Shown here: piece after piece, positions 1 through 36,277 of the stretch
Layout of the letters: every line of letters starts with the position of its first letter
Position numbering within the stretch: position 1 is the stretch's first letter
Assembly (NCBI GenBank): GCA_026395675.1
Contig: JAPLYF010000049.1
Coordinates: 1-36,277, forward strand
Direction of reading: 5' to 3'
From: Candidatus Parcubacteria bacterium
Lineage (GTDB): Bacteria; Patescibacteriota; Patescibacteriia; CAIXNZ01
DNA length: 36,277 bases
The notes under the pieces: model-generated
Database searches by the model: none
Seen by the model: the letters and a program-made list of their open reading frames with translations, nothing else
What the model was told of the DNA's origin: nothing
Made by a program: the position numbers and the translations under genes

Positions 1-2175
1 ATTGAAAATAAAATTCTGCAAAGTATAGTCCGCGAATATGAGCGGCTGGAAAGAAAGAATAGTTATTTGGCTGACGGATTAAGGAAAATTTTTACTGATT
101 TTAATAAAAATTACGACAGCAAGCTTTTTGAGCCAGATATAATTGATTCTGAAAAATTTGAGATAGTTGAATATGCGGTGGCAGAAGTCATAGATAATTT
201 ATATAAAACTAAAGCAGGTATCCGTTATAATTTTGACCAAATACCGGCTGATATCCTGGGCAGTATTTATGAGCAATATTTAGGCAATATCCAGAGGGAA
301 GGCGAAGCCAAGGACTCTAAAAGTAAAAGAAAGTCCCAGGGCATTTATTATACGCCTCGTTACATAGTTGATTATATAGTTAAGAATACTGTTGGCGAAT
401 ATATTAAAGATAAAAGTTTGCATGATGTACAAAAGATTAAAATTTTAGACCCTGCTTGCGGTTCCGGCTCGTTTTTAATTCGTGCTTTTGAAGAATTAGA
501 TAATTATTTGGAAAAAGAAAAAAATCAGACGCAAAAAGACGATTTTAAGGATTATTTGCGTAAAATCCAAATTTTAAGCGAAAATATTTATGGAGTTGAT
601 CTGGACGACGAGGCGGTTGAATTGACTCGCCTGAATCTGCTTTTGAAAACAGCAACCAGAAAACACCCGCTCCCTGATTTGGCCGGCAATATTAAAAATG
701 GCAATTCTTTGATTTCCGGCACTGAAGCGGAAATGAAAAAAATTTATGGTAAAAATTGGGAAGATTTGAAACCATTTGATTGGAATGAACAATTTAAAGA
801 TGTTTTTAAACAAGGTGGTTTTGATGTGGTTATTGGTAATCCTCCATATCTGAAAGAGTTAGATAATAAAAGAATTTTTGAACCCATTAAAAAATCAGAA
901 TATAAAAAATATTATCAAGGCAAAATGGATTTTTGGTATTTCTTTTTGCATAGGGCAATAGATGTAGTTAAAGAGAACGGCATTATTGGTTTTATTACGA
1001 ACAGTTACTTTTTAAAAGGCGCTGGGGCTTCAAAATTAAATGATAGGATTAAAAATGAATTGGTTATGATAAAAGCCATTGATTTAGACGACATCAAAGT
1101 TTTTGGCGATGTGAGCGGAAAACATATTATCCATATTTATCAAAAAAGAAAAGCCGAAAAAAATGATAAAACTTTATACGTTAAAGTTAATAAGGAAAAT
1201 TTTGTGGGCTTTATTGATGAGTCATTAGGTAAAAAAATACCCTATAAAGACATAATAAGTGATAGTAAAGTTAGTTTTGAATATGGTGATAAAATTAACT
1301 TTAATGACTGCATCCAACTCGGAGATATATATGATGTATCCCAAGGAGTAGTTGAAGCTAACGCCCAAATTAGTAGGAAATCTCTATTAGAATTAAAAGA
1401 CACAAAATTTAAAGCAGGAGAGGGTGTTTTTGTTTTATCCAAAAAAGAATTAAGCGGGCTTAATTTGAATTCAGATGAAAAAAACGTAATAAAAAAATAT
1501 CTAAACACAAGTGATGTCGGAAAATATTCAATTAATTTTCATAATCAATACCTTGTTTATTCTGACAAGGAAATTAAGTATAAAATAAAAAAAGGCGAGT
1601 TGCTACATTTAAAAGAACATCTTGATAAGGTAAAAAAATTTATTACTTCCTCAAATAAGCCCTACGGATTACACAGGCCGAGAGAACAAAAATATTTTGA
1701 AGAGCCTAAATTAATATGCAAAGGGATGTTTTTACATCCAGAATTTACCCTTGATCAAGATAAGTATTACATGGGTTTTTCATTTTCTGTAATAATTCAA
1801 AAAGATAAAAATTATTCCTTAAGATATTTACTTGGGATTTTAAATTCAAGATTGGGAGAATATTGGTTTAATATTAACGGCAAAAAGAGAGGTATTGGAG
1901 TTGATATTGGTGTGTTAGTATTTAGGAAATTCCCTGTTTTAACAGCAACAAAAGAGCAACAGCAAATGATTGAAAAATTAGTAGATAAAATGATTAAACT
2001 AAATCAAGAACTACAAAAAATTGACCCGATTATGGATAAGGAGAAGTATGAGAAAAAGAAAAAGGAGATTGAGGAGACGGATGGGGAGATTGATAAGTTA
2101 GTGTATAAATTATATAATCTCACGTCAGAAGAGATTAAGATTGTTGACCCAGCCGTTCGCGAACAGCTGGGTTGA
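1..2175 (+). CDS. N6-adenine DNA methyltransferase, Eco57I/TaqI-like (type II or IIG restriction-modification); 5' end lies outside the window
   Basis: The frame is open from nt 1, with no stop before the listed TTG at 67. SAM motif I ILDPACGSGSFL and catalytic motif IV VIGNPPY are present. The C-terminal specificity-like region ends in LYNLTSEEIKIV, typical of this family. Confidence 0.85.
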   Translation: MENKILQSIVREYERLERKNSYLADGLRKIFTDFNKNYDSKLFEPDIIDSEKFEIVEYAVAEVIDNLYKTKAGIRYNFDQIPADILGSIYEQYLGNIQREGEAKDSKSKRKSQGIYYTPRYIVDYIVKNTVGEYIKDKSLHDVQKIKILDPACGSGSFLIRAFEELDNYLEKEKNQTQKDDFKDYLRKIQILSENIYGVDLDDEAVELTRLNLLLKTATRKHPLPDLAGNIKNGNSLISGTEAEMKKIYGKNWEDLKPFDWNEQFKDVFKQGGFDVVIGNPPYLKELDNKRIFEPIKKSEYKKYYQGKMDFWYFFLHRAIDVVKENGIIGFITNSYFLKGAGASKLNDRIKNELVMIKAIDLDDIKVFGDVSGKHIIHIYQKRKAEKNDKTLYVKVNKENFVGFIDESLGKKIPYKDIISDSKVSFEYGDKINFNDCIQLGDIYDVSQGVVEANAQISRKSLLELKDTKFKAGEGVFVLSKKELSGLNLNSDEKNVIKKYLNTSDVGKYSINFHNQYLVYSDKEIKYKIKKGELLHLKEHLDKVKKFITSSNKPYGLHRPREQKYFEEPKLICKGMFLHPEFTLDQDKYYMGFSFSVIIQKDKNYSLRYLLGILNSRLGEYWFNINGKKRGIGVDIGVLVFRKFPVLTATKEQQQMIEKLVDKMIKLNQELQKIDPIMDKEKYEKKKKEIEETDGEIDKLVYKLYNLTSEEIKIVDPAVREQLG

Positions 2176-2218
2176 GGGTCATCCTTCGTCCCGCGGTGCG
2201 GGACTACGGATGGCAGGG
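2176..2218. repeat. GC-rich REP-like hairpin, family 1 (outer stem tcatcc/ggatgg, inner stem tcccgc/gcggga)
   Basis: Palindrome read directly. It has the same ..CCTTCG..loop..CTACGG.. architecture as copies at 6546, 6604, 6669, 6794, 21195, 26585 and 32791. Confidence 0.8.
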
Positions 2219-2253
2219 AAATAAAAACTGTTGATAAAAAGTTTGACATGTTT

Positions 2254-2283
2254 TTGGCATTATTGGGCGCATTATGTTATAAT
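2254..2283 (+). promoter_or_regulatory. Putative sigma70-like promoter (TTGGCA-18 nt-TATAAT); would give a near-leaderless mRNA for the Panacea-like gene
   Basis: Hexamers read in the sequence. The ATG at 2290 lies 6 nt after the -10 box. Confidence 0.35.
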
Positions 2284-2289
2284 AAAAAC

Positions 2290-2769
2290 ATGAATGAAGA
2301 CAAAAAAACAAAACAAATAATATCCTATATTGTGCAAAACCATGAGAATAGTTCAGTCACGACAATAATGAAGTTGTTATATTTGGTTGATTTGATTAGC
2401 GTTAAAAAAACAGGTAAAAAAATAACTGATTTTGAGTATTTAAGGTATAATTATGGTCCATTTGATAAGCAGATATATAAATATCTGGAAGCTTTGTTAG
2501 AAGAAAAAGTTATTATAAGCAAATTAGTTTATTCCTCTGAGGGGAATGAAAATATAATATATTCTCTAAATGAAGAATCGGATGATATCAATTTCAATGA
2601 AATCCAGAAAGACGAATTAGTTTTAATTGATAATTTGTTAAATGATGTTAGGGGCTATGGCGCTAAAGCTTTAACCGAAATTGCCTATAAAACAAAACCA
2701 ATGCAGGCATTGGGAGCTACCTTAGGCGGCAATGAATCAATAGGCGCAAAATTAGATTTGTCATTATAA
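2290..2769 (+). CDS. Panacea-domain (DUF4065/SocA-like) antitoxin-like protein
   Basis: The segment IMKLLYLVDLISVKKTGKKITDFEYLRYNYGPF matches the KLxKLLY...W/YxYGP signature of DUF4065. Start trimmed from the listed 2248 to the ATG at 2290 because the first 14 residues overlap the predicted promoter. The start choice is uncertain. Confidence 0.65.
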   Translation: MNEDKKTKQIISYIVQNHENSSVTTIMKLLYLVDLISVKKTGKKITDFEYLRYNYGPFDKQIYKYLEALLEEKVIISKLVYSSEGNENIIYSLNEESDDINFNEIQKDELVLIDNLLNDVRGYGAKALTEIAYKTKPMQALGATLGGNESIGAKLDLSL

Positions 2770-2773
2770 ATTT

Positions 2774-3289
2774 ATGGCTTTAAAAAATATATGGCATGGG
2801 CTTATTTTGCTGAAAGTAAAAGCCAGAAATTTATACCTAGACAGAAAATCAATTGAACAAAATACGGGAGTGCAAAAAATAAAATATAAATTAGCGGCTA
2901 ACGTTCTAAAGGATTTGCAAATATATCCTTTTTTTATTTTAAGATCGGAATTGACATGCAGCAGATATTTTGCTTTTCAAATCGATAGGGGAGATTGGCT
3001 TCAATCAAGAGGCGATTATTTAAATAAACCTTGTTCATACATTGATATCAGATGTCCTGAAATAATAGGGCAAAATGAATTATATTTAAAAATTAGGGAT
3101 AAAAGAAATTTTTTTTCAGTGGCGCGTTTAAAAGATTCTAAATATAATGAAATGGTTAATTTCGCCGAAAGAATTAAAATGACAAGCGATGTAAGGGATG
3201 AGACAAAAGGTTTGATTCTTAAAGAATTAACAGGCGATACCCAGGGGATAAATATTGATAATTTTTTGGAAAAATATAAATTAGAATAA
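2774..3289 (+). CDS. Hypothetical protein with no family recognised; candidate toxin partner of the Panacea-like gene
   Basis: 171-aa ORF starting 5 nt after the upstream stop on the same strand. No TM segment and no motif I recognise. Confidence 0.5.
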   Translation: MALKNIWHGLILLKVKARNLYLDRKSIEQNTGVQKIKYKLAANVLKDLQIYPFFILRSELTCSRYFAFQIDRGDWLQSRGDYLNKPCSYIDIRCPEIIGQNELYLKIRDKRNFFSVARLKDSKYNEMVNFAERIKMTSDVRDETKGLILKELTGDTQGINIDNFLEKYKLE

Positions 3290-3365
3290 ATTAAAAAACT
3301 CGCAAGAAAAATAAAACAAAAATTGCTTTGCCCCTTTGGGGAGGCAGTGGATTTTACTCTTTTTC

Positions 3366-3394
3366 TTGACTTTTATTAGCCGTTTTGGTAAATT
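3366..3394 (+). promoter_or_regulatory. Putative promoter (TTGACT-17 nt-TAAATT) for the AbiEi-like gene; leaderless arrangement
   Basis: Hexamers and spacing read directly. The ATG at 3401 is 6 nt after the -10 box. Confidence 0.4.
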
Positions 3395-3400
3395 GACAAT

Positions 3401-4006
3401 ATGGTCAAATTAGTGAATCAGACAATTTTTTCCTCTAAAATAAAGGGAAAAAAGCTATTTATTTTTACCGCGGCTGACATCCGCACGCTTTTTGGTATTT
3501 CTAAAGTAGCTGCAGCAGCCTTACTCCACAGATATAAGAAAAGAGGGTTTATTTTACAGGTAAAACGGGGACTTTATGTTTTTCCGGATCTTTTGCCGCC
3601 GGATGTTTATGTTGCCAACAAGCTTTACAGCCCGTCTTATATCTCGCTTGAATTTGCGTTAGCCTATCATCGGGTCATTCCAGAGACAGTTTACGAAATA
3701 ACTTCGGTTACAACAAAAGCCACTCGCCGATTTGATGTTAAAGCATTAAAGAAAATTTTTTCTTACCGCAAAATAAAAAAAACCGCTTATACCGGCTATG
3801 GCGTCCAAAAACAGAATGATATTAGTTTTTATATCGCTGATGCTGAAAAGGCATTTGTAGATGCCAATTATTTGCGGATGCGGAATAAGCAGAAGCCGAT
3901 TTCCCGCTTTGACAATGATAAAATTAACAAAGATAAAGCGCTCAAGTATGCTTATTTATTTGGCAATAAAAAACTTATTAGTATTATTAAAACAACACTT
4001 AAATAA
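3401..4006 (+). CDS. AbiEi-family (type IV toxin-antitoxin antitoxin / transcriptional regulator) protein, orphan
   Basis: N-terminal wHTH-like region FTAADIRTLFGISKVAAAALLHRYKKRGFILQVKRGLYVF, followed by SPSYISLEFALAYHRVIPE. Both are characteristic of AbiEi proteins. No AbiEii nucleotidyltransferase follows. Confidence 0.65.
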   Translation: MVKLVNQTIFSSKIKGKKLFIFTAADIRTLFGISKVAAAALLHRYKKRGFILQVKRGLYVFPDLLPPDVYVANKLYSPSYISLEFALAYHRVIPETVYEITSVTTKATRRFDVKALKKIFSYRKIKKTAYTGYGVQKQNDISFYIADAEKAFVDANYLRMRNKQKPISRFDNDKINKDKALKYAYLFGNKKLISIIKTTLK

Positions 4007-4054
4007 ATATTTGAATTTTGTAAAATTTGTAGAAGATTCGTAATTTTGTAGGGT

Positions 4055-5803
4055 ATGACTATCAACGATAAAATCAAACAGGAAATCGTTGGCCTTTTAA
4101 AAAAACAAAAGGTTAAGATTAAAATTGAGGAATTAGAAACACCGCCGTCAGCGGAAATGGGAGATTGGGCTTTGCCTTGTTTTAATTTGGCAAAAGAATT
4201 TAAACGTGCGCCGCAGGATATTGCTAAAGATTTTGCGCAAAATTTAAAACCCAGCGGTTTGATTATAAATTTCAAAAGCATTGGGCCTTATTTAAATTTT
4301 ATGATTGATGCCAGCAAGGTGGCAGAATTGGTTTTGAAAGAAATAAATAAAAGTAAAGGTAAATATGGGCAAAGCAAAATCGGTAAAAAAGAAAAGGTAA
4401 TGATTGAATATTCCCAGCCCAATACGCATAAGGAATTTCATGTCGGTCATTTGCGCAATGTTTGCATTGGCGCGTCTTTGGTTAATCTATACAAAAACTG
4501 CGGTTATAAAGTAATCAGCGCTAATTACCCGGCTGACAGTGGGGCGCATGTAGCCAAGACATTATGGTATTTGCAAAATTATACTAATCAAACAGATATT
4601 CCGTCTTTGCCAGAAGACCGCGGTGAATTTTTGGGCCAGACCTATGCGCGGGCAGTGGCAGAACTAACTGATCACCCAGAATTAAAGCCGCAAGTTCAGG
4701 ACATAATGTTAAAACTAGAAGCCGGGGATAAGGCCTTAATTAAATTATGGCAAGAAACCAGGCAATGGAGCTTGGACCAATTTAAAAAAATATATAAGGA
4801 ACTCGGGGTTGATTTTGATGTCTGGTTTTATGAAAGCGTGGAAGAAAAAGAAGGCAAAAAAATGTTACCTAAACTTTTAAAACATAATTTTATTAAAAAA
4901 AGCGAGGGCGCGATTATCGCTGATTTGGCCAAATATAATTTGGGCATTTTGGTTTTAATTCGTCAGGATGGAACAGCTTTATATGGCATTAAAGATATTG
5001 CTTTGGGAGTAAAAAAGTTTAAAAAATATAAAGTAAAAAAATCTATTTACGTGGTTGATACGCGGCAATCTCAATATTTAAAACAGATATTTAAAATTTT
5101 GGAATTAATGGGCTTTAAAAAAGCCATGATTCATGTGGCTTATGAATTTGTGGAATTAAAATCGGGCATAATATCTTCGCGCACTGGTAATATCGTGACT
5201 TATGAAGAAGTGAGGGATGTGGCTTTAAATAAAGTTTTGGCAGAAACTAAAGAGCGCCATTCTGATTGGAGCGAAAAGAAAATTATTGAAGTAAGTTTGA
5301 AAATTGTTCTGGCGGCATTGAAATTCGGCATGTTAAAAAGCGGCAATGATAAAGTCATAACTTTTGACATTAATGAGTCCCTTGATTTGAATGGCTTTAC
5401 CGGGCCTTATCTGCAATATACTTTGGCGCGTTTGAATTCTATTTTTAGGAAGATCAAAGGAATATCCGCCAGAGGCGCCGTGCCCGCCGGCAGGCAGGGA
5501 TCCGCCTTTGGCGGAAAAATTGATTATAAAAATTTGGCTGCGCTTATTGAAATTAAATTGATTAAAGATCTATTGGCATATCCTGATAAAATTTCAGAAA
5601 GTTTAAAATTAAATGACCCTTCGATTATTGCCCAATATTTATTTAAATTAGCCCAGGACTTTAATGCTTTTTATCATGAACTGCCGGTATTAAAATCAGA
5701 GCTTGATGTGCAGGCAGCACGGTTAGAATTGCTTTGGGCAATCGGACTGGTTTTAGAAAATGGTATGGGATTACTTGGTTTATCAATTTTGGAAGAGATG
5801 TAA
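4055..5803 (+). CDS. argS: Arginine--tRNA ligase
   Basis: HIGH motif HVGHLRN, class I catalytic core, and a C-terminal DALR-type anticodon-binding region (YLQYTLARLNSIFRK ... AARLELL). Length is typical. Confidence 0.93.
   Translation: MTINDKIKQEIVGLLKKQKVKIKIEELETPPSAEMGDWALPCFNLAKEFKRAPQDIAKDFAQNLKPSGLIINFKSIGPYLNFMIDASKVAELVLKEINKSKGKYGQSKIGKKEKVMIEYSQPNTHKEFHVGHLRNVCIGASLVNLYKNCGYKVISANYPADSGAHVAKTLWYLQNYTNQTDIPSLPEDRGEFLGQTYARAVAELTDHPELKPQVQDIMLKLEAGDKALIKLWQETRQWSLDQFKKIYKELGVDFDVWFYESVEEKEGKKMLPKLLKHNFIKKSEGAIIADLAKYNLGILVLIRQDGTALYGIKDIALGVKKFKKYKVKKSIYVVDTRQSQYLKQIFKILELMGFKKAMIHVAYEFVELKSGIISSRTGNIVTYEEVRDVALNKVLAETKERHSDWSEKKIIEVSLKIVLAALKFGMLKSGNDKVITFDINESLDLNGFTGPYLQYTLARLNSIFRKIKGISARGAVPAGRQGSAFGGKIDYKNLAALIEIKLIKDLLAYPDKISESLKLNDPSIIAQYLFKLAQDFNAFYHELPVLKSELDVQAARLELLWAIGLVLENGMGLLGLSILEEM
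5464..5517. repeat. Family 2 palindromic element inserted in frame in argS, in reverse orientation
   Basis: atccgccagaggcg...gatccgcctttggcggaaa is the reverse complement of the intergenic elements at 28218, 28629 and 31986 (tttccgccaaaggc...ggcggatc.gcctctggc.ga). It encodes about ISARGAVPAGRQGSAFGGK. Confidence 0.85.
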
Positions 5804-5826
5804 TTTTTCCATAAATTTAAAGATAA

Positions 5827-5852
5827 AACACGTCGCTCGCGAGCGACGTGTT
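5827..5852. repeat. Perfect 26-nt palindrome aacacgtcgctcgcgagcgacgtgtt; a related copy lies at 17275
   Basis: Read directly. It lies just after the argS stop and may also act as a transcript-end hairpin. Confidence 0.7.
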
Positions 5853-5860
5853 AAAAAAGA

Positions 5861-5890
5861 CCCCCATGATGGATTTTTCATGGGGGTTTT
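5861..5890 (+). terminator. Intrinsic terminator (cccccatga/tcatggggg stem plus T-tract) after argS
   Basis: 9-bp stem followed by TTTT. Confidence 0.7.
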
Positions 5891-6545
5891 GTATTTCATA
5901 AACTAGTCATAGCTTTTCCCTCGGGTGCGGGGATGCTCCATCTGGTGTTTAATCAGGATCAACAGTGAGGAGGGCACCTCCTCTGATTAAGTGTCCAGAT
6001 TTTGCCGTTTTTACCGGCTTAACATTCGTGCCAGGCAGGCAGTGGAGACAAGTTCCTAAGCAATAACGTTAATAATACTTTTTTTAGTAATTTGGTTTCC
6101 CAATTCGGGAAACATTAAGTTTTTAACGTCAGCTGCTTGAGAGACTCGTTTGGGCTATGCGGCAGTTAAGAATGATGGTTTTGAAGAATGAAAAACCACT
6201 CCCCGAAATTTCCTTACCTAGTTTATGTTCACAATAATGCAAAATGGCAGTGCAATTTAAGTTTAAGGAAAAATTTTTAAATTGGCAATAGGTGTTCTGG
6301 TTTTTCCACAGAAAATGATTTAAGGTGTTTAAAATTTTTAACAAAAAGCCGCTCTTTTTGTCATTCCGAACGCAGTGAGGAATCCAGGATTATTCGCCTG
6401 GCCCTGAATGACAGAGGCGGCTTTTTCTTTTCCTGTGCATAAATCATCTAATTCTTATTAACACATTTTACTTAGAAAAATCTCTTGTCAGCAAAAACAG
6501 GCATGTTATTTTTAAGGCAGAAGCTTGAGCCAAAATTAGCTTGGG

Positions 6546-6821
6546 CACCCTCCTTCGTCCCGTTCGGCGGGACTACGGAGGGCTAAGTAAAAAAAATATG
6601 AAAGCCCTCCTTCGCACAAGGCTACGGAGGGCAAAGGGGGAAAATTATGAAAAACAAAAAACAAAACAGTCATCCTTCGCTAAAGCTACGGATGACAAGA
6701 AAGGAGGAAAATTTAGTAGCACACCTAAATAATTTTTGGGTGTTTTTTTGTTCGGCTAAAGCCGAAACATGTACCTTGAAAACATACTAACAGATCCGCC
6801 TTCGTTAAAACTTCGGCGGAT
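6546..6821. repeat. Cluster of five family 1 REP-like hairpins (6546-6583, 6604-6632, 6669-6696, 6794-6821, plus the gttcggctaaagccgaac hairpin at about 6751)
   Basis: Each copy has a 6-7 bp GC-rich stem around a TTCG..AAGCTAC-type loop. Stem sequences differ between copies (ccctcc, gccctcc, gtcatcc, atccgcc). Confidence 0.85.
6721..6749 (+). terminator. Intrinsic terminator (acacctaa/ttgggtgt stem plus TTTTTT) with no annotated gene upstream
   Basis: 8-bp stem, 7-nt loop and a 6-T tract, read directly. Confidence 0.55.
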
Positions 6822-7069
6822 TTAGAAAGGAGAGTTATTGAGGAAAATATTTAAAGCGGCAAAGGCGCGTAACTAGTTAACCCAGAATCTAAAATTTTTT
6901 GCAGGAGGTAATTTATAGCAAAAGCAAAAGAGGTATGCGGTGTAGTTTAAACTCTGCTTGGCGCGACCTTTGGCACGCCAAAAAGAGATAGCTCTGCCTT
7001 AGTCTGGCCAAGTGCTGGACAAGGCAGAGCAAACCTTTTAACTTCTAACAAGACCGACGAGGAGCAAAA

Positions 7070-9979
7070 ATGAAAAAAGTAATGGTTGTAATCGCGGCTT
7101 TAACCCTGGTCTGCCTTTTGTCTACCCAGGCTTTGGCGCACCAGATTTACATCAAGAAAAATCCAACCAATGAAAGTGGCATTGAATTTGGCGTGGATAA
7201 TGCCAGCGGTTTTGTGCGCTGGCGCGCCATTGCCAAAGGATTAACCAATAACAGTCGGGGCCAAAATACTGGCTGGACAGATACGGGCAATGGCTGGTGG
7301 TATTATGATGTGTCTTCAATTACCCAAAGAGTAATGTGGCGACTGGATGGAATTGCCAACCAGAATTTTGTCATCACCTACTGGGTTTTTAAAAGTGATG
7401 GCACATGGGAATATGGTCCGCAAGTCCAGGTTACTTCTGATCAGATTCTGCCCACTGCCAGCTTTACAAACATTTACAATGGCCAGACCTTCAGCCAAGC
7501 GCAGTTTAATATTTCTGTTTCCTCAAGTGACAATTTGAGCGGCGTTGATTCTATCAGAATCTATGCCGTGGTTCCTAGCGGTAACAGCTTGAGCGGTTGG
7601 ATACCTTCTGGCATTGCCAATCAGTTTTACAAAGAATTTGCCGGCACATCCGTCAGCTATAATTTTTCAGCCCCGGCTGAAGGCAATTATACTTTCACAC
7701 TTTGGGTTAAAGACAAAGCAAGCAATATTGCCTATGAACCAGGCGGCCCAATAACAGTTATTGTTGATTTGCCTGCGCCTATTCCGCCACCACCAGCTCC
7801 ACCCAATGCGCCCAGCAATTTAAATCTGACAATCTCAGGGCAAAATATTATTGCTTCTTGGCAAGATAATTCTAGCGACGAAGACGGCTTTAACCTTTAC
7901 CGCAATGGCAGTTTATTGAAAACTCTGGCAGCGAATTCAACTTCGTTTGTTGACACTGGTTTGCAATATAACCAGAGCTATTGTTACAGCATTTCTGCCT
8001 ACAAAGGCAGCTTAAGCAGTTCTGCGATAGAAAGCTGCGCTACAATACCAGCTCCGCCTGCTCCGGATTATCATTATGCTGACAGCTTTACCTACCCCAT
8101 GTCCTGCGACAAAATCTACAGGATTGAGACCGATGCGCAAATCCCGGTCGGTGCCTGCTTTGACTATCAGCCCTTTTGCTCTCTTTTTTCCTACAGTGAT
8201 GAATGTCATCAGGGCAGCGATTTGAATCTTAAAGGAGTCAATGATTTGGGTGCGCCGGTATATGCCATTGCTAATGCCTTGGTTTGGGACTATGGCTGGA
8301 CTAGTGGCTGGGGAAATTACTTGATCTTAAGAATCCAGGCCTCTGCTGGTAAAAGTTTTAATTTATCGGACGGAACAATCGTTACTGAAATTTTCGTCCT
8401 TTATGGCCACCTTAATGAAATCAAAATCATTAAGGATAATGGTGTGATAATTGAAAAAGCCAATATTGTTAAGCAAGGCACATATGTGGCCAAAGGCTGG
8501 CAAATTGGCACTGTCGGCGACGGCAATGGCAATTTTAGCCCGCATTTGCATTTTGAAATTCGGATCAATGGCTATAGCCAGCTTGGCAATGGTTATTGGC
8601 CGGTATCAGATTTGAATTACCTAAAATATTTCGTGGACCCGATTGAGTTCATTGAAAATAATTGGCTGCCAGCCAATCGAACGCTTCAGATTATGGTGCA
8701 TGGCTATGATCGCCAATCCAGCCGTAAAGTTTTTCTGGATCTTGATCCTGCTTTGTGGCAGCGCCAGGGCAGGCAAACTGATGGTTTGCCTTTGGCAGCT
8801 GTTGGCTTGGCCAACCATATTTGGCTGACAAGTTCAGCAAAAAATACTGCTGCTTCCTGGAATTTTCATGTGCCTCAAAGCGGCGCTTATTCATTATTTC
8901 TGATTATGCCACGCTATTATGGCACGGCCAATAATGTGCTTTATACTGTCTGGCACAGCAGCCAAAAGGTTGCCAGCCCCTATGAAGTGCGTTTGAGCCA
9001 GACCAATAATAATGAGAACAAGAAAATCTATCTGGGCACCTTTGACTACTATCAGGGCTCGCACTACTCAGTTGATGTTGGTAGTTTGACCTCTGATAAT
9101 CCAGCCAAGAATGTAGCGCTTGATAGCCTGATTTTGATCTACGAAGGCGATTTGGGAACAGGCGGCGGTCCAGTTATTCCGCCAGCAGATCCGCCACCGG
9201 ACAATGAAATTAAAACTGTTAATTCAGCCGGTTCCTTAACCTTCAAATACATTGGCGCATATTCAAAGCCAGAATTACACTGCAGCGGAGGAGGCCTGAC
9301 CTGGGGAGATGCGATTTTATCAGGCGGGCTGACAGAAACGACTGTCAGTGTTATTCAATCAGAACAGGTCATCTGCAATATCTTGTTTGAAGACGGAACA
9401 TGGCTGGCTGATTCTCAAGGCCTAAAAATCGGGGAACAGCTTTTGGCTAATGACCAGCTGATTAATGCCACGCTGGATAATGGGCTAGGCGGCAGCAATC
9501 TGGTTTTTAACTTGATTGTTGACGGTCAGATTAAAACCATTAATTCCAGCGGCACCATTAACTTCACTTACGCCGGCACTTATTCCACTCCCGAATTGCA
9601 TTGCAGCGGCGGTGGTCTGGCCTGGGAAAATATAATTTTAACAGGCGGCGCCAAGCAAAATACCGCTACAGTCACTCAGTCAGGTCAAGTCATCTGCAAC
9701 ATCAAGTTTGAAGATGGAAACTGGCTGGCTGACTATTTCGGGCTCATGGCTAATCAGACGCTGTTAGTTGAAAATCAGGAAATTACAACCCTGCAGGATA
9801 ATGGCCTGGGCGGAAAAAACTTGGTTTTTAATCTGCAGCTAAATTCTGCTGCGCCGCCTGTTGGCTGCAGCCTGGATTCTAGCCAAGCAGTCTTTACCTG
9901 GGCAACCTGCCTAAATCTGCTCTTTCTTTTCTCTCCTCTCTTTTTCCTTTTGGCGCGCAAGGTAAGAAAATTTACCTAA
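7070..9979 (+). CDS. Large secreted multidomain protein with an M23 (LytM-type) metallopeptidase domain, an FN3-like domain, a 107-aa tandem repeat and a C-terminal hydrophobic anchor
   Basis: Signal peptide MKKVMVVIAALTLVCLLSTQALA. M23 motifs HQGSD (HxxxD) and PHLHFE (HxH). FN3-like segment PSNLNLTISGQNIIASWQDNSSDEDGFNLYRNG. C-terminal TM segment followed by RKVRK. Confidence 0.8.
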   Translation: MKKVMVVIAALTLVCLLSTQALAHQIYIKKNPTNESGIEFGVDNASGFVRWRAIAKGLTNNSRGQNTGWTDTGNGWWYYDVSSITQRVMWRLDGIANQNFVITYWVFKSDGTWEYGPQVQVTSDQILPTASFTNIYNGQTFSQAQFNISVSSSDNLSGVDSIRIYAVVPSGNSLSGWIPSGIANQFYKEFAGTSVSYNFSAPAEGNYTFTLWVKDKASNIAYEPGGPITVIVDLPAPIPPPPAPPNAPSNLNLTISGQNIIASWQDNSSDEDGFNLYRNGSLLKTLAANSTSFVDTGLQYNQSYCYSISAYKGSLSSSAIESCATIPAPPAPDYHYADSFTYPMSCDKIYRIETDAQIPVGACFDYQPFCSLFSYSDECHQGSDLNLKGVNDLGAPVYAIANALVWDYGWTSGWGNYLILRIQASAGKSFNLSDGTIVTEIFVLYGHLNEIKIIKDNGVIIEKANIVKQGTYVAKGWQIGTVGDGNGNFSPHLHFEIRINGYSQLGNGYWPVSDLNYLKYFVDPIEFIENNWLPANRTLQIMVHGYDRQSSRKVFLDLDPALWQRQGRQTDGLPLAAVGLANHIWLTSSAKNTAASWNFHVPQSGAYSLFLIMPRYYGTANNVLYTVWHSSQKVASPYEVRLSQTNNNENKKIYLGTFDYYQGSHYSVDVGSLTSDNPAKNVALDSLILIYEGDLGTGGGPVIPPADPPPDNEIKTVNSAGSLTFKYIGAYSKPELHCSGGGLTWGDAILSGGLTETTVSVIQSEQVICNILFEDGTWLADSQGLKIGEQLLANDQLINATLDNGLGGSNLVFNLIVDGQIKTINSSGTINFTYAGTYSTPELHCSGGGLAWENIILTGGAKQNTATVTQSGQVICNIKFEDGNWLADYFGLMANQTLLVENQEITTLQDNGLGGKNLVFNLQLNSAAPPVGCSLDSSQAVFTWATCLNLLFLFSPLFFLLARKVRKFT
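9209..9850 (+). repeat. Two tandem 321-nt (107-aa) coding repeats inside the M23 protein
   Basis: IKTVNSAGSLTFKYIGAYSKPELHCSGGGLTW...NLVFNL compared with IKTINSSGTINFTYAGTYSTPELHCSGGGLAW...NLVFNL. Confidence 0.85.
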
Positions 9980-10192
9980 GCGCAATTGCCCCGGATCTGA
10001 AATGATTCGGGGCATTTTTTCCACAGATTATACAAAAAACCATCTATATAATTAAAACAGGATTTTGTGCCTAAATTTAGCTCTAAGCCAAGATATTAGT
10101 TAGTAAGTATTAACAGTTTTTCAACTTTAATAATAATTGACTTATTCTATATCTCTGTTAAAATTAAATTATTAAATAATAAATTAAACTCT

Positions 10193-10972
10193 ATGAAAAT
10201 TTTAAAAATTTCAACATTAATTGTTCTTTTTGCGTTAATCTTGGCCGGCTGTAACGTCAAATTAAATCTCAATTCCAATCTTAACCAAAGCCAGATAAAA
10301 ATTGAACCTAATGCGAACACAAATCAGGGGAATTTGAATGCAAATACGAATCAAAACGCCAATGCCAACCAAAATGCTAATGAGAATGCCAATCAGAATA
10401 TCAACGCAGCACCACAAGCAAAGGCAGAATATGAAATTTCAGCTAGTCCAGAAAAACTGGTGACTGAGATAAAAATTGGCGAGGTTACTTTAAAAGATTT
10501 CAAGGAATTGTGCGGCAATGATGTTATGGTTTATGCTGAACCAAAAAATGGTTTTATTATTTTTCAGGCCTTTAATCCTGGTTCTGATAAGCCAGTCTCA
10601 AGTTTATATTCCTTAGATTTAAATTCAAAGGGCTGCAAGAAACTATCAATCTCCAAAGAACTTTCTGATTTTGGCGCTAGAGTTTTATCGCCAGACCAGA
10701 CCAAATTGGCTTTGGCTTTGGAAACAAATGAAGCCCAAGAATTGAAACTTGTGGACTTAATTAAGGATACGTCAAAGGTTTTAGTCACTTTGCCAGAAGG
10801 GGAGACCTTAAATGGCGGTTATGGCGCTTTATCAAATCATTTTGATCTCAAATGGCTGGATGATAAGACGATTCAATATGCGGTTTATGAAGACACGGTT
10901 AAAAATTATGCTGCCAATGCGCCGGAAAATATTGAAAAAGTTTTACAAGTGAGAGTATTAAAAGTTGAATAA
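10193..10972 (+). CDS. Lipoprotein, function unknown, with an Asn/Gln-rich low-complexity linker
   Basis: Lipobox LILAGC after a hydrophobic N-terminus, followed by a NANTNQNANANQNANENANQN tract. Confidence 0.7.
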   Translation: MKILKISTLIVLFALILAGCNVKLNLNSNLNQSQIKIEPNANTNQGNLNANTNQNANANQNANENANQNINAAPQAKAEYEISASPEKLVTEIKIGEVTLKDFKELCGNDVMVYAEPKNGFIIFQAFNPGSDKPVSSLYSLDLNSKGCKKLSISKELSDFGARVLSPDQTKLALALETNEAQELKLVDLIKDTSKVLVTLPEGETLNGGYGALSNHFDLKWLDDKTIQYAVYEDTVKNYAANAPENIEKVLQVRVLKVE

Positions 10973-10990
10973 ATATAAATTAAATATTCG

Positions 10991-11019
10991 GCCGCCGCCC
11001 CGCGCCGCGGGGCGGCGGC
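10991..11019. repeat. Almost pure-GC palindrome (gccgccgccccgcg c cgcggggcggcggc); possible terminator for the lipoprotein gene
   Basis: 14-nt arms read directly. The T-tract is weak (tattaatttt). Confidence 0.6.
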
Positions 11020-11110
11020 TATTAATTTTGAGTATGGTCTTGACAAAAAATAATTTTTATGCTAAAATTTATTATTAACCTTAACACTTCTTTGAAATCA
11101 GGAGGAAATC

Positions 11111-11386
11111 ATGAAAGTTTCTAAAAATGCTTTAGCTGATAAGCTAGTGTATATGACAAGCTTTGTCATCCCTTTGATTTTCCTGCCGCAAATCTATGTT
11201 TTGGTCCAAAGCAAAACTACGGCAGGTATATCTCTTCTAATGCTGATTTTTTCAGCTCTGGTTCAGGCAATCTACTTATTTAAAGCAATTGTCAGCCATC
11301 AGCGAGCTCTAACTGTTTCAGTGCTATCCAGTCTTATCCCGCTTAATGGCGTAATAATACTGGTTATTTACTATCGTTATTTCTAA
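11111..11386 (+). CDS. SemiSWEET / PQ-loop family small transporter
   Basis: 91 aa with three predicted TM helices and the PQ motif in TM1 (LIFLPQIYVLVQSKTTAGIS). AGGAGG RBS upstream. Confidence 0.65.
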   Translation: MKVSKNALADKLVYMTSFVIPLIFLPQIYVLVQSKTTAGISLLMLIFSALVQAIYLFKAIVSHQRALTVSVLSSLIPLNGVIILVIYYRYF

Positions 11387-11570
11387 AAGCCCTTTGTTGG
11401 GCTTTTTTGTTTAGGCAAATATTGCATTCCGTGGCGGCTTTCCCCATAAAAAAATCTCAATCAATGACTGGGATTTTGGTTTTATAGGATTGACGTAAAA
11501 ATAAATTCGTGCTAAGATTGGCTATTGTTTGAATGCATAAATTATGCTATAATTTTAATAATTATTTTTT

Positions 11571-12137
11571 ATGGAAAAAGTCGATTATAATATTGAATAC
11601 GCTCACATTTATGCTGATGAGGTTTTTCAGCAGGAACATATTGACAGCCTGAATGTTTTGGAATTAATTTTGCGCATTTTAAAAAATGACAACAAAAGCT
11701 ACAATTTGAATATTTTAATTGACGAATACCATCCGGAAACAAAAAGTCTAGATATTGATGATTTTTTAAGTAAATTGAAATTCCGTGGCTACACGCCTGA
11801 TCATTTATATTTAGAGTCAGAATTGCATAAAGATGTGAATTTACTCCTGGAGAATTTAACTAATGAAAAATGCTTGCGAGATTACGAGCGTTATTTTCAA
11901 AGAACTGGCAAATCGCCATGCTCATTTTTAGTCGCCAATTGGTATTTAAAAAGATTGGGTGTTTTACCTGTTGGCAATCTCAAAAAATTATCTAATGAAG
12001 AAAAACCCTTTTTGGGCAATAAAATAATAAATATTTTGGATAGAAAATATAAGCCCAATGAAGACAAAGCTTTAGAGCTGATAAAAAATAGCAAATTTGA
12101 GCACCTCTTAGATAATATAATTTATTATTATTACTAA
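11571..12137 (+). CDS. Hypothetical protein
   Basis: 188-aa ORF with an extended -10 (tgctataat) upstream and a hairpin terminator downstream. No recognisable motif. Confidence 0.55.
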   Translation: MEKVDYNIEYAHIYADEVFQQEHIDSLNVLELILRILKNDNKSYNLNILIDEYHPETKSLDIDDFLSKLKFRGYTPDHLYLESELHKDVNLLLENLTNEKCLRDYERYFQRTGKSPCSFLVANWYLKRLGVLPVGNLKKLSNEEKPFLGNKIINILDRKYKPNEDKALELIKNSKFEHLLDNIIYYYY

Positions 12138-12188
12138 ATAAAAAGAAAAAAGGCCCGTCTTATGAAAAGGCGGGTCTTTTAAATTTTG

Positions 12189-13127
12189 TTATTTTTTGCA
12201 GGCGCAATTTAAGCCAGTAAAAATTGTTGGGTCTTGAGTCTGGCGATAATGCTCAATTGCCACCAATATTTCATGATCGCATTCGCCGCAATTATGAGGC
12301 TTGGCAATCGGCGGCGGATCGTCGTCAAATGAGCCAATGCGCACCGGGCCAAGATGTGCTGTCCTTTGAATTACTTCAATGATGCTCCAGAGTGTTGGCG
12401 GTTGGAATTCACCGCTCTGGTAAAGTTCATGAAGCAATGTCCCTTCCTGGACAAAGGCGCAGGACAGAGAAACTTCATCCACGCCAACCTGGAAGCAATA
12501 TTCAATGCTTTTGACAGCATCTTCAATTGCTTCTTTTTCATTGAGGCAATGGGGCTTAAGAAAAACATAGGCAAAGGTCTGAAAGCCGAAGACCTTACAA
12601 AGCTTGACCGCATTTTCAAATGTTGCTTTGGTTAAACCCTTATGTAGGCATTCATTTCTGACTTTGTCATCAGCTGATTCCAGGCCTAAAGCGATTTCTA
12701 GCTCTTTGTTGCCAATGGCATTTTTGTAAAGTTGGAGCTTTGCTTCAGTCACGAATTCTGCCCGGCTTTCCACCATTATTTTTTTAATGGTCGGATGTCG
12801 GCGCACGAAGTTTAGAATGGCCAGCTGAGTTTTTAGCGGAATTTCTTTGTCGCTCAAGAAACTGCCGCCGTTGTAGATGACCATGATTTCAGGTCTGGCT
12901 TTGCGAATCAGGAATCTTGCCCACAGGAAAATTAGCATGAAAACAAAGTGCGGATAGAGCTTGCCGCCAAAAGTGTACTTGTAAGTGGACTGGTTAAAGC
13001 CGCACATGGTGCAGCCGCCAGTTTTTTTATACCACTCGCAGCCAGCGCCCGGCAGTTCCAGCACCCAGCGGTCAACTAATTTTTGCCAAAATGGCTCAAA
13101 GACCTTATCAATGAACGAAAAATCCAT
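12189..13127 (-). CDS. Radical SAM-like Fe-S protein with a Cx8CxxC cluster motif (COG1244/TIGR01210, RaSEA-like)
   Basis: GCEWYKKTGGCTMCGF near the N-terminus, a TIM-barrel-like core and a C-terminal Cys cluster (HNCGECDH...CAC). GGAGG RBS on the - strand. Confidence 0.5.
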   Translation of the reverse strand: MDFSFIDKVFEPFWQKLVDRWVLELPGAGCEWYKKTGGCTMCGFNQSTYKYTFGGKLYPHFVFMLIFLWARFLIRKARPEIMVIYNGGSFLSDKEIPLKTQLAILNFVRRHPTIKKIMVESRAEFVTEAKLQLYKNAIGNKELEIALGLESADDKVRNECLHKGLTKATFENAVKLCKVFGFQTFAYVFLKPHCLNEKEAIEDAVKSIEYCFQVGVDEVSLSCAFVQEGTLLHELYQSGEFQPPTLWSIIEVIQRTAHLGPVRIGSFDDDPPPIAKPHNCGECDHEILVAIEHYRQTQDPTIFTGLNCACKK

Positions 13128-13292
13128 TTGAGGACCTCCTTGTTATTGGATTTAATGATTAATTTAGAATAGCGCTAAAGGAGCTGAAAGTCAAGGGTTG
13201 AGCAGATTGATTAAAATTACACATGCTTGCATTTATTTTTTTAAAATGATATTTTAAAATAAATATTTTGAACATTCTAATAAGGAGGAAAA

Positions 13293-13739
13293 ATGAAAAA
13301 AAAGTTGATTCTGTATATTGTTTGTTTTTCACTGGCTTTGCTGGCAGGTGAGCAAAATGTTCCGAGTAATGAGCTCGAAGAACAAATTTTGTCATACAAA
13401 TCAGTAGGCATAGTTATCTCAAAGGAAGAATATTGTCAGGATTATCTGGCATATGCTTCTCAAAGAGAATATTTTCATTGCGGTTTAGCTTCAGAACCGG
13501 ATGATTGCCATGCCTATGTGATAAGGATGCTAAAATTATGTTTAAAAGTGCAAGGATTGAAGCCAAGCGATGAAAATGTAAAAGGAGTCCTGGCAAAGTT
13601 CCTTAATGAAGACCTCTTCTGTGAATTTTTGCAAAAGAAAATTAAAGAGGTCAACTCTGAATCTGATAACGATGCTATTAACCTTTTAAAATCGCAATTT
13701 GAGATTGCAATGAAAAAAAAGGTTAATTGCGCAAAATAA
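13293..13739 (+). CDS. Secreted hypothetical protein, Cys-containing
   Basis: Signal-like N-terminus MKKKLILYIVCFSLALLAG, AAGGAGG RBS, and a terminator at 13748. Confidence 0.6.
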   Translation: MKKKLILYIVCFSLALLAGEQNVPSNELEEQILSYKSVGIVISKEEYCQDYLAYASQREYFHCGLASEPDDCHAYVIRMLKLCLKVQGLKPSDENVKGVLAKFLNEDLFCEFLQKKIKEVNSESDNDAINLLKSQFEIAMKKKVNCAK

Positions 13740-13747
13740 ATAAATTT

Positions 13748-13774
13748 ACCCTGATAATTTCAGGGTATTTTTTT
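13748..13774 (+). terminator. Intrinsic terminator (accctga/tcagggt plus T-tract)
   Basis: Read directly. Confidence 0.7.
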
Positions 13775-13783
13775 ATACAACTA

Positions 13784-13812
13784 TTGACTAGGCCAAAAAT
13801 TTATGCTATTAT
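13784..13812 (+). promoter_or_regulatory. Putative promoter (TTGACT-17 nt-TATTAT)
   Basis: Hexamers and spacing read directly, upstream of the 13853 gene. Confidence 0.45.
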
Positions 13813-13852
13813 GACTTATTAAAATTTGCACCTTGAAAGGAGGTGAAAACAA

Positions 13853-14647
13853 GTGAAAAAGAAGCAGATGCTAAAGAAAAATTTGGCAAAGCATTCTAAA
13901 TCGCAGAATTTTTCTTCTGCTACCAATTCCAGACAAATACAGAAAACCCTGCGTAAAACAAGAGTCAAGCATTTGTGGGCTATTGTTATAGGCATACTTA
14001 CAATCGGCATTATTGCCGCAATTATTATGATTTCAAATAAGCAGGCGAACAAAGCAAGAGCCTATACTAAATTGCCACTGGAAGGCCAGGCCGCAGTTAA
14101 TAGATTCATGCAATTGCTTGCCATACTGCCTGATGATAATGCGCGCAATAACCTTCTGGAGCTGATAAACCATAAGGGTCTGAAAGTATCTCTCTATCGG
14201 AGTGGTGCAATGCAATTTGACGCCAAGAGAGGCAAAATAGATTTTAATCCAGTGATATTTTCTAAACCCGATGGTTATACCTGGGCATACCTAGTGCATG
14301 AAAACAGGCATATCGAGGATTGGCTTGGTAAGCATGAATCTGGCAAGATGTATGCCCCTTGCGAATTGGAACGCTACGCTTCGTATGAATGCAAGATAGA
14401 ATACTGGGCTGCTGAATACCGCGCTTCTTTGCAGCAGGCAATTTTTCTTAAGCAACATAATTTGGTATGGACGATGCCAGCGGGGCCATTTGTAAACAAC
14501 CGCTTAATTTTTGAGAAATATAGCAGCCAAATGGCCGCCCTCATTTTTGTAAAGGAAAATTACTACGCAGATAAATCGTATTCTCCCGATCTGCTGGCAG
14601 TTTTTCCTGAATTCTATAATAAAAAGCTGGCTGAAATAAGCCAGTGA
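13853..14647 (+). CDS. Membrane-anchored protein with an HExxH motif (putative zinc metalloprotease)
   Basis: GTG start after AAGGAGGTG. One N-terminal TM helix (HLWAIVIGILTIGIIAAIIMI). Motif LVHENRHIEDW. Confidence 0.5.
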   Translation: MKKKQMLKKNLAKHSKSQNFSSATNSRQIQKTLRKTRVKHLWAIVIGILTIGIIAAIIMISNKQANKARAYTKLPLEGQAAVNRFMQLLAILPDDNARNNLLELINHKGLKVSLYRSGAMQFDAKRGKIDFNPVIFSKPDGYTWAYLVHENRHIEDWLGKHESGKMYAPCELERYASYECKIEYWAAEYRASLQQAIFLKQHNLVWTMPAGPFVNNRLIFEKYSSQMAALIFVKENYYADKSYSPDLLAVFPEFYNKKLAEISQ

Positions 14648-14870
14648 AAATTTAAAAGCACTGATTGCAAAATTAGTGCTTTTTTATCCCCAGAAAAATT
14701 ATGGCCTTGTTATAAAATTATAACACTTTTTAAATTAGATGATTTATCCTATAATTATTCAAAATTTTGAGTTAATAAAAGTTTTCATCTAAGGACTTTT
14801 AACGGAAATTTATAATAAAAACGTTTTACATTTAATAGGTTAGAGTTATGATAATGTTATAGCATGTCCA

Positions 14871-14899
14871 TTGACATTTGACAGTAGTTTTGCTAAGTT
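14871..14899 (+). promoter_or_regulatory. Putative promoter (TTGACA-17 nt-TAAGTT) for the rSAM-peptide operon
   Basis: Hexamers and spacing read directly. Confidence 0.4.
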
Positions 14900-14936
14900 A
14901 AAGTATTAAATTGGACATTGAAAAGAAAGGAGAAAG

Positions 14937-16103
14937 ATGATGCAATCTTTTGTCTGCTCGAAATTTTTAGGCAAGTATTTAATTGCCAGCCGTTTTGATA
15001 AAAGAGGGCTAGTAATTAGTCAGAATATCTTTTCGCAGTTATTATTGCTGGCTCAAAATAATTCTTACATTACCGAATCAGTCATTGAATTATTTGGTAA
15101 GTTAGGATTTGAAGTCACTAAAACGCAAAAGATAAATGACATAGTCCTGGTAAAACAACCATGGCCATATAGTTTTGGCCGAGCTTCTTATGAGATTACT
15201 GAAAAATGTAATTATCGCTGTCAACATTGTTATTTAGGTAATAAATCCGCAGGAAAAAAATTGACTCTGTCTGACAAAAAGAAAATTATTGAATTGGTCC
15301 ATAAATCCGGCTGTTTGTGGCTGCAATTGACAGGTGGCGAGCCGTTTCTGGATAAAGATTTTATTGAGATTTATTCCTTAGCTCATTCTCTCGGGTTATT
15401 GGTCACAATCTCAAGCAATGGTTCTCTTCTTTCTCCAGAAATTAAAGAAGTATTAAAAAATTACCCACCTTACCGTTTGACTATTAGTATGTATGGTGCA
15501 AGTAATACCTCGTATGAGGCATTAACGCAAATAACCGGCTCTTATCATGATTTTACCTCTGCTTTAAAATGGCTTGAGAATCAAAGGATAAGAGTTAGAT
15601 TAAACATTATACAGACAAAGTATAATGCTCATGAAATCGAGGAAATGAAAAAGATAGCCAGAGAATTTGGGTTTGAGCATATTATCTATTCTTCGCTCAT
15701 TCCAACTCTTGATGGCAAAGATTCTCCATTATCAATCAGCTGCCAAGATGAAGATTGTAATGAAAAGAAAGAGTCCAGTGTAAATTATATACCTTGTCAG
15801 GCTGGTATAAATTCTTTTCATATTGATTCTTCAGGGCAAGTAAGCATTTGTAAAATGGCCAGACAATTAAATTGTGATTTATCTTTAGATCATGATATAA
15901 TTGTCGAAAGATTAAAAATTTTTTCCAGCCAGCTACTTGAGTCCCCATCAATATGTAGCGATTGTCAGCATCGAAAATCCTGTTCTATTTGTCCGCCTGT
16001 ATTCAGGTTGTACTCTCAATGCGGAAATATATCCGCAGCCTGTAAAATCCGGCAAAAAAAAGAAAGGAGGTCAGATCATGAAGCCAAAAAACTTATCATT
16101 TGA
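14937..16103 (+). CDS. Radical SAM enzyme with a C-terminal SPASM domain (peptide-modifying maturase type)
   Basis: Canonical CNYRCQHCY (CxxxCxxC) and GGEPF. SPASM pattern CQAG-x-GQVSIC (Cx12Gx4C), then CSDCQHRKSCSIC. About 80 aa N-terminal extension ahead of the core. Confidence 0.85.
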   Translation: MMQSFVCSKFLGKYLIASRFDKRGLVISQNIFSQLLLLAQNNSYITESVIELFGKLGFEVTKTQKINDIVLVKQPWPYSFGRASYEITEKCNYRCQHCYLGNKSAGKKLTLSDKKKIIELVHKSGCLWLQLTGGEPFLDKDFIEIYSLAHSLGLLVTISSNGSLLSPEIKEVLKNYPPYRLTISMYGASNTSYEALTQITGSYHDFTSALKWLENQRIRVRLNIIQTKYNAHEIEEMKKIAREFGFEHIIYSSLIPTLDGKDSPLSISCQDEDCNEKKESSVNYIPCQAGINSFHIDSSGQVSICKMARQLNCDLSLDHDIIVERLKIFSSQLLESPSICSDCQHRKSCSICPPVFRLYSQCGNISAACKIRQKKERRSDHEAKKLII

Positions 16104-16188
16104 TCCGAATGAAGTTGAGTTGGTTAATCTTGATGATATGGAAGCCATGTGCGCTTGTTCATCAGGAGATGATCAACCCCAAAATTAA
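16078..16188 (+). CDS. 36-aa candidate RiPP precursor peptide, not listed in the ORF track as a separate gene: MKPKNLSFDPNEVELVNLDDMEAMCACSSGDDQPQN
   Basis: ATG lies 7 nt after AGGAGG. The start is 26 nt inside the rSAM 3' end in another frame. Acidic leader-like N-terminus and a Cys-containing C-terminus. A terminator follows directly. Confidence 0.6.
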   Translation: MKPKNLSFDPNEVELVNLDDMEAMCACSSGDDQPQN

Positions 16189-16215
16189 AAAACTGGCAGC
16201 AGGAGAATAAAATAT

Positions 16216-16251
16216 TCTGGCTATTGTCTGTTTGATAATAGCCAGATTTTT
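16216..16251 (+). terminator. Intrinsic terminator (tctggctatt/aatagccaga, 10-bp stem, T-tract) closing the rSAM-peptide unit
   Basis: Read directly. Confidence 0.75.
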
Positions 16252-16285
16252 ATTATAATAAGATTAAGGAGTTTAATAATAATCT

Positions 16286-16759
16286 ATGCAAGAAAATATT
16301 AATATAAAATTAGTTGCTGACCTTAATGACAGACAATTAAATCAGCTTGTTTCTATTTTGAATTATGACCAAAAATTGCGACAGAGTTTATGTAGTCAAA
16401 AAAAAGAAATAACAGTCAAGACGTTCAACGCCAAAAATAATGCTTGGGCAAAAAATAACCAAGCCAAATTGTACGCTATAATGAACAAAACTCACGCTAT
16501 AGGCATGATTTCATTAAGCCATATTAATTTAAAGAATAAAAAAGCCAATATTGGATATTGGTTAACAAGTAGGCACTGGGGGAAGGGTATTACTAGCAAA
16601 GCGTTTAAACAAATATTAGCTATTGCCAAAGATAATAAGATAAAATATCTTACCTGTACTATACCTAAAGACAATATAGCTTCTTTGGCTATCTGGCAAA
16701 AATTTCAGGCAATTATAAAGCAAAAAGGAGAGAATATAATACCGATTATTAGGTTGTGA
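16286..16759 (+). CDS. GNAT-family N-acetyltransferase (RimJ/RimL-like)
   Basis: GYWLTSRHWGKGITSKAFKQIL matches acetyl-CoA binding motif A (R/QxxGxG/A). Size is typical. Confidence 0.7.
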   Translation: MQENINIKLVADLNDRQLNQLVSILNYDQKLRQSLCSQKKEITVKTFNAKNNAWAKNNQAKLYAIMNKTHAIGMISLSHINLKNKKANIGYWLTSRHWGKGITSKAFKQILAIAKDNKIKYLTCTIPKDNIASLAIWQKFQAIIKQKGENIIPIIRL

Positions 16760-16945
16760 AATTGATTGAATTTCTATTTTATAATAAAAAATCCCCATCA
16801 TTTTTGACTGGGGGTTGTATTTTTAGAAGTATGTTTTTTTATTAATAGTTTTAGTTAGGTATTAATAGCTATTGACAAAGTGTTTTTTTTAAGAGATAAG
16901 TATAATAAGGAGTAGGAAATTAAAAGTAAAGAAAGGAGGTATTTG

Positions 16946-17242
16946 ATGTTTAATGATGATGATTTTGATCGAATTGGCCCTGATTCTCCTGAGAGCTATT
17001 TTTTATATGAGCAGCGCCGAGAAAGACAGAGAATTGCCAGGGATGTCTTAATTGAGCAAATTAGCCCAGTTACTTATTATGAACTGCAAAGAGAAAATGC
17101 GTGGCAACAGGAAGAAAGGGAAGGGGAGAGAAAACGTTTAGCCAGGCAAAATCCTTCAATCTTCTCTAGAATATGGCAGTGGTTAAGTAATTACTGTCAT
17201 AATAAACTGCATTCAAAAATCATGAGATCCAAAAGGTCGTGA
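16946..17242 (+). CDS. Hypothetical charged protein
   Basis: ATG after AAAGGAGG, and a terminator hairpin (gtcgtgaaa/tttcacggc plus T-tract) right after the stop. Confidence 0.5.
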   Translation: MFNDDDFDRIGPDSPESYFLYEQRRERQRIARDVLIEQISPVTYYELQRENAWQQEEREGERKRLARQNPSIFSRIWQWLSNYCHNKLHSKIMRSKRS

Positions 17243-17274
17243 AAAACATTTCACGGCCTTTTTTATTTACCCTT

Positions 17275-17300
17275 GACCCGTCGTTCGCGAACGACGGGTC
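17275..17300. repeat. Perfect 26-nt palindrome gacccgtcgttcgcgaacgacgggtc, related to the copy at 5827
   Basis: The shared core is CGTCGyTCGCGArCGACG. The palindrome is flanked by cttgac on both sides. Confidence 0.7.
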
Positions 17301-17329
17301 TTGACAACCCGACTTTCTTTTGCTAAACT
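17301..17329 (+). promoter_or_regulatory. Putative promoter (TTGACA-17 nt-TAAACT) for dapB
   Basis: Read directly. The -35 box abuts the palindrome. Confidence 0.45.
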
Positions 17330-17397
17330 TACCTAATCAAAAAATCAAAAAAGGCCTTTGAAAATTCAAATTTAGCATATTCAAAAGGAGGACGAGA

Positions 17398-18144
17398 ATG
17401 TCTAGAATAAGAGTTTGTCTGGTCGGATCCCATGGCAAAATGGGCCAGGCCCTTTTAGCAGAGATTGCCAAGGATAAGTCATTTATTTTGGCAGCGACTG
17501 TGCCGCATCAGGGCAAGGCAACTTCAGCGGATATCAATGCTATCAGGTCTGAAAAAATTAATGTGGTTATTAATTTCACCACGCCCAGGGCGACATTGGC
17601 ATCAGCCAAATATTGTGCCAAATACGGTTTGCCTTTGGTCACCGGCACAACTGGTCTGACTGAAAAGCAAATGGCCAGTTTAAAGCAATATGCCAAAAAA
17701 GCGCCCATACTCTGGTCGCCGAACATGTGTCTGGTAGTTAATCTGTTGGAGTCAATGTTAGGCATGCTGGCGCAAGCTTTAAACAATGCGGACATTGAAA
17801 TCGTGGAACAGCATCATCGCGACAAAGAAGACTCGCCTTCAGGCACTGCCAAGATGTTTGCCCGCTCAATGGCCAAGTCAACTGGCAAGAAAATTATTTG
17901 TTCCCGGCCCGAAGGAATTTCCAAAGGGCGTAAGACAGATGAAATTTACATTCACTCTTTGCGCGGCGGGGAAGTCCCTGGCGGCAAAAACGAGGTGCAC
18001 TTTCTGGCAGGCCAGGAAGAAATCTTAATCAGCCACCGGGCTTTGTCCAATAATGTTTACGCCACTGGCGCGCTTTTAGCCGCCAAATGGCTCATCAACC
18101 AAAAACCCGGTCTTTACAGCATGAAAGATGTGATGTCTAAATAA
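17398..18144 (+). CDS. dapB: 4-hydroxy-tetrahydrodipicolinate reductase
   Basis: N-terminal Rossmann segment RVCLVGSHGKMG and the signature EQHHRDKEDSPSGTA. Confidence 0.9.
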   Translation: MSRIRVCLVGSHGKMGQALLAEIAKDKSFILAATVPHQGKATSADINAIRSEKINVVINFTTPRATLASAKYCAKYGLPLVTGTTGLTEKQMASLKQYAKKAPILWSPNMCLVVNLLESMLGMLAQALNNADIEIVEQHHRDKEDSPSGTAKMFARSMAKSTGKKIICSRPEGISKGRKTDEIYIHSLRGGEVPGGKNEVHFLAGQEEILISHRALSNNVYATGALLAAKWLINQKPGLYSMKDVMSK

Positions 18145-18164
18145 ACTATAAGGAGGTAGCTAAA

Positions 18165-18869
18165 ATGGACAAAAAAAGGATAAAAGTCATCCGCCGCCAG
18201 GCGACACTGGATGATATTGACGCTATCTATAAACTGGACCAAGAGGTCTGGACAGAATTCCCCGGCACAAGAGAAATGTTTGCTTCAAGGATTGAAACGT
18301 TTCCCGAGGGAAACGTCGTTGCAGAAGTAAATGGTCAAATTGTAGGCTATTTGTGTATGGAAATTGTTAAATTAGAGTTAGATCACCAGAAACCATTTAC
18401 ATGGACTGAAATAACTGATAATGGATACTTAAAAAATAGTCATAAGGCGAATGGGAACTACGAATATGGGTTGGCTTTAACAGTGTCTCCCAATTATCAA
18501 AATTGCGGAATCGCTACACGTCTATTTCTATCGGCTTGGGAAATAGGGGTAAGAGCAAATATTATCGCATGCCTTCTGGGGAGTAGAATTCCTGATTACT
18601 ATAAATATAAGGACAAATACTCACCAGAGGAGTATATCAATCTTCGTCGTGAAGATGGTAAACTTCTTGATCCCGAACTGAGATTGTATGAACGCGATGG
18701 CTTCAAGGCCGTAATGCTTCTGCCGAATTATATACAGGATCCTCAAAGTTGTGATTATGGTGTCCTTATGAAACAAGGCAATCCGTTCTATAATAGGGGC
18801 CCTCAGTTTTTCCGTAATTTTCTCGCATCTATAATTTCAAGATGGGGACATAAATTTTTAGGTGTTTAA
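18165..18869 (+). CDS. GNAT-like acetyltransferase
   Basis: YQNCGIATRLF (QxxGxA motif A) and an N-terminal ATLDDIDAIYKLDQEVW region typical of GNAT folds. Confidence 0.55.
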   Translation: MDKKRIKVIRRQATLDDIDAIYKLDQEVWTEFPGTREMFASRIETFPEGNVVAEVNGQIVGYLCMEIVKLELDHQKPFTWTEITDNGYLKNSHKANGNYEYGLALTVSPNYQNCGIATRLFLSAWEIGVRANIIACLLGSRIPDYYKYKDKYSPEEYINLRREDGKLLDPELRLYERDGFKAVMLLPNYIQDPQSCDYGVLMKQGNPFYNRGPQFFRNFLASIISRWGHKFLGV

Positions 18870-18973
18870 TCCTAATAAAGGGAGTGAATATGACTCCCTT
18901 TTTTGTTAGCATTATTTTCATTTTTTGGTTATAATAATATAAAGATTGATAATTAATAAAGATATCTAAAATT

Positions 18974-21184
18974 ATGATAGATTGGATTATTTTGATAATA
19001 ATCTTATTATTTTTTGGAATACTTGCATTTCTATCATTGAAGTCAAATATAAATAGCGTTTCTAATAGAAATTTTGCCTATCTAATTATTACAGGTGGAT
19101 TTTGGATTTTATTTAACTTTTTAGAAAATGAAATTCATGATCTATTTATAGCAAGAAATTTTTTAACATTAGATTTTATTTTTGCGGCCTTAATGGTTTA
19201 TTTCTTCCTTATATTTGCTCTTTATTTTACTGATTCTAAATTAATAGTATATAAAAGTATATTTATTATTTATACATTATTTGTCATATTGAGTGTTTTT
19301 TTAAATTTTGTAATAGTAAATATTAGATTTGAAAATCAAACCATTGTTTTTGATCAAGGTTTCCTCTATTATTTTTATGCTATCCAACCATTTTTATTTG
19401 TAATTGTGAGTTTAAAAGTTTTTATCAGTAAATATTTAAAAAGTTTTGGTCTTTATCGATTACAATTAACTTATATAATATTAGGACTTACTTTAGCGGC
19501 ATTATTAGGACTAGTCTCGAATTTAATTTTACCTCAACTAGGGATCACCGATATTAGTATTTTAAGATTGGGAATTTATGGTATGGTATTTGTAATTGGC
19601 TTTACCTCTTATGCTATATTAAAATACCGCCTCATGGACATTCGCGTCATTATCCGTCGTTCAGCAGTGTTTACTGTATTAGTTTTGTTAATTACGGCCT
19701 TGTATGCAGTTCTTTCATATTTATTAAGCTTGGTCTTTACAGAATTAATCGGTATCCAGTCAGTGATTATAAACGGCATTGTCATGGCTGTACTTGTGGC
19801 TATTGGCTTTGAGCCATTGAAGAAATTTTTATCTGAAATCACAGATAGTTTTTTATTCAAGGCAGAGTACAAGCCCCAGGAAGTTCTGGGGGAATTTGCT
19901 GATAAATTATCTTCCACTTTGAATTTAAATGAATTAACCCAGTTTTTAGTTAAAAAAACCAGCGAGGTTTTTAAGTGCGCCAAATCCTCGCTTTATTTAT
20001 TTAATGAAGAACATAAGGAATATCAGGAAGTGGCCATGTGGGGCAAACCAAGTACGGCGCCGACCAAAAATATTGATCAGAAATTATTTACAAAAATTTT
20101 TAGTTATTTAAACCAAATCGGTAAGTCAAAAGACATTATTGTTAGAGAAGAAATTAAAAAAATCAATGAGCAGTTTAAAAATCCCATTTTGGATCTTTTA
20201 ATCAAACAGTTGGATTCGCGGGAAGTGAATTTGATTGTACCCTTTTATGTTAAAGAAGAATTGATCGGCATTTTATTCCTGGGAGATAAAAAGTCAGGAG
20301 ATGTTTATTCCCAGCAGGATTTAAATGTTTTGGAAATCATTGCCGGCCAGTCAGCGGTCTCCATTCAGAATGCCGGGCTTTTTGAAGAGCAAAAGCACTT
20401 TGCCGAACATTTGAAAAAAGAAGTTGACAAGGCCACTAAGGAATTACAAATCGCTAATGTGCAGTTAAGAAAATTGGATAAGGCCAAGTCAGAATTTATT
20501 TCCATTGCTTCGCACCAGTTAAGAACACCTTTAACAGTTATCCGCGGCTATATTTCCATGATTGAACAAGGTGATTTTGGCGTAGTCTCGCATAAAGTTC
20601 AACAACCTTTGGACCGCGTTTATAAAAGTACCATGAGGATTATTGGCTTGGTTGAGGATTTATTGAACATTTCTCGTATTGAAAGCGGCCGCTTAAAATA
20701 TGATTTTATTAAGACTGATTTAATTACTCTGGTGGCTGATGTTTATGATGAATTAAAACAACAAGCCAAAAATAAGGGCTTACAATTTGAATTTATTAAG
20801 CCAACCAAAGAAATTCCCCAGCTGGTTTTGGATCAGGGCAAAATCAGGGAGGTAATCATGAATTTGATTGATAATTCCATTAAATACACTGATTCTGGTT
20901 TTGTCAGAGTAAAATTGGAGCGTGATGACGACCATGTTACTTTCAGCGTCAGTGATTCTGGCCGCGGACTGGCTACTGATGAGATACCTTTATTATTCCA
21001 AAAGTTTTCTAGGGCCAAAGGCGCGCAATTAATGCACACTGAAGGCACCGGACTAGGCCTTTATATTGCTAAAAATATTATTGCCAAGCACAGCGGCAAA
21101 ATCTGGGTTGAAAGCCCGGGTCCTGGCAAGGGCTCTACTTTTTATATAAGGTTTAGGATTGAGAATAAGAGGCTGGAAAAATAA
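18974..21184 (+). CDS. Sensor histidine kinase with a multi-TM N-terminal sensor, GAF-like region, HisKA and HATPase_c domains
   Basis: H-box SIASHQLRTPLT, N-box NLIDNSIKYT, G1 SDSGRGL and G2 GTGLGLYIAKNI. About 8 N-terminal TM helices. No response regulator adjacent. Confidence 0.9.
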   Translation: MIDWIILIIILLFFGILAFLSLKSNINSVSNRNFAYLIITGGFWILFNFLENEIHDLFIARNFLTLDFIFAALMVYFFLIFALYFTDSKLIVYKSIFIIYTLFVILSVFLNFVIVNIRFENQTIVFDQGFLYYFYAIQPFLFVIVSLKVFISKYLKSFGLYRLQLTYIILGLTLAALLGLVSNLILPQLGITDISILRLGIYGMVFVIGFTSYAILKYRLMDIRVIIRRSAVFTVLVLLITALYAVLSYLLSLVFTELIGIQSVIINGIVMAVLVAIGFEPLKKFLSEITDSFLFKAEYKPQEVLGEFADKLSSTLNLNELTQFLVKKTSEVFKCAKSSLYLFNEEHKEYQEVAMWGKPSTAPTKNIDQKLFTKIFSYLNQIGKSKDIIVREEIKKINEQFKNPILDLLIKQLDSREVNLIVPFYVKEELIGILFLGDKKSGDVYSQQDLNVLEIIAGQSAVSIQNAGLFEEQKHFAEHLKKEVDKATKELQIANVQLRKLDKAKSEFISIASHQLRTPLTVIRGYISMIEQGDFGVVSHKVQQPLDRVYKSTMRIIGLVEDLLNISRIESGRLKYDFIKTDLITLVADVYDELKQQAKNKGLQFEFIKPTKEIPQLVLDQGKIREVIMNLIDNSIKYTDSGFVRVKLERDDDHVTFSVSDSGRGLATDEIPLLFQKFSRAKGAQLMHTEGTGLGLYIAKNIIAKHSGKIWVESPGPGKGSTFYIRFRIENKRLEK

Positions 21185-21194
21185 TCATTAACTT

Positions 21195-21223
21195 ATCCGC
21201 CTACGCGTAAAGCTTCGGCGGAT
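21195..21223. repeat. Family 1 REP-like hairpin (atccgcc/ggcggat)
   Basis: Read directly, immediately after the kinase stop. Confidence 0.8.
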
Positions 21224-21234
21224 TGGGAAAAAAT

Positions 21235-22227
21235 ATGGCAAAATTTAGGGGGTGGGAAAATATAAATTTGGTTGAGCCGCAGAGTTTTGAAGATATTAAA
21301 TTAGCAGTTATAAAAGTTTATGAGCAAAATTATGAAATGATTGACGAACAGATAGAAACAATGAGAGATAAATTATCTCAGATTCCAAATCTTGTCATAA
21401 ATTTTGATGAAACAATGACCATGGAAAGCACTATAGATGCGGTTATAAATGGACTTTGCAGGGAAATACCCGATCAGACTAAGGATTTGATAACTAAAAG
21501 AGATAAATGGCAAGAAAAAATTAAAGATAAGGATTCTGGTTCGGTGGTTAAATCCTTTTATGAGGAGGTTATCGGTGGCATTGATAAAGATATTTTAGAA
21601 AAAGTTTATGATAAGGTCATAGAGAAAATGGAGTTAAACCCAAATCTTGAAGAAGTTTTAAAATATTTAAAGGAGAAAAAAGGCATAAATAATATTCCCT
21701 TATTTATTTTATCCCTCAACAATCATGTCTTGATTGAAAAATTTTATAAGCGATTTGAAGAATATTTTAAATCACGGGGAGTCGTTGTTATCGGCATAAT
21801 GGCTAATCAAGTTGTATCTGATGAAAGTGGCAGAGTAAGCAGCGTTATCGAACATGTAAATGATGAGAATAAACACGAATTTATTCCTAGGAATGCAATT
21901 ATGTTGGCGGATAGCAGGGAGACAAGGAGTTTGCTTGAAAGAGGAGTCAATGCATTGAATATACAAGGGGAACAATTCCATCCTATTTTATTAGGGATAA
22001 CTTTTAAAATGATAGGCATTATAGAATTCTTAGAGGGGTATAGAGTAAAAACAATAGGGGAAGAGACTCAGAAGAGAGCTTTAGATATTTTTAATGCCTA
22101 TTTCAAATTAAAAAAAGATTGGGAGCAAAGAATGGAGACTGATGAAGAGGAAATAATAAAAAAAGAAAAACTTTTAAGGGAGGTTGATGTTTTATTGCAA
22201 GAGATTGCAAAATTTGAAAATATATGA
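21235..22227 (+). CDS. Hypothetical protein
   Basis: Long ORF. Start trimmed to the ATG at 21235 because the listed TTG at 21223 lies inside the REP hairpin. No motif confidently recognised. Confidence 0.55.
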   Translation: MAKFRGWENINLVEPQSFEDIKLAVIKVYEQNYEMIDEQIETMRDKLSQIPNLVINFDETMTMESTIDAVINGLCREIPDQTKDLITKRDKWQEKIKDKDSGSVVKSFYEEVIGGIDKDILEKVYDKVIEKMELNPNLEEVLKYLKEKKGINNIPLFILSLNNHVLIEKFYKRFEEYFKSRGVVVIGIMANQVVSDESGRVSSVIEHVNDENKHEFIPRNAIMLADSRETRSLLERGVNALNIQGEQFHPILLGITFKMIGIIEFLEGYRVKTIGEETQKRALDIFNAYFKLKKDWEQRMETDEEEIIKKEKLLREVDVLLQEIAKFENI

Positions 22228-22257
22228 TATATTAGTTATATAAGGGGAGGTGTAGTT

Positions 22258-22440
22258 ATGAAGCAAAAAAAATTAAAAGAAGAGTTTGAGGCGAAGGATC
22301 TTGAAAGGCTAAAAAGTCTTTTTGCGGCTTTGCGGCCCGATCTAGAAAATTTGAGGAAAGAAATTTCTCAAATAGTAAGGGTTCAGCGCGAAGAAGCAAA
22401 AAAGGCAAAGCCCCGCTCTCCTTCGGCAGATGCCTGGTAG
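22258..22440 (+). CDS. Small helical protein (60 aa), paralog 1, C-terminal tail KKAKPRSPSADAW
   Basis: GGGGAGG RBS. A paralog lies 330 nt downstream with the same tail and the same terminator. Confidence 0.55.
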   Translation: MKQKKLKEEFEAKDLERLKSLFAALRPDLENLRKEISQIVRVQREEAKKAKPRSPSADAW

Positions 22441-22476
22441 GACGCACAAAAAAATATTCAAGTGCGTCCTTTTTTC
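22440..22476 (+). terminator. Intrinsic terminator (ggacgcac/gtgcgtcc plus T-tract); near-identical copy at 22759
   Basis: Read directly. Confidence 0.65.
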
Positions 22477-22588
22477 TTGAAAAAATAGTATTTAAAAAAG
22501 ACGAGTTAGGTAAAAGTTTAGCAAAATTAAGAGAGAAAATTGAAAAATTTAGTGGTCTGTGATATAATATAAATAAGGAGGTGCTATT

Positions 22589-22759
22589 ATGCAAAATTTA
22601 ACTTTATCTCCTGAAAAGGAGAATAAATTAAGGGAAATGGCCGCTAAGATGCTTCCAATAATAAGGAAGATAGAACAAAGGTTACCTGAAATATTAGAAA
22701 AGCGGAAAGCAGCCCTTAAAAAGGCGAAAGCCCGTTCACCTTCGGCCGATGCCTGGTAG
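22589..22759 (+). CDS. Small helical protein (56 aa), paralog 2, not in the ORF track: MQNLTLSPEKENKLREMAAKMLPIIRKIEQRLPEILEKRKAALKKAKARSPSADAW
   Basis: AAGGAGG RBS 7 nt upstream of the ATG. The tail RSPSADAW is conserved, with only synonymous differences from paralog 1. Confidence 0.55.
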   Translation: MQNLTLSPEKENKLREMAAKMLPIIRKIEQRLPEILEKRKAALKKAKARSPSADAW

Positions 22760-22824
22760 GGCGCACAAAAAAATATTCAAGTGCGTCCTTTTTCTTGAGA
22801 AAATTTTAATTAACGCTAAATAAT

Positions 22825-23790
22825 ATGCTTAAAATAGGTTTAATTTTTGGCGGGTTAAGCAATGAACATGAAGTTTCTATAAATTCCGCAAAAAATATCG
22901 TTAAAAATTTTGATTACAATAAATATAAATTGGTCTTAATTTATTGGAAAAGAGACGGAAGGTTTTATGTTATAGAAGATATAAATAATCTTAAAAATAA
23001 ACAATTAATCGCCATCGAAGCTTTTAAGCAAAAATTTGATATTTCTTTATTAATGACCCACGGCAAATATGGCGAGGATGGGGTGCTGCAAGCGATTTTG
23101 GAAAGCCAAAAGATTAAATATTGTGGGTGTAAGGTTTTGAGTTCAGCTTTATGCATGGACAAAGCCATATTTAAACAATTTGCAGGCGGGCAAAAATTCC
23201 CGCAGGTAAAATTTGAGATAATCGCAGATAAATTTGCGCCTAATGAGATAAATGCGATAAAAAAAATGTTTAAATTGCCTGTTTTTGTGAAACCAGCCAA
23301 TTCCGGATCTTCAGTCGGCATTACAAAAGTTAAGGATTTTGCAAAACTTAAATTGGCGATTAAAGAAGCTTTTAAGCATGATAGCAAGGTCATTATTGAG
23401 CAAGGGATTGAAAAGCTCCATGAAATTGAAGTAGCGATTTTGGGCAATGAAAAATTAATAATTTCAGAGCCAGGGGAAGTCCTGCCCTTTAAAGAATTTT
23501 ATGATTATGATGACAAATATATTTTGAATAAGACTAAATTAATAATTCCAGCCAAGTTAAATAGGCAGATGATCTTTAAAATTAAAGAAATCGCGGGGAA
23601 AATTTATAAATTATGCGATTGTTCAGGATTTGCTAGGATTGATTTTTTAATTAAAAATAATAAAGTTTATTTAAACGAGATTAACACCTTGCCTGGCTTT
23701 ACTCAAAATTCAATGTACCCGCTTTTAATGATGAATTCGGGCATTAGCTATAAAGAATTGATTAATAAAATAATTGAATTATCTTCTTGA
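22825..23790 (+). CDS. ddl: D-alanine--D-alanine ligase
   Basis: IGLIFGGLSNEHEVSINSA, PVFVKPANSGSSVGI and EINTLPGFTQNSMYP are all classic Ddl motifs. Confidence 0.92.
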   Translation: MLKIGLIFGGLSNEHEVSINSAKNIVKNFDYNKYKLVLIYWKRDGRFYVIEDINNLKNKQLIAIEAFKQKFDISLLMTHGKYGEDGVLQAILESQKIKYCGCKVLSSALCMDKAIFKQFAGGQKFPQVKFEIIADKFAPNEINAIKKMFKLPVFVKPANSGSSVGITKVKDFAKLKLAIKEAFKHDSKVIIEQGIEKLHEIEVAILGNEKLIISEPGEVLPFKEFYDYDDKYILNKTKLIIPAKLNRQMIFKIKEIAGKIYKLCDCSGFARIDFLIKNNKVYLNEINTLPGFTQNSMYPLLMMNSGISYKELINKIIELSS

Positions 23791-23794
23791 TTTC

Positions 23795-23883
23795 GCAAAA
23801 TCTGGGTGGAAAGCCCGGGTCCAGGCAAGGGTTCCACTTTTTATATCAGGTTTAGGATAAATAATAAGAGGTTGGAAAAGTAA
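23795..23883 (+). pseudogene. Relic copy of the last about 28 codons of the histidine kinase gene (KIWVESPGPGKGSTFYIRFRINNKRLEK*)
   Basis: Nucleotide-level similarity to 21096-21184 (GKIWVESPGPGKGSTFYIRFRIENKRLEK*). No upstream kinase body is present. Confidence 0.8.
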
Positions 23884-23889
23884 AAAACT

Positions 23890-24030
23890 ATTATCAGCGG
23901 CTTTAGCCGCTGCACAGTTACGAAGTGGCTGATCGTTAATCAGATGAACTTCCCTAATAAAATTCTGCGACTTTGTCGCAGTGCGCTTGCTTCCGCCGTC
24001 GCTTTGCTTTGGCGGACAGGAAAGCAAGCG
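23890..24030. repeat. Left composite repeat (hairpins cagcggc/gccgctg, ctgcgac/gtcgcag, and nested gcttgctt..ccgcc..ggcgg..aagcaagc)
   Basis: Aligns with 24683-24822 in direct orientation. The hairpin modules are near-identical and the AT-rich linker has diverged. Confidence 0.85.
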
Positions 24031-24177
24031 ATAATTGTTTTCGTATATTTTTAAAAAGATATTATCAGAGGCTTTAGCCTCTGCACGGCCACTATGTGGC
24101 CGAAAAAGAATTCATGATTCAGCAGCTTTGCTGCTGTGCGGACGCTAAAGCGTCCGATAATTAATAAAAGAAATTCC

Positions 24178-24675
24178 ATGGAGTTTTATTTGGATAATAA
24201 TTATTTTTTTATTACCTGCCGGACAATTGATGGCAGGGATTATTTTTTAGAAAATGAAATAAGAGGTTATATTTTAGATCTATTTAAAAAAATTGAACAA
24301 AATTTTAGTGTTAAATTTTGTGCTTATAGTATTTTATTGAATCATTACCATTTCTTGTTATATTTACAGAAGGGGAAAGAAATACATGAAATAATTCATA
24401 AAATAAATGGGAATATTTCCTATTATTTAAAAGATGCGCCAAAACCTTTGTGGGATATTTATCATAACAGCAATGCTTTTAACGAAGATTCATTTTATAA
24501 GATAATAGGTTATATCGCAGGCAATCCTTTTAAACATGGATTGGTAAAAGATATTGAGGACTTGAAAAATTATAGATTTAGTAACTATAATGAATTAGCT
24601 GATAAATATGGCTATGATGGTATTAATGAAATTATTAGCAATGTACATCGGTTGAATTGGGAATTAAAATTATAA
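24178..24675 (+). CDS. REP-associated tyrosine transposase (RAYT) / IS200-like Y1 HUH transposase
   Basis: HUH motif in LLNHYHFLL. Catalytic Tyr motif IGYIAGNPFKHGLV. N-terminal YFFITCRT. 165 aa from the ATG at 24178; the listed GTG at 24136 lies in a hairpin repeat. Confidence 0.75.
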   Translation: MEFYLDNNYFFITCRTIDGRDYFLENEIRGYILDLFKKIEQNFSVKFCAYSILLNHYHFLLYLQKGKEIHEIIHKINGNISYYLKDAPKPLWDIYHNSNAFNEDSFYKIIGYIAGNPFKHGLVKDIEDLKNYRFSNYNELADKYGYDGINEIISNVHRLNWELKL

Positions 24676-24682
24676 TGGAGAC

Positions 24683-24822
24683 ATTATCAGCGGCTTTAGC
24701 CGCTGCACAGCCACGCAGTGGCTGATCGTTACACATGTAAACTTTTTAATAATATTCTGCGACTTTGTCGCAGTGCGCTTGCTTCCGCCGTCGCTTTGCT
24801 TTGGCGGACAGGAAAGCAAGCG
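24683..24822. repeat. Right composite repeat, a direct copy of 23890-24030
   Basis: See the left copy. Confidence 0.85.
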
Positions 24823-24882
24823 GTAATTAATTTAGCTTCGGCGGACAGGAAAGCGGCCGATAATATAAATAATTCTAAAAAT

Positions 24883-25470
24883 ATGACAAAAAAATTCTGG
24901 GAGTTTGAAAAAGGGGGTAAGGCATTAGAAATTGATATTTTGGGCAAGGAAGAGGGAGGCAAATGGGTTTATTTAGCCAGAGGCGAAAATCCTAAAGTAA
25001 AAGAACCATTTGAGCAGGCAATTAAAAAAGTAATTGCCAATTGGCCGGAAACAATCGCTGTTTTTCGGCGAGGTAAAAAAATTGAAAAGGATTTAAGGAT
25101 TGAGCCGGAAAAACCAGCTTTTAGAGATATCTATGATCAGGTTTCAGTTAATCTGCTGGGCGAAGAAAATTCTCAAGACCCTGAAATTTTAAAACAAAGA
25201 TTGTTATTTTTTAACACCCTGCAAACTCCTTTGGATTTTTATTATGGCACTGATGCTTTTTTTCTTTATACGGATGACAAAGGCAAAAAAAATATTTGCA
25301 CTATTGATGTGACTAAAAATCCGGCCAAAGAGGAAGGTTATAGGGCAGATGTAATTATAAATGAGCCGCCTGAACGCGTGGCAGATCCCAAGTCCTATCA
25401 AAAGTGGCTAAGGTCATATGCAGAAGAAATTTCAACCAAATTAAAACACGGCGGTACACCTTTGCATTAA
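24883..25470 (+). CDS. Hypothetical protein
   Basis: Start trimmed to the ATG at 24883. The listed N-terminal 55 aa are a read-through of the hairpin repeats. Confidence 0.5.
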   Translation: MTKKFWEFEKGGKALEIDILGKEEGGKWVYLARGENPKVKEPFEQAIKKVIANWPETIAVFRRGKKIEKDLRIEPEKPAFRDIYDQVSVNLLGEENSQDPEILKQRLLFFNTLQTPLDFYYGTDAFFLYTDDKGKKNICTIDVTKNPAKEEGYRADVIINEPPERVADPKSYQKWLRSYAEEISTKLKHGGTPLH

Positions 25471-25557
25471 GATTTGACAGAAATTAATATCTTTGCTAAT
25501 GTAAAAAATCGATTTAGAATATTCGCAAGCTCCAAACAATTTGGAAAGGAGGGTTTC

Positions 25558-25857
25558 ATGACTGGAACTGCTTGCATAATTTGCGGTTTTGAAGAAAAGG
25601 CGCTTAAAGAATTTATCTGCGAGGGCTGTTTTCAGAATATTTTTGCAGGTTCTTTAACTAAAAAAGCACTTTTTTGCAAAAAGTGCCATCAGGTTCATGA
25701 TTTGACCAATGAGGAATTTGCTTTAATCACCAAAGGCAAGTACACGCAAATTGCCAAAGAAGTTCTGGTCGTTATTGAAACCTGCGATCTCTGTCATCAA
25801 GATGGCGAATCAACCGAAGCTACAATTATTTGTCTGACTGAATTTGCCAATGCATAA
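25558..25857 (+). CDS. Small Cys-rich zinc-ribbon-like protein
   Basis: ATG after AAGGAGGG. Four CxxC pairs (CIICG, CEGC, CKKC, CDLC). Terminator at 25861. Confidence 0.55.
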   Translation: MTGTACIICGFEEKALKEFICEGCFQNIFAGSLTKKALFCKKCHQVHDLTNEEFALITKGKYTQIAKEVLVVIETCDLCHQDGESTEATIICLTEFANA

Positions 25858-25860
25858 TCA

Positions 25861-25888
25861 AAGAAAGGGCGCACAACCCTTTCTTTTT
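25861..25888 (+). terminator. Intrinsic terminator (aagaaaggg/ccctttctt plus T-tract)
   Basis: Read directly. Confidence 0.7.
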
Positions 25889-25966
25889 AAATGCTTGATT
25901 TTCGCCAAAACATTTGGTAATCTTAAATCATTAATCATTTTAAATAATGATTTTTTTATTTTGCTG

Positions 25967-26050
25967 GCCGAGGTGGCGTAACTGGTAGCCGCGCTACTTT
26001 GAGGTGGTAGTGGCCGCAAGGCCGTAGGAGTTCGAGTCTCCTCCTCGGCA
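25967..26050 (+). tRNA. tRNA-Leu, anticodon GAG, type II with a long variable arm; no encoded CCA
   Basis: Acceptor GCCGAGG/CCTCGGC, D-stem GCG/CGC, anticodon stem-loop CTACT-TTGAGGT-GGTAG, variable arm GGCC..GGCC, T-arm AGGAG-TTCGAGT-CTCCT. Confidence 0.9.
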
Positions 26051-26051
26051 T

Positions 26052-26100
26052 CAAGCAGGTTTCTGCCTACGCTAAAGCTTCGGCCGACAGGCAAATCCTG
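26052..26100. repeat. 49-bp REP-like element flanked by a 10-bp direct repeat (tcctcggcat) that includes the tRNA-Leu 3' end
   Basis: tcctcggcat occurs at 26042-26051 and again at 26101-26110. The core is ctgcctacgctaaagcttcggccgacagg. Confidence 0.7.
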
Positions 26101-26137
26101 TCCTCGGCATTAATTAAATAATTACTTCAAGAGTTTT

Positions 26138-26430
26138 TGTTATAGTTAAAAGTTATTAGTTATATTGGGCGCTTAGCTCCCCTCGACTTCGCTCGGGGCA
26201 GGCAGTTGTGACTTAAAGTATTTATGGACGGCAACCAGCTTCGCTAAGCGCATCCCAACAGTTATTGTTATAGTTATAAGGTATTAGTTTAATAAGGGCG
26301 CTTAGCTTCTGCCTACGCTAAAGCTACGGCAGACAAGCAGTTATGACTTAAAGTATTTACGGATGGCAACCAGCTTCGCTAAGCGCATACCAACAGTTAT
26401 TGTTATAGTTATAAGGTATTAGTTTAATAA
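26138..26430. repeat. Two tandem units (128 and 135 bp), each carrying the tRNA-Val upstream leader and the first 12 nt of tRNA-Val, followed by a REP hairpin and a conserved 65-nt block
   Basis: tgttatagtt..aataa-gggcgcttagct occurs at 26138/26168, 26266/26296 and 26401/26431. Only the third copy continues into a full tRNA. Confidence 0.85.
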
Positions 26431-26504
26431 GGGCGCTTAGCTCAGCTGGTTAGAGCGACTCGTTTACACCGAGTAGGTCGAGGGTTCGACTCCTTCAGCG
26501 CCCA
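26431..26504 (+). tRNA. tRNA-Val, anticodon UAC
   Basis: Acceptor GGGCGCT/AGCGCCC, D-arm GCTC-AGCTGGTTA-GAGC, anticodon arm ACTCG-TTTACAC-CGAGT, T-arm GAGGG-TTCGACT-CCTTC. Confidence 0.92.
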
Positions 26505-26584
26505 TTGACGTAAATTTTCTTTTCTGTAATTATTTAAGCAAGTTAAAAGGGGGCCAATTCTTGGCTCTTTTAAAATTTAACAAG

Positions 26585-26613
26585 GCCCTCCTTCGCATAA
26601 AGCTTCGGAGGGC
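26585..26613. repeat. Family 1 REP-like hairpin (gccctcc/ggagggc) just upstream of the purD RBS
   Basis: Read directly. Confidence 0.8.
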
Positions 26614-26630
26614 AGGGAGGTTAGTTAAAG

Positions 26631-27956
26631 ATGGCAGAGTTTAAGGTTCTACTGGTTGGTTCAGGCGGCAGGGAATATGCTTTTTTACGAAAGTTGCTTC
26701 AGTCGCCTGACGTCAAAGTGACTGTCGCACCTGGTTTAAGCGGCATGCTGTATTTTCTAAGTGAAGAACAGCGCAGCCGGGTGGAATTAAAGCCGCAGGT
26801 CAAAGCCAACGACATTAAGGCAATTGTTGAGCTGGCCGAAGAAATCAAGCCGGATTTGGTTGTGGTCGGACCTGAGGATCCGTTAATTCTGGGCTTGGCT
26901 GATGAACTGCAAAAAGTCGGCTTTAAGGTCTTTGGCTTTACCAAAACAGCAGCTACACTGGAAGGCAGCAAACGTTTCTGCAAAGAGATTTATCAAAAAT
27001 TAAAACTGCCGACTGCGCCCGCAGAGTATTTTACAAGAGCTGAAGCTGCGATTCAGAGGCTTGAATGGTACGAGCAAAACGGTCAGCCAGTAGTTTTAAA
27101 ATGCGACAATCCGGCTTTGGGCAAGGGCGTGATAGTCGTTCCATTAAGCCACCCTGGCTATTGGCAAGAACTTAAGAGCCAGGTTAGGCTAATGTTTGAC
27201 CCCAAAATGCCACTTGGTTTTCTGGCCAAGGCAGTTCTTTTGGAAGATCAGTTTCACATGCTCAATGAATGGTCAGCCATGAGTATTGTCGGACCAAATA
27301 ACTTCTGGCTTGGACTGGCTCCTACCAAAGATCATAAGGAGCTTAATGGCAAAAATACCGGAGGCATGGGTATTGTCACTATGGCACCAGGATTTTCCTA
27401 TGATGACATGCTGAAGCGCAAACCCCTTGTCCGCCAAGTCGCAGAACACATGAGTGATTACCACAAAACAGAGCTCTGCGGCATTTTCTACGAAGGCTTG
27501 AATCGTATGATGGGCGGCGTGGACTATCTGGTGGAAATAAATGTTCGTGGCGGAGACCCTGAAACCCAGGGCCAACTGGAATTCATTGAAGGCGCGCCCT
27601 TGCATGAGATTTTGCTGGCCGCAGTAGAAGGCAAGCCGGAAATTCTGTCACGAGTTCGCGTGCCTGAAGACAAAGTGCTGGTGGGAGTGGTCATGGCAAG
27701 TAAGGGTTATCCTGGCGCTTACGAAAAAGGCAAGGTTATTACGATGCCAAAAGAACTGCCCGTCCCTGGCATGATTTTTTCAGCGGGCTTGGCCTGGGAA
27801 GAGGGCAAGCTCTATACGGCCGGCGGACGCGTTCTTATGGCAGTTGGCGAAGGCAAGACAGTTTCCTCAGCGCGCAACCGGGCTTATGCTATAGTTAACA
27901 GCATTAAGCACGATGGCGCTCTGGTTTGGCGCGAAGACATAGGCATTGCCGCCTAA
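26631..27956 (+). CDS. purD: Phosphoribosylamine--glycine ligase (GAR synthetase)
   Basis: KVLLVGSGGREYAF, LVVVGPEDPL, LEGSKRF, NTGGMG, GDPETQ and TAGGRVL are colinear with the PurD ATP-grasp architecture. Confidence 0.85.
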   Translation: MAEFKVLLVGSGGREYAFLRKLLQSPDVKVTVAPGLSGMLYFLSEEQRSRVELKPQVKANDIKAIVELAEEIKPDLVVVGPEDPLILGLADELQKVGFKVFGFTKTAATLEGSKRFCKEIYQKLKLPTAPAEYFTRAEAAIQRLEWYEQNGQPVVLKCDNPALGKGVIVVPLSHPGYWQELKSQVRLMFDPKMPLGFLAKAVLLEDQFHMLNEWSAMSIVGPNNFWLGLAPTKDHKELNGKNTGGMGIVTMAPGFSYDDMLKRKPLVRQVAEHMSDYHKTELCGIFYEGLNRMMGGVDYLVEINVRGGDPETQGQLEFIEGAPLHEILLAAVEGKPEILSRVRVPEDKVLVGVVMASKGYPGAYEKGKVITMPKELPVPGMIFSAGLAWEEGKLYTAGGRVLMAVGEGKTVSSARNRAYAIVNSIKHDGALVWREDIGIAA

Positions 27957-27972
27957 ATTTAAAACAATATAA

Positions 27973-28007
27973 AAAGGTCGAGTTTTTACTCGGCCTTTTC
28001 TTTTTTT
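27973..28007. terminator. Bidirectional hairpin terminator between convergent purD and the ferredoxin gene
   Basis: aaaggtcgagt/actcggccttt stem with A/T tracts on both sides. Confidence 0.6.
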
Positions 28008-28016
28008 GACCTAATT

Positions 28017-28205
28017 TTATTCTTCAATGCTTATGCACTGGACAGGACAGGCATCAACTGCTTGCTGTATTTTATTATAATATTGGGCGTAATCATCCAA
28101 AGTTTTGACCTGGCTTTTACCGTCTGCTAAATGAAAGACCTCAGGGCAAATGCCTTCGCAAGTGCCGCAGCCAATACATAATTCTTGATTAATTTTTGGT
28201 TTCAT
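28017..28205 (-). CDS. Small single-cluster ferredoxin (4Fe-4S or 3Fe-4S)
   Basis: CIGCGTCEGICP ... CP motif in a 62-aa protein. Confidence 0.85.
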   Translation of the reverse strand: MKPKINQELCIGCGTCEGICPEVFHLADGKSQVKTLDDYAQYYNKIQQAVDACPVQCISIEE

Positions 28206-28217
28206 ATAAGTAAATGG

Positions 28218-28252
28218 TTTCCGCCAAAGGCGGATCAGCCTCTGGCTGAAAA
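28218..28252. repeat. Family 2 element, minimal form: two adjacent hairpins tccgcc-aaa-ggcgga and tcagcc-tct-ggctga
   Basis: Read directly. Confidence 0.85.
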
Positions 28253-28361
28253 TTATTAAATTATTTGTTTTTGACTCTTTTAATCATAGTATCAATTTTT
28301 TTGTTTTTAGACAAGAGGTTAATTTTTTGCTATTATAAATACAGAGTAATAACTTATTAGT

Positions 28362-28610
28362 ATGTTTTTAAAGATTTTTGGTTTAATTTTACTGATTAGC
28401 GGCCCTTTCTTGGTTATCAAATCCGGATGGTTTTTGGAAAATTTCGGTAGCATCCAATGGGCTGAAGACAAATTAAGTACTGAAGGCGGAACGCGTTTTT
28501 TGTACAAAATAATTGGCCTGGCTTTTATGTTTTTTGGCCTGACCATGATTTTTGATTTATTTGGCGGCATTGTGATATGGATTTTTTCACCTTTACTGCC
28601 CAAAAAATAG
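28362..28610 (+). CDS. Small membrane protein, hypothetical
   Basis: 82 aa with two or three hydrophobic helices. Confidence 0.5.
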   Translation: MFLKIFGLILLISGPFLVIKSGWFLENFGSIQWAEDKLSTEGGTRFLYKIIGLAFMFFGLTMIFDLFGGIVIWIFSPLLPKK

Positions 28611-28628
28611 TTAAATTTTTATTATAAT

Positions 28629-28684
28629 TTTTCCGCCAAAGGCCTGGCCTTGGCCAAGACAGGCGGATCAGCCTCTGGCTGATA
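28629..28684. repeat. Family 2 element with an extra palindrome (ggcctggccttggccaag) inserted in the first hairpin loop
   Basis: Same termini as 28218-28252, with an expanded interior. Confidence 0.85.
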
Positions 28685-28701
28685 AATTTTAATTTTATTT
28701 T

Positions 28702-29253
28702 ATGCCAATTTCAGGAGGAGCACAATTTATAAATCCCCGGGAGGTTATTGATAAAGCAAGTTTAGTCGAGGGAATGAAAGTTGCGGATTTGGGTTGCGGG
28801 AATTTGGGTTATTTTATTATCCCCATGGCCAAAGTCATAGGCAAAGAAAGCGTGGCTTATGGTGTTGATATTTTAAAACCGGTTTTGGAAGCAGTTAGAA
28901 GCAGGGCTAAACTAGAAGGTTTAACCAATATTGAATTAATCTGGGCTGATCTGGAAAAAGTTGGTTCGTCAAAAATTCCCGATGGCAGTTTGGATGCAGA
29001 TTTTTTAGTAAATATCTTGTTTCAGAATAAAAAACGCGAGGCGATTATGCAAGAAGCAACGCGCATTTTGAAAAAGGGAGGCAAGCTAGTCGTGGTTGAC
29101 TGGAAAAAAATCAACATACCTTTTGGTCCACCAGTGGAAATCAGAGTTGAACCAGAAAGCATTAAGTCCATAGCTGCTAAAATTAATCTGAAATTGTTGG
29201 AAGAATTAGAAGTTGGTGATTATTTTTGGGGCTTAGTGTTTGAAAAAAATTAA
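28702..29253 (+). CDS. Class I SAM-dependent methyltransferase
   Basis: Motif I VADLGCGNLGYF and post-II/III-like ADFLVN ... LKKGGKLVVVDW. Confidence 0.7.
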   Translation: MPISGGAQFINPREVIDKASLVEGMKVADLGCGNLGYFIIPMAKVIGKESVAYGVDILKPVLEAVRSRAKLEGLTNIELIWADLEKVGSSKIPDGSLDADFLVNILFQNKKREAIMQEATRILKKGGKLVVVDWKKINIPFGPPVEIRVEPESIKSIAAKINLKLLEELEVGDYFWGLVFEKN

Positions 29254-29344
29254 TATGGAGGATTAAGAATTAAGCAAGATAAGTAATTTAAGCTTAACTC
29301 GCTTGCCATGTTTATTTATTAATTTACTAATATTTTAGCAACTT

Positions 29345-29767
29345 ATGATTTTTTTAGGAATTGATTGGGGGAAAATTTTTTCAGTGCCTTTTTGGCTGGC
29401 AGTAAATCCTGGCGAACTCTCAGAAATGTTTGCCAATATTTTTTTAATAGTCCTGGCTAGTAGTTATTCATTGTACGGATTGGGCAAATACTTTGAATGG
29501 CATTTAACTAAGAGGCGCGAATTCATTAAGGCAAAATTCTGGCACAAGGTTACAACTCTTTGTCTGACTGTCGCAATTTCATTTACTTTTATCTTTTTTT
29601 TCCGCTATGAGGCCATCCCGGTTTTAGGCGGCAGGTTCTGGATTTTTCTCTGGCTGGCCATGGGATTATCCTGGTCAATTTATTTGATTAAATATTATTT
29701 TGTTGATTTAAAAAAGGATTTAAATGAACTGAAAACTAAGCAAAAACTCAATAAATATTTAAAATAA
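29345..29767 (+). CDS. Membrane protein, hypothetical
   Basis: 140 aa with four hydrophobic segments. Confidence 0.5.
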   Translation: MIFLGIDWGKIFSVPFWLAVNPGELSEMFANIFLIVLASSYSLYGLGKYFEWHLTKRREFIKAKFWHKVTTLCLTVAISFTFIFFFRYEAIPVLGGRFWIFLWLAMGLSWSIYLIKYYFVDLKKDLNELKTKQKLNKYLK

Positions 29768-29809
29768 TAAAATAGGCCTTCTCGGGCCTGTTTTTTTTTA
29801 TATATAAAA

Positions 29810-30166
29810 ATGACCTGGAAAATGATAATTGGTGATTATGGGCAAAAAATAGCAGCTGAATTTTTGGCCAAGCGCGGCTATCAGATCTTAGCCCAAAAAT
29901 ATTTCACCAGAGAAGGGGAAATTGATTTAGTGGGCCAAAAAGACGGCCAACTTATTTTTTTTGAAGTAAAAACCCGGCTTTCGGATAAATATGGCCTGCC
30001 CGAAGAAGCAATCGATGCTAAGAAAAAAGAAAAAATGTCTGAAGCAGCTTTAAAATATCTGGTAGAAAAACAAATCGAGCATGATAATTATCGTTTTGAT
30101 TGCGTGGCCATTGAAATTGACAAAGGAAATAAAATAGCTAGGATCAGGCATCATAAGGGAATTTAA
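29810..30166 (+). CDS. yraN: YraN-family (UPF0102) endonuclease-like protein
   Basis: GQKIAAEFLAKRGYQILAQKYFTREGEIDLVGQKDGQLIFFEVKTR matches the family signature (GEIDLI ... VEVK). Confidence 0.85.
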   Translation: MTWKMIIGDYGQKIAAEFLAKRGYQILAQKYFTREGEIDLVGQKDGQLIFFEVKTRLSDKYGLPEEAIDAKKKEKMSEAALKYLVEKQIEHDNYRFDCVAIEIDKGNKIARIRHHKGI

Positions 30167-30267
30167 TTTTAAATGACAAATGTCAAATAACAAATGACAA
30201 ATAAAATTCAAAATTCAAATTTAAAAATTAAAAAGTTTTGGTCTCAAAAATTGTAATTTGTTGCTTG

Positions 30268-30296
30268 TTGACATATATATTTTTGTCAGGTATACT
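30268..30296 (+). promoter_or_regulatory. Putative promoter (TTGACA-17 nt-TATACT) for nusA
   Basis: Near-consensus hexamers with 17-nt spacing. Confidence 0.55.
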
Positions 30297-30304
30297 ATAA
30301 TCAA

Positions 30305-30432
30305 GCTAGTTTAATGTATTTTAAACTAGTTATTTTAATAAGCGGAAATAGGTAATAGGTAATACGTAATAAGGTATTCGAGAATTATTAAGATTAAATT
30401 TTTTCCTTTCCGTATTACATATTACATATTTC
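30305..30432 (+). other. Structured nusA 5' leader with two hairpins: ctagtttaa/ttaaactag, and a 22-nt imperfect stem gaaataggtaataggtaatacg/cgtattacatattacatatttc
   Basis: Inverted repeats read directly between the predicted promoter and the ATG at 30455. Confidence 0.5.
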
Positions 30433-30454
30433 TTATTTCTAATCACCCAATTTT

Positions 30455-31966
30455 ATGGACTTACAATCAATACAACAAGCAGTCAAACAAATCGCCGCTG
30501 AGAAAAATATTTCTGAGCAGGCAATTCTGGAAACCCTAAATTCTGCGCTGGCCGCGGCTTACCGCAAGGACTTTGGCCAGAAAAACCAGAATATTCTCCT
30601 TGAATTTGACGTTAAAAGCGGCCAAATGAAGGTTTTTGATAAAAAAATAGTAGTTGATTTTCCCGCAGAAATCATTAAAGAAATTGATGAGAACGGCCGG
30701 GATAAAAAGTATGTTAAAGAAATTGAAGGAGCGCCTGAGGGTGAAGAGCCAATAAAATTTAATCCTAAAAATGAAATCCTGCTGGAAGATGCTAAGAAAA
30801 TTAATAAAAAAATCAAAGTTGGCGAAGAACTGGTCACGGAATTAGATTTGCCGGCTGACTTTGGCCGCATGGCCGCTCAAACAGCCAAACAGGTAATTAT
30901 TCAGAAAATCCGCGAGGCAGAGAGAGAAACGATCTTTAATGAGTATAAATCTAAAGAAGGCCAGCTGGTAACTGGGGTTATTCAGCGCAGGGAAAATGTC
31001 GGTATTTTAGTTGATTTGGGCAAAGTCACGGCCTTGATGCCGATTGAGGAGCAGATCAGAAATGAGAGATATAATCCTGGCGAGAGAATGAAACTTTATT
31101 TGATCAGGGTAGAGATGTCCCTTAAGGGCCCGGAAATAATTGTTTCTCGTTCGAGTCCGGAAATGATCAAAAAATTATTTGAAACAGAAATTCCTGAAAT
31201 AAATTCCGGAGCTATTGATATTATGGGTATTGCCCGCGAGGCTGGTTGGCGTTCCAAGGTGGCTGTGAAAAGCAATCAGGAAAACATTGATCCGATTGGT
31301 TCTTGCGTTGGCCAGCGCGGCTCGCGCATTCAGACCATTATCAATGAATTGGGCGGTGAAAAAATTGATATTATAGAATGGGACGAAGAACCCAGCAAAT
31401 TTATTGCCAATTCCTTATCGCCGGCTAAGGTTATAAGCATTGACGTTGCGAGTAAAACAAAAATTGCCATGGTCACGGTTAAGGAAGACCAGCTTTCTTT
31501 GGCCATTGGTAAGGAAGGCCAGAATGTGCGTTTGGCCGCAAAATTAACTGGCTGGAAAATTAATATTATAAAAGAAACAGTTGAGGGTAAAAAAGAAAAA
31601 GTTGAATTGGGCAAAGAAGAGGAAAAGGAAAAAGAGCCAGAAACTGCTCCGGAGGTTAAGCCAGAAGAAAAAGAAAAAAAAGTGAAGAAAGAAAAAAAAG
31701 CCTCCTCCGCTGAAGCTACGGAGGCTAAAGAAAAAAAAGAAAAGAAAACTAAAAAGTCAGCAGCCAAGAAAAAAGAGAAGAAAGAACTTTCATCTGCCGA
31801 AGCTTCTGCCTCCGCTTCAGCCGACGCTTCCGCCGCCGCTAAAGCTCTGGCGGACAAGAAAGCTTTGGCTGATAAAAATGCTACGGCAGACAGGTCGGTG
31901 GATAAAAAAGCTTCTGCCTTCGCTGAAGCTACGGCAGACAGGTCAGAGGGTAAAGAAGAGGAATAA
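30455..31966 (+). CDS. nusA: Transcription termination/antitermination factor NusA with an atypical Lys/Glu-rich, REP-derived C-terminal tail
   Basis: S1 domain (QLVTGVIQRRENVGILVDLG) and KH1/KH2 (IDPIGSCVGQRGSRIQ; LAIGKEGQNVRLAAKLTGWKINI). About 128 extra residues follow KH2. Confidence 0.93.
   Translation: MDLQSIQQAVKQIAAEKNISEQAILETLNSALAAAYRKDFGQKNQNILLEFDVKSGQMKVFDKKIVVDFPAEIIKEIDENGRDKKYVKEIEGAPEGEEPIKFNPKNEILLEDAKKINKKIKVGEELVTELDLPADFGRMAAQTAKQVIIQKIREAERETIFNEYKSKEGQLVTGVIQRRENVGILVDLGKVTALMPIEEQIRNERYNPGERMKLYLIRVEMSLKGPEIIVSRSSPEMIKKLFETEIPEINSGAIDIMGIAREAGWRSKVAVKSNQENIDPIGSCVGQRGSRIQTIINELGGEKIDIIEWDEEPSKFIANSLSPAKVISIDVASKTKIAMVTVKEDQLSLAIGKEGQNVRLAAKLTGWKINIIKETVEGKKEKVELGKEEEKEKEPETAPEVKPEEKEKKVKKEKKASSAEATEAKEKKEKKTKKSAAKKKEKKELSSAEASASASADASAAAKALADKKALADKNATADRSVDKKASAFAEATADRSEGKEEE
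31700..31940. repeat. Family 1 REP-like hairpins inside the nusA tail (31700-31725, outer 31793-31890 with a nested inner copy at 31829-31854, and 31913-31938)
   Basis: Palindromes gcctcc/ggaggc, tctgcc/ggcaga and tccgcc/ggcgga, translated as SSAEATEAK, AAKALADK, NATADRS and SAFAEATADRS. Confidence 0.8.
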
Positions 31967-31985
31967 GAGCTTGCTAATTTCATAA

Positions 31986-32060
31986 TTTCCGCCAAAGGCC
32001 TGGGCCTTGGCTCGCATAGGCGAAGCCTTGCCAAGACAGGCGGATCCGCCTCTGGCGGAC
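31986..32060. repeat. Family 2 element, most expanded form, between nusA and yidC
   Basis: tttccgccaaaggcc...ggcggatccgcctctggcggac, with additional internal palindromes. Confidence 0.85.
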
Positions 32061-32072
32061 ATAATTCATCAA

Positions 32073-32858
32073 ATGTCATATTTAATTTACGTTTATAACT
32101 TAATTATTTATCAGCCGCTTTTTAATTTTTTAGTTTGGCTTTATAATGTAATTCCCGGTCATGACATTGGTCTTTCCATTATTATTTTGACTTTGGCAGT
32201 GCGGCTGATACTTTTCCCGCTTTATTACCAGTCCATCAAATCACAAAAGGCCTTGCAGGATATTCAGCCAAAAGTTGAGGAGTTAAAGAAAAAACTAAAA
32301 GATGAAAAGGAAAAATTAGCTCAGGAATTGATGAATTTATACAAGAAAGATAAGGTGAATCCTTTTTCTTCTTGTCTGCCACTCTTAATCCAATTTCCTT
32401 TTCTGATCGCGGTTTATCAGGTTTTCAGACACGGTTTGCAATCGCAGGGCTTTGAAATTCTTTATCCTTTTGTGGCTAACCCCGGCCTGATTAATCCTAT
32501 TTCTTTTGGCATTATTAACCTGGCCAAGCCAAGCTATGTCTTGGCGATCTTGGCTGGCTTAGCCCAGTTTTGGCAGACAAAAATGTTGATGGCTAAAAAG
32601 CCGCCAGTTATTGATCATAAGGAAATCAAGGGTGCTGGAGATGAAAAAGCCTTGGCTGCTATGAATAAGCAGATGGTTTATTTTATGCCAATTTTTACAG
32701 TCATCATAGGCGTGAGTTTGCCAGCCGGATTAAGCCTTTATTGGTTTTTAACGACTTTACTCATGGCCGTGCAGCAGGTGTGGATGTTTAACCATCCTTC
32801 GCATAAAGCTACGGATGGTAAGGAGGGTGAGAAGGGCGAAAGTTCAAATAAGGGGTAA
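32073..32858 (+). CDS. yidC: Membrane protein insertase YidC (short, Oxa1-like form)
   Basis: QKALQDIQPKVEELKKK...ELMNLYKKDKVNPFSSCLPLLIQFPFLIAVYQVF is classic YidC. Start trimmed to the ATG at 32073, because the listed TTG at 32007 lies inside the family 2 repeat. Confidence 0.88.
   Translation: MSYLIYVYNLIIYQPLFNFLVWLYNVIPGHDIGLSIIILTLAVRLILFPLYYQSIKSQKALQDIQPKVEELKKKLKDEKEKLAQELMNLYKKDKVNPFSSCLPLLIQFPFLIAVYQVFRHGLQSQGFEILYPFVANPGLINPISFGIINLAKPSYVLAILAGLAQFWQTKMLMAKKPPVIDHKEIKGAGDEKALAAMNKQMVYFMPIFTVIIGVSLPAGLSLYWFLTTLLMAVQQVWMFNHPSHKATDGKEGEKGESSNKG
32791..32819. repeat. Family 1 REP-like hairpin in frame in the yidC C-terminal tail (accatcc/ggatggt)
   Basis: Translated as NHPSHKATDGK. 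Confidence 0.8.
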
Positions 32859-32933
32859 AACGGCTTTAAATTACCAAATTTTAACTTCTATATCTATTAG
32901 TATATTTGTAGATTATTAGTAAATTAGTATCCT

Positions 32934-33251
32934 ATGCTTATTAATCAAAAACAATTGAAAAAAATAGTCGTGGAGACCCAGGGCGGACAGTTTTTAGGTT
33001 ATATTTCTGAATTTGAACTGGAAACAGATAATGGCACGATTGAAAAGTATTATGTAAAAAGCCGGCTTTCAATTCCTGGCCTTTTTGCCAATAAATTATT
33101 GATAAACAAAAGCCAGGTCATTAGCTTTGATTCTGAAAAAATGATTGTAGAGGATGGGGTGATTAAAGAAAAGTCAGGGCAAAAAGCTTTTAATAAAGTG
33201 GAAAATGTGGAAGGGATTGAGCCAGTTATTAGCAGTAAATTGGGTGAATAA
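32934..33251 (+). CDS. PRC-barrel domain protein (YlmC/YmxH-like)
   Basis: VVETQGGQFLGYISEFELETDNGTIEKYYV has the PRC-barrel pattern. 105 aa. Confidence 0.55.
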   Translation: MLINQKQLKKIVVETQGGQFLGYISEFELETDNGTIEKYYVKSRLSIPGLFANKLLINKSQVISFDSEKMIVEDGVIKEKSGQKAFNKVENVEGIEPVISSKLGE

Positions 33252-33275
33252 CTGCGACTGCATAACTTTAATGAC

Positions 33276-34307
33276 ATGTTTAATCTAAATTATTTAGAAC
33301 TCTTTATTTTAAATACCATAATTTACTTTGATCTTTTTGATTATCCTTTGACTTTGGGTGAAATACACAATTTTCTTTTTACAGGCGGTATGGAAGGTGC
33401 CAGTTTTTCTTTGGCTGAAATCACTGAATGTTTGCAAACGAGTTTAAAATTAAAAAAAGCCATAGCCACACAGCGTGGCTTTTATTTTTTAAAGAATCCG
33501 CCTTCGCGCCTGCCTACGTTAAAACTTCGGCAGGCAGGCAATGCTACGGCGGACGAGGGTAGGGAAAATAATATTCAGACGCGGCTGGAGCGCTATGTCT
33601 TGGCTCAAGATAAATTTAAAATTATTAACCGGGCCATAAAAATTTTTAAATATTTGCCTTTTGTAAAATTAGTTGCTATTTGCAATAATCTGGCTCTGAG
33701 CAATGCCAAAAAAGAAAGCGATCTTGATTTATTTATAATCACCAGTCAAAAGAGGATTTGGGTGGTGCGTTTTTTTACTATTTTAATAATTACGATTTTG
33801 GGTTTGCGACCGCCCAAAAATAAAGTTAAAGATAAAATTTGCCTGAGTTTTTTTATAGCAGAGGATAATTTGGATTTAGCCAAAATAAAAATTACGGCTG
33901 AAGATGTTTATCTGGTTTTTTGGCTGGCAACCTTAAGGCCTGTTTATGAAAGACAGAATTTTTATGCCCAATTAATAGCAGCTAATTTATGGCTAAAAAA
34001 ATATTTGCCTAATTGGCAGGAGCAAAAATTAGGGTTTCGTTATAGGATTGAGGATAATAAGTTAAATAAAATTATTTATAAAACCAAGGAATTTTTTTGG
34101 GGTGGATTTTTGGGCGATTGGGCTGAAAAAATTTTTAAAAATATTCAGTTTAAATTAATGTCCCAAAAGAAAAAGGATCTGGCGGTTCAGCCAGATACAG
34201 GCGTGATTATTTCTGACAGCATGTTAAAATTCCATCTCCAAGATAGGCGCCTGGAAATAATGGCAGAATTTGAAAAGAGAAGAAAGGAACTGGTTGAGAA
34301 AATGTAA
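33276..34307 (+). CDS. Hypothetical protein with a polymerase-beta-like nucleotidyltransferase motif
   Basis: VAICNNLALSNAKKESDLDLFII resembles the G[SN]x(n)SD[LI]D[LI] NTase signature. Contains an in-frame nested REP. Confidence 0.5.
   Translation: MFNLNYLELFILNTIIYFDLFDYPLTLGEIHNFLFTGGMEGASFSLAEITECLQTSLKLKKAIATQRGFYFLKNPPSRLPTLKLRQAGNATADEGRENNIQTRLERYVLAQDKFKIINRAIKIFKYLPFVKLVAICNNLALSNAKKESDLDLFIITSQKRIWVVRFFTILIITILGLRPPKNKVKDKICLSFFIAEDNLDLAKIKITAEDVYLVFWLATLRPVYERQNFYAQLIAANLWLKKYLPNWQEQKLGFRYRIEDNKLNKIIYKTKEFFWGGFLGDWAEKIFKNIQFKLMSQKKKDLAVQPDTGVIISDSMLKFHLQDRRLEIMAEFEKRRKELVEKM
33497..33553. repeat. REP nested within a REP, in frame in the CDS (outer tccgcc/ggcgga, inner cctgcc/ggcagg)
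   Basis: Read directly. Translated as PPSRLPTLKLRQAGNATAD. Confidence 0.8.
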
Positions 34308-34311
34308 GGGC

Positions 34312-34393
34312 GCGCTGGCAGGCGTTCCGCGTTGCGGAACGTAGGCGACACAAGCTTGTGTCGCCTACCACCAAGGGTGGTGCCTGCCAGCGC
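34312..34393. repeat. 82-nt composite palindrome with cloverleaf topology: an 11-bp closing stem around three hairpins
   Basis: Closing stem gcgctggcagg/cctgccagcgc. Arms are gttccgc-gtt-gcggaac, gtaggcgacaca-agct-tgtgtcgcctac and cacca-aggg-tggtg. Confidence 0.8.
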
Positions 34394-34495
34394 TTTTATT
34401 TTACCCAAAAAGAAAAGCCGGCCTATCCTTGAGGACAAGCCGGTTGTTTAATTTTGCAGAACTATTTTTTGTGGTAACTGAGCCGCTGGCGCTTA

Positions 34496-35341
34496 TCATG
34501 GCCTTGCGTGATTCGGTTCGTAGACAGGTTTGGCTTTTGAGTTAGTGCATTCATCAGCGCCTTCGATTACTACTTGTTCTTCACCAAGACCAAGATCGTA
34601 AAATGCCAGATTGAAAGGATCAAAATCCTCTGATAGGAACCATTCTAATGGCGGGAGAATCCGATGACGTTCTCTGCTGACCTTGAAACAAGCAAGCTTA
34701 TATTGATTTTGTCCCAGTTGAGAAAATGAGGTAAGGGCGACGCCGTTGATGCTTATGTTGTCTGCTCTTGTACGCGAAGGTTCATGCCAAGCTGATTGGG
34801 CCGTACAATTCGGCGAAGGCGAGATGTGTAACTTGCCATCCGAATCGTTCCATGGGATGAAACAGGCTACCACCCATTGGTTAGGTGGTGTGCCCATTAC
34901 CTTGAAAGAAGTAAGTGGCTCGCCATTGGCGGTTATATCATTCGCTGTAATAATTCCAAATGGTTCGAGGCCAATTTCGTAACCGATGTCTGTTTCTTTG
35001 TTTTCCGGCAAGGTATAGGTGATGTTTAGCATGCCACCGACCACTTGGGAAGTTCGATCTACCAAACAATGCATATCGTGAGGATTAGGGCATTTGGGAT
35101 TTTCAATCTTACCGAAGGTGTAGATCCAACCCGGTGCAGAAAGTTTTACTCCGTTAATGCTTATTTCGCGCTCTTTGGGTCGGGGTTGATTGATGGGAAT
35201 GCTGATTGTGACATTGACGGTTTTCTCCTGAACCGCTTCGCTTTGTTGAGGGAGCGGTTTTTGCCCTTTGTATTCGCGAACCGCGAAAACGATCAGGCAG
35301 ATTATAAAAACTCCTACCATAAATCCAACAAACTTTTTCAT
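34496..35341 (-). CDS. Signal-anchored/secreted hypothetical protein, paralog of 35511-36077, with an extra C-terminal partial repeat
   Basis: Start trimmed to MKKFVGFMVGVFIICLIVFAV after AAGGAGG. Conserved blocks are shared with the neighbour (TISIP, DIGY, WVVACFI/WFVACFI, PNCTA/PDCTA). Confidence 0.65.
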   Translation of the reverse strand: MKKFVGFMVGVFIICLIVFAVREYKGQKPLPQQSEAVQEKTVNVTISIPINQPRPKEREISINGVKLSAPGWIYTFGKIENPKCPNPHDMHCLVDRTSQVVGGMLNITYTLPENKETDIGYEIGLEPFGIITANDITANGEPLTSFKVMGTPPNQWVVACFIPWNDSDGKLHISPSPNCTAQSAWHEPSRTRADNISINGVALTSFSQLGQNQYKLACFKVSRERHRILPPLEWFLSEDFDPFNLAFYDLGLGEEQVVIEGADECTNSKAKPVYEPNHARP

Positions 35342-35411
35342 TCCTTTGCCTCCTTGAATTTTGAAATTAACCGCTAGAAGCGCGATTTGAGACCATTTTA
35401 GGTCATTTGAT

Positions 35412-35440
35412 AGTTTAGCATAATTTGGTAGTTTTGTCAA
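35412..35440 (-). promoter_or_regulatory. Putative promoter (TTGACA-17 nt-TAAACT on the - strand) for 34496-35341
   Basis: Read on the reverse complement. A 28-nt block overlapping the -10 box is identical to the one upstream of the paralog. Confidence 0.5.
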
Positions 35441-35510
35441 GACAAAAAGGTTTTTAAAAAGAAAAGCCGGCTCATCCTTATGGACAAGCCGGTTTTGAGT
35501 TTGCTTTTTT

Positions 35511-36077
35511 TTATTTAGTTTTGCCTGTAGTCACCAATTTTACGGGTTGAGTTAGTGCGGTGCAATCAGGATCTCCAGTGACAATAACTGCTCCGGCTTG
35601 ATTTTCGTCGGCAATGAAGCAGGCGACAAACCATTTGCTTGACGCATACTTGCCTCGGTCGGACGAATAGCCCATTACCGAGAAAGTATTTAGCAGTGTT
35701 CCGCTTACCCTGATGTTATCTGCTCGTAGCTGGTTACCGAGAATATACCCGATATCCAGAGGTGTTTTGGCCGGAACTTTGAGAGTGTAGTTCAAGTTCC
35801 CACCGATGACCAGTGCTGATCGGTCTATCCTGCATCCTGAACTATGGGGGTCAAAGCAAGGGAGGTCTTCACTTGTACCGAATGTTTCGATTGCCCCTGG
35901 GACACCATCAGTGTTTCTCGAGCTTACAGGAATGCTGATAGTGATGGTCACCATTCTAATTTTGTTGTCCAGGTTTATCTTGGTGGCCGGATTGAGTCGC
36001 TTGTACTCATGGATGGCATAACCCACCAAACAGAGGGCACATGCCAGAAACAAGAAATTTTTAAATAATTCTTTCAC
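35511..36077 (-). CDS. Signal-anchored/secreted hypothetical protein, paralog of 34496-35341
   Basis: GTG start after AAGGAGG. N-terminal hydrophobic segment FLFLACALCLVGYAI. Colinear similarity to the neighbour. Confidence 0.65.
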   Translation of the reverse strand: MKELFKNFLFLACALCLVGYAIHEYKRLNPATKINLDNKIRMVTITISIPVSSRNTDGVPGAIETFGTSEDLPCFDPHSSGCRIDRSALVIGGNLNYTLKVPAKTPLDIGYILGNQLRADNIRVSGTLLNTFSVMGYSSDRGKYASSKWFVACFIADENQAGAVIVTGDPDCTALTQPVKLVTTGKTK

Positions 36078-36149
36078 CTTTTTCCTCCTTGAATTTTTAA
36101 AGAATTAATCGCAAAACTAGCGATTTTTGACTATTTTAGGTCATTTGAT

Positions 36150-36178
36150 AGTTTAGCATATTTTAATGATTTTGTCAA
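36150..36178 (-). promoter_or_regulatory. Putative promoter (TTGACA-17 nt-TAAACT on the - strand) for 35511-36077
   Basis: Same architecture and same 28-nt block (attttaggtcatttgatagtttagcata) as at 35390-35440. Confidence 0.5.
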
Positions 36179-36193
36179 GGTTTTTTGAGGTAT

Positions 36194-36276
36194 GCTCGGG
36201 CAGACGTGATTGTAATCACGTAGAGACACGGCGCGTCGTGTCTCTACAACCGCCATCGGCGGATGTCTGCCCGAGC
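36194..36276. repeat. Second cloverleaf-topology composite palindrome: a 12-bp closing stem around three hairpins, at the window edge
   Basis: Closing stem gctcgggcagac/gtctgcccgagc. Arms are gtgatt-gt-aatcac, agagacacg..cgtgtctct and ccgcc-atc-ggcgg. Confidence 0.8.
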
Positions 36277-36277
36277 G

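Follow-up and report, generated by a model that had tools for sequence, protein, structure and literature searches.

A GC-rich segment lying in frame within the arginyl-tRNA synthetase gene (argS) of this Candidatus Parcubacteria contig is probably a tolerated insertion of a non-autonomous mobile palindrome resembling REPs and Rickettsia palindromic elements (RPEs), and probably a translated one, translation being inferred. Judged from its sequence, the argS copy is a core of 30 nt, made of two hairpin units, plus a nested 21-nt third hairpin, giving 51 nt. The same element occurs between genes elsewhere in the window (the whole stretch of 36,277 nt that was analyzed) and in genomes labelled as many phyla. 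The host gene and the parts of the element within it are:

4055..5803, + strand: argS, the intact host gene, encoding an arginyl-tRNA synthetase (ArgRS) of 582 aa; based on a single ORF, Pfam domains and homologues
5465..5515, - strand (the orientation common to the intergenic copies): 51-nt double-hairpin element in frame in argS; based on alignment, GC content and fold
5465..5477, + strand: 5' part of the second 15-nt unit (TCCGCCAGAGGCG); based on its alignment (A5) to the 30-nt short form
5478..5498, + strand: nested 21-nt third hairpin (CCGTGCCCGCCGGCAGGCAGG); based on alignment A5
5501..5515, + strand: intact 15-nt hairpin unit TCCGCC-TTT-GGCGGA (S-A-F-G-G); a perfect hairpin

The initial annotation of this DNA had claimed that the insertion keeps the reading frame, and this holds: positions 4055-5803 form one ORF of 582 aa whose product scores above the cut-offs for all three ArgRS domains of Pfam (Arg_tRNA_synt_N, tRNA-synt_1d, and DALR_1). 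The product also matched solved ArgRS structures, and its homologues number in the thousands, the closest alignable ones being 85-87% identical (alignment A1). An AF2 model of ArgRS with the insert reached a pLDDT of 87.9 and a pTM of 0.89, and residues 469-484 were the sole long stretch with pLDDT below 50. The insert loop is located between helices 450-471 and 497-519, within the Pfam DALR_1 span (residues 453-582) and after the first DALR helix, not in a linker before the anticodon-binding domain as had been proposed. The corresponding loop is short and variable in solved ArgRS structures. A structural check had been recommended at the outset; in the model, the insert maps to a loop predicted to be disordered, which supports the view that ArgRS tolerates it.

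The element (TCCGCCAGAGGCGCCGTGCCCGCCGGCAGGCAGGGATCCGCCTTTGGCGGA) has a GC content of 76%, compared with 35% for the rest of argS, and it folds into one long hairpin (-37 kcal/mol, z = -3.9). Its + strand encodes 17 residues, SARGAVPAGRQGSAFGG (ArgRS residues 471-487); the gain of about 19 residues given by the initial annotation must therefore be lowered to 17 encoded residues and a net +13 relative to the closest orthologues. The second 15-nt unit is interrupted by the nested insert, its last two bases (GA) being found at 5499-5500, and the arms TCCGCCARAGGCG and CGCCTYTGGCGGA are inverted repeats, meeting the MITE criterion of terminal inverted repeats. The nested 21-nt insert is also present in two other loci, L112 and L054. 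The L112 copy, 51 nt from a MAG labelled Bacteroidetes, is identical to the argS copy at 50 of 51 bases, and its core TGCCTGCCGGCAGGCA is a perfect palindrome.

Alignment confirmed the proposal that the argS segment is the reverse complement of an intergenic element, with 5465-5515 (51 nt) as the element proper, and the nucleotide similarity survived formal alignment (A5). Once reverse-complemented, the argS element starts with a 19-mer (TTTCCGCCAAAGGCGGATC) identical to the start of the copy at 28218 and ends with GCCTCTGGCGGA, which matches the copy at 31986 (alignment A5); the unit TCCGCC-TTT-GGCGGA, likewise reverse-complemented, opens the intergenic copies. The positions first given for these copies (28218, 28629, and 31986) were correct within 1-2 nt:

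28220..28249, + strand: intergenic short form of 30 nt (TCCGCCAAAGGCGGA + TCAGCCTCTGGCTGA), copy A; based on motif matches
28632..28682, + strand: intergenic 51-nt form (30 nt with a 21-nt hairpin nested in the first loop), copy B
31988..32059, + strand: intergenic 72-nt form (30 + 42 nt), copy C; nusA stops upstream of it at 31966, and yidC probably starts downstream at 32073 (ATG)

Copies A and B are missing from a syntenic relative (L126), copy A being absent from the orthologous spacer. The L126 counterpart of copy C is a 10-nt spacer between the end of nusA (13564) and the start of the next gene (13575; PF02096, YidC family). The inner module of copy C is homologous to a 42-nt in-frame insert located near residue 69 in another ArgRS, P0007. 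Copy B starts 21 nt past the stop of a conserved 82-aa ORF (28362-28610), and its second hairpin was flagged as terminator-like; by inference, intergenic copies placed just past stop codons may act as stabilising or terminator-like hairpins. The 14-mer TTTCCGCCAAAGGC has 4 exact occurrences in the window and 7 with at most 2 mismatches, for 0.73 expected, and none of 100 shuffles reached 7. The 3' half of the element gave 4 matches for 0.00 expected, all within the three intergenic copies; the argS copy is not among them because the nested 21-nt hairpin splits its half. In all, the window has 4 copies of the element in 36 kb. At the gathering threshold, Rfam found no family in the whole window except one tRNA, and searching around the argS insert with E up to 10 returned only noise.

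None of the five closest orthologues in the ArgRS alignment (P0002-P0006; 569 aa, 85-87% identity, alignment A1) has the segment; they are 13 residues shorter, and the DNA of the site is AT-rich in the two orthologues that were read (P0006 in L001 and P0003 in L005). The comparison with orthologues suggested by the initial annotation thus agrees with an insertion. An empty-site allele of this argS, defined by the window flanks with a gap of 5-35 nt, gave 0 matches in JGI metagenomes, so that, without a near-identical empty allele, the insertion looks like +17/-4 residues relative to the closest orthologues, not like a clean event. The best explanation of these alignments is that the element would have entered argS after the lineage split from its closest known relatives. 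The point of entry would be the loop that joins the first and second helices of DALR, the gene being kept open.

Other lineages carry GC hairpins in the same ArgRS loop. In P0009, a similar peptide (ISAFGGK) is encoded by the GC hairpin TTCCGCCTTCGGCGGAA, one lone 15-nt unit at the same site, and P0112 has another GC hairpin in a different frame. A homologous peptide without REP-like DNA, which would have refuted the insertion, was not seen, the only similar one being that of P0009. In L005, the short form is found in frame within a gene with CCA-adding-enzyme (PolyA_pol) domains. One could imagine that the insert has been co-opted, i.e. that the peptide loop or the mRNA hairpin (-37 kcal/mol) now serves ArgRS through translation pausing between subdomains or tRNA contact, for example. 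The location in the anticodon-binding domain and the recurrence of GC hairpins there in three lineages (the window, P0009, and P0112) would fit such a role. However, the three inserts differ in length and frame, the closest relatives manage without any insert, the loop is predicted to be disordered, the same element occurs in dozens of unrelated proteins, and a permissive loop accounts equally well for the recurrence at this spot. We consider co-option quite improbable and infer that the element may rather be selfish, and neutral or slightly harmful, than useful.

In order to sample the family beyond the window, we ran pattern scans, which retrieved at least 119 genome stretches and at least 120 metagenome stretches. 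Both scans were constrained by the pattern, so that family size, real conservation, and taxon range were merely sampled, and the phylum labels are taken from record titles, apart from the T9SS-domain check described below. The family core is a 30-nt double hairpin of two 15-nt units, TCNGCC-NNN-GGCNGA, commonly TCCGCC-NNN-GGCGGA. Among the matches listed, copies were found in Patescibacteria, Ignavibacteria, Bacteroidota, Omnitrophota, KSB1, Elusimicrobia, and others, and their sources include an isolate genome (Stygiobacter electus), a single-cell genome, and long-read MAGs. One Doudnabacteria MAG holds at least 3 strict matches, the two contigs concerned adding up to about 1.6 Mb. In unit 2, covariation was seen at the third stem pair (C-G, A-T, T-A, and G-C), which indicates that the hairpin is under selection. 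Many copies are located at the tip of a larger inverted repeat or within a loop belonging to another hairpin family (L046, L080, L103, L027, L118, L014, L053, and L073).

Several genome copies have tRNA-like flanks, and those of L031, L097, and L025 resemble 5' tRNA fragments; the flank in L071 is CysRS coding sequence. Insertion into tRNA genes was rejected after ARAGORN, run with or without computational excision of the element, detected no tRNA spanning it. The element pattern gave 0 matches in IMG/VR, and BLAST of the element against PLSDB plasmids and INPHARED phages returned nothing. Full-text literature searches, both for the sequence (nucleotide or peptide) and for REP/RAYT in Patescibacteria, retrieved no account of this element.

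Between 33% and 51% of the sampled copies lie in long ORFs, considering the genome and metagenome matches listed. The host genes include those encoding Mfd, MurA, MurF, CysRS, GH57, and T9SS sorting domains; the Pfam domains of MurA, CysRS, GH57, and MurF continue across the inserts, and the Mfd insert sits between the DEAD and Helicase_C domains. The palindrome TCC-GCC-NNN-GGC-GGA reads Ser-Ala-x-Gly-Gly from either strand. This SAxGG frame (SAxGGSAxGG) is used by 34 of the 39 copies inside long ORFs among the genome matches listed (p = 5e-12) and by 53 of the 63 genic copies among the matches listed from the independent metagenome sample. Copies ending in GGCTGA, which have a TGA in the SAxGG frame, are genic in 3 of 33 cases, whereas GGCGGA copies are genic in 31 of 69 (Fisher p = 3e-4). 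Moreover, every module of the element is a multiple of three bases, and the common GGA variant is stop-free in all frames; as a result, the argS frame is not closed, and the element would be read as the peptide SARGAVPAGRQGSAFGG, a loop rich in Ser, Ala and Gly. From these frame statistics only, genic copies appear to be translated as short Ser/Ala/Gly loops.

Alternatively, the element could be excised from the transcript, or ribosomes could pass over it, as for T4 gene 60 or the mitochondrial byp elements. The strong hairpin would be compatible with this, and the GGA codons at 5459-5461 (two codons upstream) and 5513-5515 superficially resemble take-off and landing sites. Nevertheless, no stop follows the putative take-off codon, the insert is open and in frame, there is no Rfam match, and neither the frame preference of the family nor the under-representation of TGA variants in genes would be expected of a skipped sequence. 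Ribosomal bypass of the argS insert was rejected on account of the lack of a stop codon and the frame statistics, and non-translation in general seems to us very improbable. We retain translation of the insert as the preferred reading.

The T9SS sorting domains (TIGR04183) show the insertion site in both states, either empty (CCN TTY AAY CCN) or filled with exactly 30 nt. The element fills such sites in either orientation, and the loci concerned are labelled Bacteroidota and Ignavibacteria. Comparison of empty and filled T9SS sites revealed no duplicated target bases, and the MITE criterion of a target-site duplication is not met. The insertion site is TTY|AAY, and the flank consensus of the family is tTT | element | AAa; the argS element, with flanks ATA | AAAA, matches the TT|AA preference on one side only. 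IS200/IS605 elements are characterized by subterminal hairpins, absence of target duplication, and insertion beside a short specific target. The corresponding criterion (hairpin ends, no target duplication, and insertion beside a short fixed target) is met by the element.

These filled and empty sites also bear on whether the resemblance between copies could be a chance effect of composition or an assembly artefact. This explanation has nothing in its favour except that the motif is short and of low complexity, and it is contradicted by the shuffle statistics, by the copies in isolate, single-cell, and long-read genomes, by the covariation, by the frame bias, and by the precision of the filled and empty sites. 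We regard it as scarcely credible.

The window encodes a candidate for a mobilising enzyme, a RAYT-like gene set between repeat arrays:

23890..24160, + strand: double-hairpin repeat array upstream of the RAYT gene; same architecture as the argS element, different stems
24178..24675, + strand: RAYT-like Y1 (HUH) transposase gene (Y1_Tnp, REP_Tyr_transpos); action on the element not shown
24683..24865, + strand: double-hairpin repeat array downstream of the RAYT gene; based on repeat comparison

The RAYT-like product scores 33 bits with Pfam Y1_Tnp (cut-off 23) and 64 bits with NCBIfam REP_Tyr_transpos (E = 1e-17), which is under the cut-off of 80; one homologue carries the JGI name RayT. In L126, the RAYT is flanked by double-hairpin arrays in the same arrangement as in the window. 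Palindromes flank each of the four RAYTs examined (window, L126, L058, and L071), but they differ from the argS-type element, and in these four cases the REP criterion of a cognate RAYT flanked by the same repeat is not met. A RAYT as the cognate enzyme was rejected: among the matches listed, a profile made from the RAYT family of the window matched 2 of 119 genome loci and 0 of 120 metagenome loci, and the RAYTs of the two matched loci have their own, different flanking palindromes. When 2,130 ORFs taken from the 119 genome loci listed were clustered all against all, no transposase emerged, the sole enriched family being the T9SS-domain proteins that host the element.

We can only tentatively propose that the element would be moved as single-stranded hairpin DNA by a HUH/Y1 transposase (RAYT or IS200/IS605 type) acting in trans; this is the most speculative of our proposals, there being no biochemical data, and it remains doubtful. 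The spread could also be transposase-free, through template switching, gene conversion, or hairpin-directed repair at short T/A microhomologies, with environmental DNA uptake carrying copies between phyla. This route would accommodate the lack of a linked transposase and of a target-site duplication, the copies at inverted-repeat apices and in the loops of other hairpins, and the lone 15-nt unit at the argS site of P0009. However, copying within genomes fails to explain 51-nt copies that are 98% identical in MAGs labelled Bacteroidetes and Patescibacteria, the route does not account for the element having repeatedly entered TTY|AAY sites with exact ends and in either orientation, and donor-recipient homology beyond 2-3 nt is not visible. 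Spread without any transposase therefore appears unlikely to us.

A broader interpretation, for which we see about equal chances of being right or wrong, is that the argS insert is a copy of an undescribed 30-nt mobile element that crosses phyla, is among the smallest known, and is built for life inside genes. If this is true, essential proteins (aminoacyl-tRNA synthetases, SecA, FtsK, Mur enzymes, and T9SS sorting domains) of Patescibacteria, the FCB group, Omnitrophota, and other hosts gain flexible loops from the element; the precise TT|AA insertion context cannot yield a hairpin followed by a U-tract, i.e. an intrinsic terminator, in either direction; and the route between phyla bypasses the known phages and plasmids searched. 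So far, in-frame selfish palindromes have been regarded as an oddity limited to Rickettsia and some species rich in REPs, and a much smaller element would behave likewise in essential genes across numerous uncultivated lineages. If this is borne out, it would constitute a recurrent natural supply of loop insertions in conserved proteins, leading to a map of insertion-tolerant positions, as well as a marker for recent DNA exchange between Patescibacteria and other phyla in shared habitats. It would also pose a clean problem of transposition mechanics, namely exact insertion of 30 nt at TT|AA without duplication. Finally, annotators would be warned that GC-rich blips or SAxGG loops in AT-rich MAG proteins are repeat insertions, and neither sequencing errors nor lineage-specific functional motifs.

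Among known systems, the IS200/IS605-derived PATEs share with the element two subterminal hairpins, the absence of target duplication, and a short specific target. They differ in that no full-length parent with these ends was found for the element, which, at 30 nt, is far below the known left-end plus right-end pairs and is inserted in both orientations at the same site. REPs and REPINs resemble the element in being GC-rich stem-loops (20-40 nt), two of which often combine head to head to form a bigger hairpin; most copies lie 3' of genes, and some inside ORFs. The REP criterion of a 20-40 nt GC-rich palindrome in inverted doublets is met by the two 15-nt units forming one long hairpin. A GTAG or CGTC terminal tag defines REP/RPE-type repeats, and REPs are also known inside genes (Di Nocera et al. 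2013, PMC3733652). This tag was found in none of 111 aligned copies of the element, and the REP tag criterion is not met. Moreover, REP families are usually species- or genus-specific, unlike the element, of which the same sequence occurs across phyla and a third to half of the sampled copies are genic.

Bacterial MITEs can fuse in frame with ORFs, as described for Coxiella QMITE1 and intragenic ERIC (cited in PMC10969869). Like the element, MITEs are non-autonomous sequences ending in inverted repeats that can lengthen or interrupt an ORF in frame; they are, however, 100-400 bp long with target-site duplications, whereas the element is an order of magnitude smaller and shows no duplication. 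Tiny GC-rich modules are also known as mitochondrial double-hairpin elements, GC clusters, and repetitive hairpin-forming elements (PMC4478555, PMC2800124). These modules, like the element, invade AT-rich genomes, nest, and are sometimes found in coding regions; being organellar and unrelated in sequence, the mitochondrial hairpin elements offer an analogy and not a membership.

RPEs are palindromic repeats inserted in frame in housekeeping genes (Ogata et al. 2000, summarised in PMC10969869). RPEs are about 150 bp long, with a consensus of about 100-150 bp for RPE-1 to RPE-10; the peptides that they encode are conserved and tens of residues in length, and they are found in Rickettsia only, whereas the element has 30-72 nt, encodes 10-24 residues, and occurs in loci labelled as many phyla; the RPE criterion of a 100-150 bp consensus (approximately) restricted to Rickettsia is not met. 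No sequence relationship with RPEs was detected, without formal alignment to an RPE consensus, and a transposase is known for neither. The initial annotation had viewed the argS insert as an independent case of what is known from Rickettsia. This stands insofar as an in-frame palindrome works like an RPE, but the case is neither isolated nor lineage-specific, the family spanning many phyla and many housekeeping genes. The criterion of in-frame insertion in functional genes is met, with translation inferred from frame bias, and RPEs share with the element their presence in frame in unrelated housekeeping genes, an extra peptide compatible with the fold, and additional copies between genes.

The arginyl-tRNA synthetase (ArgRS) gene of interest lies in an AT-rich contig (37% GC) whose proteins have, by homology search, their nearest relatives in Parcubacteria/Patescibacteria MAGs.

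4055-5803: argS, a single ORF of 582 aa with all three arginyl-tRNA synthetase Pfam domains
5465-5515: double-hairpin element copy in argS, 51 nt, 76% GC versus 35% in the remaining gene, TCCGCCAGAGGCGCCGTGCCCGCCGGCAGGCAGGGATCCGCCTTTGGCGGA

The initial annotation had described a repeat within argS that matches intergenic copies, and this similarity proved to be real rather than due to chance, as judged from match counts and formal alignment. The 14-mer TTTCCGCCAAAGGC occurs in the window 4 times exactly and 7 times with at most two mismatches versus 0.73 expected, and the 3' half of the element has 4 matches versus 0.00 expected, all within three intergenic copies; the argS copy is missing from the latter because a nested hairpin splits that half. 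In alignment A5, the first 19 bases of the reverse-complemented argS element are those of the repeat at 28218, and its end is like that of the repeat at 31986. The four window copies (28220-28249, 30 nt; 28632-28682, 51 nt; 31988-32059, 72 nt; argS, 51 nt) are 30 nt long or exceed this by one or two inserts of 21 nt, the longer copies being nested hairpins.

Comparison with relatives identifies the argS segment as an insertion. The five closest ArgRS orthologues (P0002-P0006, 569 aa; 85-87% identity in alignment A1) have RKLGKVNT..KIDYK in place of the window's RKIKGISARGAVPAGRQGSAFGGKIDYK; the net gain is thus 13 residues instead of the about 19 originally proposed. The DNA at this site, read for only two of the five (P0006, locus L001; P0003, locus L005), is AT-rich and without hairpin. 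A homologous peptide encoded by DNA without REP-like character would have refuted the insertion; the more distant P0009 (74% identity in A1) does show ISAFGGK at this position, but the peptide is encoded by a single hairpin unit, TTCCGCCTTCGGCGGAA, so that case does not arise. Related GC modules also occur in other ArgRS genes: in P0112 the loop at this site holds another GC palindrome, TCCCGCCATGGCGGGA, read in a different frame, and in P0007 an in-frame insert of 42 nt close to residue 69 is homologous to the interior of the window copy 31988-32059. The intergenic copies 28220 and 28632 are absent from L126, a relative with conserved gene order, and in this relative 10 nt separate nusA from the gene that follows (PF02096, YidC family), where the window has the 72-nt copy. 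In L005, a gene with CCA-adding-enzyme (PolyA_pol) domains carries the short form in frame close to its N-terminal end (…LLKKF-SAKGGSASGG-KDS); the available sequence of its L001 orthologue ends at …LLKKF. No near-identical empty allele of the window argS was found in JGI metagenomes.

Relatives have tyrS directly upstream of argS, where the window has other genes (67-4006), apparently a small island for defence or toxin-antitoxin functions:

67-2175: Eco57I/MmeI-like DNA methyltransferase
2248-2769: SocA/Panacea-domain protein, followed by an unknown ORF
3401-4006: AbiEi-like antitoxin

An AlphaFold2 model of the window ArgRS, for which 31 orthologues were used, has high overall confidence (pLDDT 87.9, pTM 0.89), and the insert (residues 469-484) is its only long segment with pLDDT below 50. 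This segment lies between helices 450-471 and 497-519. Since Pfam places DALR_1 at residues 453-582, these helix positions put the loop within the anticodon-binding domain, past its first helix, and not in a linker preceding that domain, as had been suggested. The solved ArgRS structures 2ZUE, 1IQ0, and 1BS2 align on both sides of the insert, where their own loop is shorter and varies in length.

Searches of public sequences indicate an element family much wider than the window's genome. Using the pattern TTCCGCCAAAGGC-N(0-30)-GGATC-N(1-31)-GCCTCYGGC on one genome per GTDB species, we retrieved at least 119 matching stretches, where we estimate about 0.1 by chance in the collection; at least 120 stretches matched in JGI metagenomes with both stems fixed and the loops free. 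The stems were preset in both scans, thus the family is only a pattern-bound sample and its identity across phyla is partly a product of the search. Within these limits, a near-perfect palindrome of 30 nt, with variants, describes the family best. Among the metagenome matches listed, the loops drift (AAA/AGA versus TCC/TCT/TTC/TCG), and the third stem pair of unit 2 covaries among the genome matches listed (C-G 65, A-T 31, T-A 3, G-C 2, with about 10 irregular copies). The flanks of the genome copies are unrelated to one another; the 51-nt long form of argS is found with 50/51 identity in L112, a locus labelled Bacteroidetes, and as a close variant in L054 (Doudnabacteria). Record titles among the listed genome matches include many Patescibacteria classes, Ignavibacteria (including the isolate Stygiobacter electus), Bacteroidota, and Omnitrophota, along with a KSB1 single-cell genome, Margulisiibacteriota, Elusimicrobia, Kiritimatiellia, Lentisphaerales, Planctomycetia, and several "Gammaproteobacteria" MAGs. 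Phylum labels mostly derive from these titles and are unverified, with the sole exception of hosts with T9SS type A sorting domains, inside which several copies lie (TIGR04183, above cut-off). Such domains are a feature of the FCB group and are not known from Patescibacteria.

Among the genome matches listed, 39 of 120 copies are in frames with 60 or more open codons to either side. This is a mechanical ORF call, and hosts were confirmed in a few cases only, six by Pfam and four by NCBIfam. By sequence inspection, the hosts are ordinary, mostly essential proteins (Mfd, MurA, LeuRS, IleRS, CysRS, FtsK, SecA, MurF, and a GH57 enzyme); Pfam domains span the insert in MurA, CysRS, GH57, and MurF, the DEAD and Helicase_C domains of Mfd flank the insert, and the LeuRS fragment matches class I synthetase domains. 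As many as 34 of the 39 genic copies are read as SAKGGSASGG or, in the opposite orientation, SA(G/R)GGSAFGG, versus one third expected (p = 5e-12), and in the independent metagenome sample 63 of the 123 copies listed are genic, 53 of them in the SAxGG frame. The variant ending in GGCTGA, which places TGA in this frame, is genic in 3/33 cases versus 31/69 for GGCGGA (p = 3e-4; genome matches listed). A sequence spliced out or skipped would show neither the frame bias nor the depletion of the TGA variant, and we reject this possibility; in the absence of expression data, translation of the genic copies is inferred from these two biases. The argS copy is the stop-free variant in the favoured frame, while the intergenic copies 28220 and 28632 are TGA variants.

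The T9SS hosts allow a comparison of sites before and after insertion. Empty sites read CCN TTY AAY CCN (…NPF|NP…), whereas filled sites have exactly 30 nt between TTY and AAY, with zero duplicated bases and the element in both orientations; the labels of these loci are Bacteroidota and Ignavibacteria. Another hot spot of this domain is likewise an F|N junction. Overall, the copies have T-rich left and A-rich right flanks, also where the search did not impose it; those of argS (ATA|AAAA) fit this preference on one side only. If the target is assumed to be TT|AA, the phase xTT-TAA would be impossible in an ORF and two phases would remain. On this reasoning, the excess of SAxGG over PPxAD (34:4 in genomes and 53:8 in metagenomes, among matches listed) points to selection on the peptide. 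By the same assumption, T's before and A's after the hairpin on either strand would leave no hairpin-U-tract within a gene, and the element would never be shaped like an intrinsic terminator there.

Many intergenic copies form the tip of larger inverted repeats or lie inside loops of another hairpin family. Some (L019, L057, L102, L104, L112) are within short tandem repeats or between 7-18 nt direct repeats (e.g. AAACAGC in L102, GTTTCGAGTYTCAAGT in L112), in contrast with the duplication-free T9SS sites. At four loci (L031 2300-2460; L097, first 60 nt; L025 2490-2600, minus strand; L110), the initial 16-17 nt of a tRNA gene (acceptor stem and D-arm) stand immediately before the element; no complete tRNA could be rebuilt by excising the element from these loci, and L031 has an intact tRNA-Asp with the same 5' end about 105 nt downstream of it.

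The window also encodes a potential mobilising enzyme of the RAYT type:

23890-24160: double-hairpin array
24178-24675: RAYT-like Y1 transposase gene (Pfam Y1_Tnp above cut-off; NCBIfam REP_Tyr_transpos 64 bits, below the cut-off of 80)
24683-24865: double-hairpin array

These arrays have the architecture of the argS element with different stems (e.g. CAGCGGC-TTTA-GCCGCTG-CA-CAGCCAC-GCA-GTGGCTG), and together with the gene they look like a REPtron in a Patescibacteria genome; a full-text search found no literature linking RAYT or REPIN to Patescibacteria. The RAYT of L126 has the same flanking arrangement, and the RAYT-like genes in two listed genome loci are each flanked by yet other palindromes. 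In a Saccharibacteria MAG, the palindrome flanking a RAYT-like gene (L058 6342-7220) also has in-frame copies within that gene (TTTTATCGGGGACTGTCCCCGATAAAAT, translated as ILSGTVPDK). Just upstream of the window RAYT is an 89-nt, 89% identical copy of a histidine-kinase 3' end (21096-21184 copied at 23795-23883), and in L126 the RAYT directly follows the histidine-kinase gene, an arrangement suggesting that the RAYT and its upstream flank moved together.

Hairpin ends, a fixed short target, and the lack of duplication make HUH/Y1 single-strand transposition the best fit among known mechanisms for the element itself; the action of such an enzyme is inferred, and we regard it as possible rather than probable. 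Among the genome and metagenome matches listed, no gene recurs beside the element except the T9SS-domain hosts, and searches of viral and plasmid collections found no copy of the element. Spread by transposase-free copying remains a live alternative to HUH/Y1 transposition.

The window contains further repeats. A hypothetical protein (ORF 33276-34307) contains a second in-frame GC-rich hairpin insert of a different family at 33495-33560 (TCCGCC-TTCGC…AATGC-TACGGCGGA, with a nested CTGCC…GGCAG hairpin), read as PPSRLPTLKLRQAGNATADEG. NusA is 53 aa longer than in L126, and the 3' end of its gene (31690-31950) encodes a tail that consists in part of translated CC-TTCGC-NNAAGC-TACGG hairpin copies (ASSAEATEA, ASAFAEATADR); one such unit (HPSHKATDG) is found at the yidC 3' end (32792-32826), near the C-terminus. 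A second abundant hairpin family (e.g. CCCTCCTTCGCATAAAGCTTCGGAGGG; repeats D1 and D3) occurs at 6543-6826, 21196-21230, 26061-26618, and 33508-33542, filling the spacer downstream of argS and the surroundings of the tRNA at 26431-26504, a region with 135-bp tandem repeats as well; the double-hairpin element is nested in the loop of this family in other genomes (L014, L053, L073). Unrelated to the element are a 212-nt internal repeat of an M23-peptidase gene (9200-9411 and 9521-9732) and intergenic pairs of 76-77 nt (22399-22474/22718-22793 and 35365-35441/36103-36179).

The element is not described in any paper retrieved by full-text searches, which covered its nucleotide and peptide strings as well as REP/RAYT in Patescibacteria. 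Unlike REP/REPIN sequences, it bears neither a GTAG nor a CGTC tag, no RAYT partner was found for it, and its location may not be mainly extragenic, with a third to a half of the sampled copies genic; it differs from MITEs in not duplicating its target. Mitochondrial double-hairpin elements and GC clusters (PMC4478555, PMC2800124) are analogues only. REPs are found inside genes in several species (Di Nocera et al. 2013, PMC3733652), and the element resembles these as an intragenic repeat. The likeness to Rickettsia palindromic elements (PMC10969869) noted in the initial annotation holds in that the element is in frame, structurally tolerated and, by inference, translated; unlike them, it is neither confined to Rickettsia nor of their size.

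What the first reader, a model, noticed from the sequence alone, without database searches (positions are those of the whole stretch)
14871..16759. Candidate RiPP cassette: radical-SAM/SPASM maturase overlapping an unannotated 36-aa Cys-bearing precursor ORF
The 388-aa enzyme has the canonical CNYRCQHCY cluster and a full SPASM signature (Cx12Gx4C, then CxxCx5CxxC). That combination is typical of peptide-modifying rSAM enzymes. Its last 26 nt overlap, in another frame, the start of a short ORF (16078-16188: MKPKNLSFDPNEVELVNLDDMEAMCACSSGDDQPQN). The ORF track merges this ORF into a longer shadow frame. The ATG sits 7 nt after AGGAGG, and a 10-bp-stem terminator follows at 16216, so the two genes form a closed unit behind a predicted promoter at 14871. 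The peptide has an acidic leader-like half and a core with two Cys, including CSSGD. That is a Cys-X3-Asp spacing, the motif cross-linked by PapB-type ranthipeptide thioether synthases. About 80 residues precede the rSAM core and could be a leader-recognition element. No transporter or leader peptidase is in the operon. A membrane HExxH protein upstream and a GNAT downstream are separately transcribed neighbours that might or might not participate. The chemical class cannot be assigned from sequence alone.
Basis: partly seen in the sequence, partly recalled or inferred. Interest (0 to 1): 0.8.

Follow-up and report, generated by a model that had tools for sequence, protein, structure and literature searches.

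The report
Unnamed radical-SAM peptide-maturation cassette
A radical-SAM enzyme gene overlaps a real, strongly conserved 36-residue precursor-peptide gene, and the pair belongs to a widespread but unnamed and apparently unstudied modified-peptide family found in Streptomyces-type bacteria and in ultra-small CPR bacteria.

Summary
The 388-aa radical-SAM ORF (14937-16103) overlaps by 26 nt a 36-aa ORF (16078-16188) with its own AGGAGG, and a strong terminator follows (16216-16246).

In 79 of the 80 best genome loci, and in every close metagenome locus, a short ORF directly follows the enzyme. It ends in C-x-C-x-x-(G/S)-D-D-x-P-X-stop, preceded by a (V/I)-x-(D/N)-L-D-x-x-x-E leader. Against a 78%-identical relative, peptide residues 11-36 show 4 synonymous and 0 non-synonymous changes.

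No NCBIfam or Pfam model covers the peptide or names the enzyme. All 468 peptide clusters are labelled "hypothetical protein". I found no paper on the family.

The closest solved structures are the peptide maturases SkfB, SuiB and CteB. The SPASM assignment rests on seven conserved Cys and on fold, not on the Pfam model. A leader-binding (RRE) N-domain is plausible but unproven.

Elsewhere the cassette has a third gene: a ~300-aa GNAT-domain protein, an APH-like kinase, or both. The kinase occurs only where Tyr follows the invariant Pro. The window lacks both partners; an unrelated resident RimL-type GNAT sits in that slot. The upstream HExxH protein is not linked.

A Cys-Asp thioether is the favoured chemistry but is untested.

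The parts
14825..14883 (+). Candidate promoter region of the cassette. It holds TTTACA-16-TATGAT (14825-14852) and two overlapping TTGACA hexamers (14871-14883) that have a poor -10.
   Evidence: (10/12 match; such matches are frequent in this AT-rich DNA) and a direct reading. Weak evidence.
14928..14932 (+). Ribosome-binding site (AGGAG) 4 nt before the rSAM start codon.
   Evidence: Read from the sequence.
14937..16103 (+). Radical-SAM peptide maturase, 388 aa, from an unnamed family.
   Evidence: AF2 model pLDDT 92. Foldseek gives SkfB, SuiB and CteB as the best full-length matches. dN/dS against L161 is 0.18.
14937..15152 (+). N-terminal domain (residues 1-72) with beta-beta-beta-alpha-alpha(-alpha) order. 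Putative leader-recognition (RRE-like) domain.
   Evidence: Secondary structure. There is no PqqD Pfam hit. The fold search of the isolated domain is not significant, with only weak hits to RRE-bearing proteins. Inferred, not shown.
15207..15230 (+). CX3CX2C motif (C91, C95, C98) that binds the radical-SAM [4Fe-4S] cluster.
   Evidence: Invariant in 58 homologs.
15795..16043 (+). C-terminal Cys-rich auxiliary-cluster domain, a divergent SPASM type. The conserved Cys are C287, C305, C340, C343, C349, C352 and C369.
   Evidence: Conservation. The Pfam SPASM model is not matched. The whole protein aligns with SPASM/twitch maturases.
16065..16070 (+). AGGAGG ribosome-binding site of the precursor gene, inside the 3' end of the rSAM gene.
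   Evidence: Conserved in L161.
16078..16149 (+). Leader part of the precursor (residues 1-24). It holds the family motif V-E-L-V-N-L-D-D-M-E.
   Evidence: Alignment A3.
16150..16188 (+). Core part of the precursor (residues 25-36, CACSSGDDQPQN) plus the stop codon.
   Evidence: C-x-C-x-x-(G/S)-D-D-x-P is conserved in 116 loci. Against L161, residues 11-36 show 0 non-synonymous and 4 synonymous changes.
16216..16246 (+). Intrinsic terminator that closes the two-gene unit.
   Evidence: searches (13 pairs plus T-run; -25.2 kcal/mol, z -6.2), conserved in L161.
16232..16259 (+). Best promoter-like site of the region (TTGATA-16-TATAAT, 11/12). It overlaps the descending terminator arm and precedes the GNAT gene.
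   Evidence: In L161 the -35 reads TTGACA.
16286..16759 (+). RimL-type GNAT acetyltransferase, 157 aa. It lies in the position of the family's third gene. Its participation is uncertain.
   Evidence: Pfam Acetyltransf_3. It follows the cassette in 3 loci. Orthologs of 68-73% identity occur without the cassette. No similarity to the canonical ~305-aa partner.

Best explanation
This is a genuine two-gene cassette for a ribosomally made, post-translationally modified peptide, from a family with no name.

Shown:
- The enzyme and the 36-aa precursor gene are co-conserved.
- The two genes overlap, so translation is probably coupled.
- They are closed off by a strong terminator.

Inferred mechanism:
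- The enzyme's N-terminal ~72-residue domain binds the acidic leader (..VELVNLDDMEAM).
- The C91/C95/C98 cluster cleaves SAM to a 5'-deoxyadenosyl radical.
- That radical abstracts a hydrogen from the C-terminal core CACSSGDDQPQN.
- The C-terminal seven-Cys domain holds auxiliary Fe-S clusters. One of them probably has an open site that binds a substrate Cys, as in CteB.

My preferred product is an intramolecular thioether. The link would run from C27 to D31 (Cys-X3-Asp), possibly with a second link from C25 to D32. This would give a small (bi)cyclic C-terminal knot at -2 Da per link.

Leader removal and export are not encoded in the unit. Other family members add a GNAT-domain protein and/or an APH-like kinase, and the kinase probably acts on the Tyr after the invariant Pro. 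This window has neither partner and has Gln at that position.

Sub-confidences:
- Real precursor/maturase pair: about 0.9.
- Cys-to-Asp thioether as the chemistry: about 0.35-0.4.
For: Conservation of the peptide:
- It is present in 79 of the 80 best genome loci (62 by a strict motif, 17 more by reading the remaining loci).
- It is present in all close metagenome and Logan loci. That makes 116 loci in all.
- The loci span Actinomycetota and Patescibacteria.
- It is absent next to the more distant rSAMs.

Selection:
- Peptide residues 11-36 have dN 0 and dS 0.35.
- Enzyme dN/dS is 0.18.

Conserved core residues are two Cys, two Asp and an invariant Pro.

Enzyme:
- CX3CX2C plus seven conserved C-terminal Cys.
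- No conserved eighth Cys upstream.
- The best PDB hit by sequence is the thioether-former SkfB, E 2e-17.
- The best by fold are SkfB, SuiB and CteB over 400-427 columns, E 4e-14 to 5e-12.
- N-domain topology is beta3-alpha2/3.

Expression signals: own RBS and terminator.

Cys-X3-Asp as a thioether motif (PapB, freyrasin) and substrate-Cys ligation of an auxiliary cluster (CteB) come from established knowledge of those enzymes, not from tests made here.
Against: - No profile-level membership in any characterised maturase family. All NCBIfam scores are far below the cutoffs.
- Pfam SPASM and PqqD are not matched in 0 of 58 members.
- The isolated N-domain has no significant structural neighbour.
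- The Cys position relative to the Asp pair is not fixed. One-Cys variants read G-C-G-D-D and G-C-N-D-D.
- Either Asp can be replaced: S-D, D-N, N-D, E-D. A single fixed Cys-X3-Asp link therefore cannot hold for every member.
- There is no protease or exporter, either here or conserved in the family.
- This copy lacks the family's usual third gene.
Confidence: 0.75

Rival explanations
1. The precursor/maturase pair is the same, but the chemistry differs. Options include epimerisation, a C-C or C-O cross-link involving Pro or the residue after it, or oxidation of Cys. The Cys and Asp residues would then serve as metal or cluster ligands in the product or during catalysis.
For: - SuiB (Lys-Trp C-C link) matches the fold as well as the thioether formers do, and the epimerase EpeE/YydG also appears.
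- The Cys-to-Asp spacing varies in one-Cys variants, and neither Asp is strictly invariant.
- The only invariant residue is Pro.
Against: - The residue after Pro varies (Y, H, F, W, N, Q), so it is an unlikely universal cross-link partner.
- Cys plus an acidic residue is the only side-chain pair kept throughout.
- The nearest sequence relative in the PDB is a thioether former.
Confidence: 0.3
2. The peptide is a sacrificial scaffold for a small molecule or cofactor that is cut from its extreme C-terminus, in the manner of mycofactocin or PQQ. The GNAT and kinase partners would act on the released small molecule, or protect the cell from it.
For: - The conserved core sits at the very C-terminus.
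- MftC and PqqE are among the moderate HMM hits.
- No exporter is conserved.
- The partners are of the GNAT and APH types that commonly modify small molecules. They replace one another between loci: 41 kinase only, 25 GNAT only, 12 both.
- In the window's lineage an unrelated GNAT fills the slot.
Against: - No peptidase of the MftE type and no further tailoring enzymes are conserved.
- MftC and PqqE scores are far below the cutoffs: 71 against 265 and 50 against 381.
- The strict kinase-Tyr link (70 of 70 loci) fits direct action on the peptide better.
Confidence: 0.1
3. The window's copy is a decaying or orphaned remnant. It has lost the family's third gene and the aromatic residue after Pro, and it no longer makes a functional product.
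For: - No homolog of the ~305-aa GNAT partner or of the kinase exists anywhere in the 36-kb window.
- The core ends in P-Q-N rather than P-aromatic.
- In a third related contig the rSAM is called as two ORFs, of 133 and 238 aa.
Against: - All family-invariant residues of the enzyme are kept.
- dN/dS is 0.18 for the enzyme and dN is 0 for the peptide core, against a relative with dS around 0.35-0.7.
- The RBS and terminator are conserved.
Confidence: 0.08
4. The enzyme is not a peptide maturase at all. It would be an anaerobic-sulfatase-maturase-like or cofactor-synthesis SPASM enzyme, and the small ORF would be a chance frame.
For: The top NCBIfam hits by score are AhbD and NirJ-type heme enzymes, over the rSAM core only. 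anSME appears among the fold matches.
Against: - Those scores are 93 and 82 bits against cutoffs of 500 and cover only residues 84-262.
- The small ORF is conserved in 116 loci with a fixed C-terminal motif and shows 0 non-synonymous changes in 26 codons.
- 468 peptide clusters were retrieved by profile.
- No sulfatase or heme genes lie nearby.
Confidence: 0.02

Closest known systems
Ranthipeptide systems (PapB/PapA freyrasin; CteB/CteA thermocellin, SCIFF-type)
   Same: - A radical-SAM enzyme with an N-terminal leader-binding-type domain and a C-terminal multi-Cys auxiliary-cluster domain.
- An adjacent short precursor with an acidic leader and a Cys-bearing C-terminal core.
- Cys-X3-Asp spacing in the core (C27-S-S-G-D31), the motif PapB cross-links.
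- CteB is among the three best full-length fold matches.
   Different: - The PapB HMM scores 46 bits against a cutoff of 340.
- The Pfam SPASM model is not matched.
- The last Cys spacing is CxxC.
- There is one short core with at most two Cys, rather than six repeats (freyrasin) or six Cys in 45 residues (SCIFF).
- The partner genes (GNAT-domain protein, APH-like kinase) differ.
- The host range is Actinomycetota and CPR rather than Firmicutes.
SkfB/SkfA (sporulation killing factor) and other sactipeptide maturases (AlbA, StsB)
   Same: - SkfB is the best PDB match both by sequence (E 2e-17, extending into the C-terminal domain) and by fold.
- Both have the order leader-binding N-domain, rSAM core, C-terminal auxiliary-cluster domain.
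- Thioether formation from Cys is the shared candidate chemistry.
   Different: - The SkfB, AlbA and StsB family HMMs are far below cutoff: 44 against 300, 58 against 850, 67 against 625.
- SkfB has a twitch domain with one auxiliary cluster. Here seven conserved Cys suggest two.
- No immunity, export or protease genes of the skf or sbo-alb type are present.
Mycofactocin (MftC/MftA) and PQQ (PqqE/PqqA) cofactor pathways
   Same: - A short precursor whose conserved residues lie at the extreme C-terminus.
- An rSAM with a C-terminal auxiliary-cluster domain.
- Wide occurrence in Actinomycetota.
- No dedicated exporter.
   Different: - HMM scores are below cutoff: 71 against 265 and 50 against 381.
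- There are no MftB/D/E/F or PqqB/C/D partners.
- The core motif C-x-C-x-x-G-D-D-x-P is unrelated to G-V-Y or E-x3-Y.
Tailored RiPPs with kinases or acetyltransferases (lasso-peptide C-terminal kinases, class V lanthipeptide LxmK, GNAT N-acetylation in goadsporin and microviridin)
   Same: At family level, a kinase and/or a GNAT protein lies immediately after the precursor gene. The kinase tracks strictly with one residue of the core, Tyr after Pro.
   Different: - These are only weak hits to APH (E 4e-4) and LxmK (E 0.03).
- No lyase or cyclase partner is present.
- The window itself has no kinase.
- Its GNAT is an unrelated RimL type that also occurs without the cassette.

Membership tests
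Radical SAM superfamily | CX3CX2C cluster motif and a match to the rSAM core profile. | tested here: met
   C91-x3-C95-x2-C98. PF04055 scores 65.2 bits against a cutoff of 29.5. The motif is invariant in 58 homologs.
SPASM-domain rSAM enzymes | Match to the SPASM profile (Pfam PF13186). | tested here: not met
   0 of 58 family members hit PF13186 at E<=1. The window protein also has no hit.
SPASM-domain rSAM enzymes | Seven-Cys motif CX9-15GX4C ... CX2CX5CX3C ... C for two auxiliary clusters. | tested here: met
   C287-x12-G300-x4-C305, C340-x2-C343-x5-C349-x2-C352, C369. All are at least 90% conserved. The last spacing is X2, not X3. Cluster binding itself cannot be tested here.
RRE-dependent RiPP maturases | N-terminal PqqD-like winged-helix leader-recognition element. 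| tested here: inconclusive
   The beta3-alpha2/3 order fits, and the full-length fold matches are RRE-bearing SkfB, SuiB and CteB. However, there is no PqqD Pfam hit. The isolated domain has no significant PDB neighbour: best E is 0.48, and RRE proteins appear only at E 1.2-3.4.
RiPP biosynthetic cassette (general) | A short precursor gene with a leader and a core, co-conserved with the modifying enzyme. | tested here: met
   116 loci carry the peptide directly after the enzyme. The leader and core motifs are conserved. There is purifying selection.
RiPP biosynthetic cassette (general) | The peptide is actually modified by the enzyme. | not testable with these tools
   Needs co-expression and mass spectrometry.
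PapB-family ranthipeptide maturases (NCBIfam NF047865) | Score above the curated cutoff of the family model. | tested here: not met
   46.1 bits against a cutoff of 340.
Ranthipeptides (chemical class) | Thioether from Cys sulfur to a non-alpha carbon of the partner residue. A Cys-X3-Asp motif for the PapB type. | not testable with these tools
   The Cys-X3-Asp motif is present (C27..D31) and is kept in most two-Cys members. The linkage can only be shown by MS/NMR.
Sactipeptide maturases (AlbA NF012164, SkfB TIGR04403, StsB NF045574) | Score above the curated cutoff. | tested here: not met
   58.5 against 850, 44.1 against 300, 66.9 against 625.
Anaerobic sulfatase-maturating enzymes | A sulfatase substrate with a C/S-x-P/A-x-R motif, and closest similarity to anSME. 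| tested here: not met
   No sulfatase lies in the neighbourhood. The adjacent peptide lacks the motif. anSME ranks below SkfB, SuiB and CteB by fold and is not in the sequence hit list.
Mycofactocin maturase MftC (TIGR03962) / PqqE (TIGR02109) | Score above the curated cutoff, with a cognate precursor (..GVY or E-x3-Y). | tested here: not met
   70.9 against 265 and 49.7 against 381. The peptide core is unrelated.

The most novel reading that the evidence does not exclude
The cassette would represent a new, uncharacterised RiPP class shared by Actinomycetota (hundreds of Streptomyces and relatives) and CPR/Patescibacteria. Its defining features would be:
- a tiny C-terminal C-x-C-x-x-G-D-D-x-P-X core, cross-linked in a way not seen in known classes, for example nested Cys-Asp links or a link involving the invariant Pro;
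- interchangeable tailoring or immunity by Tyr-directed phosphorylation or GNAT acylation.

In genome-reduced CPR cells it could be a rare example of a secreted effector towards the host.
Probability: 0.3. Interest if true: 0.75.

Novelty: new variant of a known kind. Interest (0 to 1): 0.55.

Why it matters
- The family is large: at least 468 peptide clusters, many of them in cultivable Streptomyces. It carries no name or model and, as far as I could search, no publication.
- It has a very short and sharply conserved core, which makes it an easy target for co-expression and mass spectrometry.
- The strict kinase-Tyr association gives a ready prediction about tailoring.
- The swap between kinase, GNAT-domain protein and, in this lineage, an unrelated GNAT raises a clear question: are these tailoring enzymes or self-protection enzymes?
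- Modified-peptide clusters are seldom described in CPR bacteria. A confirmed one would add to the little that is known of their chemistry.
- On the practical side, the precursor gene is missed or merged by ORF callers here. A family model would fix annotation in hundreds of genomes.

Tried and rejected
Searches that found nothing or were not significant:
- NCBIfam and Pfam searches of the window peptide and five relatives found no family.
- Pfam on 58 enzyme homologs, to find SPASM or PqqD, gave none.
- A separate AF2 model of the N-domain with a PDB fold search gave nothing significant.
- BLASTP of the window's two GNATs against the canonical ~305-aa partner showed no similarity.
- tblastn of eight canonical GNAT partners and six kinases against the whole window found nothing.
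- Six literature searches by core sequences, locus tags and keywords found no paper on the family. One candidate paper was read and does not mention it.

Ideas rejected:
- HExxH protein as a cassette member. It is absent upstream in L161. The orf148-HExxH pair occurs without the cassette in L166. It shares no cluster with the neighbours of 80 loci.
- An anSME-like reading (see rivals).

Other:
It was repeated with a reordered alignment.
- The 'Gammaproteobacteria' and 'Melainabacteria' labels of two MAG loci (L016, L039) were not taken as evidence for further phyla. Mis-binning was not ruled out.
Full report
**1. The observation**

The region reads as described.
- A 388-aa ORF (14937-16103, +) carries CNYRCQHCY.
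- A 36-aa ORF (16078-16188, +; MKPKNLSFDPNEVELVNLDDMEAMCACSSGDDQPQN) starts 7 nt after AGGAGG. It overlaps the last 26 nt of the enzyme gene in another frame.
- The mechanical ORF list merges it into an 83-aa TTG frame.
- A terminator of 13 pairs plus a T-run lies at 16216-16246. It folds at -25.2 kcal/mol, z = -6.2 against shuffles.

Two details need correcting.
- The site at 14871 is two overlapping TTGACA hexamers with no good -10. The scan prefers 14825-14852, and such matches are common in this AT-rich DNA.
- The 'full SPASM signature' is a Cys pattern only (see section 3).

**2. Is the small ORF real?**

The enzyme has about 66 full-length relatives at 33-78% identity. Most come from Patescibacteria-type metagenomes and Actinomycetota. 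One mis-called homolog already ended in ..DVCSCSAGDDNPF.

- In the 80 best loci from species-representative genomes, 62 have a short ORF straight after the enzyme that matches C-x-C-x-x-G-(D/E)-(D/E).
- Reading the other 16 loci by eye found variants in all but one. Examples are ..CSCAASDDNPY..CSCSSSSDVPYQ and the one-Cys forms ..GCGDDNPYQ and ..GCNDDNPYR.
- The close metagenome and Logan loci also have the ORF. The more distant rSAMs (E above about 1e-48) do not.
- In all, 116 loci carry the peptide.
- The shared plan is a leader with (V/I)-x-(V/I/L)-(V/I)-(D/N)-L-D-x-x-x-E, then C-x-C-x-x-(G/S)-D-D-x-P-X and 0-2 more residues. Pro is invariant. The two Cys and the two Asp are at least 90% conserved.

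The nearest relative is L161, with an enzyme 78% identical.
- The first ten peptide codons overlap the enzyme's tail. They differ at six residues.
- Residues 11-36 are identical, with four synonymous changes. That gives dN 0 and dS 0.35.
- The enzyme has dN/dS 0.18.
- The RBS and the terminator are also conserved.

**3. The enzyme**

- Pfam finds only the rSAM core, residues 85-238.
- The best NCBIfam scores are about 93 bits against cutoffs of 265-850. They cover only the core, so the enzyme belongs to no curated family.
- None of 58 homologs hits Pfam SPASM or PqqD.
- Seven C-terminal Cys (C287, C305, C340, C343, C349, C352, C369) are conserved in the SPASM-like order. The last spacing is CxxC.
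- C271 and C277 of the window protein are not conserved in the family.
- An AF2 model built on 58 sequences is confident, pLDDT 92.
- Its best PDB matches over the whole length are SkfB, SuiB and CteB (E 4e-14 to 5e-12, 400-427 columns). These are all leader-dependent peptide maturases. They rank ahead of BlsE, MoaA, viperin, PqqE and anSME.
- By sequence profile, SkfB is also first, at E 2e-17.
- The N-terminal 72 residues fold as three strands followed by two or three helices. That is the order of a leader-recognition element.
- Modelled alone, however, this domain finds no significant neighbour. RRE-bearing proteins (McbB, TbiB1, CteB, ThcOx) appear only at E 1.2-3.4. I treat the RRE as plausible, not shown.

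**4. The neighbourhood**

I clustered all ORFs around the 80 genome loci.
- Only two gene families are linked to the pair, and both lie directly downstream on the same strand.
- One is a ~290-315-aa protein with a C-terminal GNAT domain. The other is a ~270-aa protein with a weak APH-type kinase match.
- Of the 80 loci, 41 have the kinase, 25 the GNAT protein, 12 both and 3 neither.
- All other CPR loci have the GNAT protein.
- No protease or exporter is conserved. The other recurrent neighbours are actinomycete regulators.

The window has neither partner anywhere in its 36 kb.
- A 157-aa RimL-type GNAT (16286-16759) sits in that slot. It lies behind the terminator and has the region's best promoter-like site.
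- It is unrelated to the canonical partner by BLASTP.
- It follows the cassette in three related contigs.
- Its 68-73%-identical orthologs lie in related genomes without the cassette. In one case the ortholog lies next to the same PQ-loop, 188-aa and 313-aa genes that the window has at 11111-13127.
- It is therefore a resident lineage gene. Whether it has been recruited is open.

The upstream orf148-HExxH pair also occurs without the cassette and is absent upstream in L161. I do not count it as part of the system.

**5. How it most likely works**

Shown:
- a co-conserved enzyme-precursor pair under purifying selection;
- overlapping genes;
- a closing terminator.

Inferred:
- The N-domain binds the leader.
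- Radical chemistry acts on the C-terminal core, with help from auxiliary clusters.

The side chains kept throughout the family are Cys and Asp. The nearest relatives include two thioether formers. No eighth Cys is conserved, so one auxiliary cluster may have a free site for a substrate Cys, as reported for CteB. I therefore favour a Cys-to-Asp thioether, with C27-X3-D31 as in PapB substrates and perhaps C25 to D32 as well. I give this about 0.35-0.4.

The variable Cys position in one-Cys members and the replaceable Asp residues argue against one fixed link for all members. Other chemistries (about 0.3) and a cofactor-like fate (about 0.1) remain open.

**6. Comparison with known systems, and novelty**

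- In build, this is an RRE-type rSAM maturase cassette of the sactipeptide/ranthipeptide kind.
- It is not a member of the PapB, SkfB, AlbA, StsB, MftC or PqqE families by their curated models.
- The peptide has no model.
- A profile of the peptide retrieves 468 clusters. Every named one is 'hypothetical protein', and none has a Pfam domain.
- Six full-text searches found no description.
- The library lacks much of the subscription chemistry literature, so prior characterisation cannot be excluded.
- I rate it a new variant of a known kind.

**7. Verdict**

- The enzyme family, the core motif and the partner genes are new as far as I can tell.
- The general logic is familiar to anyone who mines rSAM peptide clusters.
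- This copy is a minimal two-gene version.
- Interest: 0.55.

Noticed in passing
Family loci L001-L164 (not in the window): Every locus with the APH-like kinase downstream has Tyr directly after the invariant Pro of the core: 70 of 70 loci, and 38 of 38 unique core/partner combinations. Loci without the kinase have H, F, W, N, Q or, rarely, Y. Fisher p is about 8e-12, not corrected for phylogeny. This suggests the kinase phosphorylates that Tyr.
   Followed up: partly
window 12189-13127 (-): A second radical-SAM protein scores 213.9 bits on the archaeosine-biosynthesis RaSEA model TIGR01210, just above its cutoff of 212.15. That is an unexpected label for what looks like a CPR bacterium. A 313-aa counterpart lies in the same gene block in L165.
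   Followed up: no
window 16232-16259 and 16216-16246: The best sigma-70-like promoter match of the region (TTGATA-16-TATAAT, 11/12) has its -35 inside the descending arm of the cassette's terminator. Termination of the peptide operon and initiation of the GNAT gene therefore share the same DNA. The arrangement is kept in L161.
   Followed up: partly
L166 8759-8953, next to homologs of window 13293-14647: In a related genome without the cassette, an 82-aa fragment of the 157-aa GNAT (65% identity to residues 93-157) lies just upstream of the orf148-HExxH pair. A full copy lies 3.3 kb further upstream. This hints at rearrangement or duplication around the site where the cassette sits in the window.
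   Followed up: no
window 67-4006: A likely defence or toxin-antitoxin patch. It holds a PglX/BREX-like DNA methyltransferase (67-2175, far below the family cutoffs), a SocA/Panacea antitoxin-domain protein (2248-2769) and an AbiEi-type regulator (3401-4006).
   Followed up: no
window 7070-9979 (+): A 969-aa ORF with an M23 peptidase domain and a Golvesin C-terminal domain lies in a stretch of raised G+C: 0.42-0.46 against about 0.35 elsewhere.
   Followed up: no
L165 1451-3046 and L163 10243-13134: Related CPR contigs carry other putative peptide-modification cassettes. L165 has two small ORFs (35 and 40 aa) ahead of a 439-aa rSAM/SPASM protein. L163 has an MvdD-type ATP-grasp gene near another rSAM/SPASM gene.
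   Followed up: no
Contig of P0251/P0024 (JGI 3300075153, no DNA available): In a third cassette+GNAT locus the rSAM is called as two ORFs of 133 and 238 aa. This could be a frameshift, a pseudogene or a sequencing error.
   Followed up: no

Follow-up and report, generated by a model that had tools for sequence, protein, structure and literature searches.

A RAYT-like transposase gene amid TTTA-looped hairpin arrays, a probable REPtron in a Candidatus Parcubacteria genome

A 165-aa open reading frame with the HUH and tyrosine motifs of REP-associated tyrosine transposases (RAYTs) and IS200-like TnpA lies between arrays of GC-rich hairpins in a contig of a Candidatus Parcubacteria bacterium. 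Most known RAYT/REP systems come from Proteobacteria, and the way in which REPs spread is still debated. Is this locus a RAYT with its own REPs, an insertion sequence, or something else, and does it drive the palindromes found throughout the window, by which we mean the whole 36,277-nt stretch analyzed here? The analyses below indicate that this locus of a Patescibacteria (CPR, Parcubacteria-like) genome is probably a REPtron, that is, a single-copy, vertically inherited RAYT amid the REP hairpins cognate to it. It is best explained as the REPtron of a RAYT clade specific to CPR bacteria, whose short REPs are group-3-like, with a TTTA loop and a variant foot.

The transposase gene, its protein, and its neighborhood

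The gene lies on the plus strand, from the ATG at 24178 to the stop at 24675. Both motifs named in the initial annotation are present in its 165-aa product: NHYH at residues 55 to 58 (the HUH proper being 56 to 58) and YIAGNPFKHGLV at residues 112 to 123, with the catalytic tyrosine at 112. H56, H58, and Y112 were unchanged in all 17 homologues compared, over an identity range of 41 to 95%. A search against Y1_Tnp and RAYT profiles, proposed at the outset as a check, gave 33.2 bits for Pfam Y1_Tnp (cutoff, 23) and 63.9 bits (E value, 1.5e-17) for the NCBIfam profile REP_Tyr_transpos (NF047646), which is under the curated cutoff of 80, while the NCBIfam IS200 profile was not reached (20.6 bits versus a cutoff of 55). 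REP_Tyr_transpos was matched by 17/17 family members (best E value, 1e-24) and the IS200 model by 5/17. By the NCBI threshold, the window clade is a divergent relative and no equivalog. It is a small clade; its profile retrieved 31 representatives at an E value of <1e-30, 738 at <1e-10, and 11,353 at <1e-3. Searches for exact matches to the 165-aa product and to a 179-aa product were negative.

The only meaningful PDB sequence match was 4ER8, a RAYT-REP complex with the E. coli TnpA-REP, in an alignment spanning the HUH motif and the segment YIyiNPvKHG, with which the Y-x3-NP-x-KHG of the window protein lines up. An AlphaFold (AF2) model built from a 17-sequence alignment (pLDDT, 90) also had 4ER8 as its top PDB hit in Foldseek (E value, 4.7e-8; TM, 0.69; 150 columns), a likeness that included the C-terminal helices, whereas the matches to IS608 and ISDra2 TnpA were weaker (E value of about 1e-4; TM, 0.45 to 0.52; 103 to 114 columns). 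On the basis of the Pfam and NCBIfam scores, the predicted fold nearest to 4ER8, and the single copy in relatives, the window protein is RAYT-like rather than IS200-like.

Many gene copies with IS200-type ends, which the initial annotation had named as the mark of an ordinary insertion sequence, were not what the relatives displayed. Instead, a single RAYT locus was present in every one of the 10 genomes that had a full-length homologue (nine of these genomes were CPR-like), the homologue clusters were each on 1 to 3 contigs, and the window itself had one copy in 36 kb. Named hosts were Candidatus Uhrbacteria, Falkowbacteria, Parcubacteria, Berkelbacteria, “Patescibacteria group,” and one Zixibacteria. 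Several homologues were inside long contigs (74 to 165 kb), and a plasmid search with the RAYT gave no match. The neighborhood, with HisKA_7TM upstream and Fer4-MTase-UPF0102-NusA-YidC downstream of the RAYT, was shared by the window and the related contigs L001, L010, and L005, whose proteins were 77%, 70%, and 65% identical to that of the window, respectively. The side of ddl on which the RAYT gene lies differed between the window and L001, and more distant lineages had other neighbors. By published criteria (PMC5581495), the single copy, the conserved neighborhood, and the lack of a plasmid match fit a housekeeping-like RAYT and no insertion sequence.

Hairpin arrays and their association with the gene

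Three composite arrays surround the gene. All of them open with ATTATC and close with GATAAT or GGTAAT, and their layout is foot-H1 (loop TTTA)-CAC-H2-linker-H3-GTG-H4 (loop TAAA)-foot'. E1 (23890 to 24035) starts with the foot ATTATC, followed by H1 (23895 to 23912; loop TTTA), a degenerate H2, an AT-rich linker, H3 (23965 to 23981), and H4 (23984 to 24030), whose TAAA loop is split by an insert, and it ends with the foot GATAAT. E3 (24683 to 24827; H1, 24688 to 24705; H2, 24708 to 24724; H3, 24757 to 24773; H4, 24776 to 24822) is its direct repeat on the other side of the gene. That two composite repeats bracket the gene was therefore confirmed, with both on the same strand and 91% identical over 147 aligned bases. 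Their hairpin modules had been described as near-identical around a diverged AT-rich linker, and indeed H1, H3, and H4 with its insert were identical in E1 and E3, the linker was diverged, and H2 was degenerate in E1. The further hairpins reported to the left of the gene and past the right repeat proved to be E2 (24061 to 24161) and a truncated unit (24832 to 24864). The former, between E1 and the gene, is a clean four-hairpin pseudo-palindrome without the insert (H1, 24066 to 24083; H2, 24086 to 24102; H3, 24120 to 24136; H4, 24139 to 24156). The latter, after E3, is a truncated REP unit with a nested insert, reading ATTATC-GGCCGC-TTT-CCTGTCCGCCGAAGC... on the minus strand, and a complete copy of it exists in L019.

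In the window clade, the REP unit consists of a 5' foot (TTAYC) that directly abuts a perfect 7-bp GC-rich stem and of a TTTA loop with a closing C:G pair. In each array, such foot-plus-hairpin modules form an inverted doublet, like a REPIN or BIME. Owing to this internal inversion, the units facing the gene oppose each other, H4 of E2 being on the minus strand and H1 of E3 on the plus strand, and the gene is bracketed by inverted REP units, as in the classical REPtron; that of E. coli has three inverted REP pairs around tnpA (PMC6006769). The initial description of the flanks as direct and not inverted thus holds for the arrays and fails for the REP units, which are inverted on either side of the gene (TTAYC...GRTAA bounds). 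Inverted bounding units were also seen around the RAYT gene across the 14 lineages surveyed below.

As single-stranded DNA, E1, E2, and E3 were each predicted to fold into four hairpins (z-scores relative to dinucleotide shuffles, −5.8 to −7.5). Given that the 59 units collected had been chosen for perfect stems, a covariation count on them was circular and was set aside; RNAalifold was used instead on a MAFFT alignment of nine composites from the window, L001, L031, L010, and L011. It recovered the four hairpins and a foot-foot pairing, with compensatory changes in 15/33 pairs.

Hairpins with a C-TTTA-G or C-TAAA-G loop numbered 5 in the window, compared to 0.14 expected from shuffles, and 4/5 were at the RAYT locus. 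The rest of the 36 kb contained a single hairpin of this type, footless, at 6751. Other scans of the window were negative: Rfam at gathering thresholds returned only a tRNA, TRF found no array near tRNA-Val, and a promoter scan was not above chance. We then extended the census to 14 lineages (protein identity of 28 to 77%; 233 kb in total), counting perfect hairpins of ≥5 bp with either loop. Of these, 57 were located ≤350 bp from the gene, a zone of 9.4 kb, versus 2 in the other 223 kb (binomial P value of 7e-77). The chance level in shuffled sequences was about 0.05 per locus, and the density of REP-type units away from the RAYT gene in relatives was about 0.01 per kb. The TTTA loop was kept in all lineages examined, while the stems, always perfect and 5 to 9 bp long, varied by lineage (CAGCGGC, CAGAACC, CCGAC, CGAACAC, and others). 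The 5' foot was also lineage specific: TTAYC in the window clade, TTATRCC in L002 and L034, TTTTACC in L038, and GTAGCC in L041 and L042. The 5' foot GT[AG]G, canonical for REPs of groups 2 and 3, was not found in the window clade, where the foot is TTAYC; REP classes without it have already been described (PMC6006769). A flanking repeat that abounds throughout the genome, measured as a high frequency of flanking 16-mers, is a hallmark of classical REP systems (PMC5581495). Here, the units outside the flanks were the 2 in the 223 kb of relatives and, in the window, the footless hairpin at 6751, and dispersed doublets were seen in six or more related contigs (see below). The census supports the view that the flanking hairpins are the likely cognate REP-like sequences of the RAYT.

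Among characterized systems, the closest design is the Marinomonas group-3 REP, which is also TTTA looped. The REPtron Mb of Marinomonas sp. MWYL1 resembles the present locus in its short perfect palindromes, TTTA loop, REPs concentrated beside tnpA, and single-copy gene (PMC8266576). In REP-Mb, GTAG is set 2 nt from a stem of 5 bp, and the TTTA loop includes bases T12, T13, and A15, which are essential for cleavage (PMC8266576). The units of the CPR contigs L041 and L042 (GTAGCC-CAGAC-TTTA-GTCTG) have the same design, with the GTAG foot 2 nt from a 5-bp stem, whereas the window clade differs in its TTAYC foot abutting a 7-bp stem, in its doublets built up to four-hairpin composites, and in its small-genome CPR host. 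The E. coli REPtron (TnpA-REP/YafM, PDB 4ER8; PMC3333891, PMC3479197) shares the HUH and Y-x3-NP-x-KHG motifs and the several inverted REP pairs flanking the gene. Its protein ranked first among PDB entries in both structure and sequence, although the identity is only about 19%, and E. coli REPs are long, bulged, GTAG footed, and dispersed in hundreds of copies, in contrast to the perfect short stems found here, which are rare away from the gene. As in the REPIN-RAYT systems of Pseudomonas (PMC3116915, PMC5581495), the candidate mobile unit is an inverted doublet, and a single-copy, vertically inherited RAYT is flanked by the repeats. However, Pseudomonas REPINs form one master sequence with a mutant cloud, while the stems here differ from copy to copy and few dispersed units were seen.

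By homology with the TnpA-REP proteins of E. coli, Stenotrophomonas, and Marinomonas, the protein would bind the folded single-stranded hairpin in a strand-specific manner through the foot and loop. It would cleave nearby by means of Tyr112 and an HUH-bound metal, and the strands may be rejoined. REP doublets could thereby be copied and reshuffled, mostly near the gene and now and then elsewhere. Catalysis and the strand recognized are what we infer from these relatives.

Array turnover, dispersed doublets, and competing explanations

A same-strand repeat was common to the two flanks of the gene in every genome, with lengths ranging from 20 to 30 bp in the least similar cases to 147 bp in the window and with 90 to 100% identity. 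The likeness of the two flanks within a genome exceeded their likeness to the flanks of other lineages, and between lineages more than 20% apart in protein, the shared stretch was at most about 43 bp. Close strains differed as well. L001 and L031, with RAYT genes 99% identical in DNA, differed in array content and in the sequence after the arrays. L073 and L074 encode the same protein, 95% identical to that of the window, and their E1 and E3 variants look swapped relative to the window.

A metagenome scan with TTAYCAGNGGCTTTAGCCNCTG detected units adjoining RAYT genes in L014 (the same as L010) and L031. The same scan found, in related low-GC contigs, two-hairpin doublets of the form ATTATC-hairpin-CA/TG-hairpin-GGTAAT on stretches that contained no RAYT over the length examined. 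There were four on one 21-kb contig (L012/L030) and two sites on one 332-kb contig (L024, L027), and others were in L013, L019, and L032. L019, with 86% identity to the histidine-kinase gene of the window, has a solo doublet that separates this gene from a convergent one encoding 187 aa (presumably CYTH-like, judging from the corresponding position in L001), and the doublet holds the complete form of the unit truncated at 24832 to 24864. High-GC matches (L015-L018, L020, L021, L023, L025, L026, and L028) are probably unrelated and were left out. The doublets are thus occasionally dispersed, and the arrays are unstable. The RAYT, we infer, may be the cause of these rearrangements; the flank likeness could also come about through ordinary homologous gene conversion, with the RAYT playing no part. 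Other points against a REPtron are the RAYT score below its cutoff, the missing canonical foot, and the sparse units away from the gene.

Another possibility is that the RAYT is fully domesticated and moves nothing, the hairpins being only its binding or autoregulatory sites or structures for local transcription, with array turnover due to homologous recombination or to slippage of replication at palindromes. The near confinement of the units to the gene flanks (57 near versus 2 far) is in its favor, the left-right likeness and chimeric strain arrays are what gene conversion would be expected to leave, and perfect stems with copy-specific sequence fit quasi-palindrome correction. We nevertheless consider it unlikely: other loci of related contigs carry doublets whose stems are identical (among them the two sites on the 332-kb contig and the solo doublet of L019), the catalytic residues are invariant over 41 to 95% identity, and characterized relatives cleave and rejoin REPs (PMC8266576).

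Alternatively, the locus could be an autonomous IS200/IS605-type insertion sequence, in which the whole unit of about 975 bp would transpose, bounded by E1/E2 on the left and by E3 on the right, with hairpins on the same strand as in IS608. Elements of this family (IS608, ISDra2) do share with the locus the Y1/HUH fold, the Pfam family Y1_Tnp, and same-strand hairpins at both ends, and they recognize single-stranded DNA hairpins. In its favor, the flanks are direct repeats with hairpins. The switch of the gene relative to ddl, the other neighbors in distant lineages, and the several homologues on very short contigs ending within arrays would also suit a mobile gene. Against this, the IS200 profile scored far lower than the RAYT profile, the predicted fold is nearest to TnpA-REP down to the C-terminal helices, and the motif is YxxxNP instead of YxxxQ. 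The gene is not multicopy in the relatives, with homologues mid-contig in long contigs, and the wider neighborhood is conserved. The flanks are symmetric inverted doublets, unlike the asymmetric left and right ends of an insertion sequence, and the same doublets are found without the gene. Neither a tnpB nor a plasmid copy was found. We therefore judge such an element very unlikely.

Finally, a role of the hairpins as ordinary intrinsic terminators or as stabilizers of mRNA, with no tie to the transposase, is scarcely credible and is strongly disfavored by the 57 near the gene versus 2 elsewhere. Although H3 on the minus strand fits a terminator-like pattern, the loop motif accompanies the gene in all 14 lineages, where it is found on either side and in either orientation. 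T-runs are missing from most hairpins, and conserved feet and inverted doublets are foreign to terminators. A REPtron thus remains our preferred explanation.

A second hairpin family and inserts nested in hairpin loops

The palindromes spread over the window form another family. In its members, all on the plus strand, a stem of 6 to 7 bp that varies in sequence encloses a conserved 14-nt loop (TWCG-CTAAAG-CTWC) and is followed by a 3' tail, which is ACAGG, ACAAG, or CAGGG. Without gaps, the core occurred 7 times in the window versus 0.04 expected, and at least 11 copies were found when 1-nt indels were allowed; among the 72 loci examined, the exact core was absent and only diverged copies were present. 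Several copies are in-frame in genes, including those for NusA, whose tail reads ...ASSAEATEA...ADASAAAKALADKKALAD...ASAFAEATADR, and YidC. The initial proposal that the RAYT drives the window-wide palindromes is not established, given that RAYT-type units are confined to this one locus in the 36-kb window and that the dispersed family has a different foot or tail, a 14-nt loop, and a single strand. What had been noted about the flanking hairpins, namely, that they share stem motifs with the dispersed families without being identical to them, was borne out by a common core, GCTTTAGC, in otherwise distinct families, and the accompanying caveat that one RAYT may not explain all of them stands. 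Moreover, the tail of the dispersed family is constant across CPR lineages in which the RAYT foot differs, which argues against recognition through the foot.

The two families meet in the loops of the RAYT-type hairpins. A 29-nt nested hairpin, TCCGCCGTCGCTTTGCTTTGGCGGACAGG, is present on the plus strand in the loop of E1 H4 (23992 to 24020), at CT^AAAG, and a second copy is in the loop of E3 H4 (24784 to 24812). Removal of the E1 copy restores CGCTTGC-TAAA-GCAAGCG, and the empty site exists in the strain contig L074. Such mini-hairpins (TCCGCC-loop-GGCGGA-CAGG, 29 to 31 nt) were always inserted between T and A of CT^AAAG and in a constant relative orientation, and deleting them in silico restored the canonical loop. 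Apart from the window, filled loops were found in H1 of two L001 composites, in L013 and L019, and in L038, where the unit lies 70 bp upstream of a RAYT 34% identical to that of the window; L032 probably carries one too, its contig ending within the insert. The L001 composite is not simply the inverse of that of the window (which would have placed the insert in the “same” hairpin), as the order and sequence of H2 and H3 are kept. The junction CT^AAAG is also used in the loops of the dispersed family itself, in L006 and at 31817 to 31872 in the window. Empty versus filled sites were seen in two pairs of close strains, L031 versus L001 and E3 of L074 versus E3 of the window.

One possible reading, which we regard as doubtful, is that the 29- to 31-nt hairpin is an ultra-small mobile DNA that enters single-stranded hairpin loops at CT^AAAG, with the RAYT as the enzyme and with the RAYT-recognized TTTA/TAAA loops and the loops of its own family as targets. 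Cleavage between the loop C and T, as in E. coli, was considered and rejected; the junctions fit only a T-A insertion at CT^AAAG, which does not directly match the C|T cleavage that has been published. Nested inserts are unusual, though REPs nested in palindromes and within genes have precedent (PMC3733652). The palindromic elements of Rickettsia, and the REPs described within genes or palindromes (PMC3733652), are similar to the dispersed family of the window, which is likewise in-frame in protein genes and nested in other palindromes. The window family differs in its 29- to 31-nt length, its single strand, and its insertion fixed at CT^AAAG, including the REP loops of the RAYT itself. If the mobile mini-hairpin were real, it would make “Russian-doll” palindromes and would have seeded a one-strand-only family genome-wide, the in-frame copies in NusA and YidC included.

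These loop-targeted inserts are the part most worth following up, and the natural empty and filled sites supply the exact junctions at which a second mini-hairpin sits in a REP loop, as well as testable substrates. The arrays coincide with local changes in gene order, such as the switch of side relative to ddl, and may therefore contribute to genome rearrangement. We found no published work linking RAYT/REP systems with CPR bacteria. As a probable REPtron, the locus extends RAYT/REP to these small-genome bacteria, and it does so as a stripped-down case, in which nearly all of the cognate hairpins are beside the gene and the loop is kept over deep divergence while the stems covary.

Gene order around the RAYT and breakpoints at hairpin arrays

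The ddl gene lies upstream of the RAYT (REP-associated tyrosine transposase) gene in the window (22825-23790) and downstream of it in the related locus L001 (5070-6059). At another locus, L031, ddl is absent from the position that it occupies in L001, even though the RAYTs of these two loci are 99% identical. A solo doublet, that is, an inverted pair of REP units, stands alone at L019, flanked by the kinase gene on one side and, on the other, by a convergent 187-aa gene, which appears CYTH-like, judging from its position relative to L001. Across the window and these three loci, breakpoints in gene order coincide with hairpin arrays.

REP units and RAYT homologues in other loci

Four identical two-hairpin doublets with exactly the sequence of H1, the first hairpin of the window's composite REP arrays, were found on a single 21-kb contig (L012 10128-10180 and 10505-10557; L030 7910-7962 and 8134-8186). 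They sit within longer repeats, ca. 224 and 377 bp apart, that are rich in G and C runs, and no RAYT was found in the stretches of this contig examined. The RAYT gene of L008, a distant homologue, ends at 10507, and the first REP unit on its downstream side (10497-10516) overlaps the stop codon. Among loci L034, L036 (the same as L002), and L039, two low-GC MAGs with CPR-type RAYTs and hairpins are labeled “uncultured Gammaproteobacteria,” probably wrongly. The same set includes a Zixibacteria MAG (GC content, 0.50) and, since it contains one homologue together with matching hairpins, horizontal transfer or a binning error is suggested as possible.

Small hairpins and an ORF-poor stretch

Two small hairpins, TCCGCCAAAGGCGGA and TCAGCCTCTGGCTGA, recur as a pair at 28220-28249, 28632-28682, and 31988-32059; in two copies of the pair, one or two extra hairpins, ending in ACAGG, are nested in the first hairpin. 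In the 1.27-kb stretch at 5804-7069, which is densely packed with hairpins and terminator-like structures, ORFs of ≥90 aa are lacking and nothing matches Rfam at the gathering score; the stretch could contain an unrecognized RNA gene.

The dispersed hairpin family

The window-wide dispersed palindromes have a GC stem of 6 to 7 bp that varies between copies; the loop, TWCG-CTAAAG-CTWC, is conserved, and the tail on the 3' side reads ACAGG, ACAAG, or CAGGG. The gapless core gave 7 matches in the window, versus 0.04 expected. At least 11 copies are present, all on the + strand, including those at 6548-6821, 21195-21223, 26058-26092, 26308-26337, 26585-26617, 31699-31940, 32792-32818, and 33497-33553. 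Ahead of tRNA-Val (26431-26504) lies a 109-nt direct repeat (26199-26307 and 26334-26442; 95% identity; spacing, 135 nt). Both copies open with the initial 12 nucleotides of this tRNA, GGGCGCTTAGCT, behind which a hairpin-family insert follows GCT. Locus L005 has the same arrangement, with 83% identity over window positions 26290-26504.

Some family copies lie within reading frames, namely, NusA (tail, 31699-31940), YidC (C terminus, 32792-32818), ORF 33276-34307 (33497-33553), and ORF 4055-5803 (5465-5515), where their translation yields stretches rich in Ala, Ser, Glu, and Lys (in NusA, for instance, ADASAAAKALADKKALAD). These in-frame copies recall the Rickettsia palindromic elements.
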